A stretch of DNA of 64,000 nucleotides, taken from a virus. Location of the stretch: the IMG/VR virus record IMGVR_UViG_3300045988_113168; one strand, given 5' to 3'. Under the pieces are notes generated by a model that worked only from the letters and a program-made list of their open reading frames with translations, was not told where the DNA came from and did not search any database. Positions 1-64,000 of the stretch are shown piece after piece; within the stretch, counting starts at the first letter, position 1, and each line of letters starts with the position of its first letter. Position numbers and translations under genes: made by a program.

Positions 1-2
1 AC

Positions 3-632
3 ACTTCTGGACACTCTATCATTTACAACGGCACAGAAGTCAAAGAGCTTGATCTTTACGGCACATTTGACGGCGTTGTGTTTGTCAGTCGTCCGTTTAT
101 CGCAATGGAAACAGGCTTTATGCCTATGTACGTCAAAACATCTATGGGATGGACTTCTATCCATCCTTGCAAGATTGTTGACTTCCTCAAAGAAGCATAC
201 AAGGCAAGAAGTGTTTCCCTTTATGACTGGAATGCCTATCAGCAGAGCAAGAAAGAAAAGCGTCTTGCAATGGAAAAGGTCAAACAACAGCAGAGTGAAA
301 CGGCTTTTCTCAGAGCGTCACAAACTAATGCAGAGGGCTCTTTGCGCTATCATAAGAGCAAGAAACGGCTGGATGACCGTTATAATGAAGTCGGTAAACC
401 GATCCAGAAGAAACGTTCTCAGCGTGTCGTGTTTGGTTCTAATGAATACGTTACTGTTTCCGGCTGGATTTATGGCAGAACGATTTCGATGAATAATCAT
501 AGTTTTGTCATGAACGAAAAAGTTTCGTATTATATGGACGGCACTGGATGCTGTGCCCGTGATTTTGATAACAGAGATATGCGCCCTTTGAATGACGTAT
601 TCCCTGTGAAATCTGGCAAGAAAGCAAGGTGA
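3..632 (+). CDS. hypothetical protein, 5' end outside window
   Basis: Frame 3 is open from the window edge to TGA 630-632. Track ORF 78..632 is the internal-start version. No motif recognised. Confidence 0.55.
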   Translation, partial: TSGHSIIYNGTEVKELDLYGTFDGVVFVSRPFIAMETGFMPMYVKTSMGWTSIHPCKIVDFLKEAYKARSVSLYDWNAYQQSKKEKRLAMEKVKQQQSETAFLRASQTNAEGSLRYHKSKKRLDDRYNEVGKPIQKKRSQRVVFGSNEYVTVSGWIYGRTISMNNHSFVMNEKVSYYMDGTGCCARDFDNRDMRPLNDVFPVKSGKKAR

Positions 633-700
633 TAACTTTGAGTTTGACAGCAATTCGTCAGAATGATATAATTGTACCATTAAGAAAAGGCGGTGCAATT

Positions 701-916
701 ATGGCAAATCGTGATTATAAAAAAGAGTACGCCAGAGAAAAGGATCAATCGAAGCATATCGGCCTGAAGGTTGAGCCCACTCTCTTTGAAGCGTTCACGG
801 CGAAAACAGAGCTAAATGGAACGACGAAAAACGCCGTTTTGAAAGCCTGTGCGGAAGCATACACTTATGGCAATCTCATTATTGATGAGAATGGAAAGCC
901 TAAGATCAAAGGTTGA
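701..916 (+). CDS. small putative DNA-binding protein (ribbon-helix-helix-like, tentative)
   Basis: ATG 701 lies inside track ORF 629..916 with AAGGCGG about 8 nt upstream. A short basic N-terminus is followed by a strand/helix-like segment (IGLKVEPTLFEAFTAKTE). The fold assignment is a guess. Confidence 0.45.
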   Translation: MANRDYKKEYAREKDQSKHIGLKVEPTLFEAFTAKTELNGTTKNAVLKACAEAYTYGNLIIDENGKPKIKG

Positions 917-995
917 TTCAAGCGCAAAGTGAACACCGATTCGTCAAACACTTTATGAGCTCAAAAATCATAGGGTGTTTTCTTTTTGCTCTAAA

Positions 996-1064
996 TTGCA
1001 TATTTATGCAAATAATATGCAGAATATGCAAAACGAAAATTCAGTAAAACCTCACATTTATGCC
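996..1064. promoter_or_regulatory. cluster of TTGCAT/ATATGCA boxes (candidate operator or iteron set)
   Basis: Palindrome TTGCATATTTATGCAA at 996-1011. ATATGCA occurs at 1015-1021 and 1024-1030, and ATTTATGC is repeated at 1002-1009 and 1056-1063. The cluster sits in a 266-nt gap after the RHH-like gene. Confidence 0.4.
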
Positions 1065-1182
1065 GTGCGATTAGCGGTCATGGGGAAGATAGTATACCGC
1101 TACCAGCCCAACAGGGTGCGCAATAGCGTTATAAAAACGAATTGGTAAAGCCTGGTTTGTCCTGGCAGAAAGGATGTTTGTT

Positions 1183-1311
1183 ATGAAATCGCTTCTCATG
1201 TTCTTTGGTTACTCTGCTTATCAGGCAAGCTGTGTTGCTCCTGTGATGTGGATGTTCGTTGTTGGTGTCATCGCTATGGGCGTGGCAGAATGGAAAGGGT
1301 GGTTGAACTAA
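1183..1311 (+). CDS. small membrane protein (42 aa)
   Basis: Below the track cutoff. ATG 1183 follows AAAGGA. Contains the hydrophobic stretch VAPVMWMFVVGVIAMGV. Its TAA overlaps the next ATG (TAATG), suggesting translational coupling. Confidence 0.5.
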   Translation: MKSLLMFFGYSAYQASCVAPVMWMFVVGVIAMGVAEWKGWLN

Positions 1312-1583
1312 TGAAACTCGATCCTGTTTATTCCGATATTGTTAATCGCTTTCAGTATGTGAAAACGACTAACGCAGACGCTTGGCAGAAATATGTTAAG
1401 AGCGTCATTGCAGAGCATGAGTACAATGATCTGTTAACCCGGATTGCGTGGGATTTGCTCAGGTATGTGTACACTTCTGGTACGATTTGTGAGTGGTACG
1501 ATAAGTACAACGTACATGATTCCCATATCACAACGGCAGTCAAGAAGGCTTATGTTGAAGTCTTTGGAGTACCGTCAGAATAA
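1311..1583 (+). CDS. hypothetical protein
   Basis: Internal ATG of track ORF 1248..1583, overlapping the upstream stop (TAATG). Confidence 0.6.
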   Translation: MKLDPVYSDIVNRFQYVKTTNADAWQKYVKSVIAEHEYNDLLTRIAWDLLRYVYTSGTICEWYDKYNVHDSHITTAVKKAYVEVFGVPSE

Positions 1584-1639
1584 AAGATATGTTTTAAGGA
1601 AAGTTTGTTATGACCGCAAAAGAATAAGGAGAATGCAAA

Positions 1640-1780
1640 ATGAAAAAAGGTCAGTATTTTATGAACGATGAAACCGGTGTTATCACCAACATTCACAGGG
1701 AAGCTGTTGAATGGTTTCGGCAGGGTTCGAATGTTTCCATCTGGATTAACGGTGTTTTTGTATGCCGTTGGGGTCACTAA
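1640..1780 (+). CDS. hypothetical small protein (46 aa)
   Basis: Below the track cutoff. ATG 1640 lies 8 nt after AAGGAG. It fills the gap between neighbouring genes. Confidence 0.5.
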   Translation: MKKGQYFMNDETGVITNIHREAVEWFRQGSNVSIWINGVFVCRWGH

Positions 1781-1796
1781 GAAAGGAGAACATAAA

Positions 1797-2120
1797 ATGA
1801 GAGCAAGTGTTGAAGTGTACGAGAACAATGCAGGCGGTATCTTTGTTGCTGTCTTTGGTCAGAACGGCCTGGAAAATATCATTCCGGGGTTTTATCATGA
1901 AATGATTTCTACGGCAGAATTCATTGACCAGTGCCTGCATGGGTGCTATGAATCGGATGATTTCAATCCGGCAGAATTTTCCGGCATGGATATGGATTCT
2001 GTTTACAATGAAATCAGCAGTCAGGATGACTTGATTGCAGAGTTTTTCGACAACAAAGAAATCATCCTGTATCCGGCAGACATGGGTGTTGCCGGAATGA
2101 AACTGTTTGGCATGGCTTGA
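1797..2120 (+). CDS. hypothetical protein
   Basis: ATG 1797 (MRASVEVY) after AAAGGAGAA, inside track ORF 1668..2120. Confidence 0.65.
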   Translation: MRASVEVYENNAGGIFVAVFGQNGLENIIPGFYHEMISTAEFIDQCLHGCYESDDFNPAEFSGMDMDSVYNEISSQDDLIAEFFDNKEIILYPADMGVAGMKLFGMA

Positions 2121-2202
2121 CCGTATGTTCACAAAATGTTCGCAGAAATAAAACGTATCAACGCATTAAAATGTGACGTTAATAAAATCTACATTTTAGT
2201 GC

Positions 2203-2231
2203 TTGACAAAATTATCGGTATCCTGTATTAT
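2203..2231 (+). promoter_or_regulatory. sigma-A type promoter (TTGACA-17-TATTAT)
   Basis: TTGACA at 2203-2208, a 17-nt spacer ending GTATCCTG, TATTAT at 2226-2231. Same architecture as the promoters at 22426 and 46670. Confidence 0.6.
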
Positions 2232-2246
2232 GTAGCTAAGAAAGGC

Positions 2247-2271
2247 AGTCCGTTAGAGGACTTTTATTTTT
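2247..2271 (+). terminator. weak hairpin plus T-run
   Basis: AGTCC/GGACT 5-bp stem with loop GTTAGA, then TTTTATTTTT. It lies between the promoter and the inverted 20-mer. Confidence 0.3.
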
Positions 2272-2278
2272 ACCGTTC

Positions 2279-2298
2279 AGCTATATAACACAGGATAC
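2279..2298 (+). promoter_or_regulatory. conserved 20-mer AGCTATATAACACAGGATAC (reverse orientation of the promoter core)
   Basis: One of six same-orientation copies, 18 nt upstream of ATG 2316. Near-perfect inverted repeat of 2218-2238. Confidence 0.55.
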
Positions 2299-2315
2299 GA
2301 AAGAGAGGCTATAAA

Positions 2316-2549
2316 ATGGAACGGAATTGGAAACTTGGTGACGATATGGTTGTGAGCGACAATCTTCTGGATGGTATTACGTTTGATGATTTGATACTGA
2401 CAGTGCATTGCAACTGTCCCAAAATTACAGAACAGGCTGTAAAAAAAGAGCTGAAAGAAATTCTTGCGATTCATATGCAGGATATGGAATTTTTACTCGA
2501 AAACAATATCGACAAGATAATTGAGATGGCAAGTAAAAACAGAGAATAA
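2316..2549 (+). CDS. hypothetical protein
   Basis: Track ORF with AGAGAGG upstream. Confidence 0.65.
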   Translation: MERNWKLGDDMVVSDNLLDGITFDDLILTVHCNCPKITEQAVKKELKEILAIHMQDMEFLLENNIDKIIEMASKNRE

Positions 2550-2561
2550 GGAGAACTGGTT

Positions 2562-3059
2562 ATGAAACGCAATGACTATAATTACGAGAGCTTTTACTAC
2601 ACAAGCGACAGCTGCCTAATTCTTATGAATGAGGTTCGTTATAAGAAAAATGATTTCGGGGAGATGATTCTTGTACCGGATGAAACAAAGGAAGAAGTGA
2701 TTTCACCTACGTTTTACACAAACTATATCACAGCAATTCCGTTCTTTAATGATGATTTCTTTGGCCCTCATGCTTCTTGTGAAGCTAAATGGGATAGAAC
2801 GCCGGCAGGAGCTGTGCCTACTGTGGTAACAACGATCAATGGTGCAGGTGATGAAAAGATTGTCGCCACATTTACATTCATCAGCAAAAGTAAGCTTTTG
2901 GATACTGCTGGATGGCGTGAAAAGGAAGTCATCAAAAATGCAAAATACTTCCATATTGAAAGAATTGACGGTGCAGATATGATTTACTTCTACACTGAAA
3001 GTGATGGCGATACGGCAGAAGGCATTTTTGATACTAAGAGATCTATTTGGAGGGGTTAA
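2562..3059 (+). CDS. hypothetical protein
   Basis: Track ORF with AAGGAG upstream. Confidence 0.7.
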   Translation: MKRNDYNYESFYYTSDSCLILMNEVRYKKNDFGEMILVPDETKEEVISPTFYTNYITAIPFFNDDFFGPHASCEAKWDRTPAGAVPTVVTTINGAGDEKIVATFTFISKSKLLDTAGWREKEVIKNAKYFHIERIDGADMIYFYTESDGDTAEGIFDTKRSIWRG

Positions 3060-3063
3060 AATA

Positions 3064-3219
3064 ATGACTGATATTCAGAAAAAGATGTGGGATGCTCTTT
3101 GCAAAATGTCTGGTGAAGATGTCGCAAGGCTGTTTGTGAATTGGTGTGGAGAGCAAATTCTGGACAATGACTTCTACAAAAATATGGTTGATGAGGGAGA
3201 GATTGAAGATGAAGAATGA
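3064..3219 (+). CDS. hypothetical small protein
   Basis: ATG 3064 (MTDIQKK) after GGAGGGG, inside track ORF 3001..3219. Confidence 0.6.
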   Translation: MTDIQKKMWDALCKMSGEDVARLFVNWCGEQILDNDFYKNMVDEGEIEDEE

Positions 3220-3643
3220 TTTTTACTGGAACAAGAACTATATGACTATTGCAAAGAATATTACAGAAAGGCATCGCACAAAAATTATAATACATAAAAG
3301 CTGGCAGTGGTATCTTGCTGAGTTTGATTCGCTTGAACAGCTACATTTCTTTGAAAACGTAGTTGGGTTCAAAACTCATTTTATTGAAATGGAAAATGGA
3401 ATTGCAAGATTTTCATTAAGCCATGAGTTTAAAGAAGAAAAGTATTTCTGGAAATTGTCTGAGCTTCCGGCTGGTGTAAAGCCCATCAAAGCATTATGTA
3501 ATGGTAGTATTGTTACCTGCTATTTTTTGAATGATGGAAAAATCATTCATTGGTATCGTCCAAATCCTAATGCACGAAATGTTTATAAACCAATGACAAT
3601 ACAACAGCATATTAAGCACCGTGAGGTATTTGGTTCATATTGA
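3209..3643 (+). CDS. hypothetical protein
   Basis: ATG 3209 (MKNDFYW) after GAGGGAGAG, inside track ORF 3146..3643. Confidence 0.6.
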   Translation: MKNDFYWNKNYMTIAKNITERHRTKIIIHKSWQWYLAEFDSLEQLHFFENVVGFKTHFIEMENGIARFSLSHEFKEEKYFWKLSELPAGVKPIKALCNGSIVTCYFLNDGKIIHWYRPNPNARNVYKPMTIQQHIKHREVFGSY

Positions 3644-3664
3644 AACGAAATAGGAGGACGAAGA

Positions 3665-3904
3665 GTGATTATTGATTCTATTCTTGACCGTAAAAACGGC
3701 AGGCGATACAGCGCACATGACTTCTATCTTGAAGTCAGAAAGTATGAGAGTCTGGGTGTAGGCACTCACGGTGAAGATATTTCAATCGCTATAGATTATG
3801 GCGATAACAAAGATGTGCAGCGTGTTCTGTGTCAGTACATCCAGCGCAATGGATACCCAACAGATATTGAGGACTACATAAGAAGTCAAGTCTGGGTGGT
3901 ATAA
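3665..3904 (+). CDS. hypothetical protein
   Basis: GTG start after AGGAGGA. Track ORF. Confidence 0.6.
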   Translation: MIIDSILDRKNGRRYSAHDFYLEVRKYESLGVGTHGEDISIAIDYGDNKDVQRVLCQYIQRNGYPTDIEDYIRSQVWVV

Positions 3905-3993
3905 GTAGTGGATGCAGGTGATTAGCGGTACTAGGGCAGACATAACCGCTATCAGAATGCGAAAGCATAAAAATATTAAAAGGAGTGTTTGAC

Positions 3994-4284
3994 ATGAAGA
4001 AGTTTAATTCGACCTTAAATAAAGGGTTCAATATGACTTTTGCAAATGGTATTACTGCAAGCGTCCAGTGGGGAGCTGGGAATTATTGCGATAATTATTT
4101 TAGCAAAGACTTCTTTTTCTCAAAAGAAGCAAGTTCTAATACAGCAGAAGTGGCCGCATGGAATGAAAGCGGCGAATGGGTTACAAATAAGCTCTACGAC
4201 ACCTTGGATGATGTTGCTGGGTATCTTTCACCAAATGAAGTGTTACAGTTTTTGAATAACTGTGCGAATTACAAAACGGTTTAA
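3994..4284 (+). CDS. hypothetical protein
   Basis: ATG 3994 lies 8 nt after AAGGAG. Track ORF 3985..4284. Confidence 0.65.
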   Translation: MKKFNSTLNKGFNMTFANGITASVQWGAGNYCDNYFSKDFFFSKEASSNTAEVAAWNESGEWVTNKLYDTLDDVAGYLSPNEVLQFLNNCANYKTV

Positions 4285-4314
4285 AATCATGCTTTTATAA
4301 AGGAGTAAAACATC

Positions 4315-4620
4315 ATGACTATTGAAGAAGCAGTAAAGGATTTCATTGCAAAAGCAAACCCTTCTAAGTGGGAAGGATATAACGATGAGTCTCCCGAATG
4401 GGGAGATATTGTCCCCAGAGACGTTAACCTAAATGATTTTGAATATGATGTTGAAAATCGAAAAATTATTTTATCTTTTGTTTTTGATGACTACGGTCGG
4501 TTAGTAACATACTGTCGGATTTTTAACAAGAAGAAAGATGAATTGATGAATGCAGGCTATATTGGCAGCATTTGTTTTGCCGACATTATGTCAAATACAA
4601 TTCGTGGAATATTTTATTAA
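4315..4620 (+). CDS. hypothetical protein (shares N-terminal motif with 11395..11712)
   Basis: Track ORF with AAGGAG upstream. Motif DFIxKxNPxxWxG is shared with 11395..11712. Confidence 0.65.
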   Translation: MTIEEAVKDFIAKANPSKWEGYNDESPEWGDIVPRDVNLNDFEYDVENRKIILSFVFDDYGRLVTYCRIFNKKKDELMNAGYIGSICFADIMSNTIRGIFY

Positions 4621-4636
4621 CGAAAGGAAAATAAAA

Positions 4637-4792
4637 ATGAAGTATACCGTGAGCCTTGAAACAAAAGAAGTTTACGAAGTTGAAATCGAAGCGTCGGATG
4701 CAAATGTAGCCGAAAGAATTGCAATGGATATGTGGGAGGACGGGACATTAAAGCGAATGGATGGACTTATTGATTTTATTTCTAGTAAATGA
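4637..4792 (+). CDS. hypothetical small protein
   Basis: ATG 4637 (MKYTVSLE) after AAAGGAAAA, inside track ORF 4550..4792. Confidence 0.55.
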   Translation: MKYTVSLETKEVYEVEIEASDANVAERIAMDMWEDGTLKRMDGLIDFISSK

Positions 4793-4812
4793 TAAAAGGA
4801 GAAAATAAAAAA

Positions 4813-4962
4813 ATGTATACAGTAGAAGATTTTTATAAAGCGTATTCATGTTTGTACAAAACAACTAAAGAAGAAGCTATTGAAGTATATAAAAATTGCA
4901 GCGAGGAATTTGCTTATGAAACGATTTGTCGTTATAGATACCCTGATAAATATCCTTTCTAA
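4813..4962 (+). CDS. hypothetical small protein (49 aa)
   Basis: Below the track cutoff. ATG 4813 follows AAAGGAGAA. Confidence 0.5.
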   Translation: MYTVEDFYKAYSCLYKTTKEEAIEVYKNCSEEFAYETICRYRYPDKYPF

Positions 4963-4995
4963 GGGAATATTCCTTATCAAAATTGAGGTGATAAT

Positions 4996-5241
4996 ATGAT
5001 GCGTAATTGTTGGATTGTCACATACAAAGATTATCACGGAGAATATAGCTAGTGTGTTTTTTATAAAAAAGAGGATGCAGAAAAATGTATCAAAGAGGAT
5101 TTTGAAAACGCGTTGCATGACTTAAAAAAAGATGGGTGGTATGACCCGTACACGGTTGATGGAACGTATTGGAAGACAATATTTATTCCGAATACCGATA
5201 TTGATTATGAATGGAATCTTAAGATTTCAACCATTAGATGA
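4996..5241 (+). CDS. hypothetical protein with in-frame TAG at 5050-5052
   Basis: ATG 4996 after GAGGTGA. 18 codons, then TAG, then 62 further open codons with protein-like composition and no internal start, ending at TGA 5239-5241. It fills an otherwise gene-free 300-nt gap. Confidence 0.5.
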
Positions 5242-5281
5242 CGAATAAAACAGATATTTTACAATGATTGAGGTGATAAAT

Positions 5282-5515
5282 ATGACCGAAAAAGATAAGC
5301 GTATTTTAAAATATGCGATTGATAATCTGATTGCAAGAGAGAATAGTTTGTGCGATGGATTTTGTAAGAATAATCCTACACATAAAGCAGAGCGTGAACG
5401 TGATAGAGATTTGATTATCTTTGGTATTCGTGATGTTTTATGTGAAGTTGAGCGTCTTGAAGAACAGGAAAAAGAGATGCTTGAAAATTCTAAACATGAA
5501 GTGGTTCAGTTTTGA
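5282..5515 (+). CDS. hypothetical protein
   Basis: ATG 5282 after GAGGTGA, inside track ORF 5264..5515. Confidence 0.65.
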   Translation: MTEKDKRILKYAIDNLIARENSLCDGFCKNNPTHKAERERDRDLIIFGIRDVLCEVERLEEQEKEMLENSKHEVVQF

Positions 5516-5529
5516 TTGGAGTGATAAAA

Positions 5530-5838
5530 ATGTATAGTAGTGAAACTGTAAAACAAGTTAATGATTGGATGATTAACAATATTTCCGACTGGATGGTTGA
5601 GAATGGAACGGAAAACACCACAGAGGGTAATTGGATTATTTACACTGATGAAATTGTGAAGAAGTTCAATGTGACAAAGAATTGGATTACTGCATTTCGT
5701 GATGAAATCATCGATGCTCTTTATGAACACGAAGCAGTTGCAGATGTAACTTATGGATGGTTTCCCGATGGCGATGTAGAATGTTTCGACATTGATTTTT
5801 ATACAAGTTTTTGCCTAAACCTGAGTAGTGAAGATTGA
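5530..5838 (+). CDS. hypothetical protein, paralogue of 9690..10184
   Basis: ATG 5530 after GGAGTGA. Clear similarity to the N-terminal half of 9690..10184 (WMVENGTENT / YMVEYGTKNT, KKFNVTKNWI / KKFNITEKWI, FDIDFYT / FDVNFYT). Confidence 0.7.
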   Translation: MYSSETVKQVNDWMINNISDWMVENGTENTTEGNWIIYTDEIVKKFNVTKNWITAFRDEIIDALYEHEAVADVTYGWFPDGDVECFDIDFYTSFCLNLSSED

Positions 5839-5850
5839 GGTAATAAAAAA

Positions 5851-6192
5851 ATGAGTAGTTATAAACCGGAAGAAATCTGGACTGCATTTGATGTTTTATC
5901 AAGCAGAATTGCCGATTCTGATGAAATCGGACAGAAGCGTTTAAGACAAATCAAAATCACTCTTACAGAATACTTTGGAATGACTAGACATCTAAAGAAA
6001 ACTCCTTTATGGGATATTTTTGAGTATGAAAAGAAGCTGGAACAGCCGCTTGGCCTTCTGGTTTATGAAAATAATCATCTCAAAGAAGAAATCAATAAAC
6101 TTCATAAAAAGCTGGGTATTAAAGAAAAGTATAAAACAAATCCATACGATTATATGTTCCAAGATGAAGATGGATTTAGAGACAAGGAATGA
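5851..6192 (+). CDS. hypothetical protein
   Basis: Track ORF with GAGGTAA upstream. Confidence 0.65.
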   Translation: MSSYKPEEIWTAFDVLSSRIADSDEIGQKRLRQIKITLTEYFGMTRHLKKTPLWDIFEYEKKLEQPLGLLVYENNHLKEEINKLHKKLGIKEKYKTNPYDYMFQDEDGFRDKE

Positions 6193-6196
6193 AAAT

Positions 6197-6382
6197 ATGA
6201 CAAACACTGAAAAGAATATCGTTCTCGCAGCTCTTTCTTCTTATCGGCGTAAGCTGATGGATCAGAGTGTTTCATTCCTTAGAGCTGGCAATCACGAGGA
6301 TGCAAAGCAGTCAACGATAGAAGCGGCCAACGTGAATGCATTGGTGATTAAGTTTACAAGAGAAAAGGAGTTTGCAATATGA
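6197..6382 (+). CDS. hypothetical small protein
   Basis: ATG 6197 (MTNTEKN) after AAGGAA, inside track ORF 6020..6382. Confidence 0.55.
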   Translation: MTNTEKNIVLAALSSYRRKLMDQSVSFLRAGNHEDAKQSTIEAANVNALVIKFTREKEFAI

Positions 6383-6666
6383 GAAACCTGTCTAAGCAGA
6401 ACCGTAAGAAAATTTTTGATTTGATTCGTCGGGATTGTGATTTCGTTGGTTCTTACGATTTGGAACATTCTGAAGAAAGTGTTTTGACCTATCTTCCGAA
6501 GCGTGGAACACAGATCTACAAAGATGTTGAAGAAGTTCGTGTCGTAAAAAATCGCAAGACCGGAAACTGGGTTGAGTCCATTATTGATGTGCGTTGGCAG
6601 TACGGTATGACTTGCGCTGATGCAGAGATGATTGAACGTAAGTATCAGTGTAAGTCTAATAAGTAA
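6379..6666 (+). CDS. hypothetical protein (N-terminus paralogous to 49581..49919)
   Basis: ATGA overlap with the upstream gene. MRNLSKQNRKKIFDLIRRDCDF compares with MRNMSKKTRKKVMQIIKANCHF. Confidence 0.65.
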   Translation: MRNLSKQNRKKIFDLIRRDCDFVGSYDLEHSEESVLTYLPKRGTQIYKDVEEVRVVKNRKTGNWVESIIDVRWQYGMTCADAEMIERKYQCKSNK

Positions 6667-6678
6667 GGAGTTTGCAGT

Positions 6679-6999
6679 ATGAATAACGAAAATAAGATTG
6701 TTGTGACTAGTTGGGATGGTAAGTCTTGGGAAATGACTCCTGAACAGATTGAGGCGGCTTACCGTTACAAAGAACGTCAGTATCGCATTGAGGATGCTAA
6801 GAATCAGCTTGAATTTTACGCGGATTGGATTAAAGAAAAATACGGCTATTCCTACGATGAAGTTATTGAACATGCAGAGGAGTTGGCTGAATGTTTTCAG
6901 GACAATTTTGATTGTGATATGTCGGAAAATAGCTTATGGTCTAGTTTTATCACGGAAATGTTTGACGGACTTAGCAGAAAGGAAAATAACGATGACTGA
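6679..6999 (+). CDS. hypothetical protein
   Basis: Track ORF with AAGGAG upstream. Confidence 0.7.
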   Translation: MNNENKIVVTSWDGKSWEMTPEQIEAAYRYKERQYRIEDAKNQLEFYADWIKEKYGYSYDEVIEHAEELAECFQDNFDCDMSENSLWSSFITEMFDGLSRKENNDD

Positions 7000-7222
7000 C
7001 CCCTGTCGTTATTGTGTAGCGCCGGAGCGTTATCCTGGTTGTCACGACCATTGTGAGAAGCTGAAGGCTCATCGTGAAAGTGACGAGTATAAAAAGCTGT
7101 GTGAGTATAAAGATACATATTTCAAAAGTCACCTTTGCAAGAATACGGTAGCAATCTATCACGATATGCGTCGCAGAAAACACAAAGGAATGTCTTGCCT
7201 TGGATATAAAGGAATAGGTTAA
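6992..7222 (+). CDS. Cys-rich hypothetical protein
   Basis: ATG 6992 (MTDPCRYC) after AAAGGAAAA, inside track ORF 6749..7222. CxxC and CxxxC motifs present. Confidence 0.6.
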   Translation: MTDPCRYCVAPERYPGCHDHCEKLKAHRESDEYKKLCEYKDTYFKSHLCKNTVAIYHDMRRRKHKGMSCLGYKGIG

Positions 7223-7234
7223 GGAGGAAATAAA

Positions 7235-7477
7235 ATGTGGGATTTAATTGAAGATGAATACTCTGAAGAATATAAAATCGGAAGAGCAAAATTCAAGAAC
7301 AAACAAACAGGTCATTACTTTACAATCATGTATAGGATATTTAGCTTTGACATTTCTTTTTATTATCCAGAGTATTCTTTCTCTATCACTCTTACTACCG
7401 TAAGAGATAAAGAAGAAATGAAAGGAATTATTATTTTAAGACATTCTAAAGCTTTGGCTAAAACTTTGGAGGATTAA
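7235..7477 (+). CDS. hypothetical protein
   Basis: Track ORF with AAGGAGGA upstream. Confidence 0.65.
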   Translation: MWDLIEDEYSEEYKIGRAKFKNKQTGHYFTIMYRIFSFDISFYYPEYSFSITLTTVRDKEEMKGIIILRHSKALAKTLED

Positions 7478-7479
7478 CT

Positions 7480-7728
7480 ATGTGGGATTTAAGAGAAGTT
7501 CATGCACTGTACGATGGTGAATGTTGGGTCTGGAATGAATCTTTCCATCACAAGAATGTGTTCGTAGACGAGAATGAAGATCCGAAAGAAATCTTTTGGC
7601 AGGAATGTCAGATGTTCTTCCTTCAGGACTATCTAAGCAGGTGTGAAATCGTGGATGATGGCGATATCCTGGAACTTCAGTTGAAGGATTCCGGTGAGCC
7701 GGTTCTCGCTATGATTATTGAAGAGTAA
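7480..7728 (+). CDS. hypothetical protein
   Basis: Track ORF with GGAGGA upstream. Confidence 0.65.
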   Translation: MWDLREVHALYDGECWVWNESFHHKNVFVDENEDPKEIFWQECQMFFLQDYLSRCEIVDDGDILELQLKDSGEPVLAMIIEE

Positions 7729-7741
7729 AGGAGAATGAGTT

Positions 7742-7912
7742 ATGCAGCAATACGAAATTGTATTTTACCGCAATGATATTCTCGATGAGTTAATTCCGTT
7801 TAAGAAAATGCATAAGGAATTTAATTCATATCAGGAAGCAAGAGTGTGGGCGCAAAATGAATTGTATGACTTGCCTACGGCAGTCGCAATGAATGTGTTT
7901 ATGGACATTTGA
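7742..7912 (+). CDS. hypothetical small protein (56 aa)
   Basis: Below the track cutoff. ATG 7742 follows AAGGAGAA. Confidence 0.55.
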   Translation: MQQYEIVFYRNDILDELIPFKKMHKEFNSYQEARVWAQNELYDLPTAVAMNVFMDI

Positions 7913-7921
7913 GGTGACAAT

Positions 7922-8167
7922 ATGGACGCCTTACATACGATTATAAAAGAACTGAGAGCAGGTAAGGTTTATGGTAAAACCTATGAGGGTCGAATCGAAC
8001 CGTATTTCTGGTTTGTTATGTATAAAGATGGCAACCTTATCCGTTGGAGACATTTTGGTGAAAGTTCAAACCGTTGCAATTTGAAAGACCTCAAATGGAT
8101 AATAAAGGTCATCTTCAAGACAACGCCAGAGAAGTTTATTGAAGAGTACGAATGTAAATACTGGTGA
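7922..8167 (+). CDS. hypothetical protein
   Basis: Track ORF with GAGGTGA upstream. Confidence 0.65.
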   Translation: MDALHTIIKELRAGKVYGKTYEGRIEPYFWFVMYKDGNLIRWRHFGESSNRCNLKDLKWIIKVIFKTTPEKFIEEYECKYW

Positions 8168-8186
8168 TAAAAGGGAGATTTTAGAT

Positions 8187-8684
8187 ATGAGTAAGTATAT
8201 TTTGATTACCGTCAACGAACGTAAAATTTTTGAGCCTAGCTATTTTGAAGCTCTTGATGAAGCTCAAATAGAAATGAGAAAACGTGTTAACCAGATTGTA
8301 AATCAGTCTGGTGGAGAAAATTGCGTAGATTTTAAAATCTTCTCTGAAGAAGCTTATGTGACGGACGCTCATTTTGAGCGTGGTGATGGAAATTGGGATT
8401 TCGCTATCTGTGAAATGGCTGATGCGAAAAACGCTGAAAACATTAAAGACGCCAAATTTACTTCTGTGTGGGATGGTGGTTTTGAAATCACCACAACTTG
8501 CAAAGTGAATATGGAGTCGAAAGAGATTTTTGATATTGAAGTGTCGGAATCGAACTCGGATATGGTAGAACAACTTGATGGCGAATGCGTCACTATTGAT
8601 GGAATTGACTATCGCGCAGTTACCGCAGAATATGCCAATCTATATCCAGAAGAGATGGATGAGGAGACCTTCTGGTATGAATGA
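8187..8684 (+). CDS. hypothetical protein
   Basis: ATG 8187 (MSKYILI) after AAGGGAGA, inside track ORF 8139..8684. Confidence 0.65.
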   Translation: MSKYILITVNERKIFEPSYFEALDEAQIEMRKRVNQIVNQSGGENCVDFKIFSEEAYVTDAHFERGDGNWDFAICEMADAKNAENIKDAKFTSVWDGGFEITTTCKVNMESKEIFDIEVSESNSDMVEQLDGECVTIDGIDYRAVTAEYANLYPEEMDEETFWYE

Positions 8685-8802
8685 GAGAGGCACGAGATGG
8701 AGTATATGAAGAGGATGTCTAATTTGAAAATTATAATATGAGAGAAAATTGGGATTTTAAGATTTTCGAAATCTCTAAATAAATTGAAAGGATGTTTTAG
8801 AT

Positions 8803-9669
8803 ATGACTAATTTATATTGCTATGACAATGAGATTATAAAATGGACTTACGACGACAATCTATATTGTTTGCATATTCAGCACGACGACATTGCAGATAA
8901 CAATCCTCGTTGGTGGGATGACCATGATTCTGTAATGGCCTGTTTTCATCCACGTTATCGTCTTGGCGACAAGATTGATGCGAGTACGGCAGAAGAGTTT
9001 TGGAACGATCTGGTTTACAAATATTGTTATGATGATGAAGTTCTTGATGCGCTTTTTAATATGAAGCTGGAAGATACCTGTGTCGTTGTTGATGAGAATT
9101 ACAGTGACGAAAAACGATATGCTATCTGTGGTATCGGAACTCTTTTTAATGAAAAGGTTTCTAATAATCCAATGTATGTTGGATTGAAGTATAACGAAAT
9201 TGCTACATATGTTGCTGGTGAGTTTTCGATTCGCGATTGTCAGATTCTTCTTGATAAGTATATTGCATGGCTTCCTCTTTGGTTGCATGATCATTCTGAT
9301 TTGTCTATGGATTGCGATACGCGATTCAGAGGTTCATGGGATGATAGTAATGTTGGTTGGATTGTGACAGCTATTACGGATGGTTCAGATAATACCAAAA
9401 ATGAAGCAGAACGAATCATGCGTGATGAGGTAAAGGAATACAGTGACTATCTTTCTGGTGAGAACTATGGCTATACGCTTTATCGAGAAGAACACGGAGA
9501 ATGGAAAGAGATTGACAGAGCATTCGGATTTATCGGTTCTGACGTGTTTGAAAACGGTATCACATACAGTGCAGGCTATGGTCTTGAAAAGGAATTAAGG
9601 GAAGATCGATGCCGTATTGGTGATGCAGAAAAGGTTGTGACGGTCACTTATAAATTTGATAAATGTTGA
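8803..9669 (+). CDS. hypothetical protein (288 aa)
   Basis: Track ORF with AAAGGA upstream. No motif recognised with confidence. Confidence 0.7.
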   Translation: MTNLYCYDNEIIKWTYDDNLYCLHIQHDDIADNNPRWWDDHDSVMACFHPRYRLGDKIDASTAEEFWNDLVYKYCYDDEVLDALFNMKLEDTCVVVDENYSDEKRYAICGIGTLFNEKVSNNPMYVGLKYNEIATYVAGEFSIRDCQILLDKYIAWLPLWLHDHSDLSMDCDTRFRGSWDDSNVGWIVTAITDGSDNTKNEAERIMRDEVKEYSDYLSGENYGYTLYREEHGEWKEIDRAFGFIGSDVFENGITYSAGYGLEKELREDRCRIGDAEKVVTVTYKFDKC

Positions 9670-9689
9670 ATTTTAGGAGGAAAATAAAG

Positions 9690-10184
9690 ATGGATGACAA
9701 CATGATGGAACGTCAGATTGCTGATTATATGGTAGAGTATGGCACTAAGAATACAAATTATGGCACATGGGTATTTGAGGTTGATGAACTGGCGAAAAAG
9801 TTCAATATTACAGAGAAATGGATTCAGGAACATGAAGACGGTATTATGTCTGAGCTGTATCTCAGAGAAGAAGTGGCTGACGTTGAACGTGAATTAAGCG
9901 GCAATGATATGACTATCACACTTTTTGATGTGAATTTCTACACCGACTATTGCCCTAACTATATTGAAGACGAACAGGAAAAGGATGATGGCGTAAATCA
10001 ATATTGGTTTGCTGAAACTCGTTGGTGTATCGATGATATTATCGGTATTGCAAAAGACAATGGAATTGAAATGACTCCGCAGCAAGCAGAACAGTGGTGG
10101 AAAAAGAATGAAAATTGGTTCAGAAACGCTCTTGTTGAATATGGTAATGAGATTCTTTTTAATGCAAATTTTAACGAGGTGTAA
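9690..10184 (+). CDS. hypothetical protein, paralogue of 5530..5838 with extra C-terminal domain
   Basis: ATG 9690 after AGGAGGAAA, inside track ORF 9663..10184. Confidence 0.7.
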   Translation: MDDNMMERQIADYMVEYGTKNTNYGTWVFEVDELAKKFNITEKWIQEHEDGIMSELYLREEVADVERELSGNDMTITLFDVNFYTDYCPNYIEDEQEKDDGVNQYWFAETRWCIDDIIGIAKDNGIEMTPQQAEQWWKKNENWFRNALVEYGNEILFNANFNEV

Positions 10185-10187
10185 GGT

Positions 10188-10502
10188 ATGTTTGTGGTGG
10201 TTAGAGATTATTACGATGAGGATGTAATGGCTTTTCCTAAATTCGAAATTTGTAAGACGTTTATTGATGCTCGATTTGCAGTTGGTTACGCCGACAATCT
10301 ATATTCTGATTATAAAAATGAAAATCGAGATGAAGATGCGAGTTACGACTTGGATAAGATTGATTTATATCCTTCAAAAGATGATTGTGAAAACATTTGT
10401 GGTTTGCGAGTAAAACCGAACCCCAAATATATTGTTGGTGAATATGCTACGAATTGTTTTGGTGATGGATACCATAATTACTATTGTGTTGTTGAAGTAT
10501 AA
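10188..10502 (+). CDS. hypothetical protein
   Basis: Track ORF with GAGGTG upstream. Confidence 0.65.
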   Translation: MFVVVRDYYDEDVMAFPKFEICKTFIDARFAVGYADNLYSDYKNENRDEDASYDLDKIDLYPSKDDCENICGLRVKPNPKYIVGEYATNCFGDGYHNYYCVVEV

Positions 10503-10517
10503 AAGGAGAGTTTTATT

Positions 10518-10703
10518 ATGAAATACGACACTCAAGCGATGGCTGAGGTCCTTTGTAAAACAGCAGGCGTTGAATATAGCTCTGATTTGGAAAAATTGCT
10601 ATACCATTTAGATATTCAAGCACAAAATCCTTACAATGCAGATTTTCGGCGTACAGGTTTGGCTATCATTGTAAAAGTGTGTGAGGAGTTGGAAAAACGA
10701 TAA
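10518..10703 (+). CDS. hypothetical small protein
   Basis: Track ORF with AAGGAGAG upstream. Confidence 0.6.
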   Translation: MKYDTQAMAEVLCKTAGVEYSSDLEKLLYHLDIQAQNPYNADFRRTGLAIIVKVCEELEKR

Positions 10704-10897
10704 TGTATTATCATCTTGAATACTCTGTCAGACACTTTATGTACGGCGATACATATAGAGGACATGAAATATATCCAACAAAAGAACTGCGTGATGCAGA
10801 GATTGACTGGATGAAAACGTGTTACAGCAGACTGACCGAGCTTGTCTATGCAACGTATGAAACCGAAACGCTTGGTGAAGATAAGATAATAATATAA
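10703..10897 (+). CDS. hypothetical small protein
   Basis: Track ORF with TAATG overlap to the upstream gene. Confidence 0.55.
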   Translation: MYYHLEYSVRHFMYGDTYRGHEIYPTKELRDAEIDWMKTCYSRLTELVYATYETETLGEDKIII

Positions 10898-10910
10898 AGG
10901 AGAAAGATAT

Positions 10911-11171
10911 ATGTATAATGTTGATGAACATGATTTCAAAGTCAAAATTCATGATGGCTGGCTGATTGCTACGGAATCGGCAGATAAAGAAAGCTATCCA
11001 GGAATGGGAATTTTTTACTCGAAAGACGGGGAAACATTTTCATGGAACGATTTGATTACAATTGTTGAACAGGATGCAGAAAATGATAAGATTCGGACTG
11101 ATCTATATAAGAAAGGCCGCGAAGATTGTTGCTATGTTTTTGATTACGAAGATGGAGAATTGATAGAGTGA
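10911..11171 (+). CDS. hypothetical protein (paralogue of next gene)
   Basis: Track ORF with AAGGAGAAA upstream. Shares DG(E/K)TF..DLI with 11168..11389. Confidence 0.65.
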   Translation: MYNVDEHDFKVKIHDGWLIATESADKESYPGMGIFYSKDGETFSWNDLITIVEQDAENDKIRTDLYKKGREDCCYVFDYEDGELIE

Positions 11172-11389
11172 ACGTTATGATGAAAAGTTGCTTCAATAGA
11201 AATTTCTTCAAATTTAAAACAAGGTCTGGGTACATTATTATTTTGACTTCAACGGATAAAAATGGGCACATGACTGCATTTGCATTTAGCTCAGTCGATG
11301 GAAAAACTTTTCATCCGTGGGATTTGATTAAGGTTTTTGATAACGAGGACGAGCGTATGGCAGATTTCAATTATGACGACATGAGGTGA
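11168..11389 (+). CDS. hypothetical protein (paralogue of previous gene)
   Basis: GTG 11168 overlaps the upstream stop. ATG 11177 is an alternative start. Confidence 0.55.
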   Translation: MNVMMKSCFNRNFFKFKTRSGYIIILTSTDKNGHMTAFAFSSVDGKTFHPWDLIKVFDNEDERMADFNYDDMR

Positions 11390-11394
11390 GAGTT

Positions 11395-11712
11395 ATGACT
11401 GCACGTGAAATTGCAAGAGATTTTATTTCTAAGATGAATCCATGTAGATGGAATGGACGTGGATACAAACCGGATACATTTAATGATAAAGATCAGATTA
11501 AATATCATGTAGATGGTCACCCTGAAATTGATGTGGATGTTTATTATGAATATGATGCTGGCGATAATAGCTGGTGGCATTTTTGTGATGCACGTGATAA
11601 TGCTTCTGGCGATAAAATTCTTGGTGTATGTAATCCTAATGTTTGGTCTATTGATGCAATTGAAGAATCTGTTAAATATTTATTTAACAAAATGAATATT
11701 GAAATTAAATAA
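11395..11712 (+). CDS. hypothetical protein (N-terminal motif shared with 4315..4620)
   Basis: ATG 11395 after GAGGTGAG, inside track ORF 11386..11712. Confidence 0.65.
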   Translation: MTAREIARDFISKMNPCRWNGRGYKPDTFNDKDQIKYHVDGHPEIDVDVYYEYDAGDNSWWHFCDARDNASGDKILGVCNPNVWSIDAIEESVKYLFNKMNIEIK

Positions 11713-11728
11713 AATCGAGGTTTTAAAA

Positions 11729-11974
11729 ATGTGGACTTTTAATAGGATTTATTTTCGGGAAAGTTGTATTTTGCTTGTTGAGGAGGACGGAGAAAAGAGT
11801 GCGATCACAACAAGTGTATATGACTTAATAAGAATGTACAATAACGGTGAGAGTGAATGTCCTAGTGATAACGCAAAGGTTATTTATTGCTCGATTTTTA
11901 ATGTAAAAATGAAATGTAAAACGTTCAAAGATTTTATGGATATGCTTGAGAAAATTGTAGCTGATTGTTGTTGA
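11729..11974 (+). CDS. hypothetical protein
   Basis: ATG 11729 after CGAGG, inside track ORF 11699..11974. Confidence 0.55.
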   Translation: MWTFNRIYFRESCILLVEEDGEKSAITTSVYDLIRMYNNGESECPSDNAKVIYCSIFNVKMKCKTFKDFMDMLEKIVADCC

Positions 11975-11984
11975 GGTTTTAGAT

Positions 11985-12242
11985 ATGAAAAGTTATTTAT
12001 TTGATATGAATAATGTATTTTGTATTACGACAGAAGCAAGCAAAAAGATTGTTGTTTTTGATGAAGATTTTACAAGCAAGGATGTAGTTCTTTATTATTT
12101 GTGTAAACGAATTGTTGACCTCGAAAATGCTGGTTATTTAGTTTGCGGGGTCACAGAATTAAATCCAGATGGTTCTCATCCGAAGGTTGCGTTTCGTAAT
12201 ACGAAAGAATATAAGAGAGCTAAAAAGGAGTATAAATTGTGA
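11985..12242 (+). CDS. hypothetical protein
   Basis: Track ORF with GAGG upstream. Confidence 0.6.
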   Translation: MKSYLFDMNNVFCITTEASKKIVVFDEDFTSKDVVLYYLCKRIVDLENAGYLVCGVTELNPDGSHPKVAFRNTKEYKRAKKEYKL

Positions 12243-12448
12243 TGAATGTCAATGAAATTCGTTACTTTGAACGCAAGATGACCGACAGTGCATTCGACGA
12301 TGCGGTGAAATACGATCCAGCGATTGCAGTTCGTGCAAAGCGAGCATGGGTTATGAAGATGCAAGGGCTGATTTCGTTCCGGGAGTACATTTCTTGTTTG
12401 CAAGATATCACAGGCAATGCACGACTGTTCTGGAAATACCAGTTTTGA
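12242..12448 (+). CDS. hypothetical small protein
   Basis: ATG 12242 overlaps the upstream TGA (GTGATGA). AAGGAG lies upstream. Confidence 0.6.
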   Translation: MNVNEIRYFERKMTDSAFDDAVKYDPAIAVRAKRAWVMKMQGLISFREYISCLQDITGNARLFWKYQF

Positions 12449-12478
12449 TAAAACAGTTCTTTTAGGAGGAAAAATAAT

Positions 12479-12724
12479 ATGAACGAGAAGCGATTTGCAA
12501 TCGATACACCAATTGGGAAGATCGTGGCAGAGGGTTTGATCGAACCATATCCTGAGATTGTGATTTACCTTAAAAGAAACGATGGAGAGGTAATCAGTCT
12601 GTCCAGTATCAATTATGACATTGGTGGTAATATTGAAAGTTATCTTTGGATGGATGTACTCAGTGATGAATATACAGACCATAAGACCTGGCCGTTTGAA
12701 GAGTTGACCGTAGATTTTTCTTAA
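12479..12724 (+). CDS. hypothetical protein
   Basis: Track ORF with AGGAGGAAA upstream. Confidence 0.65.
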   Translation: MNEKRFAIDTPIGKIVAEGLIEPYPEIVIYLKRNDGEVISLSSINYDIGGNIESYLWMDVLSDEYTDHKTWPFEELTVDFS

Positions 12725-12747
12725 CAAATAAAAAGGAGTAAAACAAA

Positions 12748-14052
12748 ATGGCTACTAACAATTCTATGACCAAAATAACATCTAAGCCCTTTGGTGTACT
12801 GAATGTGGATGTTTATCAGAATGATAAGCACCAGTATTACATGACCCGTGAACAAATTGGTGCGGCGCTGGAGTACAGTGATCCTAGAATTGCTATTTAC
12901 AAAATTCATCAGCGCAATGCAGACCGCCTTGATCCATTGAGCTCCGTAACCAAACTGGTTACTCAGGTTGGAAATCATACAGAAGAACGCGAATTGTTCT
13001 GTTACAATCTGCGTGGCGTAATGGAAATCTGCCGCTTCTCTCGCCAGCCGAAGGCTGATGCGTTCATGGATTTCTGCTGGGACATTATGGAATCCTTGAT
13101 GCGTGGTGATTCTGTTCTGGCTACTCCTAAGATGGATGCTGTGTTGAGCAAGGAGTTTATTGACGTAAGACTTCACGCTTTGTTTGATAGCATGAAGAAT
13201 CTTCAGAGTGAACTTGATTCCACTCGTAAGGAGCTCAGTGAACAGATTGAGGAAGCTCGTGCTACTAGCAACGAAGCGCTGAATGTAATCAGCAGCGTAT
13301 CTCAGTGTGTCCATCAGATTAAGGACAAGCAAATGGATAACGCGATTCGTGCTAAAAACTATACTCCTCGCAATGGTTTTCAGGATGAAATGAGTGACTG
13401 GCGTAAAGATTTGTATAGCAAGATTGGTGTGATTGCAAACACCAAAGGCTACACGAACAAAGAGACGCTTCACAAAATCTATGAATATCTGAATCGTAAT
13501 TATGGTTTCGTTTTGGAAGATGCTCGTGCAAAGTATATTAAGAGAACGAATCGTAGCGGGAAAATCTCTACGATTGACATTATTGAAGAGGATTCTACTT
13601 GGAAATCTATTATGGGTGCTGTTGTTGAAGATATGTACGCGGCATCTATTGAGCGTCTGCATCAGAATCAGAATGAACTTCGTCCGGTTTTGAAAACTAT
13701 TGAAGCAGCTCCAGAAGTGAATGTAAACGACGATCCTGTGGTTGAAGTTGAAGTTAAAGAAGTTGTGGATGAGAAGCCTAAGAAACAGAGTGAAATGGCA
13801 ACTCGTCTGGTTCCGATTATTGAACCGTTGGCTCAAAAACTCGGTGATAAAACTATTCATTATCATAAAACCTATCGTATGGTTTACAACAAGATTGGAT
13901 TCACTAAGATGGAAAACATGATGAAGCAGTATAAGCGTATTCATGGTCGTGTTCCGAGTCCCAAGACAAAAGTATTCCTTGAGAATGACAAGGCTATGCG
14001 GATGTTCAAGAAAGCGGTTAAAGAGCTGATGAAAGAGCAGGAGAGTAAGTAA
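12748..14052 (+). CDS. Bro-N domain protein (antirepressor-like)
   Basis: The N-terminal 120 aa fit the Bro-N pattern: FG..NVDVY, MTREQIGAALEY, and LRGVMEICRFSRQPKADAFMDFCWDIMESL resembling the conserved E.GlY.L...S..p.A..F..WV helix. The C-terminal 300 aa are coiled-coil-like and unassigned. Confidence 0.6.
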   Translation: MATNNSMTKITSKPFGVLNVDVYQNDKHQYYMTREQIGAALEYSDPRIAIYKIHQRNADRLDPLSSVTKLVTQVGNHTEERELFCYNLRGVMEICRFSRQPKADAFMDFCWDIMESLMRGDSVLATPKMDAVLSKEFIDVRLHALFDSMKNLQSELDSTRKELSEQIEEARATSNEALNVISSVSQCVHQIKDKQMDNAIRAKNYTPRNGFQDEMSDWRKDLYSKIGVIANTKGYTNKETLHKIYEYLNRNYGFVLEDARAKYIKRTNRSGKISTIDIIEEDSTWKSIMGAVVEDMYAASIERLHQNQNELRPVLKTIEAAPEVNVNDDPVVEVEVKEVVDEKPKKQSEMATRLVPIIEPLAQKLGDKTIHYHKTYRMVYNKIGFTKMENMMKQYKRIHGRVPSPKTKVFLENDKAMRMFKKAVKELMKEQESK

Positions 14053-14672
14053 TGTATGTAATCTCGAATGGTCACAACTATATTATGAAACGGAAGGGAG
14101 GTCGAATTTGCGCCACCTGTGATATCAATCTGGCATTACAGTTTGAATCTAAGGGACTGGCGATTTGTGAGATCAACAAGCTTCCCGCCGGATATAAGAA
14201 TGGACACTACGCGCCAAAGTCTATAGATAAGGCTACCATCGCTGGCAAGAGTCTGAATATAACGGCTCCGGCTGACAAGCAGAATACATACGCATTTCAG
14301 ATTGAAGATTCCGAATGGCTTGCGAAACTTAAAAAGGATTTGGTTATTACGGATAGGACTATGTGTAATCTGAATGAAACGTATTCAAAAGTGTATGGTG
14401 ACCTGACTGCCGCAGGCGACGAGATTGATGATTTGGAACACGCTATTGAGTTCAAGATTGTAAATGCAGCGCAAGGTTATCAGCTTATGGCAGAACTTAA
14501 AAGGGCTCGCCAGAAGCGTAGGGAAGCTAAGGATGCAAAGTTTTTGCTTGAAATCATTATGAATGAAAAAGATAAGGGCTGGGTAGATGGTAGGTTGGAA
14601 ACTGCTATTGAACAACTTGGCAATCGTAAGTTTACTCCGAAGATTCGTAACGATTTGTTTGAAAAGAATTGA
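14052..14672 (+). CDS. hypothetical protein
   Basis: Track ORF with TAATG overlap to the upstream gene. Confidence 0.65.
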   Translation: MYVISNGHNYIMKRKGGRICATCDINLALQFESKGLAICEINKLPAGYKNGHYAPKSIDKATIAGKSLNITAPADKQNTYAFQIEDSEWLAKLKKDLVITDRTMCNLNETYSKVYGDLTAAGDEIDDLEHAIEFKIVNAAQGYQLMAELKRARQKRREAKDAKFLLEIIMNEKDKGWVDGRLETAIEQLGNRKFTPKIRNDLFEKN

Positions 14673-14681
14673 GGTACATAA

Positions 14682-14925
14682 ATGCCTACTATTAGAGGAA
14701 ATGGACACTGTAAGGTTTGTGGCTCTCCTGCCGCTGTAAATCATGAGTATTGCGATCATTGCCGTAGAATGGTAAGAATCGAAGCACGACAGGCTTACGA
14801 AAGAAAGAAAGAGACGAGAACAGAAACGAAATGAAAAGCCGGTATTGACATTCAGTGATGTTGTAAAACTTGCAAATGCTGAAGGATTGTCTTACGGAAA
14901 ATATTGCTTAAAGTATGGAATTTGA
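14682..14925 (+). pseudogene. Zn-ribbon / basic linker / HTH-like small protein split by a +1 frame change in (GAAA)3
   Basis: Frame A 14682-14834 encodes a CxxC...CxxC ribbon plus basic tail and ends at TGA. The +1 frame is open 14776-14925 and ends in an HTH-like segment (LTFSDVVKLANAEGLSYGKY) with no start codon or SD. Both frames are open across GAAAGAAAGAAA at 14799-14810. Confidence 0.45.
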
Positions 14926-14935
14926 GGTGAATATA

Positions 14936-15754
14936 ATGAGTGCAGCTGTTGAAAGAAAAGAAGAACAGATATCTAAATTGATTTATTTTAATCCGAAGCC
15001 TTCTGTTCCGGCTAAAAAACGTGGTGCTACAAAAAGTAAGCAGAAGCGTAAGCGTAATATTTCTCCAATTAGAAGCTTGGATGATGTTCAAATGATTTCA
15101 GAATACTTCTGGGATAAAAAGCAATATCGCAATTGGTGTCTATTTAATGTCGGTATTGCAACTGGGTTGCGTGCTAGTGACTTGCTTAAATTGAAAGTTT
15201 CTGATATGTCTTACTGTCTTTATAATGGAAAAATTGAGGTGGTTGAAGACGCTGGAGTATGCATCGTTGAAGAAAAAACATCCAAGTATCGCGAAATTAT
15301 TCTTACTCCAGAAGCGAGGGACATTGTTGAAACATACATCAAGATTGTGAATCTTGGATATGATGATTGGATGTTTCCGTCTCGACAAGGGAGTTGGAAA
15401 AAGTCGTTGAGGACAAATGGTGGAGATGGGAAAACTGGTATTCCTCATATTGCAGAACCTAAAAAGGCCGGTGATCCTATTGATGTTGATTCTTTTGCTC
15501 GTATTCTTCGTAATGCTGGTAAGGATTTAGGTCTTAATTATAAGATTGCTTCTCACTCTTGCCGTAAGACGTTTGGTTATCGTGAAATGTGCCTTAACAA
15601 GGATGACAATCAGGCACTGTCTTGGATTCAGAGTCAGTTGAATCATAGTAGCCAGGATATTACATTACGGTACGTTGGTTTTGATGAGGATAAGACAAAA
15701 GAATATTATAAGAAGACTTTTTATGGTGTGAATACACACAGCTTGGAAGACTGA
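14936..15754 (+). CDS. tyrosine recombinase / phage integrase family
   Basis: ATG 14936 after GAGGTGA. Box I is ATGLRASDL (Arg). Also EEKTSKYREI (Lys), HSCRKTFG (HxxR) and LNHSSQDITLRYV (His/Tyr), so the catalytic set appears complete. Confidence 0.8.
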   Translation: MSAAVERKEEQISKLIYFNPKPSVPAKKRGATKSKQKRKRNISPIRSLDDVQMISEYFWDKKQYRNWCLFNVGIATGLRASDLLKLKVSDMSYCLYNGKIEVVEDAGVCIVEEKTSKYREIILTPEARDIVETYIKIVNLGYDDWMFPSRQGSWKKSLRTNGGDGKTGIPHIAEPKKAGDPIDVDSFARILRNAGKDLGLNYKIASHSCRKTFGYREMCLNKDDNQALSWIQSQLNHSSQDITLRYVGFDEDKTKEYYKKTFYGVNTHSLED

Positions 15755-15759
15755 GGTGT

Positions 15760-16437
15760 ATGATGGCTGATACTTATATTAAAATCTGGGATACTTATGA
15801 GAGCTACTTTGAACCCCTTAGTGCTGCAGAGGTGGGGCGTCTGGTACTGGCGATGATGAAATATAAATCGTCTGGAACGGAGCCTGAACTCAACGGAAAT
15901 GAGCGGTATGTGTGGCCTGCCGTGAAGAGAGATTTGGATAAAGATGCCGAATACATCGAAGGTAAGAGAATTTCTGGTAAAGCTGGTGGCTCATCAAGCA
16001 AGCGTAAGCAAAACGAAGCAAACGCAAGCAAAACAAAGCTAGAAAAAGAAAAAGAGAAAGAAAAAGATAAGATATCGTCTTCGTCTTGTGATGAGACGAC
16101 AACGACGAAACCTATCGAGGATGTTTTCCGAGAGAATATCGGGAAGCTTGGTGCTACTGGTCGAAAGGCTTTAGCAGAATATGTTGAGCGCATGGGTGAC
16201 GAACTTGTGCTTGCTGTGATTGGTAAGTGTTCTGATCTCGGCGGTAGCACATGGGCTTATGTGCGAAAAGCTCTGGATGAAGCAGAATCTCTTGGTTGCA
16301 AGACTGCTGATGATTATCGCCGGGCTTGTCCGATAGGGAGTGGTCGTAATCTTAGAGTGAGTAAGGAGATGCCTAGTTGTGGTGATTGGCTGAAGAACGC
16401 GACGCATAGACGTCCGCTGATAAAGAAAGACGCTTAA
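15760..16437 (+). CDS. DnaD-domain replication protein (replisome organiser-like)
   Basis: The C-terminal segment FRENIGKLGATGRKALAEYVERMGDELVLAVIGKCSDLGGSTWAYVRKALDEAESLGCKT fits the DnaD/DnaB_2 C-terminal pattern. A low-complexity Lys/Glu/Ser linker is present. Confidence 0.55.
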   Translation: MMADTYIKIWDTYESYFEPLSAAEVGRLVLAMMKYKSSGTEPELNGNERYVWPAVKRDLDKDAEYIEGKRISGKAGGSSSKRKQNEANASKTKLEKEKEKEKDKISSSSCDETTTTKPIEDVFRENIGKLGATGRKALAEYVERMGDELVLAVIGKCSDLGGSTWAYVRKALDEAESLGCKTADDYRRACPIGSGRNLRVSKEMPSCGDWLKNATHRRPLIKKDA

Positions 16438-16460
16438 AAGTAATATTTTAGGAGGAGCTT

Positions 16461-16652
16461 ATGGGTAATTGGTACAAAGTATCAGGTCAATACGATGACG
16501 GTTGTAAGGTGTATAAGAAAGACTATATCGTCTTTGCAGAGTCCAGCTCTGATGCAGAACAAAAGATTTTTCACTTGAAATTGCCGTATGATTGTTCTTT
16601 TTTTCCTTGCACGGTAACTCAGTTGATTAAAAATATTATTTATGAATTTTAA
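16461..16652 (+). CDS. hypothetical small protein
   Basis: Track ORF with AGGAGGAG upstream. Confidence 0.6.
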   Translation: MGNWYKVSGQYDDGCKVYKKDYIVFAESSSDAEQKIFHLKLPYDCSFFPCTVTQLIKNIIYEF

Positions 16653-16680
16653 TAAAAGAGTGATTTTAGTGGAGGAGAGT

Positions 16681-16851
16681 ATGAGTGAAGCTGAATATAT
16701 TGAGAAAATCAGACGCTTAGAGATGACGGTTGAAGAACAAAATAAACTGATCAGAAAAGCTTATTGCGATTGGGTGGCGCTAGTAGCCTTTTTAACAGCA
16801 GTTATGTTGTCATATTATATTTTCTTTGGAGTTATTGTTTCTTTAAGTTGA
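16681..16851 (+). CDS. small tail-anchored membrane protein
   Basis: ATG 16681 after GGAGGAGAG. The C-terminal hydrophobic segment is WVALVAFLTAVMLSYYIFFGVIV. Confidence 0.55.
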   Translation: MSEAEYIEKIRRLEMTVEEQNKLIRKAYCDWVALVAFLTAVMLSYYIFFGVIVSLS

Positions 16852-16866
16852 TTGGAGGTTTGAATT

Positions 16867-17268
16867 ATGGGACTGTTACTTGGTTTGGGTCTGCTTGGCG
16901 CAGCGTTTGGTATTGACGCAGTAAAGCAAGCGCCGTTTGATAGAGCGTATCGCCGTCTCGAAAACGAATGGGGCACTTGTACATCAGAGGAGAATAAGCG
17001 GTGCGACGCTCTAAAGTATGCTGTACAGAACGGCTTGTGTTTCGAGGACGAGAAGAAGCCTGTTATCGAATGGAAGAAACTGAGAGATCTTCAGTGGAAG
17101 TATCAGTTGGCCGGTATTTCTTGGCCGAGAGAATCTGCAATTCGAGATGTGTGTCGTTTGGCGGCTCGTGACCGTGGATTTGAGTATAAAGGGTATCTGC
17201 GAAACACATTGACGTTTGGTTATATCACTGATCCGAAAAACATTTGCAAGCTTGGTATTGTAGATTGA
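16867..17268 (+). CDS. hypothetical protein with N-terminal hydrophobic segment
   Basis: Track ORF with GGAGG upstream. Starts MGLLLGLGLLGAAFG. Confidence 0.65.
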   Translation: MGLLLGLGLLGAAFGIDAVKQAPFDRAYRRLENEWGTCTSEENKRCDALKYAVQNGLCFEDEKKPVIEWKKLRDLQWKYQLAGISWPRESAIRDVCRLAARDRGFEYKGYLRNTLTFGYITDPKNICKLGIVD

Positions 17269-17282
17269 GAGGAGATTTGAAA

Positions 17283-17588
17283 ATGAATAACACTCGTAGA
17301 AAAGCTATAAAACAGACCATTGACCGCTTTGATTCCATCCGTAAGAAGCTGGATGAGCTGGTGTCGGAGTTCGAAAGTGTAAAATCAGACGTTGAGGATA
17401 TTCAGTGGGAAGAAGAAGAGTATCGTGATAACATGCCGGAGAACCTACAGGGAAGTGAACGGTATGACAAAGCAGATGAAGCTTGCACAAACCTGTCTGA
17501 TGCAGTGGAAGCTTTGGATGATATGATTAGCGCTCTGGATTTCGATTTTGGTGATGTGACTACATCTTTGGAGGAAGCAATGGAATGA
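17283..17588 (+). CDS. hypothetical acidic protein
   Basis: ATG 17283 after GAGAGGAGA, inside track ORF 17244..17588. Confidence 0.65.
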   Translation: MNNTRRKAIKQTIDRFDSIRKKLDELVSEFESVKSDVEDIQWEEEEYRDNMPENLQGSERYDKADEACTNLSDAVEALDDMISALDFDFGDVTTSLEEAME

Positions 17589-17773
17589 TTAAGACCACAA
17601 ACCCATTAAAGAGAAATGCATGGGCTGTGTTCTTGTACAGAGGTAGGCAAGTTGGTTCATATCTACTGCGTAATAGCAATCTTGGCGACAAGGAGCGTAT
17701 GGTAGAATTGCTGGCACGAAAGTACATGACAGAGCCAGAAAATATTGTTGTCGATATTGAATTTAAAGATTGA
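17585..17773 (+). CDS. hypothetical small protein
   Basis: Track ORF with ATGA overlap. Confidence 0.55.
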   Translation: MIKTTNPLKRNAWAVFLYRGRQVGSYLLRNSNLGDKERMVELLARKYMTEPENIVVDIEFKD

Positions 17774-17873
17774 GGTGATAGAGAATGACCGCGTTTGCAA
17801 TGTTTGCTTTTAATGTGGCATTGATAATAGCAGTGAATAATAGTCCGTTTGTATTTTAAGTGGAGGTGAGAAT

Positions 17874-18101
17874 ATGAAAGAACTGGAAGAAATTTACAAT
17901 CGATTATATGATGAATACATTGACGCTAGACGAGAGCATTTTGAGTCTGCTCTCGATATGAAAAAGAATGGTGACAGAATATATCTACATGGTAAAGTGC
18001 ATGGGTTAGAAATTGCTATTAACATCGTCGATGAAGTGCTCGAAAGGGTTAAGGAAGAATATATCAAGGAAGCTTTTGACGTAGACCCATATAAAACCTA
18101 A
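17874..18101 (+). CDS. hypothetical protein
   Basis: Track ORF with GGAGGTGAG upstream. Confidence 0.65.
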   Translation: MKELEEIYNRLYDEYIDARREHFESALDMKKNGDRIYLHGKVHGLEIAINIVDEVLERVKEEYIKEAFDVDPYKT

Positions 18102-18118
18102 ATTCTTTGAAAGGATAA

Positions 18119-18370
18119 ATGGGAATGGATAGTAAGAAAACAAAAGAACTGCGGGCTGGTGTTATGAAAGTTGTCAGCTGGTTGGATAATAATTGGCGTT
18201 GGATTCATACCAATGATTTTGGAAATGAAGAAAAGGCAATGGATTCCGTTGAGATTTACCATACAGTCTTGAATACTGTTGAGATGCTTGGTGGTGATTG
18301 GCAGCGTGACGAGAATGGAAAGCATCGGGTGTTTATCGCCGGAGTTGGTGGAAAGGCAGAGACGGAGTAA
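18119..18370 (+). CDS. hypothetical protein
   Basis: Track ORF with AAAGGA upstream. Confidence 0.6.
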   Translation: MGMDSKKTKELRAGVMKVVSWLDNNWRWIHTNDFGNEEKAMDSVEIYHTVLNTVEMLGGDWQRDENGKHRVFIAGVGGKAETE

Positions 18371-18637
18371 AATCCGGGTTCTTGTGGATACTTAACAAAA
18401 GGATGTGTAGACCGATGATATAACTATTGATGACGTAGGATTATTAGTAAAATTTTGGTAATTTTGATAATTGTGTTGAATAATATCTTTATGCGGTGTA
18501 TGCTTGAGACGACCTCAATACAAGATAATCAAGCCAAAAGAAATGTGAGGGTAGTATAATGTGGACTATGATAGTTTTTGCTTATGGTGGCTAATATCGT
18601 GCTTGTGTATAGTATGATGAAAGTAGCCTCTCTTGCT

Positions 18638-18691
18638 GATGCTCAGAGTGAGCGGAAGGTGATTAAGCTTGACGATGCTCAAAATGAGCGG
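18638..18691. repeat. 18-nt direct repeat GATGCTCARARTGAGCGG x2, 36-nt period
   Basis: Copies at 18638-18655 and 18674-18691 inside a 357-nt non-coding gap. Confidence 0.6.
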
Positions 18692-18727
18692 TTAACAAGG
18701 GAACATGGCCGGAAGGAGTGATATAAA

Positions 18728-18937
18728 ATGGATAGTAAAATCATTGGATGGTTAAGCACAACCGATGGAAAATATAATGTTGACATTTGTATTTCTACGC
18801 CAGATAATAATATCACGCTGGGATATTTCAGTGATGCTCCAGATATGGAATTAAGTTCTGTGACATTAACAAAAGAAAATGCTCAATTATTGATTTCTTT
18901 TTTGAATGTTGCGATTGATACGACTGATAAAAGTTAA
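18728..18937 (+). CDS. hypothetical small protein
   Basis: Track ORF with GGAAGGAG upstream. Confidence 0.65.
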   Translation: MDSKIIGWLSTTDGKYNVDICISTPDNNITLGYFSDAPDMELSSVTLTKENAQLLISFLNVAIDTTDKS

Positions 18938-18955
18938 GTTCTAGGAGAGTTTTAT

Positions 18956-19204
18956 ATGATTGCTACAGAGTTAATTAAGATTTTGGAAAAGCTACCAAGT
19001 GATGTTTTTATCGAAACGGATAGCGGCTGGGAATGTGATGCAACAGAGGTGAATGCTGCTTATTATAGCAGTCAAAAAAATGTTTTGGTTTTAACATGGA
19101 AACCGCAAGGAAACTATAAATATTACGAGGAATCTCCAAAATGGGAGTGCGTGTTCTGCAATGTAGACAGTCATTCCCCGGTAGTGCTGCATTCTGATTT
19201 TTGA
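18956..19204 (+). CDS. hypothetical protein
   Basis: Track ORF with AGGAGAG upstream. Confidence 0.65.
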   Translation: MIATELIKILEKLPSDVFIETDSGWECDATEVNAAYYSSQKNVLVLTWKPQGNYKYYEESPKWECVFCNVDSHSPVVLHSDF

Positions 19205-19235
19205 TAAAAGCTGAGATTTAAGGAGGATTTTATTT

Positions 19236-19487
19236 ATGCTTTTTGAAAAGAATATGTTTGCTGACTGTTCTAAGGCTGAACTTGAGATGATGGTTAGAGC
19301 AATTGAAAAAGACGAAAGTTGCGGCCTACTTACTTTTGGATATGAAGCAATGGCCCGTCAAATTGAACGAATCCAAAGATACCTTAGTATTGATTACGAA
19401 AAGAAACGCTTCGATTCCGCTTCGGCATATAACATGGCGCAGAAAGAATTGTATGAAGAAATCTCTAAAAGATATTTTGAAAGCTAA
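19236..19487 (+). CDS. hypothetical protein
   Basis: Track ORF with AAGGAGGA upstream. Confidence 0.65.
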   Translation: MLFEKNMFADCSKAELEMMVRAIEKDESCGLLTFGYEAMARQIERIQRYLSIDYEKKRFDSASAYNMAQKELYEEISKRYFES

Positions 19488-19525
19488 TAGGAGCCTAAGA
19501 TTTCCTGAACTTTAAGGAGGTTACA

Positions 19526-19774
19526 ATGAATATAGTTGGACATTCCGTTTTAGAACGAGCAGAAAGAGAGCTCCGGGGCCAGTTTTCTGATACTGATGTT
19601 GAATTTTTCCGCAGGGGAGATGGCATAGACGAACCAATTCACTTGGTCGTTTCGTTGCCCGGAATCACAAAAGAACCAGATGAGACAATTTTGATTGGTG
19701 AAGCCTTAATTGTTGCCGGTAAGGCAGCAAAAGAATTTAAGTACAACGGATATTTTGTCGATTACAATGTTTGA
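19526..19774 (+). CDS. hypothetical protein
   Basis: Track ORF with AAGGAGG upstream. Confidence 0.65.
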   Translation: MNIVGHSVLERAERELRGQFSDTDVEFFRRGDGIDEPIHLVVSLPGITKEPDETILIGEALIVAGKAAKEFKYNGYFVDYNV

Positions 19775-19803
19775 TAAAAACTAAGATTTAGAAGGAGATA
19801 ATA

Positions 19804-19956
19804 ATGGGCGTATTAGTAGACCGGGAAACGGCAAAGAAAGTCGAAAGAATCTTTGAACATCCAAACGAAATTTACTCTGTATATCTCAAATCGTCTGACG
19901 AAGCAGTCTGGCTCCAAGGAAAAGTTGAACTATACAAATATTTAAGAAGCTTGTAA
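19804..19956 (+). CDS. hypothetical small protein (50 aa)
   Basis: Below the track cutoff. ATG 19804 follows GAAGGAGA. Confidence 0.55.
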   Translation: MGVLVDRETAKKVERIFEHPNEIYSVYLKSSDEAVWLQGKVELYKYLRSL

Positions 19957-19983
19957 AACCAAGTTCTACGGAGGAAATACATT

Positions 19984-20181
19984 ATGAAAAAGTTCGTTGC
20001 TCTTTTTGAAGGTTGGAATGATAAACACGACCATGAATGTATGTGCTATGTTATTGATGTGGATGATGACTTTGAAAGCATTTTGAGTGTTGAAGAACAG
20101 GCAGAGAAGATGGCTCGAAACGAGTATCCTCATCTGAAAAGTTTTGAGACGCTTTACATCAAAGAACTGCTTAACAGATAA
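19984..20181 (+). CDS. hypothetical small protein
   Basis: Track ORF with CGGAGGAAA upstream. Confidence 0.65.
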   Translation: MKKFVALFEGWNDKHDHECMCYVIDVDDDFESILSVEEQAEKMARNEYPHLKSFETLYIKELLNR

Positions 20182-20209
20182 AACTAATCTTTTATAGGAG
20201 ATGACTTCG

Positions 20210-20779
20210 GTGATACTAACATTAGGTATCGACAATTTTGATAAAGACAAATTTGAAATTCCTCATAATTCAGAAAAATCACAGTTCTTGAATAAGCCGG
20301 CAGGAGGTTTGTGGGGTTCAACTTTTACTCCAAATTATAATTATGTAAGTGATTGGGCGATGTTTGTTTTTGAAAACGATTTTGCCACTTCTATATACCG
20401 CAATGGAATCGCATACGAGCTAAATTCTAACGCCAGAGTTTTAGACGTTGATACTCGTTATGATTTCGTCAAACTGTTGAAGAACTTTGGGTGCCTTTGG
20501 CTTCCTGGATGTGCTTTAATTTGCATTCAAAACAAACGATTTATAGATTGGGACAAGATTGTTAAGCTTTATGACGCAGTTCATTTTAGTCGAGAAGCGA
20601 TTATATCTTGTCGTTTTATAATGAATGAGGAACGATTGGATAATGGCAAAGTGTTTACTGTGTCCAATTTGTACTCGTATGATTGCGAGAGTTGGGTAGT
20701 GTGTAACCCCGATGTGATTGATATGAAATCGATTCGCAAGATCGAATTAGATAGTGAAGGACGATTGGTGAAAAGCTAA
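20210..20779 (+). CDS. hypothetical protein
   Basis: Track ORF 20201..20779. ATG 20201 abuts the SD, so GTG 20210 (9-nt spacing) is preferred. Confidence 0.6.
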   Translation: MILTLGIDNFDKDKFEIPHNSEKSQFLNKPAGGLWGSTFTPNYNYVSDWAMFVFENDFATSIYRNGIAYELNSNARVLDVDTRYDFVKLLKNFGCLWLPGCALICIQNKRFIDWDKIVKLYDAVHFSREAIISCRFIMNEERLDNGKVFTVSNLYSYDCESWVVCNPDVIDMKSIRKIELDSEGRLVKS

Positions 20780-20798
20780 GTAAAAGGAGATGGCTACA

Positions 20799-21107
20799 AT
20801 GAAGCGAAGAGTAAATGGAGATAAGTTCAAACGTGCAAAACAGTACATTGACAATAATCTGGGGCCAACTGAATTTTTGGCTTTGTGTTATGACTTGTAT
20901 GATTTTGAGCATGGAGTAAATAATAAGCCGAGTGGTCCATTTAATAAGACTCTGGATGTTCTTGGAATGTGGGATGAAACAGACTCTGTGGCCGCAGCAA
21001 TCATGGACTCTGCACACAAGATGTTTGGAAAAATGGTGTTTATGCTGCTGGAAGACAATGTGACGGAATATCTGGACTATGATGTGGATTGTTTGCACAG
21101 TGATTGA
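20799..21107 (+). CDS. hypothetical protein
   Basis: Track ORF 20790..21107. The second ATG (20799) has proper spacing from AAGGAG. Confidence 0.6.
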   Translation: MKRRVNGDKFKRAKQYIDNNLGPTEFLALCYDLYDFEHGVNNKPSGPFNKTLDVLGMWDETDSVAAAIMDSAHKMFGKMVFMLLEDNVTEYLDYDVDCLHSD

Positions 21108-21134
21108 TAAAACCAATATTTTAGGAGTAATATT

Positions 21135-21314
21135 ATGAAAACTTTTGATGTTTTAAAAGCTGGACAGACTATTGTGGCCGAAGACGGGGACACAATGAAA
21201 GTTATTGATTATGATTTTTATGGAACGGGGCAGAAGATCATGTGCTTCATGTCGGATCATTGTGTATATCCATCAACTGAGTTTAATGCAGGCGATTGGG
21301 AGATTGAAAGTTGA
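21135..21314 (+). CDS. hypothetical small protein (59 aa)
   Basis: Below the track cutoff. ATG 21135 follows AGGAG. Confidence 0.55.
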   Translation: MKTFDVLKAGQTIVAEDGDTMKVIDYDFYGTGQKIMCFMSDHCVYPSTEFNAGDWEIES

Positions 21315-21329
21315 GAGGAGGTTTTATTT

Positions 21330-21956
21330 ATCACTAATAAATTGTTAATAAATCGTGAGCAAAGCGTTGCTATTGTATGTATAATGTGCTTGCTGGCAGG
21401 GAATCTAGTAGCGAAAACGTTACCAAATGTTGGAGCTGAAAGCACGTATACATATTATAATGGTCAATTTACTTCAAATGTTGCACAAGCAACAAAAGAG
21501 GATGAGAATGACGAGCCTGTGATCTTCGTAAAGGAAATCGTTGAGACGCGAGTTGTGAATTTCAGCCAGGGTAAACATGAACTCACAGATGACGAGCGTG
21601 CTCTTGCTGAACAGATTGTTGCTTGTGAAGCAGGTGCTGACAGCCTGGAAGGCCAGATGGCCGTAGCTCAATGCCTTTATAATTCTGCCGTGCTTGATGG
21701 CTTAACCATCCAACAGGTCTTCAAGAAGTATGGGTACAGTACCTTATATAATAGGAAGGTGACGGCAGAGAACGAACTGGCCGTGTCTATGGTGTTTGAT
21801 TATGGCGCTAAAATTTCAGACAAGCCAATCCAATGGTTTGTGACCCCGGCAGCTGCTCCTAGCAGTTGGCACGAGCAAGGGGCAACGTTCGCGGGTAAAT
21901 TTGGCGCACATAGGTTCTATTATAACGCAAAGTTGGTTGTGGATGATGCCGAGTAA
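21330..21956 (+). CDS. SleB/CwlJ-type cell-wall hydrolase with N-terminal membrane anchor
   Basis: LTDDERALAEQIVACEAGADSLEGQMAVAQCLYNS...TIQQVF fits the Hydrolase_2 (SleB) pattern. The hydrophobic segment is VAIVCIMCLLAGNLVA. Start is uncertain: ATC 21330 lies 8 nt after GGAGG, while the track TTG 21342 lies 20 nt after it. Confidence 0.6.
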   Translation: MTNKLLINREQSVAIVCIMCLLAGNLVAKTLPNVGAESTYTYYNGQFTSNVAQATKEDENDEPVIFVKEIVETRVVNFSQGKHELTDDERALAEQIVACEAGADSLEGQMAVAQCLYNSAVLDGLTIQQVFKKYGYSTLYNRKVTAENELAVSMVFDYGAKISDKPIQWFVTPAAAPSSWHEQGATFAGKFGAHRFYYNAKLVVDDAE

Positions 21957-22010
21957 ATGGTATCATCTAAAATTTTGATAAAACAGCACAACAAAAAGAT
22001 GTGAAATATA

Positions 22011-22038
22011 TTGACTAAAACAAAAGGCTGTGTATAAT
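22011..22038 (+). promoter_or_regulatory. sigma-A type promoter (TTGACT-16-TATAAT)
   Basis: TTGACT at 22011-22016, TATAAT at 22033-22038. The flanks (CTGTGTATAATATATC) are a degenerate version of the conserved promoter core. Confidence 0.5.
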
Positions 22039-22080
22039 ATATCTTGAAAGTTGTTTGCGTAAGTGGAAGGCGGTATTGTG

Positions 22081-22407
22081 ATGAGTGAGAGAAAGGTTCT
22101 GAAGATTATACGGGTTGATGATTTTTTAAAGTACATAAGAAAAAAGCGAGTGTGGGTTTGCTTTGTTTGCAATGGTGTGGATGTTCATATGGTTTGTAAC
22201 AAAATGGCCGACATTAGCGCAGAGACGCATGGTGTTGTCAAAGGTGTTGGCTTTTTCGGGAACGAGAATCATGTTGAACTGCAGCAAGAATGTCACGAAG
22301 TAAGAATGGTGGAGCTTAGACCTACCAGCAAAGAAAAAGCCTATGAGATGATCTTCAGCAGTACCAATGTGATTGTGTCAGAGAATCCTGAGTTGTACGG
22401 GCACTAA
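22081..22407 (+). CDS. hypothetical protein
   Basis: ATG 22081 after GGAAGGCGG, inside track ORF 22063..22407. Confidence 0.6.
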   Translation: MSERKVLKIIRVDDFLKYIRKKRVWVCFVCNGVDVHMVCNKMADISAETHGVVKGVGFFGNENHVELQQECHEVRMVELRPTSKEKAYEMIFSSTNVIVSENPELYGH

Positions 22408-22425
22408 AAATATTTAAAAAACCTC

Positions 22426-22454
22426 TTGACTTCTGCAAAGGTATCCTGTATAAT
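22426..22454 (+). promoter_or_regulatory. sigma-A type promoter (TTGACT-17-TATAAT) with conserved core GTATCCTGTATAATATAGCTA
   Basis: TTGACT at 22426-22431, TATAAT at 22449-22454. The 21-mer at 22441-22461 is identical to 46685-46705. Confidence 0.65.
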
Positions 22455-22497
22455 ATAGCTATGGAACGGAGCTACACTATTATAGAGGAGAAAGACT

Positions 22498-22917
22498 ATG
22501 GACAACAATATTGACCCGAAGGTCGGAGAGGTTTGGTTGGTTGATCTATCTAATGCGACGGGCCATCAGCAGCGCGGTATTCGACCGTTTGTTGTGACAA
22601 GCAACAACAAGCGCAACTTCTTCAGTCCCACAATCAAAGGGAATCCGTTGTCTTCCAGAATATACAAGCGTTCTCCGGTTCATGTCCTGCTCTCAAAGGA
22701 AGATTGCGATTTTCTGGAAGTTGACAGTATCGTTCTCTGCGAAGAGACTGATACGCTTAACAAAGGGCAGTTCATCAAAAAGCTTGGTGTCTTGTCTGAG
22801 CGTCATATGAATATGATCGCAATGGCCAGATGCAAGGATGAACCGTTTTTGCTCGCAGCATTCCTAAGCGGCGTACAACATACTATGGAATTTCAGAATT
22901 TTGCCGCATTTGCTTGA
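22498..22917 (+). CDS. MazF/PemK-family endoribonuclease toxin-like protein
   Basis: DPKVGEVWLVDLSNATGHQQRGIRPFVVTSNN ... NPLSSRIYKRSPVHVLL ... DSIVLCEETDTLNK..FIKKLGVLS follows the PemK consensus (G.i..vdf..t.G.E..k.RP.vvvS; P.Ts; S.v.~.q.rtid). AGGAGAAAG SD upstream. Confidence 0.75.
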   Translation: MDNNIDPKVGEVWLVDLSNATGHQQRGIRPFVVTSNNKRNFFSPTIKGNPLSSRIYKRSPVHVLLSKEDCDFLEVDSIVLCEETDTLNKGQFIKKLGVLSERHMNMIAMARCKDEPFLLAAFLSGVQHTMEFQNFAAFA

Positions 22918-22970
22918 TTTTTTATAAGGGTTAATGGTACACTACATATAATAAGAAGGAGTGTGCCATT

Positions 22971-23897
22971 ATGCTTACTGAAGAAAAGATCAACGCTTTT
23001 GCTGAAAAGTATTCTGATAGAAGCGGCGAGTTTGTTATATCGACACTTAACCATGTTATGGACTACGAAGCGGAGTGCGGGTATGAGCTATTCGACTTCA
23101 TAAAAGATGACTTTGTAAAGATGTTTGCCAAATACAATTGGGTAAACTCAAGTCGTTCGTTTAAAAATGTGAAGTCGATAATCACTGGCTACATCAAGAG
23201 CGAAAATCGTACAAGCGTGTATGATTTGGCTGAATTTTCAGAGAGTGATGTGAGCTCAGACAATATGTACGAGGACAAGTATTTTGCATCGGTTGATGAG
23301 TTTGTTGACTTCTTAAACAAGTATGAAGAAGCGTATCAGGTTCGTATGAATGTGATTGCTGTTTTGTACTGGATTGGGCTCACCTCTGAGGAAGTTTCTA
23401 ATCTAACAATTAACGATGTGGATTTTGAATCTCGTACTGTTCTTGACAAGACTGATGTTGATGGAAGGCTGATGGATATCATTAAACAGTGTTATGAGAT
23501 GAAACAATATGATGCGCCCAATATGGGAGGATACAGAACATTTTATGTCATAAACGGTGATTACATCCTTCGCAAAACAGAGGATAGAACTGGTGCAGAC
23601 AGTGATTCAAGAATGTCTACAAACACAATTCATAGTTATTTCACGCGCTTGAATGATATTCTCGAAAGAAGATATCATTCAAAGGCTTTAGACCGAAGAC
23701 ATCTGACCAGAAACGGCGAGTATGTCAAGGTTTATAACTACTGTAAAACTCATCCAGAATTTAATCTTGCAGAACTTAGTTTCGGAAATGGTAAAGATCC
23801 TCTTGCGGACATTATCGGAAGAAAGTGCAGCAAGGTTGCCTACATTAGTTTCCGGCAAGGATACAAGGGCTGGATCGAATACTTCCACAAAAATTAA
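22971..23897 (+). CDS. tyrosine-recombinase-fold protein, apparently degenerate active site
   Basis: VLYWIGLTSEEVSNLTINDVDF resembles recombinase box I but has Thr where the catalytic Arg is expected. The later RHLTRNG and C-terminal Tyr are only loosely placed. Call is tentative. Confidence 0.4.
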   Translation: MLTEEKINAFAEKYSDRSGEFVISTLNHVMDYEAECGYELFDFIKDDFVKMFAKYNWVNSSRSFKNVKSIITGYIKSENRTSVYDLAEFSESDVSSDNMYEDKYFASVDEFVDFLNKYEEAYQVRMNVIAVLYWIGLTSEEVSNLTINDVDFESRTVLDKTDVDGRLMDIIKQCYEMKQYDAPNMGGYRTFYVINGDYILRKTEDRTGADSDSRMSTNTIHSYFTRLNDILERRYHSKALDRRHLTRNGEYVKVYNYCKTHPEFNLAELSFGNGKDPLADIIGRKCSKVAYISFRQGYKGWIEYFHKN

Positions 23898-23901
23898 AAA
23901 C

Positions 23902-23926
23902 AGGGGGCTTCGGCCCCTTGATTTTA
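23902..23926 (+). terminator. rho-independent terminator
   Basis: AGGGGC-TTCG-GCCCCT stem with a UUCG tetraloop, followed by TGATTTT, 5 nt after the stop at 23897. Confidence 0.7.
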
Positions 23927-23933
23927 ACACGGT

Positions 23934-23953
23934 AACTATATAACACAGGATAC
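23934..23953 (+). promoter_or_regulatory. conserved 20-mer AACTATATAACACAGGATAC
   Basis: Identical to 46814-46833. Lies directly after a terminator and 78 nt upstream of the Pnkp-like gene. Confidence 0.55.
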
Positions 23954-24031
23954 TCAACTAAAATAGACATTTTATGAAGAATTGGAAATGAATAAATAAC
24001 GATAATACGTTAACCAAAAGGAGAGAAAACG

Positions 24032-26242
24032 ATGAGAACTTTGCTTCTTTTCCGTGGAGCACCAGGATGCGGGAAGTCCACCTATATTAAAGAGCATGAT
24101 CTGGAAAAGTATACGCTTAGTGCCGATACGATTCGCCTTATGTGTCAGGGTGGTCAGGAAACCCCGGCTGGCACAATGGAAATCTCTCCCCAGAACGATG
24201 ATGTTGTCTGGGATATGCTCTTTAAACTGTTGGAGGTTCGGATGTCTCACGGTGAATTTACCGTGATTGATGCAACGAACTCTAAAACTGTCGAAATCAA
24301 TCGCTATAAGAATCTTGCCAAGCAGTACAGGTACAGAATGTACATCATCGACATGACTGATTTGCCCATTAGTGAGTGTAAACGGCGTAATTCGCTTCGC
24401 ACTCTTCTGAAGAGAGTCCCGGATGCTGCCATTGATAAGATGTATGCACGATTCGCAACGCAGAAGATTCCGTCTGGTGTGACTGTACTCTCGTCAGATG
24501 TAAATATCCTTGAGAAATTGAACTATGTTCCGCAGGACTTTAACAACTGGAGCAAAATTCATATCATCGGTGATGTGCATGGGTGTTACAGTTGCTTGAA
24601 AGAGTATCTTGGCGACCTGAAGGATGATGAACTGTACATTTTTGTTGGCGATTATCTGGATCGTGGAATTGAAAATGTAGAGATGTTCAAGTTCCTTTGT
24701 GATGTTGTAGACAATAATCGGAAGAATGTGATCCTTTTGGAAGGAAATCACGAGCGTTGGCTGAACAAGTGGGGGCATGATGAACCGGTTCAGAGTGAAG
24801 AATTTGCAAACTACACTCGTCCGCAGCTCTTTAAAGCCGGTATTGACAAGAACACTGCTCGTAAGATCTATTCCAGAGTCGGCCAATGTGCCTACTTTGA
24901 GTATGATGGGAAACGGTATTTTGTGAGCCACGGTGGTTTGAGTTATCTGCCTTATTTTCTTCCTTTTGTATCTGCTGATCAGATGATTAAAGGCGTAGGT
25001 CGCTATCCTGATATGCTAACCGTGGCTGAGTCTTGGGAAAAATCGATGCCGGATAGCTGCATTCAGATCTTCGGTCATCGAAATGTGCAGGATGTTCCCA
25101 TTGATATGGGGCATCGGTGCTACAACCTCGAAGGAAAAATCGAGTTTGGTGGATATCTCCGTTGCGTGGAACTTGAACACGGTCAGTCAATCAAATGTGT
25201 AGAAACCAAGAACGATGTGTTCCGAAAAGAGGAGCCAAAGACTGAAACTGCCGTTGAAATGAAAACTGAGTTCGATAACGCAGAACTTGTTAGTAAGATG
25301 CGCAAAAGCAAATATGTGTTTGAGAAGCGATTCGGAGATATTTCTTCTTTCAACTTCTCTCGTGAAGCATTTTACAAGAAGCACTGGGATGAGGTTTCTA
25401 CCAAAGCAAGGGGATTGTTCATTAACACAAAGACGAATAAGATTGTAGCTCGAAGCTATGATAAGTTCTTTGCGGTTGATGAGCGGAATGAAACGAGAAT
25501 TGGAAACCTACAGAACACTTTGAAGTTCCCGGTGACTGCATATCTAAAAGAGAATGGATTTCTCGGTATCATTTCGTATGATGCAGAACAGGATGGTCTG
25601 TTCATTGCAAGTAAATCTACTCCTGAAGGGCCTTTTGCAGATATGTTCCGAAAGATTTTCATGGATACGACTTCTGATGAAGACCGTAAGAATCTAAAGG
25701 AAGTTGCAAAAGAGAATGGTTCCATCATTTTTGAGGTAATTGATCCTGTAAATGATGCTCATATCATCGAATACAAGACACCACATATTGTTTTGCTGGA
25801 TATTATTGCGAATGATATGAACTTCAGTGTGATGGATTACGATGATCTGAAGCGTGTTGCTGAAAAGTGTCATTTGCAGATTAAGGAGAAGGTTAAGATC
25901 TTTGAGAGCTGGAGTGAATTCTATCCTTGGTATGAAGAAGTCATGAATGAGAATTATCTGTACCATGGCATCGAGCATATTGAAGGTTTTGTTTTGAGAG
26001 ATAACAACAATTTTATGTTTAAGCTGAAGCTTCCTTATTATAAGCACTGGAAGTTCTTGCGTGGTGTTATGCAGAGCGTACAGAAGCGTGGCTATTACGA
26101 AAACACTGCCAAGCTGTTTACTGCTGAAGATAATTTATTCTATGGTTGGATGCGTGAACAACGAGAGAAAGAAAAAGAGTCTTTCTGCAAGAAGGGTATT
26201 ATTCAGTTACGGAATGAATTCTATGAGAATCGGCACGAATAA
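24032..26242 (+). CDS. Pnkp-type RNA repair enzyme: polynucleotide 5'-kinase / metallophosphatase / RNA-ligase-like adenylyltransferase fusion
   Basis: P-loop kinase GAPGCGKST at the N-terminus. Calcineurin-type phosphoesterase motifs GDVHGC, GDYLDRG and GNHE in the middle. Nucleotidyltransferase motifs I KENG, III FEVID, IV EGFVLRD and V FKLKLP in the C-terminal third. Same domain order as bacterial Pnkp. Confidence 0.75.
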   Translation: MRTLLLFRGAPGCGKSTYIKEHDLEKYTLSADTIRLMCQGGQETPAGTMEISPQNDDVVWDMLFKLLEVRMSHGEFTVIDATNSKTVEINRYKNLAKQYRYRMYIIDMTDLPISECKRRNSLRTLLKRVPDAAIDKMYARFATQKIPSGVTVLSSDVNILEKLNYVPQDFNNWSKIHIIGDVHGCYSCLKEYLGDLKDDELYIFVGDYLDRGIENVEMFKFLCDVVDNNRKNVILLEGNHERWLNKWGHDEPVQSEEFANYTRPQLFKAGIDKNTARKIYSRVGQCAYFEYDGKRYFVSHGGLSYLPYFLPFVSADQMIKGVGRYPDMLTVAESWEKSMPDSCIQIFGHRNVQDVPIDMGHRCYNLEGKIEFGGYLRCVELEHGQSIKCVETKNDVFRKEEPKTETAVEMKTEFDNAELVSKMRKSKYVFEKRFGDISSFNFSREAFYKKHWDEVSTKARGLFINTKTNKIVARSYDKFFAVDERNETRIGNLQNTLKFPVTAYLKENGFLGIISYDAEQDGLFIASKSTPEGPFADMFRKIFMDTTSDEDRKNLKEVAKENGSIIFEVIDPVNDAHIIEYKTPHIVLLDIIANDMNFSVMDYDDLKRVAEKCHLQIKEKVKIFESWSEFYPWYEEVMNENYLYHGIEHIEGFVLRDNNNFMFKLKLPYYKHWKFLRGVMQSVQKRGYYENTAKLFTAEDNLFYGWMREQREKEKESFCKKGIIQLRNEFYENRHE

Positions 26243-26308
26243 CTAAGATATTTTCTTCCTCCGAAAATGCCCTGCGCGGGGCTGACAGCCGGGAAAGACC
26301 GGCAATAT

Positions 26309-26387
26309 GGCCCTATGGCGGAACGAGGCATACGCAACAAGCTCAAACCTTGTAAAATTCTCAGTTCAAATCTGAGTAGGGCTACCA
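26309..26387 (+). tRNA. tRNA, anticodon CAA (Leu-type 5' half) but with short variable region, CCA encoded
   Basis: Hand-folded cloverleaf. Acceptor GGCCCTA/TAGGGCT, D arm GCG-12 nt-CGC (class II-like), anticodon arm ACAAG-CTCAAAC-CTTGT, 6-nt variable region, T arm CTCAG-TTCAAAT-CTGAG, A73, CCA. Confidence 0.6.
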
Positions 26388-26466
26388 ACCCATTTGCAGA
26401 TGGGTAAGTGCTAGAATATTGGCAAATCGGAAAGACGGTTGACTGCTGGACAGACAGCTTTGATAT

Positions 26467-26551
26467 GTCACTATGGCGAAATTGGCGAGACGCATCGGAC
26501 TTAAGTTCCGACGGTAGCGATACCATCTGGGTTCGACTCCCAGTAGTGACA
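26467..26551 (+). tRNA. tRNA-Leu(TAA)
   Basis: Acceptor GTCACTA/TAGTGAC, anticodon arm TCGGA-CTTAAGT-TCCGA, 15-nt variable arm, T arm CTGGG-TTCGACT-CCCAG, A73. No CCA encoded. Confidence 0.8.
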
Positions 26552-26558
26552 CTGATAT

Positions 26559-26634
26559 CCGGGTGTAGCTCAGTTGGAAGAGCGCGTGCTTTGGGAGCAT
26601 GAGGCCGCAGGATCGTGACCTGTCACTCGGACCA
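26559..26634 (+). tRNA. tRNA-Pro(TGG)
   Basis: Acceptor CCGGGTG/CACTCGG, D arm GCTC-AGTTGGAA-GAGC, anticodon loop TTTGGGA, T arm GCAGG-ATCGTGA-CCTGT (A54/T58), CCA encoded. Confidence 0.8.
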
Positions 26635-26666
26635 GCCCGAAAGGGCATGTAGAATTTTTCATTCAC

Positions 26667-26722
26667 ATTATTCCCAGCTCTCTGGAAACAGAGCAGTGTG
26701 GCGTAGCAAGCTGGGTAGATTA
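26667..26722 (+). ncRNA. conserved 56-nt structured element, copy 1 (immediately 5' of tRNA-Gln)
   Basis: ATTATTCCCAGCTC is identical to copy 2. Outer helix 26673-79/26709-15. Inner hairpin CTCTG-GAAA-CAGAG at 26680-93. Confidence 0.55.
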
Positions 26723-26794
26723 CGAGGATTAGCCAAGCGGATAAGGCAGTGGAATTTGACTCCACGACCGCAGGTTCGATTCCTGTATCCTCGA
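26723..26794 (+). tRNA. tRNA-Gln(TTG)
   Basis: Acceptor CGAGGAT/ATCCTCG, D arm GCCAAGCGGATAAGGC (typical of tRNA-Gln), anticodon loop ATTTGAC, T arm GCAGG-TTCGATT-CCTGT. Confidence 0.8.
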
Positions 26795-26801
26795 TTTATA
26801 T

Positions 26802-26886
26802 GCGGGTATGGTGTAACTGGCAGCCACGCGGATTTTAGGTGTCCGTGCCGAAAGGCGTGAGGGATCGTGCCCCTCTACCCGTACCA
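26802..26886 (+). tRNA. tRNA-Leu(TAG)
   Basis: Acceptor GCGGGTA/TACCCGT, anticodon arm CGGAT-TTTAGGT-GTCCG, 13-nt variable arm TGCCGAAAGGCGT, T arm GAGGG-ATCGTGC-CCCTC (A54/T58), CCA encoded. Confidence 0.8.
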
Positions 26887-26933
26887 CGGTCATAGAATGG
26901 TTGCGTACCGTTTGTTGATCTCCTTTGACCACT

Positions 26934-26989
26934 ATTATTCCCAGCTCGCTCGTAAGAGTGCAGTAGTGCTTTGTAAGCTGAGTGATTGT
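26934..26989 (+). ncRNA. conserved 56-nt structured element, copy 2 (immediately 5' of irregular tRNA-like element)
   Basis: Same length and same distance to the downstream cloverleaf as copy 1. Inner hairpin CGCTC-GTAA-GAGTG at 26947-60 carries compensatory changes. Confidence 0.55.
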
Positions 26990-27061
26990 GCAGTTATGGT
27001 GTAGTTGGTAAGCACGCTTGCTGATGAAGTAAGAGGATGAGTTCAAAACTCATTGACTGCA
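26990..27061 (+). tRNA. irregular tRNA-like element (anticodon loop TGATGAA, 3-nt variable region)
   Basis: Acceptor GCAGTTA/TGACTGC, D arm GTGT-AGTTGGTAA-GCAC and T arm ATGAG-TTCAAAA-CTCAT are good. However position 33 is G and the variable region is too short. The nominal anticodon is ATG. Confidence 0.35.
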
Positions 27062-27065
27062 AAAT

Positions 27066-27258
27066 ATGAAATCAGTTGTTCTAGCTCGTTCGTGGATTGG
27101 CCGTACATTGGCGACCGGAAAGACGTCATACCGGTAAAGGACGTCAAGCCAGACAAGAAGAGAAATAAGGTGTAAGCCGACTAGCTATCGGATAAATACT
27201 CTTCGGTTCGCCAGAAAACTAGAATGTAAAACGAATGGTTGGCTGTTTCTGATTTCAT
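27066..27258 (+). ncRNA. about 193-nt structured non-tRNA spacer RNA
   Basis: Closed by a perfect 10-bp helix (27066-75 ATGAAATCAG / 27249-58 CTGATTTCAT) and a second helix (27079-84 / 27219-24). Interleaved helices 27114-18/27131-35 and 27122-27/27140-45 look pseudoknot-like. Hairpin CCGA-CTAGCTA-TCGG. No convincing ORF or SD. Confidence 0.5.
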
Positions 27259-27264
27259 TTATAT

Positions 27265-27340
27265 GCGACTGTAGTTCAATTGGCAGAGCGTCAGATTTCC
27301 AATCTGAATGTTGCGGGATCGTGCCCCGTCAGTCGCTCCA
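27265..27340 (+). tRNA. tRNA-Gly(TCC)
   Basis: Acceptor GCGACTG/CAGTCGC, anticodon arm TCAGA-TTTCCAA-TCTGA, T arm GCGGG-ATCGTGC-CCCGT (A54/T58), U73, CCA encoded. Confidence 0.85.
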
Positions 27341-27471
27341 CACGCAGCCCCTTACGCTGCACCGGTTGCTCAGAGCCGAAAGAAACCTATATGTTACGAC
27401 ATGGTTGCCAAGAGTGATCATATTGGAACGCGACGTAGCTTGGATAGTGAGAATTAAATTCTGAGGTATAC

Positions 27472-27540
27472 TGCTGGATAGCTTAATGGTAAAAGCGCTC
27501 GGAAACGCCGAGAGATAAGGTTCGATTCCTTCACTGGCAT
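27472..27540 (+). tRNA. degenerate tRNA-like element (no usable anticodon loop)
   Basis: The D arm GCTT-AATGGTAA-AAGC and T loop GGTTCGATTCC are good. The anticodon arm is replaced by CTCGG-AAACG-CCGAG (5-nt loop) and the acceptor pairing is weak. Confidence 0.3.
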
Positions 27541-27567
27541 CACGCCGATGAAAGTCGGCGTTTGCAT

Positions 27568-27644
27568 GGGATAGTAGCTCAGTTGGTCAGAGCTGGCGGC
27601 TCATAACCGCTTGGTCGCGAGTTCAAATCTTGCCTGTCCCACCA
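27568..27644 (+). tRNA. tRNA with CAT anticodon (elongator Met or Ile2; not initiator-like)
   Basis: Acceptor GGGATAG/CTGTCCC with a paired 1-72, anticodon arm GGCGG-CTCATAA-CCGCT, T arm GCGAG-TTCAAAT-CTTGC, CCA encoded. Confidence 0.8.
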
Positions 27645-27748
27645 GCCCGATAGGGCATACATAAAATCTGCTAGAACTTTTGTTTTATAAGCGAATGAAT
27701 AATATGACGTTAATACGTCTATTATTTTTCGCTCATTTTTAAAGTTTT

Positions 27749-27768
27749 AGCTATATAATACAGGATAC
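27749..27768 (+). promoter_or_regulatory. conserved 20-mer AGCTATATAATACAGGATAC
   Basis: Identical to 46745-46764. Lies 18 nt upstream of the presumed start of the MTase-like gene. Confidence 0.55.
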
Positions 27769-27785
27769 AAAAAGGAGGAGTTGTA

Positions 27786-28478
27786 ATCTTACGAGTTCTA
27801 ATTGCCTGTGAAGAATCACAGGAAGTTTGTAAAGCATTTCGATTGCTTGGTCATGAAGCGTATTCTTGCGATATTCAACCTCCGTCCGGTGGTTGCCCAG
27901 AGTGGCATATTTTGGGTGACGCACTGGCAGCTCTACAGGGTGGGCAGATAGTCACAATGGATGGCACACAACACTATGTTGAGCAGTGGGATCTATTGAT
28001 TGCACATCCTCCGTGTACATATTTATCAAACGCTGGCGCACGATGGTTATGGGCTGGACACAAATTGAATCAAGAACGGTATCAACGAGGATTGGAAGCT
28101 AAGGAGTTTTTTATGGCGTTTTATAACGCACCGATCAAACACATTTGTGTTGAGAATCCAATTCCGAGTGCTGTTTATGAAATGCCAAAACCATCGCAGA
28201 TGATTCAGCCATATGAATTTTATGGTAAGGACCATCCATGGACAAAGAAGACCTGTTTATGGCTGAAAGGTCTTCCTAATCTGGCTCCGGTTGAAGCGGT
28301 TGAACCGAAGGGTCCGTATTGTCCGTGTGGAACTTCCGCTAATAAAGGTAATGTAAGAAATCGTGGCGCAGCTAAACGTGGTGAGGATGCAAAGAATAGG
28401 GCTAAGACCTTCCATGGGATTGCTCGTGCTTTTGCAGAACAGTTCTCAGAGTACATTGAAAATGAAGGAGATGAGTAA
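27786..28478 (+). CDS. C5-cytosine-methyltransferase-like protein (motif IV/VI-like), apparent ATC start
   Basis: AHPPCTYLSNAG resembles C5-MTase motif IV (PC..S.AG) and CVENP resembles motif VI (ENV). No glycine-rich motif I is seen. The frame is open only from 27759 and has no ATG/GTG/TTG before 27843. ATC 27786 lies 7 nt after GGAGG. Confidence 0.5.
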   Translation: MLRVLIACEESQEVCKAFRLLGHEAYSCDIQPPSGGCPEWHILGDALAALQGGQIVTMDGTQHYVEQWDLLIAHPPCTYLSNAGARWLWAGHKLNQERYQRGLEAKEFFMAFYNAPIKHICVENPIPSAVYEMPKPSQMIQPYEFYGKDHPWTKKTCLWLKGLPNLAPVEAVEPKGPYCPCGTSANKGNVRNRGAAKRGEDAKNRAKTFHGIARAFAEQFSEYIENEGDE

Positions 28479-29592
28479 AAATTTGGTCTCAAACATCAAG
28501 ACTTTTAATCCATTAAATGTGTCCAGTAAGTTCGCCATATGCGGACTTCCCATCAGAATAGACTCATACAAGACCTGCTCTTTTGGTTGTAAATACTGTT
28601 TTGCAGAAAACCGAAAGATAATGGAGTACGACAAACACATACAGATCGGAAACGTAAGACAAGTAAAACAAAAGTTACATAGGATTTTTGATGAACGAAC
28701 TGTTGATGCCACAAAACTTCTTGATGTTTTGATTGCAGATGGAATTACGTGGCATTGCGGAGGAATGAGTGACCCATTCCAGCCATGCGAGCAAAAGTAT
28801 CATATTACAAAGCAAATTGTCGATATAGCGAATGAATATAATGTGAGTATTTTATTCTCGACAAAAAGCAATTGTTTGTATGGTGCCGATGTTAAACCTG
28901 ACCTACATACATTTCAATTGAGCGTTAGCAATGTTGATGACAGGCGAGATATCGAGCCAAATGTACCAAGTATCGCTGAGAGATATAGATTCTTTTGTGA
29001 TTTAAAGAATGCTGGATTTAGAGTTGGTATCCGAATCCAACCTTTCATCCCTAATGTTTCTACATTAAAAATTGTAGAGATGTTCAAGGACGCAGACCAG
29101 TTTACAATCGAAGGCGTGAAAATCGTACCACAGAATAAAGAGTGTAAGGAATTTATTTTGGAGCACTTGGGCTTAAATCGATGCGATTTTACCCAAATGG
29201 GGTTACTGAATCTAAAACCAGAGGTTCGGCTGCAGCTCTATAAGCCGTTTATTGATTATTTCAAGCAGAATGATATTCCTTATTCGATTGCAGACAATGA
29301 CTTGCGCTGGATTGGAAATAACAAATGTTGCTGTGGAGATAGGCTAGTAAAGAAAAGCACGAATTTTAATACCACTCGTATGATTATGGATTATGGTATC
29401 GACTACAGCAAAGAACAGCTTGACGAAGAACTTGGATGTTCTGGGTGTGGAGATTGTAAATGCAATAATCTTTTTACGTCTAATAGACAAGAAGGCTGTA
29501 TTACCGTCAGTGACTTCTATGGTAAAAGGTTTGAGCGAAAGTCTAGTCCGTTCTCACCGAAGTTTCAGTACATTTCTGAAACAATCTCATAA
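28471..29592 (+). CDS. radical SAM protein, SplB / DNA-photolyase-like family
   Basis: CSFGCKYC (CxxxCxxC), GGMSDPFQPCE and ILFSTKS fit the COG1533-type pattern. It overlaps the upstream gene by 8 nt. The start could also be 28462 or 28483. Confidence 0.7.
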   Translation: MSKNLVSNIKTFNPLNVSSKFAICGLPIRIDSYKTCSFGCKYCFAENRKIMEYDKHIQIGNVRQVKQKLHRIFDERTVDATKLLDVLIADGITWHCGGMSDPFQPCEQKYHITKQIVDIANEYNVSILFSTKSNCLYGADVKPDLHTFQLSVSNVDDRRDIEPNVPSIAERYRFFCDLKNAGFRVGIRIQPFIPNVSTLKIVEMFKDADQFTIEGVKIVPQNKECKEFILEHLGLNRCDFTQMGLLNLKPEVRLQLYKPFIDYFKQNDIPYSIADNDLRWIGNNKCCCGDRLVKKSTNFNTTRMIMDYGIDYSKEQLDEELGCSGCGDCKCNNLFTSNRQEGCITVSDFYGKRFERKSSPFSPKFQYISETIS

Positions 29593-29620
29593 AAGGCTAA
29601 TTCAAATAAGAGGTGACACG

Positions 29621-29827
29621 ATGAACAGCAAAATTTCTATCAATGCAACCATCGACCCCGGTTCTTTGAGTATTCCGGCAAGTCCTATCTTCCAACAGGA
29701 AAAGAATACATATTTTTGTCCGTTTTGTGTGACGAAGCTGTAGAAGTTCGAGCGTGAATGTTCTGATTGTCATCGCAAGATGGATTGGAGTAGGTTCACT
29801 GAAAAGAAGGAGGAGGTGTTCACTTGA
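29621..29827 (+). CDS. zinc-ribbon mini-protein with in-frame TAG at 29741-29743
   Basis: ATG 29621 after AGAGGTGA. The sequence reads ...FCPFCVTKL-TAG-KFERECSDCHRK..., so the two CxxC knuckles lie on either side of the TAG. The extended frame ends at TGA 29825-27, overlapping the next start (TTGA). Confidence 0.55.
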
Positions 29828-30102
29828 ATATAGATTTCTTCCGACGGCGCAAGACTCAGCTTGAAGATACGCTTCTTTTGAAAAATCAGGCCGTCGATAT
29901 GCTTGATTATCTAAAGACGCACTGCATCAACAATGACCAGTATTGTGTAATTCGGGATTATATTGAAGAAGCTGCGAAGATTCTGGAGAGCGATCTCGAA
30001 TATGCAAATAACAAACTGCAGTCTGCATTTAGACCTAAGCATGGTCGGAACAACAGATTGACTCGTGCTCAATCTAAGATGTTCCGTGATAGGGAATATT
30101 AA
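29824..30102 (+). CDS. hypothetical protein
   Basis: TTG start about 10 nt after AGGAGGAGG. Track ORF. Confidence 0.6.
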   Translation: MNIDFFRRRKTQLEDTLLLKNQAVDMLDYLKTHCINNDQYCVIRDYIEEAAKILESDLEYANNKLQSAFRPKHGRNNRLTRAQSKMFRDREY

Positions 30103-30118
30103 AATGGGGTGATGCCGT

Positions 30119-30331
30119 ATGAACACATGTAAGAAAATATGTAACTGGTGTGGTCGTGAAATCAAGCCGATAGGCAGCGAGCAGGGAATCAGTTTTGAAC
30201 ATCAATACTCTTACGGTAGCCAACTTGATGGTTCGCTTTTGAGTTTTGATCTGTGTCCTGAATGTTCAGAACGGCTCCCGGTAGTGCTCGGCGCGATGTT
30301 TTTACATAATCCCTTAAAGGACGATTTCTAA
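30119..30331 (+). CDS. zinc-ribbon small protein
   Basis: Track ORF with CNWC ... CPEC motifs. Confidence 0.6.
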   Translation: MNTCKKICNWCGREIKPIGSEQGISFEHQYSYGSQLDGSLLSFDLCPECSERLPVVLGAMFLHNPLKDDF

Positions 30332-30476
30332 CGGTAAAAGCCGTATGAAATATAAGCCATCAATAAGCCAGACGGAGGATAATACATAGAATGAATAGTG
30401 CATGAATTGATTTAAGACAGCATAAAGAAACATAAGTGATTGTTAATGAAACAAAATTACATAAAGGAGACTTGAT

Positions 30477-31580
30477 ATGGCAGATAGAATTTTTAATCTT
30501 CCTCAGACCCGTGGCTCTTTTGAGATGGCTGGTAAGGTCACCGGCACTCAGCGTAGCAACTTCTATAATGAGAAGGAGACAAAGAGTGGTGCTATGCGCC
30601 GTGTCTTGAGCTTTGGCGTTCAGACCTCTAACGAGAACACTTTCTATATTGATCTGGCTGGTATGCCTCGTGACAAGGTTTACTTCTTCCGACGTGCCGA
30701 TAAGGACAAGGGCATTGAGAAGGACAAGAAGGAAGTCGCTTGGAAGGATCGCATGACCTATGTTGCACCGGAAGGCTATGACATGATTGGCGTTAAGGTC
30801 GGTGTTACCAAGAAGACGAATGAGTCCGGCAAGGTTGTCAACGATAACAAGACTCTGACTGACTTCGATGCAGCTAAAGAGATTTCTGAGAACCTGCATG
30901 ACGGCGATAATGTGTATGTCCGTGGTAACATTGAGTACAGCACTTACAATGGTAAGCACCAGATTCGTTTTGTTCCTACTCAGGTGTCGCTGAGTTCTAA
31001 GGAAATCGACTTCGATGCAGAGGGTTTTGAGGAACTGGCTCTGTTCACTCAGACCATTGTGTACACTGGTTGCCGCAAGAGCGATGAGGGTGATGAAGTA
31101 GTTGTCGATGCGAAGATCGTAAACTATAACACCATCGAGGATGCAGAGTTCTTCATTGATTATAAGGCAAACGCTCAGAATAAGGTCCTGGCTGATTCTA
31201 TTCGTAAGCGTCTGAAGCCTTATACTAGCTTCGAGTGTTTTGGTCCCATCGTTAATCAGCAGAAGGTTGAGGAAGTTGAGACCGAGAATATCTGGGGTGG
31301 TCCCAACAAGATGAAGCGCCAGAGCACTCCGGCGGTTCGCAAGCTGTATATCGAGGGTGTTAATCCTGATTCCTTTGATCCGAATCCCGGCGAGAAGGAT
31401 GCAGAGCCTACTTACACCGAGGACAATATCTCTGAGGCACGTGCAAAGATTGCCGCTAATGCTCAGGCCAAGAAGGATTTTGACGGCAAGGCTGCTGAGA
31501 ACGACACTTCTTGGTGGGGTGGTTCTAACAAGTCTACTGTAACTCCTGTAGACGAGGAAGAGGATGACTGGGGAGTGTAA
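30477..31580 (+). CDS. putative ssDNA-binding protein
   Basis: The N-terminal OB-like pattern is GSFEMAGKVTG...RRVLSFGVQT. The C-terminal tip is acidic (VDEEEDDWGV). It heads the replication module. Assignment is tentative. Confidence 0.45.
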   Translation: MADRIFNLPQTRGSFEMAGKVTGTQRSNFYNEKETKSGAMRRVLSFGVQTSNENTFYIDLAGMPRDKVYFFRRADKDKGIEKDKKEVAWKDRMTYVAPEGYDMIGVKVGVTKKTNESGKVVNDNKTLTDFDAAKEISENLHDGDNVYVRGNIEYSTYNGKHQIRFVPTQVSLSSKEIDFDAEGFEELALFTQTIVYTGCRKSDEGDEVVVDAKIVNYNTIEDAEFFIDYKANAQNKVLADSIRKRLKPYTSFECFGPIVNQQKVEEVETENIWGGPNKMKRQSTPAVRKLYIEGVNPDSFDPNPGEKDAEPTYTEDNISEARAKIAANAQAKKDFDGKAAENDTSWWGGSNKSTVTPVDEEEDDWGV

Positions 31581-31591
31581 TTTTTAGTCTT

Positions 31592-31611
31592 AGCTAAGTA
31601 ACACAGGATAC
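31592..31611 (+). promoter_or_regulatory. variant of conserved 20-mer (AGCTAAGTAACACAGGATAC)
   Basis: Two mismatches to the consensus. Lies 36 nt upstream of ATG 31648. Confidence 0.45.
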
Positions 31612-31647
31612 TAATAAAAGAAAAGATTTGGAGAGGAATTTACATAT

Positions 31648-32796
31648 ATGGCTATGATTCGTAAGGCATCTGCTGTTCGTAAGAAGCTTCATATGCTGAT
31701 TTATGGCGAACAGGGAACTGGTAAGTCTCGTACTGCTATGCAGCTGTGCTATTTGAAAAATGCAGACGGTAAGCCGTTCCGTGTTCTGTATTTGGATACC
31801 GAGAATGGTTCTATTGATAATTACACCGAGGAGCTGGAAGCCAATGGTGTGAATCCTGATAATCTGCTGATTGTTTACACACAGTCTCTAGCAGAGGTTC
31901 AGGATTATATCAAGATGGTTACCAACGATGAGGATATTGAGGATGAGAATGGAGATGTTTATCTGGATGCAGATGGCAAGCCGTTCCGTGCAGACGCTCT
32001 GGTTGTTGACTCCGCTTCCATCCTCAAGATGACTGCTACCCAGGGCCTCACCGCCTTCTCGCAGAAGCGTGCCAAGGTTAAGGCTGCATCTCAGGGTCTG
32101 ACCGGTGATGAAAAGGCAGTTAAGATTGAGGGTGCTGGCATGGAGCTCAAGGATTTCAATACTCTGAACTTCAAGGGTCAGTCTCTGATTTTGGATCTGA
32201 ATGCATCTGGTGTGAACTACATCGTTGTTTGCCGAGAGAAGGACGAGAAGCATACTAAGGTTGTGAATGGTTCTATCGTAAGTGAGCCTACTGGTCGTAA
32301 GATTCCTGATGGGTTTGCTGGTCAGGAGTACAACGTTGATACTGAGTTCCGCCTGTATTTTCAGGATGGTCAGCAGCTCGCTTTCTTCGATAAGGATCGT
32401 ACCGGTATGCATAAGGGCGGTGAGGTCGTTGAGGATCTGACCCTGCTTGAGTATCAGGATATTATTTCTAGTAGCGCAAAGAATCGGGAGAACGTCATCA
32501 AAAACGGCTTAAACGATGCTGTTAAGACTGAGGTTAAGCTGAGTATGCGTGACCTTGGTATCGAAAACGATGAGCCGGATGATGTTCCGGCAGATAAGAG
32601 TTCCGATAGTAAAGAGCCTTCTATGGATGACATCAAGGCAAAGCTGAATGACCTGATTGCTTCCGCTTCTCCTATGAAGAAGAGTGCCGCACAGAAGGCT
32701 GTTAAGGCGGCTGGCCTGTCTACCGCATTCCGTTCTATGACTGATATTGAGGAACTGAAGAAGGTTGCCGCAGTCATGGAGAAGGAACTGGCTTAA
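31648..32796 (+). CDS. AAA_24 / Sak4-like RecA-fold ATPase
   Basis: Walker A is YGEQGTGKS. VLYLDTENGS fits the AAA_24 pattern (i.iD.E.G). The C-terminal tail is acidic and low-complexity. Confidence 0.55.
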   Translation: MAMIRKASAVRKKLHMLIYGEQGTGKSRTAMQLCYLKNADGKPFRVLYLDTENGSIDNYTEELEANGVNPDNLLIVYTQSLAEVQDYIKMVTNDEDIEDENGDVYLDADGKPFRADALVVDSASILKMTATQGLTAFSQKRAKVKAASQGLTGDEKAVKIEGAGMELKDFNTLNFKGQSLILDLNASGVNYIVVCREKDEKHTKVVNGSIVSEPTGRKIPDGFAGQEYNVDTEFRLYFQDGQQLAFFDKDRTGMHKGGEVVEDLTLLEYQDIISSSAKNRENVIKNGLNDAVKTEVKLSMRDLGIENDEPDDVPADKSSDSKEPSMDDIKAKLNDLIASASPMKKSAAQKAVKAAGLSTAFRSMTDIEELKKVAAVMEKELA

Positions 32797-33488
32797 TGGA
32801 ACTAACCCGTAAATGCAAGATTTGCGGGAAGAATATTTTCATCGAGCGAGACCGTAGCACGTTTTTCTACGACAAGACGGGCTTTTGCCATAAAGATTGT
32901 TTTGTAGAAAAAAAGAAAAATCAAAAACGCCCTTGGACAGATGACCTGCTAAGGGCATTTTTTGACAAAGCAAAACCCGCTACGGATAAAAAGGTCGATG
33001 ATCTTCTTTCCAAAAAGAGAGAACAAGACCACAATCGTGAGCTTGCACATATCAAACAGGAAGAAAAAAAGATTCTTTTCGACCATATTCGAGATACATA
33101 CGCCCCGGCGGTTGTTCCGGGTAGCTTCTACTCGAAACTTACGCAGTTGATTTCCGGGAATTATTACAAATATAGAGGTTCGATTCCTCCGCTAGAACTT
33201 TACGATATGTGGGTTCTAGCGAAACCCCGACTAGATAAAATAATTACCGAGAAAGAAGCAAAAGGTTTTGATATGAGTCAACGATGGAATTATGACTTGG
33301 CTGTTTTGCTGGCACAATATCCGAGTTATCTCGAACAAAAAGAGAGACAAGCTTCGATTCGTAGTGAATGCGAAAGTAAAACGAAGGAAAACCTGACGGA
33401 AACGGTACTGAAACGGATGAAAACAGTACCAAAACAGAGCAAAAACGAGAATGAAATTGATATAAATGCAATTCTCGATGAGATATAA
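32796..33488 (+). CDS. hypothetical protein with N-terminal zinc-finger
   Basis: Track ORF with TAATG overlap. CKICGK ... CHKDC. Confidence 0.6.
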   Translation: MELTRKCKICGKNIFIERDRSTFFYDKTGFCHKDCFVEKKKNQKRPWTDDLLRAFFDKAKPATDKKVDDLLSKKREQDHNRELAHIKQEEKKILFDHIRDTYAPAVVPGSFYSKLTQLISGNYYKYRGSIPPLELYDMWVLAKPRLDKIITEKEAKGFDMSQRWNYDLAVLLAQYPSYLEQKERQASIRSECESKTKENLTETVLKRMKTVPKQSKNENEIDINAILDEI

Positions 33489-33509
33489 AAGCACGAGGGA
33501 GGTGGATGA

Positions 33510-35033
33510 GTGGAACTCATTTCAAATATCCCGAACGAAATTCTATTTGTCGGCGCAATTTACAAGCATCCTGACTATTTGGTCGAGTATGGGCATTATG
33601 TCAAGAGCAAGTACGATTTTGCCGATGAAGCAACAAAATTTTTCTACGATGCAGCGTTAATTATTTACGAAACTCGGACTCAAGAATTCAATAAAACATC
33701 TGTTTTAACGTTTATGGCTGAAGACGAGTCCAGATTGTCCCAATACAAGCGGCTGAAGGGCTGGTCAACCATTGAATACTACATGAGCCTTGCGAATGAC
33801 GATGACATCAAGGGATACTTCAATATCCTGAAGAAATATTCGCTACTTCGTGAGTATCAGAGAAACGGTTTTAACATTGAAGGAATCTTGAAGCATCGAC
33901 AGTTTGAAATGTTTGGCGCTCAGGACATTTACAAATTGATTCGTGGCAAGGCCGACAAGATCAATACGGTTATCATCACAAACGATGATGCTGAGATTTT
34001 GAATAATGGTCTGCTGCCAATGGTCAATGAACGTCTGAGCGTTCCTGATATGGGCTTGCCGTTCCAGTATCCTATCATGAATGATTTGTTTCGAGGATTG
34101 AAGCTGGGCACTGTGATGTTCAATGGTATGCCATCTAACGCTGGTAAGACTAGATACATGATGGCGATTGTTGCATACGTCACATTGGTTCAAAAGCAGA
34201 AAGCTCTTCTGCTTTTGAATGAGATGGATCTTGAGTCAGTCAGGTATTGCTTACTGGTCACCGCTATCAATAATCCCGAATTCCAAGAGTTGCATGGTCA
34301 TCGTTTCCATAAGGATGAGCGAGAGATCACTCTTGGAATGTACCGGGATGCAAATGGAAACTTCATCTTCCGAAAGCAAAACGAAGACGGGGAATACATA
34401 GAAAGCATTGATGAGTTCACCGCTCGTGTCTATGAGGAAAGCGAAGAGTATCGTAACGTACTTGATGTTTGCCGGTGGATTGAGAATGAATCACAGGGTT
34501 TGATTATCGCAAAGGATGTTTCTGCTGATTATAGTGATAAGTCCCTGCGATTTGAAATCCAGAAGGAAGCTCTCACTCAGGGGGTTAAGTATGTGTTCTA
34601 TGATACTCTAAAGAACGATATTGCATCTATTGGTGAATGGGCGGCATTCAAGGTCACGGCCACCGAGCTTGAAGAGATTGCGAAAAATCTAAAGATTTTT
34701 ATCTACGGTAGTATCCAGTTGGCTGAAAATGCCCATGAATATCTTCCTGATGAGCTGAATTCAAACAATATTGCTGAGTCAAAAATGATTAAGCATGTTG
34801 CTTGGACGATGGTTCTGTTCAAGGAGATTCCAAAAGACAAGTTCGTGAAATATCAATACATTTCTCATGACCCTGAGTGGGGTGGTGACTGTGCCCATCG
34901 GCTGAACCCAGATAAGCGGTATTACGTTGGAAACATCGACAAGAACCGTTTTGGTGAGAAAAAGAAAATCATGTTTGAAGTGAATTTGAACCAGAATGTC
35001 TGGAAAGAGGTCGGTGTCTGCACCAGAAAGTAA
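33510..35033 (+). CDS. DnaB-like replicative DNA helicase
   Basis: GTG start 7 nt after GAGGGAGG. Walker A is GMPSNAGKT. The N-terminal helical domain begins NEILFVGAIYKHPDY, typical of DnaB. Confidence 0.7.
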   Translation: MELISNIPNEILFVGAIYKHPDYLVEYGHYVKSKYDFADEATKFFYDAALIIYETRTQEFNKTSVLTFMAEDESRLSQYKRLKGWSTIEYYMSLANDDDIKGYFNILKKYSLLREYQRNGFNIEGILKHRQFEMFGAQDIYKLIRGKADKINTVIITNDDAEILNNGLLPMVNERLSVPDMGLPFQYPIMNDLFRGLKLGTVMFNGMPSNAGKTRYMMAIVAYVTLVQKQKALLLLNEMDLESVRYCLLVTAINNPEFQELHGHRFHKDEREITLGMYRDANGNFIFRKQNEDGEYIESIDEFTARVYEESEEYRNVLDVCRWIENESQGLIIAKDVSADYSDKSLRFEIQKEALTQGVKYVFYDTLKNDIASIGEWAAFKVTATELEEIAKNLKIFIYGSIQLAENAHEYLPDELNSNNIAESKMIKHVAWTMVLFKEIPKDKFVKYQYISHDPEWGGDCAHRLNPDKRYYVGNIDKNRFGEKKKIMFEVNLNQNVWKEVGVCTRK

Positions 35034-35042
35034 GGAACTACA

Positions 35043-36065
35043 ATGGTAAATATCGCAGATTTGAAAAATTACATTCTTGAAGAACAGCAGATTGAACCGA
35101 TTCTGGAGGAACTTGGTTGTCATCATATCAGTCACAAGACTGGTTATTACCAGTGTGCAAATCCAGATGGTGACAATAGAACGGCACTCTGCGTTTACGA
35201 GAATGAAAATCTTACTGCGGTAGATTACACACGAGATATTGCCAATGGAAAGACCAGTTATGATTTGATTTCTGTCGTCCAGTTTTTTCTGGAACTGTCT
35301 TTCCCAAAAGCCATCAAGCAAATCTGCGAATGGGTTGGGCTTGATTACTATCACAACTTCGAGGAAGACCTTCCTAAAAGTATGTTGATTCTAAAAGAGC
35401 TCATTGCCATGCAAAATGAAGGTGAAGAACACGAGGATGACCGTCCGATAGTCCCAATTTCCGAAGCCATCCTCGGTTATTACAAACCTTATGTGAACCA
35501 GATTTTTGCTGACGATGGGATATCTTATGAGACGCAGCAGGAGTTTGAGATTGGCTTTGATGAACTGACAAATAGAATCACGATTCCAATCAGAGATGAA
35601 ATTGGTACTCTGGTTGGTGTAAAGGGAAGATATTTCGGTAAGCCGCCCGAAGGTGAATTGAAGTATCTGTATCTTGAGCCGTGTGCCAGAAACCGTATTC
35701 TGTATGGCCTGTACAAAACAGAGCCTTATATCAAGAATAAAGGTCTGGTATATGTTGGTGAGGCTGAAAAGTCTGTTATGCAGATGTGGAATATGGATGT
35801 CTTCAACTGTGTGGCGACTGGCGGCAAGAAGGTTTCACAAAATCAAATTGAAATTTTAACACGTATTTGCGTTGATATTTGTTTTGTCTTTGATAAAGAC
35901 GTTCGGATTAGTGAGCTTATGGTTCTCGCCAATCGATTTGTCGATGGCGTAAGTGTGTATGCTGTAGTAGACGATAAGGGGATTCTGGATGAAAAGGAAG
36001 CCCCGACTGACAATCCTGAAAAATTTAAGGCATTGATTGAGAATTGTGTTAGGAGAATTAAATGA
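35043..36065 (+). CDS. DNA primase (Toprim domain)
   Basis: The N-terminal Cys/His cluster is CHHISHKTGYYQCANP. Toprim motifs are VGEAEKSV and VFDKD. Confidence 0.65.
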   Translation: MVNIADLKNYILEEQQIEPILEELGCHHISHKTGYYQCANPDGDNRTALCVYENENLTAVDYTRDIANGKTSYDLISVVQFFLELSFPKAIKQICEWVGLDYYHNFEEDLPKSMLILKELIAMQNEGEEHEDDRPIVPISEAILGYYKPYVNQIFADDGISYETQQEFEIGFDELTNRITIPIRDEIGTLVGVKGRYFGKPPEGELKYLYLEPCARNRILYGLYKTEPYIKNKGLVYVGEAEKSVMQMWNMDVFNCVATGGKKVSQNQIEILTRICVDICFVFDKDVRISELMVLANRFVDGVSVYAVVDDKGILDEKEAPTDNPEKFKALIENCVRRIK

Positions 36066-37786
36066 ATGTAAAACTCTGGAAGGGGAGTAGGAACGACCTA
36101 TCAGATCCAATTGGAACGATTATGGAGAATAGAGGAGTCAAGGATTATAAGACCTACATGGATCTGGATGATTCTTGCTTGAGTTCTCCGTGGGAACTGG
36201 ACAACATGGAAGATGCTGTCAGGCTGTTGAACAAACATATCTGGAATAAGTCTATTATCTCTATCCTTGTAGACTGTGATGTGGATGGATTCACAAGTGC
36301 TGCAATGATGTTTCAGTATTTGAAGACGATTGGTTATTTTGGAAAAATCAATGTTCTGTATCATAGTGGCAAGGAACATGGACTCTCTAAAGAAATTGAG
36401 GTTCCACCTGAAACTACCTTGCTGATTATTCCTGATGCTGGCAGCAACGACGTTGAGCAGTGTAAGGAACTCCGTGAAAAGGGCATTGATATTTTAATTC
36501 TTGACCATCATATCTGTGATAGAGAAAACCCTTACGCAGTAATTGTCAACAACCAGAACGGTACATATCCTAATAAGGAATTATCTGGCGCTGGCGTGGT
36601 GTATAAGTTTCTTCAGGCTGTTGATGAATATAATTGGACTGATGTTGCAGACCGATATCTTGATCTGGTTGCTGTCGGAAACATTGGTGATGTCATGGAT
36701 ATGCACTCACACGAGACAAAACGTCTTTGCACGAAAGGTCTTGCACGAATTGTAAATCCGATGATTTGCGCTCTGATTGAGGCAAATAGTTTCAATATCA
36801 AGGGCGACCCGACTATCAATGATGTTCAGTTCTACATTGTTCCAATGATGAACGCATTGATTCGTGTTGGCGCATCTGAGCAAAAAAAGCGGATGTTCCG
36901 TGCGATGGTCGGTGAAGAACAGACATTCCAGTATACTCCGACTCGTGGTAAGAATGCTGGTGTCACGATTGATGAAACTCTGGCGCAGCATGTGGCTCGT
37001 GAGTGTTCCTCTTGCAAGTATCAGCAGAATAAAATCAAGGACAAGGCTGTTGGAGAGCTTCAGAAGTTAATTGAAAAGCACGGTGCAGACCAGAATAAGA
37101 TTCTTTTCTGTAACTCTACAGGTATTCTTGATAACACTCTGACCGGTGTTGTAGCAATCAAGCTGGCTGAAATGTACGCAAAACCGTGTGTGTTGCTTCG
37201 TACTTTTACTGATGAACCGGACTATTATGGTGGTTCAATGAGAAATCCTGACGGTTCTCCGATTGAAAGCCTAAAGGAATTCTTGATGAGCACCGGAGAT
37301 TTTGAATCGGTTCTTGGTCACGACAATGCTGCTGGTGTGAAAATCAAGAAAGAAAACGTGCCAAAGGCTATTGCAGACTGTGATGAACTGCTTAAAGATG
37401 TCACTATGAGTAAGGCAATCGTGGTTGACTTTGATTTTGATTACAATAAATTGAACGTTGCATTGCCGAAAACGATGTATGAGATGCACAAAATCTGGGC
37501 ACAAGGAATTTCCGAGCCGTATTTCTACATTAAAAATATTCCGCTGATTCATAGTGGATGTGCTCCGATGGGCAAGAACGGCAATATGTGGAAGTATTCT
37601 GACGAAGAAAAAGGCATTGATTTTGTGTGTTTTAATGACAATGGCCGGATGATTGGCTGGATTAACAATGACTTCTATGGTGGTCAAGAAGAAAAATACA
37701 TCAATGCTGTATGCCGGTTGTCTTTGAATCAGTATGGAAACAAGGTGACTCCGCAGGCACAGATTGTTGATTTTGAGGTGATTTGA
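36062..37786 (+). CDS. RecJ-like DHH-family ssDNA exonuclease
   Basis: DHH motifs are VDCDVDG, PDAGS, LDHH and GAGVVYKF. A C-terminal DHHA1-like region is present. Confidence 0.65.
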   Translation: MNVKLWKGSRNDLSDPIGTIMENRGVKDYKTYMDLDDSCLSSPWELDNMEDAVRLLNKHIWNKSIISILVDCDVDGFTSAAMMFQYLKTIGYFGKINVLYHSGKEHGLSKEIEVPPETTLLIIPDAGSNDVEQCKELREKGIDILILDHHICDRENPYAVIVNNQNGTYPNKELSGAGVVYKFLQAVDEYNWTDVADRYLDLVAVGNIGDVMDMHSHETKRLCTKGLARIVNPMICALIEANSFNIKGDPTINDVQFYIVPMMNALIRVGASEQKKRMFRAMVGEEQTFQYTPTRGKNAGVTIDETLAQHVARECSSCKYQQNKIKDKAVGELQKLIEKHGADQNKILFCNSTGILDNTLTGVVAIKLAEMYAKPCVLLRTFTDEPDYYGGSMRNPDGSPIESLKEFLMSTGDFESVLGHDNAAGVKIKKENVPKAIADCDELLKDVTMSKAIVVDFDFDYNKLNVALPKTMYEMHKIWAQGISEPYFYIKNIPLIHSGCAPMGKNGNMWKYSDEEKGIDFVCFNDNGRMIGWINNDFYGGQEEKYINAVCRLSLNQYGNKVTPQAQIVDFEVI

Positions 37787-37787
37787 T

Positions 37788-38129
37788 ATGGGAAATCTGA
37801 AGCGTGCTATTGCCATCGACTTTGATGGCACTCTCTGTGAGAATAATTATCCCGATATTGGTGAGCCAAACTGGAATGTCATTTATCAAGCAATTCAGGA
37901 ACAGAAGCACGGTGCTGGTCTGATTCTCTGGACTTGCCGTGAAGGAAAGCTTTTGTATGATGCAATGGAGGCTTGCTTTGATTGGGGTATTCAGTTTGAT
38001 GCAATCAATGAGAGTCTTCCTGAGTGGAAAGAGCATTTTGGCACTGCTCCTAGAAAGGTTGGAGCTGATGAATATTGGGACGATAAAGCTAAAGTTGTAA
38101 AGAATGGAGAGTTGATTGATAATGAATAA
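37788..38129 (+). CDS. small HAD-like phosphatase-fold protein
   Basis: The motif DFDGTL lies near the N-terminus. Assignment is tentative. Confidence 0.45.
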   Translation: MGNLKRAIAIDFDGTLCENNYPDIGEPNWNVIYQAIQEQKHGAGLILWTCREGKLLYDAMEACFDWGIQFDAINESLPEWKEHFGTAPRKVGADEYWDDKAKVVKNGELIDNE

Positions 38130-38427
38130 AGTGGATAATTACGATTTGTCATTAAATTTGCTTGACAAAGCACATCAATCACTTGCACATACTATTGCAG
38201 ATTTAGAACTACTTCGGGAAGGCACAGCATTTAATCAGATTTTAAATGATGGTGCTCATATTATTGAACCGGATGAATTGACTCATATTCTTGATAAATT
38301 TGCAGAGCAGCATCCAGATTGGGAGATTTGTATCGAAACTGACCACGGATCGGTTAGTGAGAAATTTAAGATGGATCATGTTTTCTATGAAGGTATGGGA
38401 GATATGATTGTTCTTGATTTTGAATGA
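38122..38427 (+). CDS. hypothetical protein
   Basis: ATG 38122 inside track ORF 38116..38427. Confidence 0.55.
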   Translation: MNKVDNYDLSLNLLDKAHQSLAHTIADLELLREGTAFNQILNDGAHIIEPDELTHILDKFAEQHPDWEICIETDHGSVSEKFKMDHVFYEGMGDMIVLDFE

Positions 38428-38430
38428 AAA

Positions 38431-38679
38431 ATGGAAAAACGACGATATAGATATTACAAAATTGATTACCGTACATATAATTATACGCTCAAGAAATATC
38501 ACAACTTACACAGAGAAATCTACGCTGAAAATGCAAGAGATGCAGTTAAAATGCTAAAAAGCAAAGAGTGTAATCGTGAGTTTGAGATTGTTAAAGTCTA
38601 CTTTGTTGATATTTTCGGTGATAGAAACGATAGGTTTTATCCACGAACTTATGTGATTGATAAAGAAGATTTTGAGTGA
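38431..38679 (+). CDS. hypothetical protein
   Basis: Track ORF. Confidence 0.55.
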   Translation: MEKRRYRYYKIDYRTYNYTLKKYHNLHREIYAENARDAVKMLKSKECNREFEIVKVYFVDIFGDRNDRFYPRTYVIDKEDFE

Positions 38680-38688
38680 GGTGAGTAT

Positions 38689-39450
38689 ATGGTTTACATT
38701 ACAGGCGATATTCATGGTGACTTTAATCGGTTTTTAGAATTGGAAAAGTTTTGCCATGAACACAATCTTGGAAAGAATGACTGGATTGTCTGCCTTGGCG
38801 ATGTCGGTTTGAACTATTACGGCAAGGACGACCCTCGCGAATGGAGTATAAAAACTATCGCCGCAGATATTCCTGCAAATCTGTTTTGTATTCATGGCAA
38901 CCACGAGCGCCGCCCGTCTCGTAAGGATGGTTATAGGACAAAGGAAATCAGTGGAGATATTTGTGGTAATGTGTGGTATGACCCACATTATCCAAATCAG
39001 TATTTTGCTATTGATGGCGAAGTCTATCAAATTCTTGCTGATAGGGAAGTATTAAACTGTCTTGTTTGCGGCGGAGCCTATTCTGTAGATAAATATTATC
39101 GGTTGGAACGTGGATATAATTGGTTTCCTGATGAACAGCCGAGTGAGAAGACTAAGAAAAAGATCTGGAATATTACACACGATCCTCAAATCGATGATAT
39201 TGATGTTATGCTCACGCATACCTGTCCATTCCGGTTCATTCCAACTGGATTGTTTATTGGTGGTATTGACCAAAGCACAGTAGACCAGTCAACTGAAATA
39301 TTCTTTGATAATATATACGAATGCTATCCTAACGATTGTAAACCGTTCTGGTATTTTGGTCACTTCCATGGCAATAAATACACTGACGATTATGTAATGC
39401 TTTTTGATGATATTATTAAGTTTGGAGATAAAGTGAAGAGTGATGAGTGA
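38689..39450 (+). CDS. metallophosphoesterase
   Basis: GDIHGD, GDVGLN and HGNHE motifs present. Confidence 0.7.
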   Translation: MVYITGDIHGDFNRFLELEKFCHEHNLGKNDWIVCLGDVGLNYYGKDDPREWSIKTIAADIPANLFCIHGNHERRPSRKDGYRTKEISGDICGNVWYDPHYPNQYFAIDGEVYQILADREVLNCLVCGGAYSVDKYYRLERGYNWFPDEQPSEKTKKKIWNITHDPQIDDIDVMLTHTCPFRFIPTGLFIGGIDQSTVDQSTEIFFDNIYECYPNDCKPFWYFGHFHGNKYTDDYVMLFDDIIKFGDKVKSDE

Positions 39451-39685
39451 ATATCATGTGAGCTGTGGAATGTTTGGTATTTACGCAGGAACTGTTAAGA
39501 AGAATGGCACGGAATGGAAAGACAAAACTCGTGTTACAGACGAAGCTATTGAAGCAGTTCGTGATTGGCTTCTTTCTGAGGCCCAGTTCAACAATAGAAC
39601 TTTTGGTGGATACACATGGACAACAAAGGACGGTAAGACTGTAACTTTGAGAGTGTCCATCGAAGATAAGGAGCAGGCAGAATGA
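39443..39685 (+). CDS. hypothetical protein
   Basis: ATG 39443 inside track ORF 39440..39685. Confidence 0.6.
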   Translation: MSEYHVSCGMFGIYAGTVKKNGTEWKDKTRVTDEAIEAVRDWLLSEAQFNNRTFGGYTWTTKDGKTVTLRVSIEDKEQAE

Positions 39686-40005
39686 TCAAAGATAAAAATT
39701 TACGAGTGCTTGATTATATTGATGGCAAAGAAATCCTCATTCAGATGGGTGAGGAAGGTTCTGAACTGTCAAAAGCTGCGATAAAGTTTTATCGTGCAAT
39801 TGACATGAAGAACCCGACACCTGTAAGTATCAATGAAGCTTACGAAAATCTCGTAGAAGAATTCGGTGATGTGCTGAATTGTATCTACGCATACTATGAT
39901 GATGACGAGGATTGCATCTTGGCGTTTACATCGAAAGCGAATGAGATTGCTAACGAGAAGCGCAAGCGCTGGATTAAGCGCTTGAAGGAACGTAATCAGT
40001 TTTAA
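39682..40005 (+). CDS. MazG-like nucleotide pyrophosphohydrolase (small phage type)
   Basis: EEGSELSKA ... EEFGDVLNC fits the EExxE...ExxD metal-binding helices of MazG-type proteins. Confidence 0.5.
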   Translation: MIKDKNLRVLDYIDGKEILIQMGEEGSELSKAAIKFYRAIDMKNPTPVSINEAYENLVEEFGDVLNCIYAYYDDDEDCILAFTSKANEIANEKRKRWIKRLKERNQF

Positions 40006-40022
40006 TGGTAAAAGGAGAATAG

Positions 40023-43000
40023 ATGTCAGATAATTTTGTAAATCTTCATGTACATACAGCGCAGGGTTCGTTACTTGACTCTATTCTTACCGTCAAGGAA
40101 CTTGTAGACTTTGCCAAAGAGAATGGTCAGAAGGCTATTGCTGTTACGGATCATGGCAAGATGCACTCTTTCGTTGACCAAGTTAAGGCTTGTAAAGCAG
40201 AAGGTATTAAGCCTATCATCGGCTGTGAAGTCTATGAAGTAGATAATCAGGCAGAGAAAGCCGATACAAAAGACTATAAACAACCTCGTTACCATCTTGT
40301 TTTACTAGCAAAGAACGAGACCGGTTTAAAAAATCTATTTAAGATTGTTTCAAATGCTTGCGTTGATGGTATGTATAAAAAGCCTCGAACTTCTTTGAAT
40401 ATTATTGAACAGAACGAGTGGGGTAAAGGTATCATCTGTCTTACAGCCTGCCAAGTTGGTCGAATGAGTAGATTGCTTGTTGATGGCAACGAGACTGAAG
40501 CATGGCAGTTATGGAACAAACTGAAATGGATCTTTGATGACGTGTTTATGGAAGTTCAGTCTCATGATACGCCAGATCAGGCTGAAGCTAATGCCAAAAT
40601 TGCAGCTTTTATCAAAAAGTACAATATTCCGTATACCATTACAACTGATGCTCATATGCTTTCCAAGGAAGATGTTGATGCACATTCAGTTTTTGTAGAA
40701 ATTGGAGAAGGACGAGAAGTTGGAGAAAGTTATGTTGACTGCTATCTTCAGACCGAAGACGATGTGCTGAGAACACTTTCAAAGCAGTTTGATGAAGACT
40801 TCATCCGAGAAGGCTGCTCAATGTCTGTGAAGATTGCAGATATGATTGATAATATTGACATTGGCCTCGGTCAGCCGAATCAGATGCCCGAAGTGAAAAT
40901 TGAAGGTGAATTTGATTCGCATCTGGATTACCTGCGTTACCTCGTTTATTCTACTTTTGATGAAAAATTCGGATGGATGAGTAAAGAAGAACAGCAAACC
41001 CGGCGGGATAGAATTGAGATGGAGCTTGACGTTCTTGAATACGTTGACTACATCGATTACTTCATTATGCTATATATGCTTTGCAAGGTGGCTGATGAAC
41101 GAGGTATCCCTCGCGGCTATTCTCGTGGTTCTGGTGCAAACTGTCTATGTCTATTTATGTTAAACGTTACGCAGATTGATTCTGTTCGTTGGGATCTTGA
41201 CTTCTCTCGTTTTGCAAATAAAGGTCGTAAGAGTCTCGCAGACTTCGACTTTGATATTAGCCGTCGTCGTCGCAAAGAACTTGTTTCTATTGCAGAAGAG
41301 CTTTTTGGAAAAGAGAGTGTAGCACCAATCGCAACTTTTAATTCTCTGTCTACAAAGGTTGCCATTAAGGATATTGGCAAGGTACTGAACGAAGATCCAG
41401 AAAGCCCATATTATATGCAGATTCCGTATGAATTGCGAAATGAAGTTGCTAAGTTGATTCCGACCGTGAAAACATTGGATGATCTCGGAGAAGAAGTTGA
41501 GAAGGAAGTTCTATTGAAGGACATTCTTGGAAAAAGCGAGCAGCTTTCTAATGTGTATGATAAGTTTCCTCTGTGGTTTAAGTACGTTATGCGACTTGAA
41601 GGTTTACCGAAGAGTATGGGTCGCCATGCTGCAGGAACTTTGATTACGCCTAAGCCTGTTATTGAATATTGTCCTCTCTGTATGGATAGAGAAGGTAATC
41701 AGATGTGTCAGCTTGAAATGCACAATGCAATGGACGACTTATCGTTGGTCAAGATGGATTTTCTTGGTCTTGAAAATTTGGACACGATTGATGACACATT
41801 AAAGATGGCCGGTCTAACTTGGAAGGATGTTGACATCAACCATCTCGACCTAAACGATAAGGCAGTCTACGACGCAGTTTATAAGTCTGGACACACAATT
41901 GGTATTTTTCAGATGGAGTCTGCTGAAGCTCGAAAGATGTGTGTTGAAGCAAAATGTGACAACGCCGAGGATATCATTGTTGTGAATGCAGCAAACCGCC
42001 CTGGTACTAAGGACAGCTTCCCGACGTATTGTTCCAATAAGCTTTACCCAGAAACTATCAAACTACTTCATCCTGATATCAAACAGCTTTTTGCCAAGAC
42101 TCAGTACATTCTTCTTTATCAGGAACAGGCTCTGGCAGTATTTCGTTATGCAGGATTCCCTGAAACTGAGGTTGACAATGCTCGTCGTGCAATTGGTAAG
42201 AAAAAGAAAGATGTTATGGCATCCTTGGAGGTCCAGTTTAGAGATGGTCTTCACAAAAAAGGATGGAACGATTATCAGATCTCTGAGATGTGGGCATTGA
42301 TCTTGAAACAGGCTTCTTATTCCTTCAACCGGGGCCACGCAGTTGCTTATGGACTTCTTTCTTACCTGACAGCATACCTGAAGACTCATTATACTGAGTA
42401 TTTCATGGCTGCGTGTATGATTACTAAAGAAGATGATTCTGGCAAAATGGGTGTGTTCATCAATGAATGTGACCGTCTACATATTCGGGTCCTTCCTCCA
42501 AGTGTTAACAAGTCTGATATGGAATTTAAGGCCGATGCAGAAAAGCACACAATTCTGTTTGGCTTGAAAGCCATTAAAGGAATGGGTGAGAGTGTCGCAT
42601 CAGGGGTGATTGCAGACCGTCCATATTCTGGATTGGCAGACTTTGTTCAGAGAGCAAACGGTGGCAAGATTGGCACTTCAAACGTTGTCAAGTTGATTAA
42701 GGCGGGAGCTATTCCAACAAAAGACAAGAGAAAAATCTTAATCACTTTTGCAAATATGGTTTTTGAGAACGAGTATAAAGAGAAAGGTTTCCACGAAATG
42801 GCATCTCTCCCCAAGATCTCTATTCTCAAAGATGAATACGGAATTGACACAGATTCTATTAAAGACAAACCTACCAGACTCGCCTTATATAATAAGGTAA
42901 GAAGGGAGCGCTGGGAAGCGGACTCATGGAATCGGAAGAAAGAAAAAGACAAAAAGCGGAATGCCTTTATGCAGGCGTTTGCTGAAAAGTATATGCAAGA

Positions 43001-43367
43001 CGAGCACATGTGGGAATTTGAAACCCTTTCAATGTTCTTGACTAGCAATCCCATTAAGGATGCTTGCACCTATATTGATGCTGGTCTTGATACTGTAGAG
43101 GATGGCGGTAAGGCAACTGTTATTTGTGTCATCGTAGATATCCAAAAAAAGAAGGATAAACGTGGCAACCAGTTTGCATACTTACATGTTTACACGACAG
43201 GTGGTATTGTCGAAATGATTTGTTGGGCATCTCAGTATGCACGATATTCAAGTCTGATTTCAAAGGGTAGCGATCTTGCAATCCTTTGCAAGAGAAAAGA
43301 AAATTCGTACATTGTTGAGAAGATGAAGCCATACAAGCAGTGGCTGCGAGATAGAGAGATAGCGTAA
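40023..43367 (+). CDS. dnaE: DNA polymerase III alpha subunit (DnaE-type)
   Basis: The N-terminal PHP domain is LHVHTAQGSLLDS...AVTDHG. Length is 1114 aa. The polymerase core and HhH region are typical of Pol III alpha. Confidence 0.85.
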   Translation: MSDNFVNLHVHTAQGSLLDSILTVKELVDFAKENGQKAIAVTDHGKMHSFVDQVKACKAEGIKPIIGCEVYEVDNQAEKADTKDYKQPRYHLVLLAKNETGLKNLFKIVSNACVDGMYKKPRTSLNIIEQNEWGKGIICLTACQVGRMSRLLVDGNETEAWQLWNKLKWIFDDVFMEVQSHDTPDQAEANAKIAAFIKKYNIPYTITTDAHMLSKEDVDAHSVFVEIGEGREVGESYVDCYLQTEDDVLRTLSKQFDEDFIREGCSMSVKIADMIDNIDIGLGQPNQMPEVKIEGEFDSHLDYLRYLVYSTFDEKFGWMSKEEQQTRRDRIEMELDVLEYVDYIDYFIMLYMLCKVADERGIPRGYSRGSGANCLCLFMLNVTQIDSVRWDLDFSRFANKGRKSLADFDFDISRRRRKELVSIAEELFGKESVAPIATFNSLSTKVAIKDIGKVLNEDPESPYYMQIPYELRNEVAKLIPTVKTLDDLGEEVEKEVLLKDILGKSEQLSNVYDKFPLWFKYVMRLEGLPKSMGRHAAGTLITPKPVIEYCPLCMDREGNQMCQLEMHNAMDDLSLVKMDFLGLENLDTIDDTLKMAGLTWKDVDINHLDLNDKAVYDAVYKSGHTIGIFQMESAEARKMCVEAKCDNAEDIIVVNAANRPGTKDSFPTYCSNKLYPETIKLLHPDIKQLFAKTQYILLYQEQALAVFRYAGFPETEVDNARRAIGKKKKDVMASLEVQFRDGLHKKGWNDYQISEMWALILKQASYSFNRGHAVAYGLLSYLTAYLKTHYTEYFMAACMITKEDDSGKMGVFINECDRLHIRVLPPSVNKSDMEFKADAEKHTILFGLKAIKGMGESVASGVIADRPYSGLADFVQRANGGKIGTSNVVKLIKAGAIPTKDKRKILITFANMVFENEYKEKGFHEMASLPKISILKDEYGIDTDSIKDKPTRLALYNKVRRERWEADSWNRKKEKDKKRNAFMQAFAEKYMQDEHMWEFETLSMFLTSNPIKDACTYIDAGLDTVEDGGKATVICVIVDIQKKKDKRGNQFAYLHVYTTGGIVEMICWASQYARYSSLISKGSDLAILCKRKENSYIVEKMKPYKQWLRDREIA

Positions 43368-43379
43368 GAGGGTTGTAAA

Positions 43380-46300
43380 GTGGCAGATAAGAAATTTAAT
43401 GAAAATATGATCCGTTGTTACATCAGGATAAAACGAGTCTTTTATCCGAAAGATGGGAAGGAGGTGGAGCCCGGCGGCTTCGCCACTTTCTCTGCCGAGG
43501 TGGTAAAAGTCAAGCAGGGGAACCCCATTATGAGCCGATACAGTGACCTCCGACTGAAAGGCAACGTCCCTAGCCTTGATATGGATAAGACTTATTCGTT
43601 CTGTGGTGAGTATGTTCACCATGAAAAGTTTGGGGACCAGTATAAAATCGTCTATATGAACGAGTTCCAAGAGATTACTGACCCAGAAGAACAGAAAAGC
43701 TTTCTTCATTTTATCTTGACAGAACATCAGTTTGAGATGCTTTACGAAGCATTTGATAATCCGTATGAAATCATCAAGAACGGTGATATCAAGTCTCTTT
43801 GCACTGTTAGTGGTATCACAGAAGGTCGAGCACAGAAAATTATCGATGCCTTTGAAAATAACATTGATAACAGCGAAGCATACACGAAGCTGATTGAGTA
43901 TGGTTTGACTCCAAGTGCAATCGGAAAACTTGTTCATCAATATCACGGTGCAGACACTCTTGTGAAGAAAATTGAAGAGAATCCTTATGTTCTGATTGAC
44001 GATGTATATGGGATTGGATGGAAGAAAGCTGACGCTCTTGCTTTGAATATGGGATTGAAGCCAAACTCTCAGTTCCGAATTGAAGCTTACGTCATGCATT
44101 TTCTTGCTGATCGTGCCGAAGAAGGCAATTCTATCATCCCGGCAAACCAGACAATCAATAGTTGCATTAAGGAACTTGGCTTGGATGAGGGTGACCAAGA
44201 GGTTATCAAGAGAGCACTTTTCCATCTGCACGATGTCCGTGAAACGCTTTGGTGGAGTGATGATCGTCAGGAATTTGCTTTGACCAGAGTGTGGAATCTG
44301 GAAAATGAGATTGCAAAGGAAATCAAGCGTCTGGCAGATGCACCTGTCGAGCCGATTGGTCGAAATATGGATGCTGCAATCGACGAGGCGGAACGTGCTC
44401 TCGGCATCGAGTACACTGAGGAGCAGAGAGATGCTATTAAAAAGGTATGCTCTAGTAATGTCTGTATCTTGACAGGCTACGGCGGATGCCTCGATGCAGA
44501 GATGGAGTTCTTTAATGGTGTCCAATGGAAAAAAATAAAAGATTATGTTAAGGGCGACAAAGTTCTTCAATATAATGAAAATGGGACTACAACGCTTGTT
44601 GAGCCTGAGAAATATGTAAAATTCAAATGTGAATATCTATATCACATGAAAAACAAGTCGGGTAGTATCAATCAACTATTGAGTGCAGAGCATAATGTTG
44701 TTTACTTGACCAGTAAAAACAATTTAGCTAAAATCCCAATGTGGGAGTTGTATCAAAGAAATGTTAAACGAAAGTCTGGGTTTAACGGACATTTTATAAC
44801 AACGTTCAATTATGATGGCCCAGGAATCGATTTGAGCGATGCTGATATTAGACTAATGTGTGCTGTTATTTGCGATGGATCGTTTTTGAAGGATCATAAA
44901 TCAGCTTGGTGTAGAGTAAACGTAAAAAAAGAGCGAAAGAAACTTCGCATGAGAAGACTTCTTTCGGAAAGTGGTAGATACTTTGATGAGCATCAGTGGA
45001 ATCCAAAAGACTTGGAATATTCGAACTTTGTCTTTTACGCTCCAAGAAAAGAAAAAAGATTTACTTCGTATTGGTATAACTGTAATCATCATCAGCTAGA
45101 GGTGATTTGCGATGAGATTCTAAATTGGGACGGCCATGTGAAAGAGGGGAGACGGAAAGATTTTAGTACACTGATTAAAGAAACGGCAGATTTTATTCAG
45201 TTCGCATTTTCTTCTTGTGGTTATCGTTCTGTTGTATATGAATCAAATATTGAACGGCACGGTAAAATGGTCAAAGAGTATAATGTTCATATTGTGCAAC
45301 ACTCGAATGGAAAAGTTTCTCTTATGACAAAAGGCAGTAAAAGCGATATTGATATTGTTCGTTCAAGCGATGGATATAAGTATTGTTTTACTGTTCCGTC
45401 TCATATGTTTCTGACAAGATATAATGGAAGAATTTGTGTCACAGGCAACACTGGTAAAAGTACCGTTGTCGCTGGTGTCCTAAAGGTTCTTCGTGGTAAG
45501 TCTTTTGCACAGACTGCACTCTCTGGCCGTGCTGCCGCTCGTATGCAGGAGATTACTGGTCAGGATGGAAAGACGATTCATCGACTCCTTGGATATGACA
45601 TCGAGAACGGTGGGTTTGTTCACGATAAAGACAATCCTCTGGATGAAGATATCATCATTCTGGATGAGACCTCCATGGTTGGAGCTCAGTTGTTCTATGA
45701 CTTGATTCAGGCTATCGAGACCGGAAAGCGATTCATCATGATTGGCGATGACGGACAGCTTGAGAGTATCGGTATGTGCAACATCTTCAAGGATATGCTT
45801 GCATCCAAGGTTGTTCCGGTTGCTCGCTTGACTAAGATTCACCGTCAGGCTGCTAAGTCAGCGATTATCACTGAGAGTATCAAGGTTCGTAATGCCACGC
45901 AGTTGGTTCCTTACGGTTGGGCTGGTAATGAGATTCGTGGCGAGCTGCGTGATTTGGAGCTTGATATCTATAAGGATGCAGGCGAGTCATTTAGCCATAT
46001 CATCAATCAGTATCGTACCTTATATAATAAGGTAGGGAACGATAGTGCAAAGATTCAAATCGTACTTCCACAGAAGCTCCGTGGCAGCATCTGCACCTAC
46101 GAGGTCAATAATGCCATTCAAGAAATTGTAAATCCGAGTCGTGGTCAGACCGAAGCGAAGATCTCCATCTATGGTGATGGCAAGGACAGAGTATACACTC
46201 TGCGTGAGGGCGATCAGGTCATTATCAATAAGAATAACTATGAACTTCATACATACAATCTCAAGACAAAGAAAAAGGAAGATAAGTGTCCGGTGTTTAA

Positions 46301-46673
46301 CGGCAACCGTGGCATCATTCGAAAGATTGAAGGCAGTTTTATTCTGGTTGATTTTGACCAGTGGGGCACGATCTTCATTCCTCATTATTTTGGTGGGAAC
46401 AACATCTGGGCAACACTTGAACTCGCTTATGCTTTGAGTTGTCATAAACTGCAAGGTAGCGAAGCTCCGTATGTGATTGTCGGCATGGATAACTCTGCAT
46501 ACTTGATGTTGACGAGGGAATGGCTTTATACGGCCATCACTCGTGCTAAGAAGTATTGTGTGATTTGTGCTGAAACTCATGCTCTTGATCGGGCGGTAAA
46601 GACTTCGAGAGTTCCATACAAGCGGACGTTCTTGAAGGAATTTTTACGGAAAGAATTTTCAGAAAAGCATTGA
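43380..46673 (+). CDS. RecD-like SF1 helicase interrupted by an intein
   Basis: GTG start. Walker A is split (GYGG / TGKST). Also DETSMV (Walker B), SCHKLQGSE, and LYTAITRAKK (motif VI). Confidence 0.8.
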   Translation: MADKKFNENMIRCYIRIKRVFYPKDGKEVEPGGFATFSAEVVKVKQGNPIMSRYSDLRLKGNVPSLDMDKTYSFCGEYVHHEKFGDQYKIVYMNEFQEITDPEEQKSFLHFILTEHQFEMLYEAFDNPYEIIKNGDIKSLCTVSGITEGRAQKIIDAFENNIDNSEAYTKLIEYGLTPSAIGKLVHQYHGADTLVKKIEENPYVLIDDVYGIGWKKADALALNMGLKPNSQFRIEAYVMHFLADRAEEGNSIIPANQTINSCIKELGLDEGDQEVIKRALFHLHDVRETLWWSDDRQEFALTRVWNLENEIAKEIKRLADAPVEPIGRNMDAAIDEAERALGIEYTEEQRDAIKKVCSSNVCILTGYGGCLDAEMEFFNGVQWKKIKDYVKGDKVLQYNENGTTTLVEPEKYVKFKCEYLYHMKNKSGSINQLLSAEHNVVYLTSKNNLAKIPMWELYQRNVKRKSGFNGHFITTFNYDGPGIDLSDADIRLMCAVICDGSFLKDHKSAWCRVNVKKERKKLRMRRLLSESGRYFDEHQWNPKDLEYSNFVFYAPRKEKRFTSYWYNCNHHQLEVICDEILNWDGHVKEGRRKDFSTLIKETADFIQFAFSSCGYRSVVYESNIERHGKMVKEYNVHIVQHSNGKVSLMTKGSKSDIDIVRSSDGYKYCFTVPSHMFLTRYNGRICVTGNTGKSTVVAGVLKVLRGKSFAQTALSGRAAARMQEITGQDGKTIHRLLGYDIENGGFVHDKDNPLDEDIIILDETSMVGAQLFYDLIQAIETGKRFIMIGDDGQLESIGMCNIFKDMLASKVVPVARLTKIHRQAAKSAIITESIKVRNATQLVPYGWAGNEIRGELRDLELDIYKDAGESFSHIINQYRTLYNKVGNDSAKIQIVLPQKLRGSICTYEVNNAIQEIVNPSRGQTEAKISIYGDGKDRVYTLREGDQVIINKNNYELHTYNLKTKKKEDKCPVFNGNRGIIRKIEGSFILVDFDQWGTIFIPHYFGGNNIWATLELAYALSCHKLQGSEAPYVIVGMDNSAYLMLTREWLYTAITRAKKYCVICAETHALDRAVKTSRVPYKRTFLKEFLRKEFSEKH
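44487..45449 (+). mobile_element. intein (321 aa) with LAGLIDADG-like endonuclease region, inserted in the helicase P-loop
   Basis: Starts with Cys (CLDAEM) directly after GYGG and ends ...VTGN. It is followed by Thr of TGKST, which restores GYGGTGKST. LMCAVICDGSF is a LAGLIDADG-like block. Confidence 0.7.
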
Positions 46674-46698
46674 CAATTATATGAGTATCCTGTATAAT
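46670..46698 (+). promoter_or_regulatory. sigma-A type promoter (TTGACA-17-TATAAT) with conserved core
   Basis: TTGACA at 46670-75 overlaps the helicase stop. TATAAT at 46693-98. The 21-mer at 46685-46705 is identical to 22441-22461. Confidence 0.65.
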
Positions 46699-46744
46699 AT
46701 AGCTATAAAAAGTCTCCACCTCGGAGGCTTAAAATTCTCTCTTT

Positions 46745-46764
46745 AGCTATATAATACAGGATAC
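46745..46764 (+). promoter_or_regulatory. conserved 20-mer AGCTATATAATACAGGATAC
   Basis: Inverted repeat partner of 46685-46705 (one mismatch). Followed by a terminator hairpin. Confidence 0.55.
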
Positions 46765-46775
46765 GAGGAAGAAAT

Positions 46776-46806
46776 GGCTTGCTCGTAATGGCAAGCCTTT
46801 CTTTAT
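46776..46806 (+). terminator. rho-independent terminator
   Basis: GGCTTGC-TCGTAATG-GCAAGCC stem-loop followed by TTTCTTTAT. Confidence 0.65.
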
Positions 46807-46813
46807 TCATTAT

Positions 46814-46833
46814 AACTATATAACACAGGATAC
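46814..46833 (+). promoter_or_regulatory. conserved 20-mer AACTATATAACACAGGATAC
   Basis: Lies 13 nt upstream of ATG 46847, directly after the terminator. Confidence 0.55.
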
Positions 46834-46846
46834 GCAAGGAGGCTTT

Positions 46847-48178
46847 ATGACAGATAAGGAACTCATAGGTAAACTCGATGCGATGGTAAAGGCATTGCAG
46901 AGCACGAAGAAGAAGACAGACAAGACCCGCATTTTGCTGGATGCACGAAAGGATTTTGGTGCTGAAGCTGACGAGCTGATGGCATTCTTCCGATTCTTGC
47001 TTGATCCGACAATCGTAACTGGCCTGTCGGATACGAAAATCAATAAGCAGGTGAGTACCAAGCCTGAGATTGATATCCAGTATCTCAGCTGTGGATACCT
47101 TTATATTATGGGTGCTGGTCACAATACAGGATCTGACGCATCCATAGCAACAATCCAGAACTATTTACATAAAAATCCTGAGCACAAAGAGTTTCTAAAG
47201 CGGCTGTTTACCAAGAATCTGCCGATTGGTGTGGAAGCTGCTACTATCAATAAGGTATACGGCGAGGAAATTATTCCTGTCTGGGAAGTTCAGCAGGGAT
47301 ACCCAATTGATAAGGTGAAGTTGAAACCCGGCATCTGGTTCAGTCTGAGCCAGAAGATGAACGGCAATAGGGGCACAATGTATCGTGGAGATTTAATTTC
47401 TCGTCAAGCGCAGAAGTTTGAAGGACTCGACCATATTAAGAATGATCTGCTCGCTCTATATGATGGAGGTGTGGAGAGGCGAGATTCTTTGGTGTTTGAT
47501 GGCGAACTCATTTATAAGAACCCTGAAGGAATGTCGGACGGAGAGGCGTTTCGTTTCGGCACTGGCCTACTTAATTCTGACAGCAAGAACAAGACTGGAA
47601 TTAAATTTGTGATTTTTGATGTAATTCCTGTTGTAGAGTTTGACTGTGGAAAGTGTGCTGTCCAGTATCAAACCCGCCGGAAATGGCTAAATTGTCTTCG
47701 TGCGGAGATTGCTCGTAAGAATCTTGAAAACATCGAAATTGTTCCAATGGTATACGAAGGTACTGACCAGAGTGTGATTCCGAAGTGGCTTGATTATGCT
47801 GTGGCACATGATTGGGAGGGTTTGATGTTGAACACCAATGTTCCTTATCAGCGTAAGCGTCATACTGGTTGTCTTAAAATCAAGCGTTTCTACACGGTTG
47901 ACCTCCGCATTACTGCAATCGAGGAAGGACAGAATCGGCTGGCTGGTACGATGGGTGCCCTAGTTGTGGACTACAAGGGCAACGAACTTCGAGTGGGCTC
48001 TGGATTTGATGACGCAACGAGAGCTGCCGTGTGGGCAAATCCTGATGATTATATCGGAAAAATTGTGGAGTGTAAGTATAAAGAGGTCACGATGGACAAA
48101 AAGACCGGCCTTGAGTCCCTGCAATTCCCGACCTTTGTAAGATTTAGAGATGACAAGAATGAGGTGTCTTATGGCTGA
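46847..48178 (+). CDS. ATP-dependent DNA ligase
   Basis: Motif I is SQKMNGNRG (KxxG), III FDGELIY, IIIa FVIFDV, IV EGLMLN, V LKIK. Confidence 0.8.
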   Translation: MTDKELIGKLDAMVKALQSTKKKTDKTRILLDARKDFGAEADELMAFFRFLLDPTIVTGLSDTKINKQVSTKPEIDIQYLSCGYLYIMGAGHNTGSDASIATIQNYLHKNPEHKEFLKRLFTKNLPIGVEAATINKVYGEEIIPVWEVQQGYPIDKVKLKPGIWFSLSQKMNGNRGTMYRGDLISRQAQKFEGLDHIKNDLLALYDGGVERRDSLVFDGELIYKNPEGMSDGEAFRFGTGLLNSDSKNKTGIKFVIFDVIPVVEFDCGKCAVQYQTRRKWLNCLRAEIARKNLENIEIVPMVYEGTDQSVIPKWLDYAVAHDWEGLMLNTNVPYQRKRHTGCLKIKRFYTVDLRITAIEEGQNRLAGTMGALVVDYKGNELRVGSGFDDATRAAVWANPDDYIGKIVECKYKEVTMDKKTGLESLQFPTFVRFRDDKNEVSYG

Positions 48179-48518
48179 TGTTAGATTGATTGACTCAAAT
48201 AAGGCTGAAAAGGAATTTGAATCTTGCTTAAATCTTCTTTGTAAAAATCCTATAACAAGTAACACGTATGAAATGAGTTTTAGTAGGCAGATTTGTAACG
48301 CAGCTTTACGAACTTTGCGGAACACTCCAACTATCGACCCGGAAGCGTTGCGGCCGGTGGCACACTGGGAGGAAATTCCAGGCTCCTATGTGAGCTGTGC
48401 CGGGAAAAACTCATGGTGTGAACCAGCAACTCGTTGCTCGAACCCAGAATGTAGAGAGGTGAATCCGTGTGGCCTCAAAACGCCATTTTGCCCGATGTGT
48501 GGAGCAAAGATGGAGTGA
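48171..48518 (+). CDS. hypothetical protein with C-terminal zinc-ribbon
   Basis: ATG 48171 after GAGGTG, overlapping the ligase stop. CSNPEC...CPMCG. Confidence 0.6.
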   Translation: MADVRLIDSNKAEKEFESCLNLLCKNPITSNTYEMSFSRQICNAALRTLRNTPTIDPEALRPVAHWEEIPGSYVSCAGKNSWCEPATRCSNPECREVNPCGLKTPFCPMCGAKME

Positions 48519-48521
48519 ATC

Positions 48522-48821
48522 ATGCCTAAAAATAAGTTAAAAGATTCCTTTCATTGGATGGGCAAAAATGGGCAAGAATGCAATGTAGATTTGTCATCCA
48601 AGCTTATAAGCCGTTATATCAATGAAGTTAAGAACAATCTCAAGAAGACTCCAAAAGGAGAAGGGAATTTTTGCTATGTTGCTGGCAAAGAGGTACTTGT
48701 CATTGGAGTGGTTAACGAAGAGGGCGAACGGTTCATCTTCGTGGCAAGAGATTACTGGGAAGCGGATTACATTCCGGGATGTGGATGGATGAAAGTGGAG
48801 GATGAAGATGAATCTTTCTAA
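48522..48821 (+). CDS. hypothetical protein
   Basis: Track ORF with GGAGTG upstream. Confidence 0.65.
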   Translation: MPKNKLKDSFHWMGKNGQECNVDLSSKLISRYINEVKNNLKKTPKGEGNFCYVAGKEVLVIGVVNEEGERFIFVARDYWEADYIPGCGWMKVEDEDESF

Positions 48822-49080
48822 AAAGACAATCAAGCACATTCTTCGGATTCTGGATAACAAATGTATCGAGGTGCCTACAAAGGCATTCGCTTATAGCAGT
48901 GACGGACGCAGAATTTTGACTCGTGATTTTGAGCCAAAGGAGTCACACGGAATGAATGACTGGCAACGAATCGTCTATGTACCGTCTGATGGATATTTCT
49001 ACGGAATTTACAACGGAAAATCGGAAGAAGAATGGGACATTCCAGATATCTTGTCTCCTGCCCAGCTTGCTAATTTGTGA
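48808..49080 (+). CDS. hypothetical protein
   Basis: ATG 48808 about 6 nt after GGAGGA, inside track ORF 48802..49080. Confidence 0.6.
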   Translation: MNLSKKTIKHILRILDNKCIEVPTKAFAYSSDGRRILTRDFEPKESHGMNDWQRIVYVPSDGYFYGIYNGKSEEEWDIPDILSPAQLANL

Positions 49081-49089
49081 GGTTTTGTA

Positions 49090-49314
49090 ATGTTTATCTT
49101 GACGCAGTATCAAACCGGAGTTGTTGATACCAGTAAATGTTTTGGAATCCATATTGTAGATGAATCAACAGTAATCAGAGCGTATACCTTTGGTGAAAAT
49201 GTGTGGATGAAACTGGGTAAATATAAAACAGTAGAACGAGCAAAAGAAGTAATTCAAAAGATTAACATCGCTCTTTGCGAGAGTCGTGTTGGTTTTGTAA
49301 TGCCGGAGGAATAA
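49090..49314 (+). CDS. hypothetical protein (paralogue of next gene)
   Basis: Track ORF. Starts MFILTQ, compared with MLLLTQ in the next gene. Confidence 0.6.
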   Translation: MFILTQYQTGVVDTSKCFGIHIVDESTVIRAYTFGENVWMKLGKYKTVERAKEVIQKINIALCESRVGFVMPEE

Positions 49315-49315
49315 A

Positions 49316-49528
49316 ATGCTACTTTTAACGCAAGGCGGAGAAATTATAAATCTTGATCGCATGGCAATCATTGATACCGCAAGCCTTAATGTTTATGCAA
49401 GGCAGGGCATGGGTGAGCGTGGAATTGTTCTTGGCAGCTATAACTCTGAGAGTAAATGCTACGATATTATCGCACGTATTTTTGATTGCTATCGAAAAAA
49501 TGAGAAAGCATACATAATGCCAAAATGA
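49316..49528 (+). CDS. hypothetical protein (paralogue of previous gene)
   Basis: Track ORF with GGAGGAA upstream. Confidence 0.6.
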   Translation: MLLLTQGGEIINLDRMAIIDTASLNVYARQGMGERGIVLGSYNSESKCYDIIARIFDCYRKNEKAYIMPK

Positions 49529-49584
49529 ACGACTTCAGAGAGCTAACCGTCTCGAAGAAAGCAAAACAAGAAGGAATCATATGA
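49525..49584 (+). pseudogene. 19-codon remnant duplicating the 5' end of gene 49916..50155
   Basis: MNDFRELTVSKKAKQEG compares with (M)NDFRKLAIPKKERLE at 49916. About four-fifths of nucleotides match over the first 40 nt. Confidence 0.45.
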
Positions 49585-49919
49585 GAAACATGTCAAAGAA
49601 AACTCGTAAAAAGGTTATGCAGATCATTAAGGCAAACTGCCATTTTGATAGTAAAGGGTATTGGTGGGGACCATATAAAAGTAGCCGTTTGTGGAAACCA
49701 TATAAAAGTAGCCGAATGTCCGCAATTTGGGAGTACATTATAACGGAAGATCGCTTTGGTTTTAGCGAGTTTGCGGCAGTATATGAGGATTTGGAGGAGA
49801 AATTTTCTCCATATTTCTATATTAACATTGTGTCTCCTGCACAGCTAACAAATCCACGTCTTCCAATCAATGTAAACAAACAGATTGTAAAGAAATTGGA
49901 AGAAGGCGGTTTTATTTGA
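49581..49919 (+). CDS. hypothetical protein (N-terminus paralogous to 6379..6666)
   Basis: Track ORF. Contains a 17-nt perfect repeat with 27-nt period (49671-87 / 49698-714), giving PYKSSRLWKPYKSSR. Confidence 0.65.
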   Translation: MRNMSKKTRKKVMQIIKANCHFDSKGYWWGPYKSSRLWKPYKSSRMSAIWEYIITEDRFGFSEFAAVYEDLEEKFSPYFYINIVSPAQLTNPRLPINVNKQIVKKLEEGGFI

Positions 49920-50155
49920 ATGACTTCCGAAAACTAGCCATCCCAAAGAAAGAACGACTTGAAGTTCAACTTACGGATGGCACAGAAGAACACAATATAC
50001 TCTACATAATTACATCTCTAGCCACTATTAAAGGTGCTGAGATTTTTAAAAATTTTCGTTTGTATTCTGTAGGCTCCGCCGGGGAGCTCAACTTATTAGA
50101 GAAGCAAGACGGCGATCCCTACTTTGATAAGCTGAAAGGAACAGAATATGAGTAA
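49916..50155 (+). CDS. hypothetical protein
   Basis: TTG start overlapping the upstream TGA. Track ORF. Confidence 0.55.
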   Translation: MNDFRKLAIPKKERLEVQLTDGTEEHNILYIITSLATIKGAEIFKNFRLYSVGSAGELNLLEKQDGDPYFDKLKGTEYE

Positions 50156-50495
50156 TTCAATGAACCGAGAAGACCGGCGCAGAGAGCAGCGTAAAGCACG
50201 AATCCTTGCCCGGCGAATCAAGAAGGCTGGTGGACCCGACTTTCTGGCTGGAATGCCGGTTGAAGAGTGGGAACCCAAGATTGGTGATGTGGTCACTATT
50301 AAGGTAAAGAGGATTCAGGGTAAGAAAGATTTCTTCAAGATGAGTCCGCAATATCAGGACTTTATCAATAGCCTTGAGGACGGAAAGCCTTACAAGATTA
50401 CCAGTACCGGCATGAAGGGTCAGGTCTACGGCATTGATGCACATCCTTATTTCCAGATTTGGAAGGGTGATATGGAACCCTACAAGGAGCCCTAA
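50148..50495 (+). CDS. hypothetical basic protein
   Basis: Track ORF. Confidence 0.6.
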   Translation: MSNSMNREDRRREQRKARILARRIKKAGGPDFLAGMPVEEWEPKIGDVVTIKVKRIQGKKDFFKMSPQYQDFINSLEDGKPYKITSTGMKGQVYGIDAHPYFQIWKGDMEPYKEP

Positions 50496-50755
50496 TGAAG
50501 CAGATGTACTTCAGGACGAACTATCATGCTTGTTATTGTGTGGAGTGCATGAATCAATTCATTTTAATGCAAAAAGGGTATTTTTATGATGTTATATGGG
50601 AGACGGATACTTATTATCTTGTATGTACAGATAAAGGTGATCCATTTCCACAATTATTTAGCATCGTAAAAATTCTCAAAGAAGATCTCGAAGATGATGT
50701 GTATGTCGTGACTGGTAAAAGCGAAAAACTTGAGGAAGGAGGTGGGGCGATATGA
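50495..50755 (+). CDS. hypothetical protein
   Basis: Track ORF with TAATG overlap. AAGGAG upstream. Confidence 0.6.
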   Translation: MKQMYFRTNYHACYCVECMNQFILMQKGYFYDVIWETDTYYLVCTDKGDPFPQLFSIVKILKEDLEDDVYVVTGKSEKLEEGGGAI

Positions 50756-50955
50756 TTGGTATTGACCATCGTGAGCAGGGTCGTAAGGAACGAGCCCTTG
50801 CAGAATATTATAGAACTTTGGCTCGATATCCTGTCGAGTGTGGAGAGCCGATTACATATCAGTTGTCAGAAGAGCAACTTAAACAGGTTCTCTGTGGAGA
50901 GGTTACTGTTGATGAGTTGATTGAAAGAGGTGAAGTAAATGAGAGACAGGATTAA
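50752..50955 (+). CDS. hypothetical small protein
   Basis: Track ORF with ATGA overlap. GGAGGTGG upstream. Confidence 0.6.
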   Translation: MIGIDHREQGRKERALAEYYRTLARYPVECGEPITYQLSEEQLKQVLCGEVTVDELIERGEVNERQD

Positions 50956-50956
50956 G

Positions 50957-51103
50957 ATGTGGATCGCTTTCATTAAGATTTTTAAGGATTATCTTATTGC
51001 GGTCGGAATCATGATTGTGCTGTGGTTGCTGTTTTGCCTTATCAAATATGGGATTTCAGTATCCAATTTTCCAGATTGGTTTAAATTTGCACTTCTAAAG
51101 TGA
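50957..51103 (+). CDS. small membrane protein (48 aa)
   Basis: Below the track cutoff. The hydrophobic core is LIAVGIMIVLWLLFCLI. Confidence 0.45.
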   Translation: MWIAFIKIFKDYLIAVGIMIVLWLLFCLIKYGISVSNFPDWFKFALLK

Positions 51104-51114
51104 AGGAGGATTAA

Positions 51115-51339
51115 ATGGTAACCGATATTCTTAATAGAGAGATTCATGTTGGCGATACGGTGCTTAGAGCTAGAACTCGAAAAGGTCGCGGAGTTCTTTG
51201 GAGCATTCATGAAGTTGTCTCCGTTATGAACGTAATGATTAAAGTTCAAGACGGAAAGTACACAACGAATGTTGCACCCAGGAATTGTATCGTAATTGAC
51301 GAGAGTGACATTCCTGAAAACTGGCAGGACGAATATTAA
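51115..51339 (+). CDS. hypothetical protein
   Basis: Track ORF with AAGGAGGA upstream. Confidence 0.65.
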   Translation: MVTDILNREIHVGDTVLRARTRKGRGVLWSIHEVVSVMNVMIKVQDGKYTTNVAPRNCIVIDESDIPENWQDEY

Positions 51340-51349
51340 GGAGAGTTGA

Positions 51350-52066
51350 ATGACTGTTGATTTGATCGCGTACACACAGCGAGTTGTTCCTACAAGTGAT
51401 AAGAATCCTTTAGATATTGTGGAGGAAGCTGCGAGTATTTGTTACGATTCTTCAATGACTGACGATTATAAGATTGCCAAGGGATGTAAGGCAAGCGGTC
51501 ACTATTCTGTGCTTGAGCACATCAATTTTACGTTTTACGTCAAAGATGTAAGCCGAGCACTTCTGGCGCAGATTAGTCGTCATCGACATATTAGCATGAG
51601 CTGCCGCAGCCAGCGTTATTGCAACGAGGATGGATTCAAATATGTGAACCCGTTTACCGGTGAAGATGCGGATGTTTTCGATAATATGATGTCGGACATT
51701 GATACCGATTATCAGATTCTCAAGAAGTATCACAACGCCAAAAACGAAGATGCCCGTGCAGTTCTGCCAAATGCTTGCTGTACAGAGTTTTACATTACGA
51801 TGAATGCTCGTGCTTTGATTGAGATGAGTCATCTTCGACTTTGTTCCAGGGCTCAAAAAGAAATCCGCGAGATGTTTACAGAAATGAAGAAGGAAGTTGC
51901 ACAGGTTTGTCCTGAAGTAGCAAACTGGATGGTTCCTTCCTGCGAGGCTAATCCGAAGTATCCGTTCTGCCCAGAAGGTCGTGGTTGCTGTGGTCGTCAC
52001 CCGAAGCTGGCAGATGTTTATAAGTCTATTGAAAAGAATAAGGAGGTTATTGATGGAAACACTTGA
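51350..52066 (+). CDS. thyX: FAD-dependent thymidylate synthase ThyX
   Basis: ThyX signature RHRHISMSCRSQRY (RHR-x7-S), plus the HYSVLEH and ARALIEMSHLR regions. Confidence 0.85.
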   Translation: MTVDLIAYTQRVVPTSDKNPLDIVEEAASICYDSSMTDDYKIAKGCKASGHYSVLEHINFTFYVKDVSRALLAQISRHRHISMSCRSQRYCNEDGFKYVNPFTGEDADVFDNMMSDIDTDYQILKKYHNAKNEDARAVLPNACCTEFYITMNARALIEMSHLRLCSRAQKEIREMFTEMKKEVAQVCPEVANWMVPSCEANPKYPFCPEGRGCCGRHPKLADVYKSIEKNKEVIDGNT

Positions 52067-52538
52067 CGAAATTAAGAAGAATGTCGAGCACCCGTCCCAT
52101 TACGGCGGTGCAGACAATCCCTACGAGGCCATCAAAGTACTGCGAGAGTGGCAACTGGACAAGGATGCTTATCTTTGGAATGTTGGTAAGTATCTGAGCC
52201 GTGCAGGGCACAAGGATGGCAATTCACTGCTTCAAGATTTGACGAAGGCACGTTGGTATTTGGACTATAAAATCCGACTTTTAGAGGAACAACAGAAGAT
52301 TGCTGAAAATGTCGTAGATACGCTCAAGAAAGTTCCTAGTGAGGTCACTGATAAGCTGACTACGATGCCGAAAAAAGACAGCCAAGGAAATTTTTACGAT
52401 CCTAGACTTAATTGTTTGGTAAACGATTGCGTTTACCGTCCTGATGATTCATTCAAAGAAAAGCTGGCAAAAGCAAAGCCGATGTGCAACATCGAGACTG
52501 CCGTGGTTCCTGATTGTGCTGATGAGGTCAAGTTCTAA
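52053..52538 (+). CDS. DUF3310 (SaV-like) family protein
   Basis: ATG 52053 after AAGGAGG. HPSHY...YEAIKV...WNVGKYLSRAGHKDG...DLTKARWYL matches the DUF3310 pattern common in phages. Confidence 0.6.
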   Translation: METLDEIKKNVEHPSHYGGADNPYEAIKVLREWQLDKDAYLWNVGKYLSRAGHKDGNSLLQDLTKARWYLDYKIRLLEEQQKIAENVVDTLKKVPSEVTDKLTTMPKKDSQGNFYDPRLNCLVNDCVYRPDDSFKEKLAKAKPMCNIETAVVPDCADEVKF

Positions 52539-52551
52539 GAGGTTTACATAA

Positions 52552-52644
52552 ATGAGATACAACTGGGAATATCCGCTGGTAGCGTTGATGCTCCTAGCTA
52601 TGATAATGACATTTTGGTTTTCTAAGGTCGTCCTTGGAATTTAA
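52552..52644 (+). CDS. small membrane peptide (30 aa)
   Basis: Below the track cutoff. Contains the hydrophobic stretch LVALMLLAMIMTFWF. Weak SD. Confidence 0.3.
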   Translation: MRYNWEYPLVALMLLAMIMTFWFSKVVLGI

Positions 52645-52656
52645 AGGAGTGATTGC

Positions 52657-54867
52657 ATGGAATATGTGATTAAACGCGATGGAACGAAAGTTCCTTTTGA
52701 TAAAAGTAAGATTGTAAATGCGATTGAGAAGGCGATGAATGATTCTTCAGATCCTGTTGACCACAAGCTGAGTGATAGTATTGCATCGGAAATCGCAGCC
52801 ATTGACTCTACTATGGATGTAGAAGCGATTCAGAATGCAGTTGAGAATCGTCTTATGCAGAGTGGCTATTACGAGACGACTCGTTCTTATATGAATTACC
52901 GATATCTGCATGGTATTGCTCGCAGCAATTATAAAGAGCTGATGGATGCAGTCGAAGAGAAACTTCTCGGCAAAAAGATTGATAACCAGAATGCCAATGT
53001 TGATGAAGCATCTTTTGGCGGTCGTATTGGCGAGATGAGCCGGGTGGTTTCAAAGCGATATGCCCTTGACTACTGCATGTCTAAGATGGCTCGTGAAAAT
53101 CACGAGAACAACGAGATTTATATCCACGATCTCGATAGCTACGCAGTTGGTATGCACAATTGCTTGAGTATTCCGTTTGATGATCTGCTTGCGAATGGTT
53201 TTAACACTCGACAGACTGATGTTCGCCCTGCACAATCCATCAGTACGGCATTCCAGCTTGTCGCAGTCATCTTCCAGATTCAAAGTCTTCAGCAGTTCGG
53301 CGGCGTGAGCGCAACACACCTAGACTGGACTATGGTTCCTTATGTACGGAAGAGCTTTTCGAAGCATTTTAAAGATGGGATTAAATACCTTCAGCCTGAA
53401 GATGACCCCAATAGAGTACCCAAAGAATTATCTTTTAATGACTTAGAGGCTAATGATCCAAGGAATGCAAAAGTGTATCAGTATGCAATGGACATGACAA
53501 AGCGAGAATTGAATCAAGCCGTTGAAGGCATGTACCATAATCTGAATACACTCCAATCACGTAGCGGAAATCAGCTTCCGTTCACGTCTATCAACTATGG
53601 CACATGTACGTTGCCTGAAGGCCGAATGGTTATCGAAGCATTGCTAAATGCTTCCATTAAGGGTATCGGCAAATTACATAGAACTAGCATTTTCCCTTGT
53701 GGTATTTTCCAGATGGCTAAGGGAATCAATCGTGCTCCCGGGGACCCTAATTACGATATGTATCAGCTGGCACTGCGTTCCACCGCACAGCGTCTTTATC
53801 CTAATTATGCCAATGTCGATTGGAGCGGCAATGAAGGATACGATAAAAATAACGTAAAAACGTATTTTTCTACGATGGGCTGTAGGACTGCAAATGGTTG
53901 GGATGTCAACGGCTTTGAGCAGTTGAAGGATGGCCGAGGGAATATCTGTCCTGTTACGATTATTCTTCCTACTCTTGCAATGGAAGCGAAGGAGTGCATC
54001 ATTAAAAACGCCACTGGAGAAGACCTTGAAGGACAGACTGTAGCCAAGTTTATGTCCATGCTTGACCAGAAGTTGCATGAAGCAAAAGATATGCTGATTG
54101 AACGCTTCGAGTGGATTTGTTCTCAGTCTCCTGAGTCTGCAAAATTCATGTGGGAGAATGGAACCATGGCCGGATATGACGGAAGAGATATTCGTTCTGC
54201 TCTGAAACATGGCACGTTGGCTGTTGGTCTGCTCGGCATGGCTGAAACTCTTCAGATTTTGATTGGAGAAGATCAAACTTGTGATAATGGCCTTGAGCTT
54301 GCAAAGAAAATTTGTCAGCTCTACAAAGATCGCTGCGACGAATTCAAGCACAAGTATTCTTTGAATTTTGGCGTGTACTTTACGCCCGCAGAAAACCTTT
54401 GTTTTACTGCCATGCAGAGATTTAAGGCTAAATATGGTGATATCAAAAATGTTTCAGACAAAGAGTTCTTCACTAACAGTGTCCATGTTCCGGTATGGCG
54501 AGAAGTGACACCGTTTGAAAAGATCGATATTGAGTCTCAGCTTGACGGATATTCAAGCGCAGGCTGCATCGCGTATGTAGAGCTCGACTCGACTGTAAAG
54601 AATAATCTCGGTGCGCTGGAAACAATTGTGAACTATGCAATGGATCATGACATTCCGTATTTTGCAGTGAATGTTCCAAATGATACCTGTATGGAGTGCG
54701 GCTATTGCGATGAGATTGGTGATACTTGCCCTGAGTGTGGTAGCCACAACATTCGACGTCTTCGTCGTGTGACGGGATATCTCACGGGCGATTATACAAC
54801 GGCTTTCAATCTTGGTAAGCAGCAGGAAGTTGAGCTTCGTGTTAAGCACAATCGAGTGATTCATTAA
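52657..54867 (+). CDS. nrdD: anaerobic ribonucleoside-triphosphate reductase NrdD (class III)
   Basis: The N-terminal ATP-cone begins YVIKRDGTKVPFDKSKI. A C-terminal Zn site CMECGYC..CPECG is followed by the glycyl-radical motif RRVTGYL. Confidence 0.9.
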   Translation: MEYVIKRDGTKVPFDKSKIVNAIEKAMNDSSDPVDHKLSDSIASEIAAIDSTMDVEAIQNAVENRLMQSGYYETTRSYMNYRYLHGIARSNYKELMDAVEEKLLGKKIDNQNANVDEASFGGRIGEMSRVVSKRYALDYCMSKMARENHENNEIYIHDLDSYAVGMHNCLSIPFDDLLANGFNTRQTDVRPAQSISTAFQLVAVIFQIQSLQQFGGVSATHLDWTMVPYVRKSFSKHFKDGIKYLQPEDDPNRVPKELSFNDLEANDPRNAKVYQYAMDMTKRELNQAVEGMYHNLNTLQSRSGNQLPFTSINYGTCTLPEGRMVIEALLNASIKGIGKLHRTSIFPCGIFQMAKGINRAPGDPNYDMYQLALRSTAQRLYPNYANVDWSGNEGYDKNNVKTYFSTMGCRTANGWDVNGFEQLKDGRGNICPVTIILPTLAMEAKECIIKNATGEDLEGQTVAKFMSMLDQKLHEAKDMLIERFEWICSQSPESAKFMWENGTMAGYDGRDIRSALKHGTLAVGLLGMAETLQILIGEDQTCDNGLELAKKICQLYKDRCDEFKHKYSLNFGVYFTPAENLCFTAMQRFKAKYGDIKNVSDKEFFTNSVHVPVWREVTPFEKIDIESQLDGYSSAGCIAYVELDSTVKNNLGALETIVNYAMDHDIPYFAVNVPNDTCMECGYCDEIGDTCPECGSHNIRRLRRVTGYLTGDYTTAFNLGKQQEVELRVKHNRVIH

Positions 54868-54897
54868 CGTGTAAGTGGTGGGTTGGTGGGATTACAT

Positions 54898-54975
54898 ATG
54901 AAAGAAATTATTGTTTTCTTTGTGATTGTATGGGTTATCGCCTATTACATTTTAAAAGATAACTACAAAGGTTAA
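54898..54975 (+). CDS. small membrane peptide (25 aa)
   Basis: Below the track cutoff. Sequence MKEIIVFFVIVWVIAYYIL. Confidence 0.35.
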   Translation: MKEIIVFFVIVWVIAYYILKDNYKG

Positions 54976-54985
54976 GGAGATACTT

Positions 54986-55837
54986 ATGAAGAAATTTATG
55001 GCAATTTTTGTTGCATTTCTCGTTGCAGTTGGCGTAGTGCTTTGTACCGAGCGGGTACATACCGGTTATGTAGGTGTTGTGTATTCTGCCAAGGGTGTTG
55101 AGCAGCAGACTATTTCTCAGGGCTGGCACTTTATGAGTCCCCTGAAGCATGTGTCTGAGTTCCCGATTACTCAGCAGCGAGTGGTATTTTCTAATGCTCC
55201 GTCCGACTATGGCGCAAAGGAACACGCAGATTGGCACATTGACGCTCCTGCTAATGGCGGTACGATTGCAATCAATCTGACTGTAAACTATAACTTCCTG
55301 CCGGAGCATGTTGTTGAACTGTACACCAAGTTTGGTGGCATGGATGGTGAGAGCCTGATGGAGAGCAAAATCCAGAATGACATTATTGCTTATGTTAAGG
55401 AAGTCACTCCTCAGTTCAGTGTTATGCAGATTTATTCTGATGACCGTGCAGGTGTTAATACTGCAATCACCAACTATCTGAATGAGAAGTTGACCGCAGA
55501 ATATGGTATCAATGTTTCTTCCGCACTGATTGTTGACGCACAGCCTGATGATACCCTGATGCAGAAGATTCGTGCTAAGGAGCAGGCAAAGCAGGACGCA
55601 GAGATTGCTGAGCTGAATAAGCAGACCGCTCTGGCTCAGGCAGAGACTGATAAAGTTAAGGCACAGACGGAAGCTGACGTTAAGATGATTGAAGCACAGG
55701 CCGAGGCTGATGCAAATAAGGTGCTTTCCGAATCTATCACTCCTGAACTGATTCAGATGAAGGAAGCAGAAGCTCGCCTGAAGCATGGTTGGGTTACCGT
55801 ACAGGGTGCCGATACAGTCGTTACCAAGGGTGAGTAA
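54986..55837 (+). CDS. SPFH / band-7 (prohibitin-flotillin-HflK/C) domain membrane protein
   Basis: N-terminal TM segment, then VHTGYVGVVYSAKGV..QGWHFMSP typical of SPFH. The C-terminal tail is an Ala/Glu/Gln-rich coiled coil. Confidence 0.7.
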   Translation: MKKFMAIFVAFLVAVGVVLCTERVHTGYVGVVYSAKGVEQQTISQGWHFMSPLKHVSEFPITQQRVVFSNAPSDYGAKEHADWHIDAPANGGTIAINLTVNYNFLPEHVVELYTKFGGMDGESLMESKIQNDIIAYVKEVTPQFSVMQIYSDDRAGVNTAITNYLNEKLTAEYGINVSSALIVDAQPDDTLMQKIRAKEQAKQDAEIAELNKQTALAQAETDKVKAQTEADVKMIEAQAEADANKVLSESITPELIQMKEAEARLKHGWVTVQGADTVVTKGE

Positions 55838-55852
55838 ACGAGGCTTTATAAA

Positions 55853-56080
55853 ATGAAAATTCTTAAAAATTCTGGTGACACATTCTTCAAACGCATTGGA
55901 ATTGGCGAAGCGTTTTATTGGGGTGGAGACCTGTTTATTAAATTGCAACCATGTGAAGATTTAAATGGGATCACTGCTGTTTGCTTAAAAGATGGACACT
56001 CGTATCTAATGAGTGACCATGATATTGTGCAAGTAGCTCATGTTCATATTGAAGAGGATAAGCCGGAGGTGATGGTTTGA
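55853..56080 (+). CDS. hypothetical protein
   Basis: Track ORF. Confidence 0.55.
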   Translation: MKILKNSGDTFFKRIGIGEAFYWGGDLFIKLQPCEDLNGITAVCLKDGHSYLMSDHDIVQVAHVHIEEDKPEVMV

Positions 56081-56271
56081 ACTCATTTAAGAATATTCTA
56101 GGAGCAATCCTTGTGTTTGCAGTAACCTACTTTGTGTCGTGGACAATCTCCACTGCACTCATCTGGGTTATTTATCAGCTATTCAGTTTGAATTTTAATA
56201 TCAAAGTTGCGACAGGCATTTGGCTGGTGCTTATTTTGATTGAAGGATTCTTGAAAGGAAGTCGAAAGTAA
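56077..56271 (+). CDS. two-pass membrane protein
   Basis: TTG start overlapping the upstream TGA. Two hydrophobic segments. Confidence 0.5.
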   Translation: MNSFKNILGAILVFAVTYFVSWTISTALIWVIYQLFSLNFNIKVATGIWLVLILIEGFLKGSRK

Positions 56272-56549
56272 TGGGGTGGTATCGTAAGAAACCTGTTGTC
56301 GTCGAAGCATTTCAGCTTGGAATTGATTATATTCCGGACTGGTTTATGAATAAGGTGACAGACAGAACGGTTACTTTGCATGGGTTGAGTAGCGGATTTA
56401 TTCACGTTCCAGACACTAACGCAGACATCGAAACGTTGGAAGGTGTGATGCACGCAAACTACGGAGACTATATTATCCGTGGCGTGAACGGAGAGATTTA
56501 CTCTTGCAAGCCCGATATCTTTGAAAAGACATACGAGGAAGTAAACTAA
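56271..56549 (+). CDS. hypothetical protein
   Basis: Track ORF with TAATG overlap. Confidence 0.6.
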   Translation: MGWYRKKPVVVEAFQLGIDYIPDWFMNKVTDRTVTLHGLSSGFIHVPDTNADIETLEGVMHANYGDYIIRGVNGEIYSCKPDIFEKTYEEVN

Positions 56550-56585
56550 CAAGCAGGGTGGGTGTGGTGGCATGAAGGGAGCTAT

Positions 56586-56762
56586 ATGAATTATTGGTCA
56601 GTAGAAGTCCTGTTTTATGAAGATGGAATTCAGGCAACTAATACATATTATGTCCGAGCATACGATCAGAATGAAGCTATGAATAAGGCACGGCATCGTT
56701 TTGAAAAATCTCATCCCGGTATGAGCTGCATGGTTCAGAATGTAGAAAAGGCAGGTGGCTGA
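56586..56762 (+). CDS. hypothetical small protein
   Basis: ATG 56586 after GAAGGGAG, inside track ORF 56562..56762. Confidence 0.55.
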   Translation: MNYWSVEVLFYEDGIQATNTYYVRAYDQNEAMNKARHRFEKSHPGMSCMVQNVEKAGG

Positions 56763-56763
56763 G

Positions 56764-57114
56764 ATGGACTTCAAATGTAAGTGTGGCAGTAAATCTCTCT
56801 TTATCCAGAACAAAGGTAGCCAGATTGGTCTGTATTGCTCTGTTTGTGGTAAGTGGCAGAAATGGCTCACCAAGGACGAAGTGAGACAGTTTGAGTACGA
56901 GACGAATACGTTGGACTCAAAAGGAAACAATCCTGATGATGATTTTTATGAAAAATTCGCCTTAACTCCATGGGGCTGCCTACACTGTGCTTTTAGAGAT
57001 TTTGGACTAGATCTTCCTGAAATACCTGGTAAGATGGCCGATACTCTTATGGAAGATTTCTTCGAGATTATGAAAAAGCACGGATTGTGGAGAAAGAGTA
57101 AGAATGATTGCTAA
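56764..57114 (+). CDS. zinc-ribbon-containing hypothetical protein
   Basis: ATG 56764 after AGGTGG. CKCG...CSVCG. Confidence 0.6.
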   Translation: MDFKCKCGSKSLFIQNKGSQIGLYCSVCGKWQKWLTKDEVRQFEYETNTLDSKGNNPDDDFYEKFALTPWGCLHCAFRDFGLDLPEIPGKMADTLMEDFFEIMKKHGLWRKSKNDC

Positions 57115-57259
57115 AATCTTGAAACGTCTACTCCGTTGGTTTCTTCCAGAATGCAGCCGATGTGGTGGTGTGATGCTCTACGATGCAAAACATAGTTGGT
57201 ATGATAAATGGCACTTCGTCTGTGACACTTGCGGTAGAGAGAAATGGGGGACTTTATGA
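57104..57259 (+). CDS. zinc-ribbon mini-protein (51 aa)
   Basis: Below the track cutoff. CSRCGG...CDTCG. Overlaps the upstream gene end. Confidence 0.5.
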   Translation: MIAKILKRLLRWFLPECSRCGGVMLYDAKHSWYDKWHFVCDTCGREKWGTL

Positions 57260-57322
57260 AACTATGGGGGCGTTTTTACAAACTTTTATGACGGCATCAC
57301 GATTGACGGTAGAGAAGTTCTT

Positions 57323-57625
57323 GTGTCTGAACATGATACGAAAGATGATGCATTAAAAGAGGCAATTAGATACGGACTTCAAATTCTGAATCATTTCAAA
57401 ACAGATGACTTTATGAATGAACGTCTGTATGGAAAACAAGAACCTGACGATAAGTATAAACTGACTGTTGCGTACGAACCTGCTTCCGTTACTCTTTACG
57501 AAAAACGAGAGACCGATATGGTTCCAGTTCGTAAATGGCCTTGTAAAGAAGTTTACGATATGGATTCGGAAGATTTATTTATGTTCTCTATCGAGGGGAA
57601 TGCGGGGTTGTTTACAACTTTATAA
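57323..57625 (+). CDS. hypothetical protein
   Basis: Track ORF with GTG start. The 63 nt upstream are open in the same frame back to the TGA of the previous gene. Confidence 0.5.
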   Translation: MSEHDTKDDALKEAIRYGLQILNHFKTDDFMNERLYGKQEPDDKYKLTVAYEPASVTLYEKRETDMVPVRKWPCKEVYDMDSEDLFMFSIEGNAGLFTTL

Positions 57626-57650
57626 AAGTGCCGTTTTAGGAGGTGCCAAT

Positions 57651-58046
57651 ATGAAAAAGTGGACTAAAGACATTCTTGAAGCTAATGGATATGAGCTGAG
57701 AAACGCATACATTAAAAATGTATCTTTTGGAATAAAAGATTACGGATTTCTTTCTCTTGCACTCACTTTAGAAGGTGATGGATGGGGAGTAAATTACATA
57801 GGCCCTTCTATCGGTAGAAGATTCTACATCAATGGAGAGTTTATTAAAGATGGGAATGCCGCAAATTTTGAAGGTTATGAAGGCGGAGCTGAAGCTATCG
57901 TAAGAATTTTAGATGTTGTTGATTGTTCTGAACTTGAATCACTAAAAGGAAAATATATCCGTGCAGCTATCAAAAGAGGAGAGTCTGTGAAAATCATCGG
58001 TAACATCATCAAAGATCAGTGGTTTGATTTACGGTTCATTCTTTGA
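57651..58046 (+). CDS. hypothetical protein
   Basis: ATG 57651 after AGGAGGTG, inside track ORF 57468..58046. Confidence 0.65.
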   Translation: MKKWTKDILEANGYELRNAYIKNVSFGIKDYGFLSLALTLEGDGWGVNYIGPSIGRRFYINGEFIKDGNAANFEGYEGGAEAIVRILDVVDCSELESLKGKYIRAAIKRGESVKIIGNIIKDQWFDLRFIL

Positions 58047-58094
58047 TGATATGGTAAACGACGCTGACGATAATAAGGGTACTGAGGTAGAGTG

Positions 58095-58274
58095 ATGACA
58101 GATGAAGAAAAACTCAATTTATACCATAGACTTTTCAAAAGAATGAAAGCAAGAGCTTTATTGATGTCTACGGCAGAAAAGCATACCTATATGAGAGCCG
58201 TTGGCACGAACGAATTAAAATGGATTCTTAAAAAGGAACTTGAATTATCAGATGAGGATTTAAAACATGATTAA
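58095..58274 (+). CDS. hypothetical small protein
   Basis: Track ORF with GAGGTAGAG upstream. Confidence 0.55.
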   Translation: MTDEEKLNLYHRLFKRMKARALLMSTAEKHTYMRAVGTNELKWILKKELELSDEDLKHD

Positions 58275-58428
58275 CAATCCTTTTGTAGAAGATGGTATCA
58301 TTTCCTGCCAGTGCTGTGGCAGTGGTGAATATCTCTTTAATGAAGATGGTAACCGTAATGGTTACTGTGGTAACTGCGGGGCTAGAATCGACTGGCCGGA
58401 GGACAACGATGAAGAAAGTAACACTTGA
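58267..58428 (+). CDS. zinc-ribbon mini-protein (53 aa)
   Basis: Below the track cutoff. CQCCG...CGNCG. Overlaps both neighbours. Confidence 0.5.
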   Translation: MINNPFVEDGIISCQCCGSGEYLFNEDGNRNGYCGNCGARIDWPEDNDEESNT

Positions 58429-58756
58429 ACTTTTGGTTGATGAAAACGGAGACGAAGATATCAACCCAATTAAGAGTGAGATCGAGAGTGCTTTTCAACA
58501 TTGTTATCATAATATAAAGTTGGTTTCATACGAAGAAGAAAGCATCGATGCACGATGGTTTTGCGCGAAAGACGTAACTCCTCCAGTCCCAGAGTACGGA
58601 ATGTGTTCAGAGGATGTCATCATAAAATACAAGGACGGAACAGAAAGCGTTGCGTGCATCACATTTAATGGTGAGTGGTATGATACTGATTATTATGAGG
58701 TTGCCGATACGGTAGTGTATTGGCGATACATGACAGATGATGAGAAAAATTCCTGA
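58409..58756 (+). CDS. hypothetical protein
   Basis: ATG 58409 after GGAGGA, inside track ORF 58292..58756. Confidence 0.6.
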   Translation: MKKVTLELLVDENGDEDINPIKSEIESAFQHCYHNIKLVSYEEESIDARWFCAKDVTPPVPEYGMCSEDVIIKYKDGTESVACITFNGEWYDTDYYEVADTVVYWRYMTDDEKNS

Positions 58757-58842
58757 TTTTTTGCTAAAATTATTTAACGCATTATCGCAATAAATTCTTG
58801 ACAAATTTTGATAGAATTCCGCTTTTATTAGAAAGGAAAAGT

Positions 58843-59151
58843 ATGTTTAAGACTTTCAAAAATACTGCCGTATGCGTACTTCTAGCAGCTATTATACTGA
58901 CTGGGTGCAGTGCAAGTGTGAAAGACTCAGTAGGAAATGTAGCTGTAGGGAATGGCTGGTTCTATCGTATCAGTGATACCCCTATGGTATACGACAAGGA
59001 TACACGCATTATGTATTACTTATTCTCTAAATGTATAGGCAATCAAGGCTACGGTTATATGTCTCCTTATTATAATGAGCACGGTCAGATGTGCTACTAC
59101 GTTGATGGTCAGGTTATTCCAATCGAGGAGGTGTTAATTGATGCTGACTGA
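58843..59151 (+). CDS. putative lipoprotein
   Basis: ATG 58843 after AAAGGAAAA. The signal peptide has a lipobox (VLLAAIILTGCSAS). Confidence 0.6.
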   Translation: MFKTFKNTAVCVLLAAIILTGCSASVKDSVGNVAVGNGWFYRISDTPMVYDKDTRIMYYLFSKCIGNQGYGYMSPYYNEHGQMCYYVDGQVIPIEEVLIDAD

Positions 59152-59341
59152 GATTGTTTGGTTTATGATCAAAGCTTATATTGTTTTAATTTTCATCGCA
59201 GCAGCAATTCGCTCTGAACAGATTCTGTATGATACCTCTACATATATTTTTCGAGGTGACAAAAAGAATGGAATGTATGGCTGTGTCGTGCTGAATGTTT
59301 TTATTATCGTTTGTGTAAGTATGTGGACGGTGATGTTTTAA
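59141..59341 (+). CDS. two-pass membrane protein
   Basis: ATG 59141 after GAGGAGGTG. Two hydrophobic segments. Confidence 0.6.
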   Translation: MLTEIVWFMIKAYIVLIFIAAAIRSEQILYDTSTYIFRGDKKNGMYGCVVLNVFIIVCVSMWTVMF

Positions 59342-59620
59342 ATGAACTACATGAAACTAGTTAATGCTGATAGATTAAAGGATTGTCTTTTGCTGGAAGG
59401 AAACCTTGGACATATCAAAACTCTAAAAGATGTTGAACGAGTTATTGATTTTCAAGTAGATTGCCAGCCAACAACTGTATTTGAGTTCGTAGATAATTGT
59501 GAGAACTCGGCATGGGTGTGTGATTATTGTGGTGGCGGAATTAAAGGGCAAGAGTCACCCGAAAGCCTTGGCTATAATCGCTGCCCGTTCTGTGGTCTTT
59601 TAATCGAGGTGGGAAAATGA
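59342..59620 (+). CDS. hypothetical protein with zinc-ribbon
   Basis: Track ORF. CDYCGG...CPFCG. Confidence 0.6.
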   Translation: MNYMKLVNADRLKDCLLLEGNLGHIKTLKDVERVIDFQVDCQPTTVFEFVDNCENSAWVCDYCGGGIKGQESPESLGYNRCPFCGLLIEVGK

Positions 59621-60162
59621 ACTACATGAAAATTGTTCCCTGTGACATAGCGAATGGCGAAGGTGTGCGCGTAAGTCTTTTCGTTTCGGGGTGTAACCAT
59701 CATTGTCCTGGTTGCCATAACCAGCAAACGTGGGATGCAAACGCAGGCCAGCCATTTACAGAAGAAACGCTAGACGAACTAATTGAGTTGCTTCGACCAG
59801 ATTACATTCAGGGGCTAACTCTTACTGGTGGAGATCCAATGTATCCAGAAAATCGAGAAATAATCAGTGATATTATTTATAAAGTCTTAGTTGAGTTTGG
59901 AGATAAAAAAGATATCTGGATGTGGACTGGATATACCTATGAAGAATTACTAAGCCAGATAAATCCGCTCAATAAAAATGATGACATCGATATGATTTTA
60001 AATCTTATCGATGTCATCGTGGATGGCCCATATATTGAATCAAAACGTGACATCTCACTACCTTATATGGGAAGCTCCAATCAGAGAGTTATCGATTGCA
60101 TGAAAACTACTGGATACGACAATATAGTCCTTTGGTGGGCTCCAGAAGAGAAAGGAAAATAA
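59617..60162 (+). CDS. nrdG: anaerobic ribonucleotide reductase activating protein NrdG (radical SAM)
   Basis: DIANGEGVRVSLFVSGCNHHCPGCHN is the NrdG-type CxxxCxxC cluster region. GGDP motif present. Confidence 0.85.
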   Translation: MNYMKIVPCDIANGEGVRVSLFVSGCNHHCPGCHNQQTWDANAGQPFTEETLDELIELLRPDYIQGLTLTGGDPMYPENREIISDIIYKVLVEFGDKKDIWMWTGYTYEELLSQINPLNKNDDIDMILNLIDVIVDGPYIESKRDISLPYMGSSNQRVIDCMKTTGYDNIVLWWAPEEKGK

Positions 60163-60163
60163 T

Positions 60164-60697
60164 ATGGATTTAGGAAATTACGAAAAGTTCCCAGATAGCA
60201 ATGTTTTTACCACTATTTATCATCCGAATATTAAGATCAATAAACTACACGATGATGCTCGTCTGCCGACTTATGGTTCTAAAAATGCTGCTTGTGCAGA
60301 CCTGTACGCCTATATCGGTTTTGATGACGCAACGATTGTAAACAAGAATGGTGATCGCTGCATTATGATTCAGCCGCATGAGACCGTTAAGGTACATACT
60401 GGTTTGCGGATGGCTCCGCCGGAAGGTTGGTATGTCGCTATCTATGCTCGCAGTGGTATGGCAACGAAGCAGGGGCTTGCACCTGCGAATAAAACAGGGG
60501 TTTGTGATCAGGATTACCGTGGAGAATATATCGTAGCACTACATAATCATTCCAATATCCCTCAAATGATTACTCATGGCGACCGCATTGCTCAGATGGC
60601 AGTTGTTCCGTTCTGGCAGGCTGATTTTGAAGAGGTTTCCGAATTGGACGAAACGGAGCGTGGAGCGGGCGGTTTTGGTTCTACTGGAAAACAGTAA
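60164..60697 (+). CDS. dut: dUTP diphosphatase
   Basis: AACADLYA, ARSG, GDRIAQM and C-terminal RGAGGFGSTG are the dUTPase motifs. Confidence 0.8.
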   Translation: MDLGNYEKFPDSNVFTTIYHPNIKINKLHDDARLPTYGSKNAACADLYAYIGFDDATIVNKNGDRCIMIQPHETVKVHTGLRMAPPEGWYVAIYARSGMATKQGLAPANKTGVCDQDYRGEYIVALHNHSNIPQMITHGDRIAQMAVVPFWQADFEEVSELDETERGAGGFGSTGKQ

Positions 60698-61170
60698 TGG
60701 AGAGAATTATGGGAAAAACAATTGATACATCCGAGCTTCTGTATCGGATGGGCAAGTACGCAGAAATCGATGTTGGAGAAGAAAAACATGATGCGTTTAT
60801 GCATTTCATGCTTCTTTTAACTCGCACAATTGAGAAGATGCCGAATGCTGCGCTAACGCATAAGAATCCAATTGATGATGAGATTATGGAGAATCAGTAC
60901 AAGCTAGTGAACGCAATCTCACTGGTAACCGGTCGCACTCGAAACGATGGCTGGTATCCCACTTGGATTGGCATGGCCATGAAGATTGTGCGTCTGAAGA
61001 GTGGAGAATCAGCTGGTTTCCTGTACATCAAAGATAATGAGGGACACGACTATCCGGGTGCAATGCATACATCTTGTGTTGTTGATTACTACATCTCAAG
61101 TGACAAGAAAAATGTTATTGTCCAGACCGAAAACACAATTTATAAGTTTGAAAAAATTGAGGAGAACTAA
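60697..61170 (+). CDS. hypothetical protein
   Basis: Track ORF. ATG 60709 is an alternative start. Confidence 0.6.
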   Translation: MERIMGKTIDTSELLYRMGKYAEIDVGEEKHDAFMHFMLLLTRTIEKMPNAALTHKNPIDDEIMENQYKLVNAISLVTGRTRNDGWYPTWIGMAMKIVRLKSGESAGFLYIKDNEGHDYPGAMHTSCVVDYYISSDKKNVIVQTENTIYKFEKIEEN

Positions 61171-61173
61171 ATT

Positions 61174-61479
61174 ATGGCTAAGTATTTTTATGTTTATAAT
61201 ATCGCTGGTGTCGAGGATTCTATTGTAAAGATGTTCAACACTGATACTGGTGCAATGGGTGAGAAGAGTGTCAAAAAGGATCGCATGGATGGTTTTATTG
61301 ATGGTATTAAGACGAGCGGCTTTGTTTTGAATAAGGAGCTGGCAGATGCTGATGTTGCAGAGAGCGAAGCAAAGCGTGTTCTGGCAGAGAAGATGACTGC
61401 TTATCAGGCAGCTCGCGACGATTATCATAATAAGAGCGAGACTCTAAAGAAGGTCAAGGCTAAGTACGGCATTAAGTAA
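61174..61479 (+). CDS. hypothetical protein
   Basis: Track ORF with GAGGAGAA upstream. Confidence 0.65.
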   Translation: MAKYFYVYNIAGVEDSIVKMFNTDTGAMGEKSVKKDRMDGFIDGIKTSGFVLNKELADADVAESEAKRVLAEKMTAYQAARDDYHNKSETLKKVKAKYGIK

Positions 61480-61491
61480 GGAGAATACATA

Positions 61492-61803
61492 ATGAAGTAT
61501 TACGCTATTGAATCTCATTACGAGAAAGAAGCTCCATTTGGAATTGCATGGCAAATAAAGCTGTTTGATGGGCATACGCTTTTGGAAGAGTACGACCACA
61601 TCTTTTATAACGAGATTGCTGGTTACTGCAAGTGTCTTGAAGATATAGGATTCGTGGATGAGCGATGGACTTTTAAAAGGCCACAGGACGAAGAAGTCCA
61701 TGACTTTGTTAAAATGTGCATAAAGAAAAAGGAGAATGCACTTCAGACGGAGTGGTATGAAATGACCGGTAACTGGCCAAATGGCGCAGTGACTCTCGAT
61801 TAA
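61492..61803 (+). CDS. hypothetical protein
   Basis: Track ORF with AAGGAGAA upstream. Confidence 0.65.
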   Translation: MKYYAIESHYEKEAPFGIAWQIKLFDGHTLLEEYDHIFYNEIAGYCKCLEDIGFVDERWTFKRPQDEEVHDFVKMCIKKKENALQTEWYEMTGNWPNGAVTLD

Positions 61804-61832
61804 AAGGTAAATTTTACTGAGGAAGTGATTCT

Positions 61833-62165
61833 ATGGCATACGCAGGCAAAAATGGATACGATAAAGACACGGATATTTTATCTCCGATAGCTAGTAATAT
61901 TATTGGATGGGTAGGTAAAGCAGATAGAGAAGAGATTCTTGATCTCAGTTTTGAACGAATTTCCCTTTATCAGGTAGGTAAGATTCTTGAAAAACTTGGC
62001 TATCAGAATATTGATATGAGCGAAAACGGATGGGAAATGGATTACTGGTGGGAGTACGAACTTGCCAATAACGCCAATGATATTCCAAATCTTCCTTGTC
62101 GAATTCAAATTAAAGGAAGTTGCGCAGAGGGCACAATGATGCTTAATGTTTTAGATAACGAATAA
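61833..62165 (+). CDS. hypothetical protein
   Basis: Track ORF with GAGGAAG upstream. Confidence 0.65.
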   Translation: MAYAGKNGYDKDTDILSPIASNIIGWVGKADREEILDLSFERISLYQVGKILEKLGYQNIDMSENGWEMDYWWEYELANNANDIPNLPCRIQIKGSCAEGTMMLNVLDNE

Positions 62166-62200
62166 CTTTAATAGTAGTGGTGGGTGGGAGGAATAAATAT

Positions 62201-62473
62201 ATGAATGTTATAAAGCATGGAACGCATCGAGCAAAAGATTCTGAAAATTTATATAAAGTGACTTGTAATTCTTGCGGGTGTGTATTTGAAGCTAAAAGAT
62301 CTGAATTTCATGTATGGCCTTTACCAGCACGACCTGTTAGCGAAACGGTAAAAAATTATGATAATACAGGGCGTCCGGCAGAAATACAATGTCCTGAGTG
62401 CAAATGCACTTGTGGAATTAGAATGAGATTGCTTGCAAGAGAATCTGTCTTTTTACACGCATATTGTAGGTGA
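62201..62473 (+). CDS. zinc-ribbon protein, member 1 of a tandem paralogue trio
   Basis: ATG 62201 after GGGAGGAA. CNSCGC...CPECKC. Confidence 0.6.
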   Translation: MNVIKHGTHRAKDSENLYKVTCNSCGCVFEAKRSEFHVWPLPARPVSETVKNYDNTGRPAEIQCPECKCTCGIRMRLLARESVFLHAYCR

Positions 62474-62477
62474 TAGT

Positions 62478-62696
62478 ATGAAAGCACATATTCGAGAAGA
62501 AAAGAAAACAACTCCATTAAAACTTGGTGAGGGAACATTACTTCAAGAGAAAGACGGCAAACTGTATAAGATTTGTGATACAGTAGAATATGATGATACG
62601 CATACCGACGATGAAGTTATCAAGGTTGCTTTATCTGAAGAAAATATGATTGTTGGATCGAACTTTTTAATGCATCGTTTGTGTTCACAGATTTAG
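62478..62696 (+). CDS. hypothetical protein
   Basis: ATG 62478 after AGGTGA, inside track ORF 62433..62696. Confidence 0.55.
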   Translation: MKAHIREEKKTTPLKLGEGTLLQEKDGKLYKICDTVEYDDTHTDDEVIKVALSEENMIVGSNFLMHRLCSQI

Positions 62697-62704
62697 GTGT
62701 AGAT

Positions 62705-62935
62705 ATGCATAAAACTGATAGTTTGAAAAATCCGGTAATCGTATTTCCATGTAAGAATTGCGGTTGCACAACTAAGATTCGAGTAGCCTCTTTTGAAAAT
62801 CCTGATTTGGATATTCCTGAGAGTAATGTGATTGCGTGCTATAGATGTAGAGCGGAAGTTGCTGGATCTGAGTTTATTTCTTGGAAAGAAGCAACTAAAA
62901 CTATTTTTACCGTGGAGGTGCCAGATGGCAATTAA
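62705..62935 (+). CDS. zinc-ribbon protein, member 2 of trio
   Basis: ATG 62705 after AGGTG. CKNCGC...CYRC. Confidence 0.6.
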   Translation: MHKTDSLKNPVIVFPCKNCGCTTKIRVASFENPDLDIPESNVIACYRCRAEVAGSEFISWKEATKTIFTVEVPDGN

Positions 62936-63143
62936 AATTATTCAACATAAACAGACTCCAAAAGAACTTGCATATCATTTTAAATGCAACTGTGGTTGTG
63001 AATTTTGGTCTGATTCGGAAGGTGTTCTGAGTGCGAAGTCATTGGATGTGATTTTATTTTATCAAACACAATGTCCAGAATGCGGCAGTCGTGTAGAGAG
63101 CCACGATGAACCGGTTCTGCGAGAAGAAATTTTTGACGATTAA
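62925..63143 (+). CDS. zinc-ribbon protein, member 3 of trio
   Basis: ATG 62925 after GGAGGTG. CNCGC...CPECG. Confidence 0.6.
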   Translation: MAIKIIQHKQTPKELAYHFKCNCGCEFWSDSEGVLSAKSLDVILFYQTQCPECGSRVESHDEPVLREEIFDD

Positions 63144-63172
63144 AATGTATGATTTAAAGTGTGGTGAACGTA

Positions 63173-63571
63173 ATGGAAGTTTGGGAACTAAATCTTCTGC
63201 ATGATGGGGATATAGAACGAATATGTATGTGCTCTGATGAACAACCATTATTCGAAATGGCAGTCGATAGGGCATTTGATTTATTTGCAAAAATAAATGA
63301 GTGGCCTCTCAAACAAGAAAATTGTCATGCTTCCGTAAGTATAAACGACAAGCTTCATTCCATTTTAGTGAAGATTAGCACACAAGACGATAATACAGTT
63401 GAACTCTGGGAGTATAAATGGGAATGCATTTATAAAGAACCTCATGAAGACAAGTCTAGTAACACCTTACTTCAGGAAGTTGTTTCTCGTGTGCAAGACA
63501 TTCCAAAACTATTTTATGATTGGGCGGAGAATTTCTGTTGGAGAGCGAGAAAGAATGGCTATTTGCAGTAA
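63173..63571 (+). CDS. hypothetical protein
   Basis: ATG 63173 after GGTGAA, inside track ORF 63161..63571. Confidence 0.6.
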   Translation: MEVWELNLLHDGDIERICMCSDEQPLFEMAVDRAFDLFAKINEWPLKQENCHASVSINDKLHSILVKISTQDDNTVELWEYKWECIYKEPHEDKSSNTLLQEVVSRVQDIPKLFYDWAENFCWRARKNGYLQ

Positions 63572-63899
63572 ATGTTTGCATAAAGAAGTATGCGCTTTTA
63601 GGAAGCAAACAAGAGATAGTTGCGCTGAATCTTGCAAAGATTTCCTCGGTTGGGTCAAGGTCATGGGTGAGCGTCCGATTCCTTTAAAAGACAATCTTGT
63701 AATAAGCAGTTATGGTCTGTCGTTTATTGGATATTACGATTACAACAAAAGAGATCGAGAACACTTTTACGATGTAAACGCCCTCGAAAAAATTTATGAA
63801 TGTCCATCTTACTGGCTGAAAGGACTTGATTTGCATGAGCAAGAAAAAATCGCTAACAAAGAATACGAGTGTAGGAAATCCAATATGGGACAAGTATGA
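63555..63899 (+). CDS. Cys-rich hypothetical protein
   Basis: ATG 63555 after GGAGAGCGAG, inside track ORF 63399..63899. Confidence 0.6.
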   Translation: MAICSKCLHKEVCAFRKQTRDSCAESCKDFLGWVKVMGERPIPLKDNLVISSYGLSFIGYYDYNKRDREHFYDVNALEKIYECPSYWLKGLDLHEQEKIANKEYECRKSNMGQV

Positions 63900-64000
63900 G
63901 ATTGTAGGAGTCTCTTTTGACACATCAAATAATCCAAACAAGAAGTTCTTCAAGCCGGTTTACATAATGCCGGATGGAGATGTCGTAGCTTGCGATGGAA
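63835..64000 (+). CDS. hypothetical protein, 3' end outside window
   Basis: ATG 63835 lies 9 nt after AAGGA. The frame stays open to the window edge and overlaps the previous gene by 65 nt. Confidence 0.4.
   Translation, partial: MSKKKSLTKNTSVGNPIWDKYEIVGVSFDTSNNPNKKFFKPVYIMPDGDVVACDG

What the first reader, a model, noticed from the sequence alone, without database searches (positions are those of the whole stretch)
4996..5241. Small gene with an in-frame TAG (5050) and 62 further open codons
ATG 4996 has a good GAGGTGA ribosome-binding site. After 18 codons there is a TAG, and the same frame then runs another 62 codons to TGA 5239-5241. The downstream part has no ATG or GTG start and no SD of its own. 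Its composition is protein-like (CVFYKKEDAEKCIKEDFENALHDLKKDGWYDPYTVDG...). The joined N-terminus (WIVTYKDYHGEYS-x-CVFYKKEDAEKCIKEDF) resembles the uninterrupted start of 10188..10502 (FVVVRDYYDEDVMAFPKFEICKTFIDARF). Without readthrough this densely packed genome would have a 300-nt hole here.
Basis: seen in the sequence. Interest (0 to 1): 0.65.

Follow-up and report, generated by a model that had tools for sequence, protein, structure and literature searches.

The report
Amber codon in suppressor-carrying phage clade
A small early phage gene is interrupted by a real TAG codon that homologues read straight through, and the phage belongs to a common human-gut clade in which about two-thirds of genomes carry their own Trp-type amber-suppressor tRNA and place TAG at tryptophan positions of essential late genes, so the TAG is probably translated rather than a dead end.

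Summary
In detail: ATG 4996, 18 codons, TAG 5050-5052, 62 open codons, TGA 5239-5241. The TAG is real, with identical alleles in at least 8 independent assemblies. One A-to-T change of an ancestral AAG (Lys) made it. All homologues, in a family of ~80-aa phage proteins, span the site. The claimed resemblance to 10188..10502 is not supported.

The window is the early and replication half of a ~135-kb SPbeta-like phage of gut Lachnospiraceae. It has no suppressor tRNA and no other in-frame TAG, but only 1 of 105 genes ends in TAG.

Outside the window, 62-69% of related genomes carry a tRNA(CUA) in the slot that otherwise holds tRNA-Trp(CCA). Those genomes have 1-3 in-frame TAGs at conserved Trp positions of the large terminase and neighbouring late genes (46/50 against 3/22, p=9e-11).

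I could not reach that region in the window's own strain. Its closest relative there differs by 1 base in 1,394 and carries the suppressor.

Best reading (about 0.6): suppressor-mediated readthrough gives an 81-aa protein. Main rival (about 0.3): a plain nonsense allele of a dispensable gene.

The parts
4983..4994 (+). TTGAGGTGATAA: ribosome-binding site of the gene and left copy of a 12-nt direct repeat that brackets it
   Evidence: The 12-mer occurs only twice in the 64-kb window, at 4983 and 5268. Relatives lacking the gene (L022, L024) are joined exactly at this motif.
4996..5049 (+). First 18 codons (MMRNCWIVTYKDYHGEYS), encoding strand beta1 and the beta1-beta2 turn of the domain
   Evidence: Aligns with residues 1-18 of uninterrupted homologues. 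AF2 model pLDDT 95, beta1 = residues 3-11.
5050..5052 (+). In-frame amber codon TAG (codon 19); AAG (Lys) in all intact homologues
   Evidence: L003, L006, L019, L020 and L021 have AAG here. The alignment column is highly variable across the family. The identical TAG is in L001, L002, L010, L119, L120, L123 and L125.
5053..5241 (+). 62 further sense codons plus TGA stop, encoding beta2-alpha-beta3-beta4-beta5 of the domain
   Evidence: dN/dS against homologues for this part is 0.17-0.25.
5057..5062 (+). T6 homopolymer; it is T5 in L002, which puts the GTG at 5052 (overlapping the TAG) in frame and gave the 62-aa database protein P0003
5124..5130 (+). A7 homopolymer; it is A6 in L001, which shifts the frame downstream of the TAG (database protein P0005)
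5268..5279 (+). Right copy of the TTGAGGTGATAA direct repeat, which is the RBS of the next gene (5282-5515, 77 aa)
   Evidence: The 77-aa gene is listed in 314 blocks of the collection.
26309..27644 (+). tRNA array 1 of the window (Leu, Leu, Pro, Gln, Leu, 'His', Gly, Met, plus a weak tRNA-like hit at 27472-27540); it contains no CUA-anticodon tRNA
   Evidence: ARAGORN, sequence reading, Rfam, and the structure-aware CUA-tRNA scan, which found none in the window.
62433..62696 (+). The only + strand gene in the window that ends in TAG (TAG-GTT-TAG), illustrating the near-absence of TAG stops
   Evidence: 1 of 105 + strand genes; binomial p=2.5e-5 against the 11.9% expected from stop-trinucleotide frequencies.

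Best explanation
The TAG at 5050 is an amber codon inside a genuine 81-codon gene for a small alpha/beta phage protein of unknown function. It arose from AAG (Lys) by one A-to-T transversion. The genome belongs to a very common SPbeta-like temperate phage clade of human-gut Lachnospiraceae in which TAG is a facultative sense codon. About two-thirds of genomes carry one tRNA with anticodon CUA, in the array slot that otherwise holds tRNA-Trp(CCA). Those genomes place TAG at conserved Trp positions of the large terminase and neighbouring late genes. The most likely mechanism here is that the strain's own suppressor tRNA, encoded about 15 kb to the left of the window, inserts an amino acid (most likely Trp) at codon 19. 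That is a variable position at the start of strand beta2, so the full 81-aa protein is made whenever the suppressor is expressed, and only an 18-residue peptide otherwise.

Shown: the gene, the TAG and its ancestry; homologues spanning the site; the suppressor tRNAs and their tight association with in-frame TAG at Trp sites in the clade; the avoidance of TAG stops.

Inferred: that this particular strain carries the suppressor; that TAG is read as Trp; that the K19W protein is functional.
For: - Homologues span the site. Three uninterrupted 80-81-aa homologues have AAG/Lys there, and the 50-member family aligns over the full length.
- The fold needs both halves: AF2 pLDDT 95, beta1 3-11, beta2 17-22.
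- The family is under purifying selection (omega 0.2-0.37). The window-allele branch has 4 synonymous and 4 nonsynonymous changes (omega about 0.2; binomial against neutrality p about 0.03, my calculation).
- Column 19 is highly variable.
- The TAG allele is 100% identical in at least 6 assemblies and sits in at least 3 mosaic backgrounds.
- TAG stops are nearly absent: 1/105 in the window (p=2.5e-5), 0/25 in the - strand cluster, and 0/638 and 1/259 in late genes of relatives.
- CUA tRNAs are cloverleaf, with loop CU-CUA-AA, G73, and an acceptor end like the clade's tRNA-Trp. They occupy the same slot with homologous flanks as tRNA-Trp(CCA) and are mutually exclusive with it (0/9).
- In-frame TAG events go with the suppressor: 46/50 against 3/22 (p=9e-11, OR 73). 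JGI/ENA replication: 6/16 against 0/11.
- Seven recurrent TAG sites align with W in spanning homologues (W/F/Y at one of them).
- Linkage to this strain: L125 is 100% identical to window 1-10916. Its RNAP N-terminus differs by 1 base in 1,394 from L213, which has the suppressor 7,137 nt from the RNAP start. The 9 nearest RNAP relatives, and 16 of the 20 nearest left-flank relatives, are suppressor-positive.
Against: - No CUA tRNA lies in the 64-kb window or in the 9.3 kb to its left that I could read. The array-2 region of this strain could not be fetched.
- About one-third of the clade lacks the suppressor, and genomes are highly mosaic, with a breakpoint only 80 nt from the RNAP start.
- The ancestral residue is Lys, whereas the clade's fixed TAG sites are Trp. 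Readthrough would therefore give K19W, not restoration of the ancestral residue.
- The gene is in the early region, unlike the typical late-gene TAGs.
- Two of the TAG-allele contigs carry an extra 1-nt homopolymer deletion downstream of the TAG, the only indels in 2.8 and 1.6 kb. This is weak evidence, because 3 of 6 and 3 of 5 long homopolymers of those stretches lie in this gene and one contig has about 3x coverage.
- The gene is dispensable: it is absent or replaced in many relatives.
Confidence: 0.6

Rival explanations
1. Plain nonsense allele. A recent AAG-to-TAG mutation inactivated a dispensable accessory early gene. The allele persists and spreads by hitch-hiking and recombination, only the 18-residue peptide is made, and the downstream 189 nt are a young pseudogene remnant.
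For: - The gene slot is a mosaic cassette position. Unrelated 83-aa or 64-aa genes, or nothing, occupy it in close relatives, with junctions at the flanking 12-nt repeat.
- L130 is 99.8% identical to window 1-4999 yet lacks the gene.
- All TAG alleles are identical, so they share a recent ancestor, and the low omega of the branch could predate the mutation.
- Two TAG-allele contigs carry additional frameshifting homopolymer deletions.
- No suppressor is visible in the 73 kb of this strain that I could read.
- The site is Lys, not Trp.
Against: - The clade decodes TAG in most members, and the strain's nearest relatives at the adjacent locus are all suppressor-positive.
- TAG is avoided as a stop throughout.
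- The downstream frame is intact in 6 of 8 assemblies.
- No intact version of this allele lineage (>=90% identical) exists among 5.8 billion clustered proteins.
- The indel clustering is explained by homopolymer density.
Confidence: 0.3
2. Readthrough occurs but TAG is decoded as glutamine (genetic code 15), as in previously described TAG-recoded phages and as the gene caller behind P0005 assumed.
For: - Code 15 is the usual phage TAG reassignment (bioRxiv 10.1101/2021.08.26.457843; PMC10607447).
- A few singleton TAGs in suppressor-bearing genomes align with Q: the ClpP-like gene in L103, an early gene in L021, and TerL in L313.
- From my own knowledge: in E. coli, a Trp tRNA with a CUA anticodon (su7) is largely charged with Gln.
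Against: - All seven recurrent sites, 88 locus-events, align with Trp (W/F/Y at one site) and none with Gln.
- The suppressor replaces tRNA-Trp(CCA) in the same slot and shares its acceptor end.
- P0005's Q is only a translation-table choice on TAG-containing DNA.
Confidence: 0.05
3. Split gene. The 18-residue peptide terminates at TAG and the C-terminal part is made separately by reinitiation, from the in-frame TTG at 5113 or, in the T5 variant, from the GTG overlapping the TAG.
For: - In L002 a 1-nt deletion puts GTG 5052 (TA-GTG overlap) in frame, and a 62-aa protein was called.
- In the window, TTG 5113 is preceded by AAAGAGGA 13 nt upstream.
Against: - In the window allele, GTG 5052 is out of frame and stops after 4 codons.
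- The fold model shows beta1 and beta2 as integral strands of the sheet, so a fragment lacking them is unlikely to fold.
- All 50 family representatives that match do so over the full domain.
- L002 has about 3x coverage.
Confidence: 0.04
4. Sequencing or assembly error: the true codon is a sense codon.
For: None beyond the prior that single-base errors exist.
Against: The same TAG is present in at least 8 independent assemblies from different studies and assemblers.
Confidence: 0.01

Closest known systems
Stop-codon recoding in gut phages through phage-encoded suppressor tRNAs (Lak, crAss-like, Garnet, Topaz, Jade, Agate and others; Borges et al., bioRxiv 10.1101/2021.08.26.457843)
   Same: - Phage-encoded tRNA(CUA).
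- In-frame TAG in the terminase and other late genes of phages whose hosts use the standard code.
- Prior depletion of TAG as a stop codon.
- Closely related genomes with and without recoding.
- Proposed role in gating late or lytic gene expression, including in prophages.
   Different: - TAG aligns with Trp, not Gln; that paper reports TAG->Gln and TGA->Trp.
- Recoding is very sparse, at 1-3 codons per ~12 kb of late genes, instead of most structural genes.
- It is polymorphic within one clade (about 2/3 against 1/3), with the suppressor allelic to tRNA-Trp(CCA).
- The codon studied here is in an early accessory gene at a Lys position.
phAss-1 / proposed Phassvirus group (PMC10607447)
   Same: About 136-kb human-gut phage genomes with tRNA-SUP-CTA genes and TAG inside TerL and other signature genes.
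   Different: - A different lineage: no DNA match to the window, and it is not among the listed top PolIII-alpha hits.
- 37-41 ORFs per genome carry TAG, with two or three suppressor genes and 28-36 tRNAs.
- TAG aligns with Gln.
Classical amber nonsense alleles rescued by suppressor tRNAs (for example E. coli su7, a tRNA-Trp with CUA anticodon; phage amber mutants). Recalled from my own knowledge, not tested here.
   Same: A single-base change creates TAG in a protein-coding gene, and expression depends on a tRNA whose anticodon was changed to CUA. A Trp-tRNA-derived suppressor is the closest analogue.
   Different: Here the suppressor is a natural, phage-borne, population-level polymorphism coupled to fixed TAG codons in essential genes, not a laboratory mutant. 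The charging identity in Lachnospiraceae is unknown.
Bacillus phage SPbeta-like temperate phages (genome type). SPbeta features recalled from my own knowledge; no SPbeta sequence was compared here.
   Same: About 135-kb genome; a YonO-like single-subunit RNA polymerase hitting Pfam RdRP PF05183; a DnaE-like PolIII alpha, ribonucleotide reductase and integrases; long arrays of small early genes.
   Different: The host clade is Lachnospiraceae rather than Bacillus. The nearest isolate phage is only 47% identical in PolIII alpha. To my knowledge, no suppressor-tRNA/TAG system is described for SPbeta.

Membership tests
Phage stop-codon recoding by a phage-encoded suppressor tRNA | In-frame stop codon inside a conserved gene, with homologues continuing across the position | tested here: met
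   Window gene. Clade late genes.
Phage stop-codon recoding by a phage-encoded suppressor tRNA | A tRNA with the matching anticodon (CUA) encoded in the same phage genome | not testable with these tools
   Present in 63/101 and 50/72 related genomes. Absent from the window and from the 9.3 kb to its left. The expected position, about 15 kb left of the window, could not be fetched for this strain. The closest relative at the adjacent locus has it.
Phage stop-codon recoding by a phage-encoded suppressor tRNA | The recoded codon is depleted as a true stop codon | tested here: met
   1/105 in the window (p=2.5e-5); 0/25 in the - strand cluster; 0/638 and 1/259 in late genes of relatives.
Phage stop-codon recoding by a phage-encoded suppressor tRNA | Recoded codons concentrated in late (structural, packaging, lysis) genes | tested here: inconclusive
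   The clade's recurrent TAGs are in TerL and adjacent late genes. The codon in question is in the early small-gene region, and the window (early plus replication genes) has no other case.
Genetic code 15 (TAG = Gln) | In-frame TAG aligns with Gln in homologues | tested here: not met
   Seven recurrent sites align with Trp (W/F/Y at one). The window site aligns with Lys. Only a few singletons align with Gln.
Pseudogene created by a nonsense mutation | Premature stop relative to full-length homologues | tested here: met
Pseudogene created by a nonsense mutation | Relaxed selection or further disabling lesions on the interrupted lineage | tested here: inconclusive
   The branch has 4 synonymous and 4 nonsynonymous changes (omega about 0.2), but the alleles are identical, so the time since the TAG arose may be short. 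Two contigs carry 1-nt homopolymer deletions, which homopolymer density and low coverage can explain.
Pseudogene created by a nonsense mutation | No means of decoding the stop codon in the organism | tested here: inconclusive
   The means exists in most of the clade and is unverified in this strain.
Pyrrolysine decoding (ARAGORN labels the CUA tRNAs 'Pyl') | The tRNA and its TAG sites show pyrrolysine-specific features, rather than those of a canonical tRNA placed at ordinary residues | tested here: not met
   The label follows from the anticodon alone. The tRNAs share acceptor end and genomic slot with tRNA-Trp(CCA), and TAG sites sit at Trp positions of the terminase and other phage proteins. 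pyl biosynthesis genes were not searched for.

The most novel reading that the evidence does not exclude
A very common human-gut phage clade (SPbeta-like, Lachnospiraceae) is caught at an early, still polymorphic stage of a genetic-code change of a kind I could not find described: TAG to tryptophan. A suppressor tRNA allelic to the phage's own tRNA-Trp(CCA) is coupled to one to three TAG codons at invariant Trp positions of the terminase and neighbouring late genes, effectively a tRNA-dependent lock on packaging. TAG has already been purged as a stop codon from the whole clade. The window's TAG at a Lys position of an early accessory gene would then be one of the first 'spill-over' sense uses of the new codon outside the late module.
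Probability: 0.5. Interest if true: 0.8.

Novelty: new variant of a known kind. Interest (0 to 1): 0.62.

Why it matters
- **For annotation.** The 300-nt 'hole' is a real gene that standard-code callers miss. In the clade's suppressor-bearing genomes, the terminase and other late genes are split by standard-code translation. ARAGORN also missed about half of the suppressor tRNAs here, so suppressor surveys can be badly undercounted.
- **For biology.** The clade offers closely related natural genomes with and without amber suppression. The suppressor replaces tRNA-Trp in one slot, and only a handful of TAG codons sit at Trp positions of essential packaging genes. That is close to a minimal natural system for asking how a code change starts, whether it gates the lytic programme of a temperate phage, and which amino acid a Trp-derived CUA tRNA carries in Clostridia.
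- **For experiments.** Related prophage-like regions (PolIII alpha 60-74% identical) occur in cultured Roseburia and Acetatifactor strains. If those relatives carry the suppressor, which I did not check, the system is open to experiment.

Tried and rejected
- **Genome-wide TAG recoding within the window: rejected.** No other coding frame is interrupted, and long genes such as PolIII alpha have no TAG.
- **Suppressor in the window's tRNA array: none.**. The odd 'His(atg)' tRNA and the weak tRNA-like hit at 27472-27540 do not have CUA.
- **Paralogy with 10188..10502: no significant similarity.**
- **'Q at the TAG position' in P0005 as evidence for a CAG allele: rejected.** Its DNA has TAG.
- **Clustering of indels in the gene as proof of decay: downgraded** after counting homopolymers.
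- **First TAG survey: swamped by non-coding frames**. It was fixed with a codon-usage filter and a spanning-homologue test.
- **First suppressor classification by ARAGORN: wrong.** It produced spurious 'TAG without suppressor' genomes and was corrected with Rfam and a structure-aware pattern.
- **Reaching array 2 of the window strain: failed by every route.**
  - A look-up of an ORF with the wrong start found nothing.
  - Homologue searches with the 358-aa protein and with the RNAP N-terminus returned no exact id that could be looked up.
  - IMG/VR and JGI scans found only a relative, L135 = L213.
- **Function of the protein: unknown.** No Pfam or PHROG family, no significant PDB fold match, and only uncharacterised phage proteins in BFVD.
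- **phAss-1 as the same phage group: rejected.**

Full report
**1. The observation**

The sequence is as described. GAGGTGA lies at 4985-4991 and ATGATG at 4996. Eighteen sense codons follow (MMRNCWIVTYKDYHGEYS), then TAG at 5050-5052, then 62 sense codons to TGA at 5239-5241. No in-frame ATG or GTG follows the TAG. The claimed similarity of the joined N-terminus to the protein of 10188..10502 is not supported: tblastn does not find it even at E<=10, and BLASTP gives only an unrelated 31-residue match at E=0.09.

**2. Is it a real gene, and is the TAG real?**

A search of 5.8 billion clustered proteins with the joined translation found three uninterrupted proteins of 80-81 aa (P0001, P0002, P0004; 72-78% identical, 100% coverage). 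All three have Lys at the TAG position. In their DNA the codon is AAG (L003, L006, L019, L020, L021), so a single A-to-T transversion made the TAG.

A profile search of 1.84 billion representatives found 50 family members. Most are about 80 aa and align over profile positions 1-80. In a 25-sequence alignment every member spans the site, and the column is highly variable.

With that alignment, AlphaFold2 gives a confident model (pLDDT 95, pTM 0.81): beta1 3-11, beta2 17-22, helix 25-45, beta3 52-55, beta4 59-63, beta5 70-80. The 18 codons before the TAG therefore encode an integral strand, and the TAG lies at the start of beta2.

No Pfam or PHROG family matches. There is no significant PDB fold match. 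In BFVD the only matches are uncharacterised small phage proteins, with TM up to 0.80-0.83.

Pairwise dN/dS in the family is 0.2-0.37. The branch leading to the window allele has 4 synonymous and 4 nonsynonymous changes plus the nonsense change.

One trap: the near-identical database protein P0005 shows Gln at the site, but its DNA (L001) has TAG. The Q comes from a gene caller choosing a TAG=Gln table.

The same TAG allele, 100% identical over 246 nt, occurs in L010, L119, L120, L123 and L125. L001 and L002 carry it with one extra 1-nt homopolymer deletion each (A7 to A6, T6 to T5). It is therefore not a sequencing error. L119 and L120 differ from the window by 2-10% in flanking blocks, so the allele sits in several mosaic backgrounds.

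The two deletions are the only indels in 2.8 kb and 1.6 kb. However, 3 of the 6 and 3 of the 5 homopolymers of 6 nt or more in those stretches lie in this gene, and L002 has about 3x coverage. They are weak evidence of decay.

**3. Genomic setting**

All real genes in the window are on the + strand. The window holds about 100 small early genes, followed by RNA ligase/polynucleotide kinase, a tRNA array, DnaB, primase, RecJ, PolIII alpha, an exonuclease V/helicase-like protein, DNA ligase and NrdD.

Relatives show, to the left of the window, a divergent cluster with a YonO-like RNA polymerase that hits Pfam RdRP. Integrases lie further right.

Complete-looking contigs cluster at 128-141 kb. Some neighbours of the gene occur in hundreds of assemblies, in contigs up to 435 kb. 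PolIII alpha relatives at 60-74% identity lie in Roseburia, Acetatifactor and other Lachnospiraceae/Clostridia genomes. The nearest isolate phage is Clostridium phage Amboise at 47%. Together this describes a widespread SPbeta-like temperate phage of gut Lachnospiraceae.

The slot holding the gene is a cassette position. Other genomes have an unrelated 83-aa gene, an unrelated 64-aa gene, or nothing. The gene is bracketed by a 12-nt direct repeat, TTGAGGTGATAA, which occurs only twice in the window (4983 and 5268). Genomes lacking the gene are joined at that motif. The gene is therefore dispensable in nature.

**4. TAG in this genome and clade**

Inside the window no other coding frame is interrupted by TAG, and there is no CUA tRNA. 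Yet only 1 of 105 + strand genes ends in TAG. About 12% would be expected from the frequencies of the three stop trinucleotides, giving p=2.5e-5. The same holds for 25 genes of the - strand cluster (0 TAG) and for late genes of relatives (0/638 and 1/259).

**5. The turn: a suppressor tRNA and TAG at Trp codons**

I walked outward through IMG/VR loci anchored on the RNA polymerase gene. A second tRNA array lies 4-5 kb downstream of that gene, and in many genomes it contains a tRNA with anticodon CUA.

These tRNAs fold as cloverleaves with loop CU-CUA-AA, discriminator G73 and an encoded CCA. Their acceptor end is that of the clade's tRNA-Trp(CCA). ARAGORN missed about half of them, namely the types with a short D-arm located just after tRNA-Lys. 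Rfam and a structure-aware pattern recovered them.

With the corrected classification:
- 63 of 101 unique RNAP-anchored genomes and 50 of 72 unique TerL-anchored genomes carry one suppressor.
- The suppressor sits in the same slot, with homologous flanks, as tRNA-Trp(CCA) in other genomes.
- None of the 9 loci with tRNA-Trp(CCA) also has a suppressor.

I then screened for in-frame TAGs in true coding frames, requiring positive codon-usage scores on both sides and uninterrupted homologues spanning the site. This found ten site types in the ~20 kb around the large terminase (identified by Pfam Terminase_6N and TerL_ATPase). Seven recur in many genomes, two of them just before the Walker A motif of TerL. 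At six of the seven, the spanning homologues have Trp; at the seventh they have W/F/Y. The three remaining singleton events fall at Q, Q and Y/S/H positions.

In-frame TAG events occur in 46 of 50 suppressor-bearing genomes and in 3 of 22 without a suppressor (Fisher p=9e-11, odds ratio 73). In the independent JGI/ENA loci, TerL carries a TAG in 6 of 16 suppressor-bearing genomes and 0 of 11 others. A few non-Trp events also occur in suppressor-bearing genomes: a ClpP-like gene in L103 and an early gene in L021 on the same contig, both at Gln positions.

The exclusive Trp pattern of the recurrent sites, together with the tRNA's slot and acceptor end, argues that TAG is read as Trp. Published phage recodings are TAG to Gln and TGA to Trp. 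A full-text search for TAG/UAG-to-tryptophan phrases found nothing. That is absence of evidence only.

**6. Does the window's own strain have the suppressor?**

I could not read that region. L125 (ENA ERZ28658762 scaffold_68) is 100.000% identical to window 1-10916. L123 has 1 mismatch in 14,620. Both carry the TAG allele and extend only 9.3 and 5.7 kb to the left. The array should lie about 15 kb to the left.

All routes failed. Homologue searches returned no exact protein that could be looked up. IMG/VR and JGI lack this strain.

Circumstantial linkage is good:
- Over L125 positions 1-1394 (the RNAP N-terminus and start, the part closest to the array), the strain differs by one base from L213/L135. 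L213/L135 has the suppressor 7,137 nt from the RNAP start and a TAG at a Trp site of a late gene.
- A recombination breakpoint lies at about 1395, on the early-region side.
- The nine closest RNAP relatives are all suppressor-positive, as are 16 of the 20 closest relatives across the left flank.

**7. Interpretation**

The most likely reading (about 0.6) is that the TAG is translated by the phage's own Trp-type amber suppressor. That would give an 81-aa protein with Trp at a variable position at the start of beta2, so in this genetic background the AAG-to-TAG change is effectively a tolerated missense change. Expression of the full protein would depend on when the suppressor is expressed, which is not known.

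The main rival (about 0.3) is a plain nonsense allele of a dispensable gene, either because this strain lacks the suppressor or because the product is no longer functional. Minor rivals are Gln insertion, separate expression of the C-terminal fragment, and sequencing error (excluded).

**8. Novelty**

Phage stop-codon recoding through suppressor tRNAs is known. What differs here:
- the inferred amino acid (Trp for TAG);
- the sparseness (1-3 codons in the ~12 kb of late genes examined);
- the within-clade polymorphism, with an allelic tRNA-Trp/suppressor slot;
- the genome type and host (SPbeta-like, Lachnospiraceae).

The window's codon itself is an atypical member of the set: an early gene at a Lys site. 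I file it as a new variant of a known kind.

Noticed in passing
window 4983-4994 and 5268-5279; L022 around 12596-12606; L024 around 12645-12680: The gene is bracketed by a 12-nt direct repeat (TTGAGGTGATAA, the RBS region of two successive genes) that is unique to these two places in the window. Relatives lacking the gene, or lacking a 1.2-kb block of four genes, are joined exactly there. Other genomes hold unrelated 83-aa or 64-aa genes in the same slot. This looks like cassette exchange by recombination at conserved RBS junctions.
   Followed up: partly
window 26989-27062 and 27472-27540: Two odd tRNA-like genes in the window's array. One is a 'tRNA-His' with anticodon ATG and G instead of U at position 33. 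The other is a weak Rfam tRNA hit (32 bits) that ARAGORN does not call, whose anticodon arm has a 5-nt loop (or a 4-bp stem with loop GAAACGC). Neither reads UAG.
   Followed up: partly
loci L293, L294, L308, L315-L318, L354, L046, L080, L157, L162, L163, L068 (tRNA array 2): ARAGORN fails to call about half of the clade's CUA suppressor tRNAs, those with a 3-bp D-stem lying directly after tRNA-Lys(UUU). Rfam's tRNA model scores them at 45 bits in the three loci checked. Surveys that rely on one tRNA finder would undercount suppressors.
   Followed up: yes
L354 16485-16826 and L294 16502-16845: Group I catalytic introns (Rfam RF00028, 73-79 bits) in the late-gene region of two relatives.
   Followed up: no
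L132 and L133, 10400-10882 (- strand): A ToxN-family toxin gene (Pfam PF13958, type III toxin-antitoxin/abortive infection) is inserted in the early region of two relatives, just right of the 71-aa gene that corresponds to window 701-916.
   Followed up: no
L125 6176-8033; L006 2109-4471; similar in L003-L005 and L022-L025: A gene-free stretch of about 1.9-2.4 kb separates the divergent - strand cluster (389-aa gene and onward) from the first + strand early genes. It is unusually long for this densely packed genome and is possibly a regulatory or origin region, or a non-coding RNA.
   Followed up: no
window 62433-62702: The only + strand gene ending in TAG has a second TAG two codons later (TAG-GTT-TAG), and the frame then runs 8 more codons to TGA. 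If TAG is suppressed, this gene would gain a 10-residue extension.
   Followed up: no
proteins P0011-P0013 and many others: Many database entries for the YonO-like RNA polymerase are 543-657 aa instead of about 927 aa, including three of exactly 547 aa at 87-91% identity. They may be genes split by an in-frame stop (possibly TAG) or by contig ends.
   Followed up: no
L103 14303; L021 19539 (same IMG/VR contig _112453); L022 18331; L040 6714: Further in-frame TAGs outside the late module: in a ClpP-like protease gene (Gln in 50 homologues), in two early genes (Gln in 7 homologues; Trp in 2), and near the end of another early gene. This shows the window's case is not unique in the clade. The L103/L021 contig and L040 carry the suppressor; the status of L022 is unknown.
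   Followed up: partly
L017 (ERZ23880488 NODE_2, 435,815 nt) and L022-L025 (209-288 kb contigs): Contigs far longer than the ~135-kb phage genome carry this phage, which suggests integrated prophages with host flanks. These would allow direct host identification and attachment-site mapping.
   Followed up: no

Follow-up and report, generated by a model that had tools for sequence, protein, structure and literature searches.

A covariation-supported nested double pseudoknot in the 5' leaders of tRNA precursors of gut phages and Faecalibacterium, a candidate tRNA-processing or ribozyme-like element

Results

Two copies of the element in a phage tRNA cluster

The window analyzed here, namely the whole 64-kb stretch of viral DNA, contains a tRNA cluster that is directly preceded by a gene for a kinase/phosphoesterase/Rnl1-type ligase (24032-26242). 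Within this cluster, two sequences form a direct repeat that aligns without gaps over 50 nt with 76% identity at a distance of 267 nt, and the coordinates given for both repeat copies in a preliminary description of this DNA were confirmed in the sequence. A covariance-model search of the 64-kb window returned these two copies only, each consisting of a 53-nt motif on the + strand: copy 1 at 26663..26715 (model R1, 78.5 bits, E = 6e-16) and copy 2 at 26930..26982 (R1, 73.4 bits, E = 9e-15). Neither ARAGORN nor RF00005 called the motif as a tRNA, and it sits between the tRNA calls.

On the 3' side, copy 1 is separated from tRNA-Gln(UUG) (26723-26794) by the 7-nt spacer UAGAUUA (26716..26722, + strand), and copy 2 is separated from an irregular tRNA (26989/26990-27062) by UGAUUG (26983..26988, + strand), with an additional U if the tRNA starts at 26990. 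Each copy thus has a tRNA call on its 3' side, and the previously proposed link of the element to the 5' side of tRNAs holds. Its boundaries, in contrast, had to be redrawn. Rather than exactly abutting the tRNA, the motif is followed by a spacer of 5-9 nt; the structured part stops 7 nt short of the tRNA, so that the element as first delimited ended in 7 nt of variable, U/A-rich spacer, and the true start lies 4 nt further upstream than claimed.

On the 5' side, the GC hairpin GCCCGAAAGGGC was read from the sequence right after the CCA end of tRNA-Pro (26635..26646, + strand; repeat D7), 16 nt upstream of copy 1. Right after tRNA-Leu(UAG), a hairpin of the form ACGGU...ACCGU, followed by UUUGUUG, was likewise read (26886..26911, + strand); it lies 18 nt upstream of copy 2 and is kept in relatives. 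Such a hairpin followed by a U-rich linker is found 5' of the motif in most, but not all, contexts. The tRNA-to-tRNA spacers in the window measure 6 and 7 nt, and the same cluster has other long spacers that lack the motif.

Secondary structure of the element

The motif, a conserved cis-encoded RNA of ~53 nt, belongs to the 5' leader of tRNA precursors and has a covariation-supported fold, a nested double pseudoknot. Its segments are arranged in the order of the 5' strand of the pseudoknot helix PK (7 nt), a linker L1 (3 nt), the 5' strand of helix P1 (7 nt), the P2 hairpin, a junction nucleotide (1 nt), the 3' strand of PK (7 nt), a joining segment J (7 nt) and the 3' strand of P1 (7 nt), adding up to 53 nt. 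In the window copies, PK and P1 comprise 7 bp each and P2 comprises 5 bp.

In copy 1, with all segments on the + strand, the PK 5' strand UCACAUU (26663..26669) is paired at 7/7 positions with its complement AGUGUGG (26695..26701), two of the pairs being G.U. The linker AUU (26670..26672), invariant in 68/68 distinct homologues, precedes the P1 5' strand CCCAGCU (26673..26679), which pairs with AGCUGGG (26709..26715) in a duplex of -11.7 kcal/mol, the latter strand being assigned from covariation and RNAalifold. The P2 hairpin CUCUG GAAA CAGAG (26680..26693) has a folding energy of -5.6 kcal/mol and is followed by the junction C (26694..26694), which is C in 67 of the 68 distinct homologues. 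In the joining segment J, CGUAGCA (26702..26708), the first C and the fifth G probably form a lone pair. The corresponding segments of copy 2, also on the + strand, are PK (26930-26936/26962-26968, CACUAUU/AGUAGUG, 7/7 paired), L1 (26937-26939), P1 (26940-26946/26976-26982, with one C.A mismatch), the P2 hairpin (26947-26960), the junction C (26961) and J (26969-26975).

The element had previously been drawn as a hairpin within an outer helix. That outer helix, CCCAGCU/AGCUG(G/A)G, is indeed present, with the C.A mismatch in copy 2, and the inner hairpin carries the paired substitutions between the copies just as described. As an account of the full fold, however, the drawing proved incomplete: while both of its helices, P1 and P2, covary, it missed the 7-bp pseudoknot that makes the structure a nested double pseudoknot. 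The 15-nt "loop" taken to be unpaired engages the first 7 nt after the invariant C in 7 bp with the 5' flank, and of ATTATT, taken to be a free 5' tail, the first three bases belong to the PK helix and the last three (AUU) to the linker. A model that placed the third hairpin of a simple three-way junction, 3 bp in length, in the same 15-nt stretch gave way to the 7-bp pseudoknot, the lone C-G pair closing a triloop being its only survivor.

Since P1 is continuous with P2, the two can stack. In the architecture that we infer, P1 and P2 would make up one stack and the PK helix with a tight turn a second one, and the invariant AUU, C and YA would serve as the cross-overs, as in the HDV ribozyme fold.

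Covariation support

The three helices were found to be paired in 99.1% of cells among 49 distinct sequences and in 98.6% among the 68 distinct homologues, in which both sides change in 13 of the 19 pairs. Covariation was observed at 4/7 pairs of P1 and 4/5 pairs of P2; PK was 98.5-100% paired in homologues, with both sides changing in 5/7 pairs. The covariation score was 0.56-0.65 versus 0.21-0.24 after shuffling, was reached by 0/500 shuffles, and collapsed when the partners were slid by 1-3 columns. PK played no part in the selection of sequences or in model building; among 70 distinct members found without a PK criterion, 67 nevertheless showed 7/7 pairing and the other three 6/7, the chance of full pairing between random 7-mers from the window being P = 0.0016. 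RNAalifold independently gave P1 and P2. Single-sequence folding was not significant (z = -1.6 and -1.2 for the two window copies), and the support for the fold thus comes from the homologues.

These results bore out the earlier view of an RNA that is structured on the + strand and whose two drawn helices are preserved by compensatory changes. A covariance-model search for homologues, which had been suggested previously, yielded 198 matches in 80 related phage loci, with covariation in every helix that extends beyond the two copies; the outcome named in advance as speaking against the element, in which neither homologues nor covariation would be found, is clearly not what was obtained.

The same data bear on whether the repeat acts as DNA, for instance as a promoter or a recombination/attachment site, or is a duplicated unstructured leader. 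In favor of these readings, ATTATT is similar to a -10 hexamer, integration often takes place at tRNA genes, and one homologous locus has an integrase fragment beside its tRNA. In a promoter reading with TAGAAT/TAAAAT boxes and ATTATT as the -10 element, however, the distances of the boxes differ between the copies (11 vs 36 nt) and the boxes are absent in some relatives. Scans for sigma-70 promoters (-35/-10, 16-18 nt) and intrinsic terminators identified neither at the window copies; the variants differ in their upstream sequence and spacing, and no -35/-10 geometry is conserved on that side. A start site downstream of ATTATT would destroy covarying helices. Moreover, the compensatory changes keep three helices, with G.U pairs that are compatible with the + strand only and leave the complement strand non-pairing, and phage and host copies are only ~70% identical, so that the motif is not an exact att core. 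A DNA-level feature or an unstructured leader is thus extremely improbable.

Conserved and variable positions

Among the 68 distinct homologues, the invariant bases cluster at the junction, namely AUU, C, A, the U-A and C-G closing pairs, and YA. Besides L1, the last A of J is invariant, and the sixth position of J is always a pyrimidine (U in 55, C in 13), C and U varying among close relatives. The probable lone pair between positions 1 and 5 of J, which closes a triloop, is CG in 57, UA in 5, UG in 4 and other in 1. The PK 3' strand is followed by C or U and never by GG. Directly 5' of the PK helix stands a pyrimidine in 68/68, and the outermost PK pair is C-G in 34, U-A in 14, U.G in 7, G-C in 6 and unpaired in 7. 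The spacer to the tRNA is variable and U/A-rich, its first base being U in 64/68. The P2 helix covaries and ranges from 5 to 8 or more bp, its loops differing in length and sequence (GAAA, GUGA, AAAA, A5-9 and 8-nt loops, besides long stems); the GNRA tetraloop noted previously thus holds for both window copies but is not conserved across the family.

Distribution in phage tRNA clusters

All 198 covariance-model matches were located on the tRNA strand inside tRNA clusters, the setting being human-gut phages represented by Caudoviricetes-type contigs. The downstream tRNA is 5-9 nt away in 169 of 244 contexts and 39-41 nt away, with an extra hairpin, in 57. The upstream tRNA is 2 to 93 nt from the motif or absent, and in one variant the PK helix begins 2 nt past the CCA of tRNA-Pro. 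Phage tRNAs behind the motif include Gln(UUG), Gly(UCC), Ile(UAU) and Met. In two relatives, L041 and L032, tRNA-Gln directly follows tRNA-Pro, and L041 retains a truncated copy; the motif is dispensable in these phages.

A megablast search of the cluster against GenBank phages gave tRNA-sized matches only. A loosened pattern applied to viral contigs returned mostly chance matches, with five more real copies after structural filtering, and a scan of a metagenome slice from which all known variants had been removed yielded L314 as the one true new lineage, besides five chance matches. In a genome collection, a pattern with P2 limited to N11-14 and too narrow a definition of P1 positions 4-5 found one true locus (L207) and five chance matches; the form common in Faecalibacterium, with a P2 loop of 8 nt, escaped it. 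An integrase fragment adjoins the tRNA of L207.

The functional product could also be the excised spacer, a stable knotted RNA of ~60-90 nt that RNase P cleavage would release and that would work as a sponge or decoy in trans while infection proceeds. A compact fold with a 5-9 nt tail should resist 3' exonucleases, several copies per cluster are co-transcribed with highly expressed tRNAs, and the hairpin and U-rich linker often present 5' of the motif would give the excised piece structure at either end. Nearly all conserved bases are engaged in the fold, however, so that there is no conserved single-stranded seed; the tight spacing to the tRNA would be left unexplained, and the host copy on a housekeeping tRNA gene, described below, favors a role in cis. 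We consider such a product very unlikely.

The element in Faecalibacterium

The motif was also found in the leader of a chromosomal, monocistronic tRNA-Leu(UAA) gene of Faecalibacterium, where a TTGACA-17-TATTAT promoter is followed by the motif and a single tRNA-Leu(UAA) with its own terminator, and there is no upstream tRNA. A search with the neighboring NAPRTase gene returned homologues of which the best 120 matches were almost all 93-96% identical, with one at 87%; given such near identity, this route led to loci within the genus and to no other genera. The phages most likely share the motif with a Faecalibacterium-like host.

The GC content is 40% in the phage and 54-59% in the Faecalibacterium loci, and the codons UUA/UUG, GGA, CAA and AUA are far commoner in the phage. 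As the NAPRTase gene beside the motif has no UUA/UUG among its 47 Leu codons, and the motif precedes tRNAs for Gln(UUG), Gly(UCC), Ile(UAU) and Met in phages that favor the codons named above, it might work as a sensor or binding site, in the form of a small aptamer or of a module recognized by a protein, whose occupancy would control the maturation or stability of tRNAs for codons that a high-GC host rarely uses. In its logic, bldA of Streptomyces, a regulated tRNA-Leu(UAA), would offer a parallel, and the size and conservation of the motif, with variable helices and invariant junction bases, are like those of small pseudoknot aptamers. On the other hand, there is no recognizable expression platform: the terminator/antiterminator scan was empty at the window copies, and the 5-bp alternative hairpin GGCUU UGU AAGCC at the Faecalibacterium locus L211, which was flagged as terminator-like for the U-rich sequence behind it, was judged too weak, with its U run 3 nt off the stem. 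Moreover, the gene neighborhood suggests no ligand or protein, and tRNAs of several specificities are served. Such a sensor is therefore unlikely.

Discussion

Proposed role in tRNA precursors

A conserved double pseudoknot located just upstream of tRNAs in both phages and Faecalibacterium marks the motif, an undescribed RNA, as a strong candidate for a novel element that is ribozyme-like or acts in tRNA processing. Among the options raised previously, namely a processing signal, a protective structure, a decoy or a self-cleaving motif, two still lead. Its most likely role is that of a cis-acting structural boundary in pre-tRNA leaders. The explanation as a whole, in which this boundary is non-catalytic and is shared with a Faecalibacterium-like host, is advanced tentatively from comparative evidence and falls somewhat short of an even chance.

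As a boundary, the motif would leave the downstream tRNA with a short, single-stranded, U/A-rich leader of 5-9 nt for RNase P and would prevent base pairing between the tRNA and RNA further upstream. Directional nucleases, among them the 5'-to-3' RNase J of Firmicutes, putatively present in the host, could be stalled by its knotted 5' strand. The motif may thereby stand in for the closely preceding tRNA that is found elsewhere in the clusters at a spacing of 6-7 nt.

The distance of 5-9 nt to the downstream tRNA in most contexts, as opposed to a variably spaced or absent upstream tRNA, argues for a boundary, and a U at the equivalent of the HDV catalytic C in 55/68 argues for a non-catalytic role. 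Against it, the invariant AUU, C and YA are not obviously needed by a mere roadblock or insulator, a conserved core being typical of ligand-binding or catalytic RNAs. The dispensability in L041 and L032, the long spacers without the motif in the same cluster, and the ~1/4 of copies that lie ~40 nt from the tRNA also count against it.

To our knowledge, structured RNAs with such covariation and no family assignment are rare, and unassigned conserved structured RNAs have repeatedly proved to be ribozymes, riboswitches or protein-recognition modules. The motif connects a rare-codon chromosomal tRNA of Faecalibacterium, a keystone bacterium of the gut, with tRNA clusters that large gut phages carry; it thus offers a possible marker for phage-host assignment and makes host processing of phage tRNAs testable. 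If the fold is a robust and portable boundary, it could also serve in building synthetic tRNA arrays.

Comparison with known systems

A search of the window, its relatives and the Faecalibacterium locus against the 4227 models of Rfam 15 gave no match for the motif, and cmscan at E <= 10 over 26663-26715 and 26930-26982 detected no hammerhead, twister, twister-sister, pistol, hatchet or hairpin ribozyme, in line with the earlier statement that the element resembled no known small ribozyme or leader. In the literature, no described tRNA-leader pseudoknot was found.

Flaviviral xrRNAs present a directional mechanical block to the eukaryotic Xrn1 by means of a three-helix junction into which the 5' strand is knotted by pairing of the 5' flank with the segment between the second and third arms, with a 5' pseudoknot of 2-4 bp and a second pseudoknot between a loop and the 3' tail that forms a ring. 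In the motif, too, the 5' flank pairs into a three-way junction with an outer helix. This match is topological only: the pseudoknot here has 7 bp, no second one is seen (inspection of the alignments by eye gave no conserved complementarity between J and the spacer), there is no sequence similarity, and the RNases would be bacterial. The H-type pseudoknot aptamers SAM-II, preQ1-II and fluoride, each of ~50 nt with two helices and crossing loops, share with the motif its size and the invariant bases at the helical junction and the short loop L1, but differ in that here a hairpin is inserted at the helix junction, an expression platform is absent, and tRNAs rather than mRNAs lie downstream. The 5' stabilizers of Firmicutes and phages and tRNA spacers such as the 3'ETS-leuZ sponge of E. 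coli are structured precursor pieces that affect decay or act after excision. They are, like the motif, structured non-coding parts of precursor transcripts; unlike it, they consist of simple hairpins or of unstructured seeds and lack a conserved tertiary core, and we know of no conserved pseudoknot family among them that keeps a set distance to an RNase P site.

The closest comparison is with the theta ribozymes, minimal HDV-like ribozymes of gut phages of the drz-Mtgn type (Kienbeck et al., 2024, PMC10879173). They have segment lengths of 7|1-3|7|3+7+3|7|2+6+4|7 and are found 3' of a tRNA, whose end coincides with the cleavage site (+/-5 nt criterion), and a C-to-U change of their invariant catalytic C, the first position of J4/2, inactivates them; phages carrying them are enriched for RNA ligase (PMC10879173). 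The strand order of the nested double pseudoknot, P1 - P2 - P3 - P1' - (P4) - P2', is the same, PK being the counterpart of P1, the outer helix that of P2 and the inner hairpin that of P3, as are the 7-bp first helix, the J1/2 of 1-3 nt, the 7-bp second helix, the total of ~53-55 nt, and the setting in tRNA clusters of human-gut phages with an RNA repair or ligase gene nearby.

These likenesses raise the question of whether the motif is a self-cleaving ribozyme of the HDV-type fold with a different active site, cutting at the 5' edge of the PK helix, before 26663 and 26930. Cleavage would free the 3' side of the upstream RNA and leave a 5'-OH tRNA leader for subsequent removal by RNase P, and the phage kinase-phosphoesterase-ligase, whose gene lies just upstream, would heal the 2',3'-cyclic phosphate ends. 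The segment lengths (7|3|7|5+4+5|1|7|7|7 here), the shared niche, the ligase gene directly before the cluster and the pyrimidine just 5' of the PK helix all fit this reading, as does the tRNA-Pro-adjacent variant, whose PK, 2 nt past the CCA, lies within the +/-5 nt of theta.

The active-site elements, however, differ. The motif lacks the RCC/UCCNCGY/GGY P3-L3, of which two C's of L3 pair in theta with the GG behind P1' to form P1.1, and lacks this GG; it has a variable helix of 5 or more bp and any loop sequence in place of the 3-bp P3, and lacks the conserved G1, whereas theta has a G at +1 and a G.U pair at the base of P1. In place of the CNAA J4/2 with its catalytic C stands the sixth base of J, a pyrimidine that is mostly U; the C75 equivalent is U in all bacterial copies, in window copy 2 and in the tRNA-Pro-adjacent variant. 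No HDV-family or other ribozyme model matched even at E <= 10, the HDV family having been searched in the window, its relatives and the Faecalibacterium locus; the theta descriptor re-implemented as a regex gave 0 matches in the window, and the motif sequences are absent from the tables of the theta paper (PMC10879173). Theta ribozymes are positioned 3' of a tRNA, whereas the motif is linked to the tRNA that follows it, on the 5' side of the latter, and Faecalibacterium has no upstream tRNA to free. Membership of the theta/HDV family is thus ruled out by L3/P1.1, G1 and the catalytic C, and cleavage on an HDV-type fold with another active site is unlikely. A new self-cleaving or otherwise catalytic class, with a junction-centered active site (AUU, C, YA) on the HDV scaffold, is quite unlikely as well; if it is real, tRNA precursors would be processed independently or upstream of RNase P by an RNA that Faecalibacterium and large phages share.

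With the fold and niche of the theta ribozymes, but without their active site and on the opposite side of the tRNA, the motif can be read in two ways: as an HDV scaffold turned to a non-catalytic task in the handling of tRNA precursors, or as a second catalytic solution on that scaffold.

Homologues of the repeat

The repeat at 26667-26722 and 26934-26989 named in the preliminary description aligned without gaps over 50 nt at 76% identity, and the outer helix (P1) and inner hairpin (P2) were present as drawn there in both copies. Since neither copy stood out when folded singly (z = -1.6 and -1.2), the evidence has to come from homologues. Dozens of sequence variants were recovered from related loci by BLAST and pattern searches; in these, P1 read CCCAGCU, CUCGGCU, CUUGGCU, CCUAUCU, CCUUCCU or CCCGGUU, and P2 ranged from 5 bp with a tetraloop up to 8 bp, or was a 34-nt arm. 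With a covariance model trained on 49 distinct copies, the 64-kb window yielded two matches and no more (78.5 and 73.4 bits), corresponding to a 53-nt motif at 26663-26715 (copy 1) and 26930-26982 (copy 2). In 80 ligase-linked loci the same model gave 198 matches, every one within a tRNA cluster and on the + (tRNA) strand. The initial observation was confirmed and extended, with the fold, strand, tRNA-relative position and distribution of the motif established; the interpretation given with it was supported in part.

A pseudoknot supported by covariation

Comparison of the variants revealed a third helix that had been missed: the 7 nt ending in the first three bases of 'ATTATT' always complement the 7 nt after an invariant C located 3' of the inner hairpin. 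The strands of this pseudoknot helix (PK) are UCACAUU/AGUGUGG in copy 1 and CACUAUU/AGUAGUG in copy 2, and elsewhere GUACGUU/AGCGUGC, GUCAAUU/AGUUGAC, UCCUAUU/AAUAGGA, CCUUGUU/AAUAAGG, CUCUAUU/AGUAGAG and others. Among distinct family members gathered by TTATT, P1, P2 and 'CA' alone as criteria, 67 paired at 7/7 and three at 6/7 positions, while four unrelated AT-rich false positives reached 2-5 of 7; the chance of full pairing between two random 7-mers of the window was P = 0.0016.

When 49 distinct sequences were aligned with MAFFT, 99.1% of the cells were paired and 13/19 pairs changed on both sides, with the PK helix 100% paired and 5/7 of its pairs covarying. A second alignment, of 68 distinct sequences including bacterial copies, was guided by a model lacking the pseudoknot; it was 98.6% paired, and pairing dropped to 32-46% once the partners were slid. 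The covariation score was 0.650 versus 0.241 in shuffles (0/500 reached it). P1 and P2 were independently predicted by RNAalifold. Since the opposite strand would have C.A mismatches in place of the U.G pair frequent in PK and of the G.U pairs of P2, the folding strand is the tRNA strand; that the motif is a feature acting at the DNA level is very improbable.

Anatomy and conserved core

The segments run in the order PK 5' strand (7), AUU, P1 5' strand (7), P2, C, PK 3' strand (7), a joining segment J, P1 3' strand (7) and spacer. J is 7 nt long, rarely 6 or 13, and the first spacer base is U in 64/68 sequences. Outside the helices, AUU (68/68), the junction C (67/68) and the final A of J (68/68) are invariant, the last of these preceded by a pyrimidine (U in 55, C in 13 of the 68). 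A triloop seems to be closed by a lone pair between bases 1 and 5 of J (C-G 57, U-A 5, U.G 4, other 1). Covariation was absent from the innermost pairs of P1 (U-A, C-G) and PK (U-A, U.G/U-A) and from the first pair in P2 (C-G), which places the conserved core at the three-helix junction. Because P1 runs directly into P2 and a tight turn follows the PK helix, two stacks lying side by side are the probable architecture; tied together by AUU, C and the last two bases of J (YA), they would make a compact knot.

Such strong conservation of the junction would suit a ligand- or protein-binding element, which we regard as unlikely, or a new catalytic activity, which appears somewhat less likely again.

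The GNRA loop of the preliminary description proved common in the family but not required, as AAAA, A5-A9, 8-nt loops and long arms occur. In one variant (loci L064, L011, L008, L039 and L069, ~6690-7630) the P2 loop consists of A5 to A9 or of AAAGAAA between identical flanks, which looks like homopolymer slippage and indicates that the loop is unconstrained.

Genomic setting and position relative to tRNAs

The window is a portion of a large phage genome (GC ~40%) with genes in the + direction. Directly 5' of the tRNA cluster lies a gene (24032-26242, +) for a 736-aa kinase/calcineurin-type metallophosphoesterase/Rnl1-type RNA ligase (phrog_8238, E = 5e-225), with nearest isolates among SPbeta-like Bacillus phages (44% identity). 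Its product is of the tRNA-repair type; healing of cyclic-phosphate ends is a further possible activity. Relatives with ligases 91-99% identical are contigs of up to ~150 kb, many of 125-139 kb, mostly from IMG metagenome dataset 3300045988, presumed to be human gut.

The cluster (26309-27644, +) encodes Leu-CAA, Leu-UAA, Pro-UGG, Gln-UUG, Leu-UAG, an irregular tRNA, Gly-UCC and Met. The irregular tRNA after copy 2 (26989-27062; ARAGORN His, anticodon AUG; Rfam 45 bits) has a 7-nt anticodon loop, UGAUGAA, whose position 33 is G where U is universal; it recurs in many relatives, others carrying a normal tRNA-Gly(UCC) there. Between it and tRNA-Gly lies a ~200-nt non-coding module (27063-27264) without a match in the Rfam search, near-identical in relatives at differing cluster positions (in L072 at 6415-6615, between Leu-CAA and Leu-UAA), in the manner of a shuffled cassette. 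A weak tRNA-like match at 27472-27540 (RF00005, 32.4 bits, just over the gathering score), without an ARAGORN call, is kept in relatives (e.g., L072 7594-7660 at 30 bits). Three copies of a short box, CGG(G)AAAGAC(C)G, occur at 26289-26302, 26427-26438 and 27116-27126; two of these are within leaders, those of the first two Leu tRNAs, and the box is possibly another leader motif or a hairpin. GC hairpins directly follow the encoded CCA of tRNA-Pro and tRNA-Met (26631-26648 and 27641-27658; GCCCGAAAGGGC and GCCCGAUAGGGC, repeat D7), with similar ones 3' of Leu-CAA and Leu-UAG; as such structures would stop exonucleases from trimming the 3' side, endonucleolytic cleavage at CCA seems to be needed.

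In 169/244 distinct contexts, P1 is followed at 5-9 nt by a tRNA: 7 nt for Gly-UCC (76 contexts; 6 or 9 nt in one each) and Gln-UUG (65), 6 nt for the irregular tRNA (18), and 5 or 9 nt for Leu-UAA (7). An additional hairpin intervenes in 57 contexts, ahead of a Met, Ile-UAU or Gly tRNA starting at 39-41 nt; in 19 contexts, no tRNA was found within reach. The upstream tRNA lies anywhere from 2 to 93 nt away. Some relatives lack the motif, Gln directly following Pro in L041 and L032, and L041 additionally has an internally deleted copy, indicating that the motif is modular. An excised RNA acting in trans is improbable; this and the DNA-level reading are less likely than a boundary, binding or catalytic role.

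Occurrence in Faecalibacterium and other lineages

A one-genome-per-species scan gave a single true match, in a Faecalibacterium MAG, at a chromosomal locus (IMP dehydrogenase, NAPRTase) with the motif 5 nt 5' of a lone tRNA-Leu(UAA), which identifies it as a tRNA 5'-leader element and not an appendage of an upstream tRNA. Orthologous loci of other Faecalibacterium assemblies share the arrangement, in the order promoter TTGACA-17-TATTAT, ~80-nt leader, motif (with a P2 loop of 8 nt), 7-nt spacer, tRNA and terminator. Additional lineages (L249, L271, L283, L287 and L314) kept the PK and P1 helices, with compensatory changes in P2 and once also in P1.

The host loci (GC 54-59%) avoid UUA/UUG, GGA and AUA, whereas the phage (GC 40%) uses these codons, a contrast that fits a phage supplying tRNAs for host-rare codons. 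We infer Faecalibacterium to be the host, and the data fit a host leader module taken over by, or shared with, the phage. Just 3' of tRNA-Leu(UAA) in one MAG lies a phage-integrase fragment (L207 2235-2807) missing in other assemblies, and this tRNA gene is therefore probably an integration site.

Proposed role and comparison with known RNA families

Our preferred reading, held tentatively, is a non-catalytic boundary that would give RNase P a short single-stranded leader, would insulate the tRNA from RNA upstream and might stall directional nucleases.

As for known families, searches of the window, its relatives and Faecalibacterium against Rfam 15 gave no match to the motif with a threshold of E <= 10. 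In topology alone, the fold also resembles flaviviral xrRNAs. Theta ribozymes, the minimal HDV-like ribozymes of gut phages (Kienbeck et al., 2024; PMC10879173), have the same strand order and helix sizes, as in the published segments GAAUAGC, AA, AUGAGAA, ACC, U, CC, ACGU, GGU, GCUAUUC, GG, GUAACG, CUAA, UUCUCAU. However, the motif lacks their P3/L3 with CC pairing to GG (P1.1), their G1 and the C that is invariant in J4/2 and inactivates these ribozymes when changed to U (PMC10879173), and membership of the theta/HDV class was rejected on these features. A descriptor modelled on published theta strings matched nothing in the window, and the motif sequences were absent from that paper's tables. 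The motif represents a well-supported RNA family, apparently an undescribed one, which has the fold and niche of the theta ribozymes in common but not their defining features.
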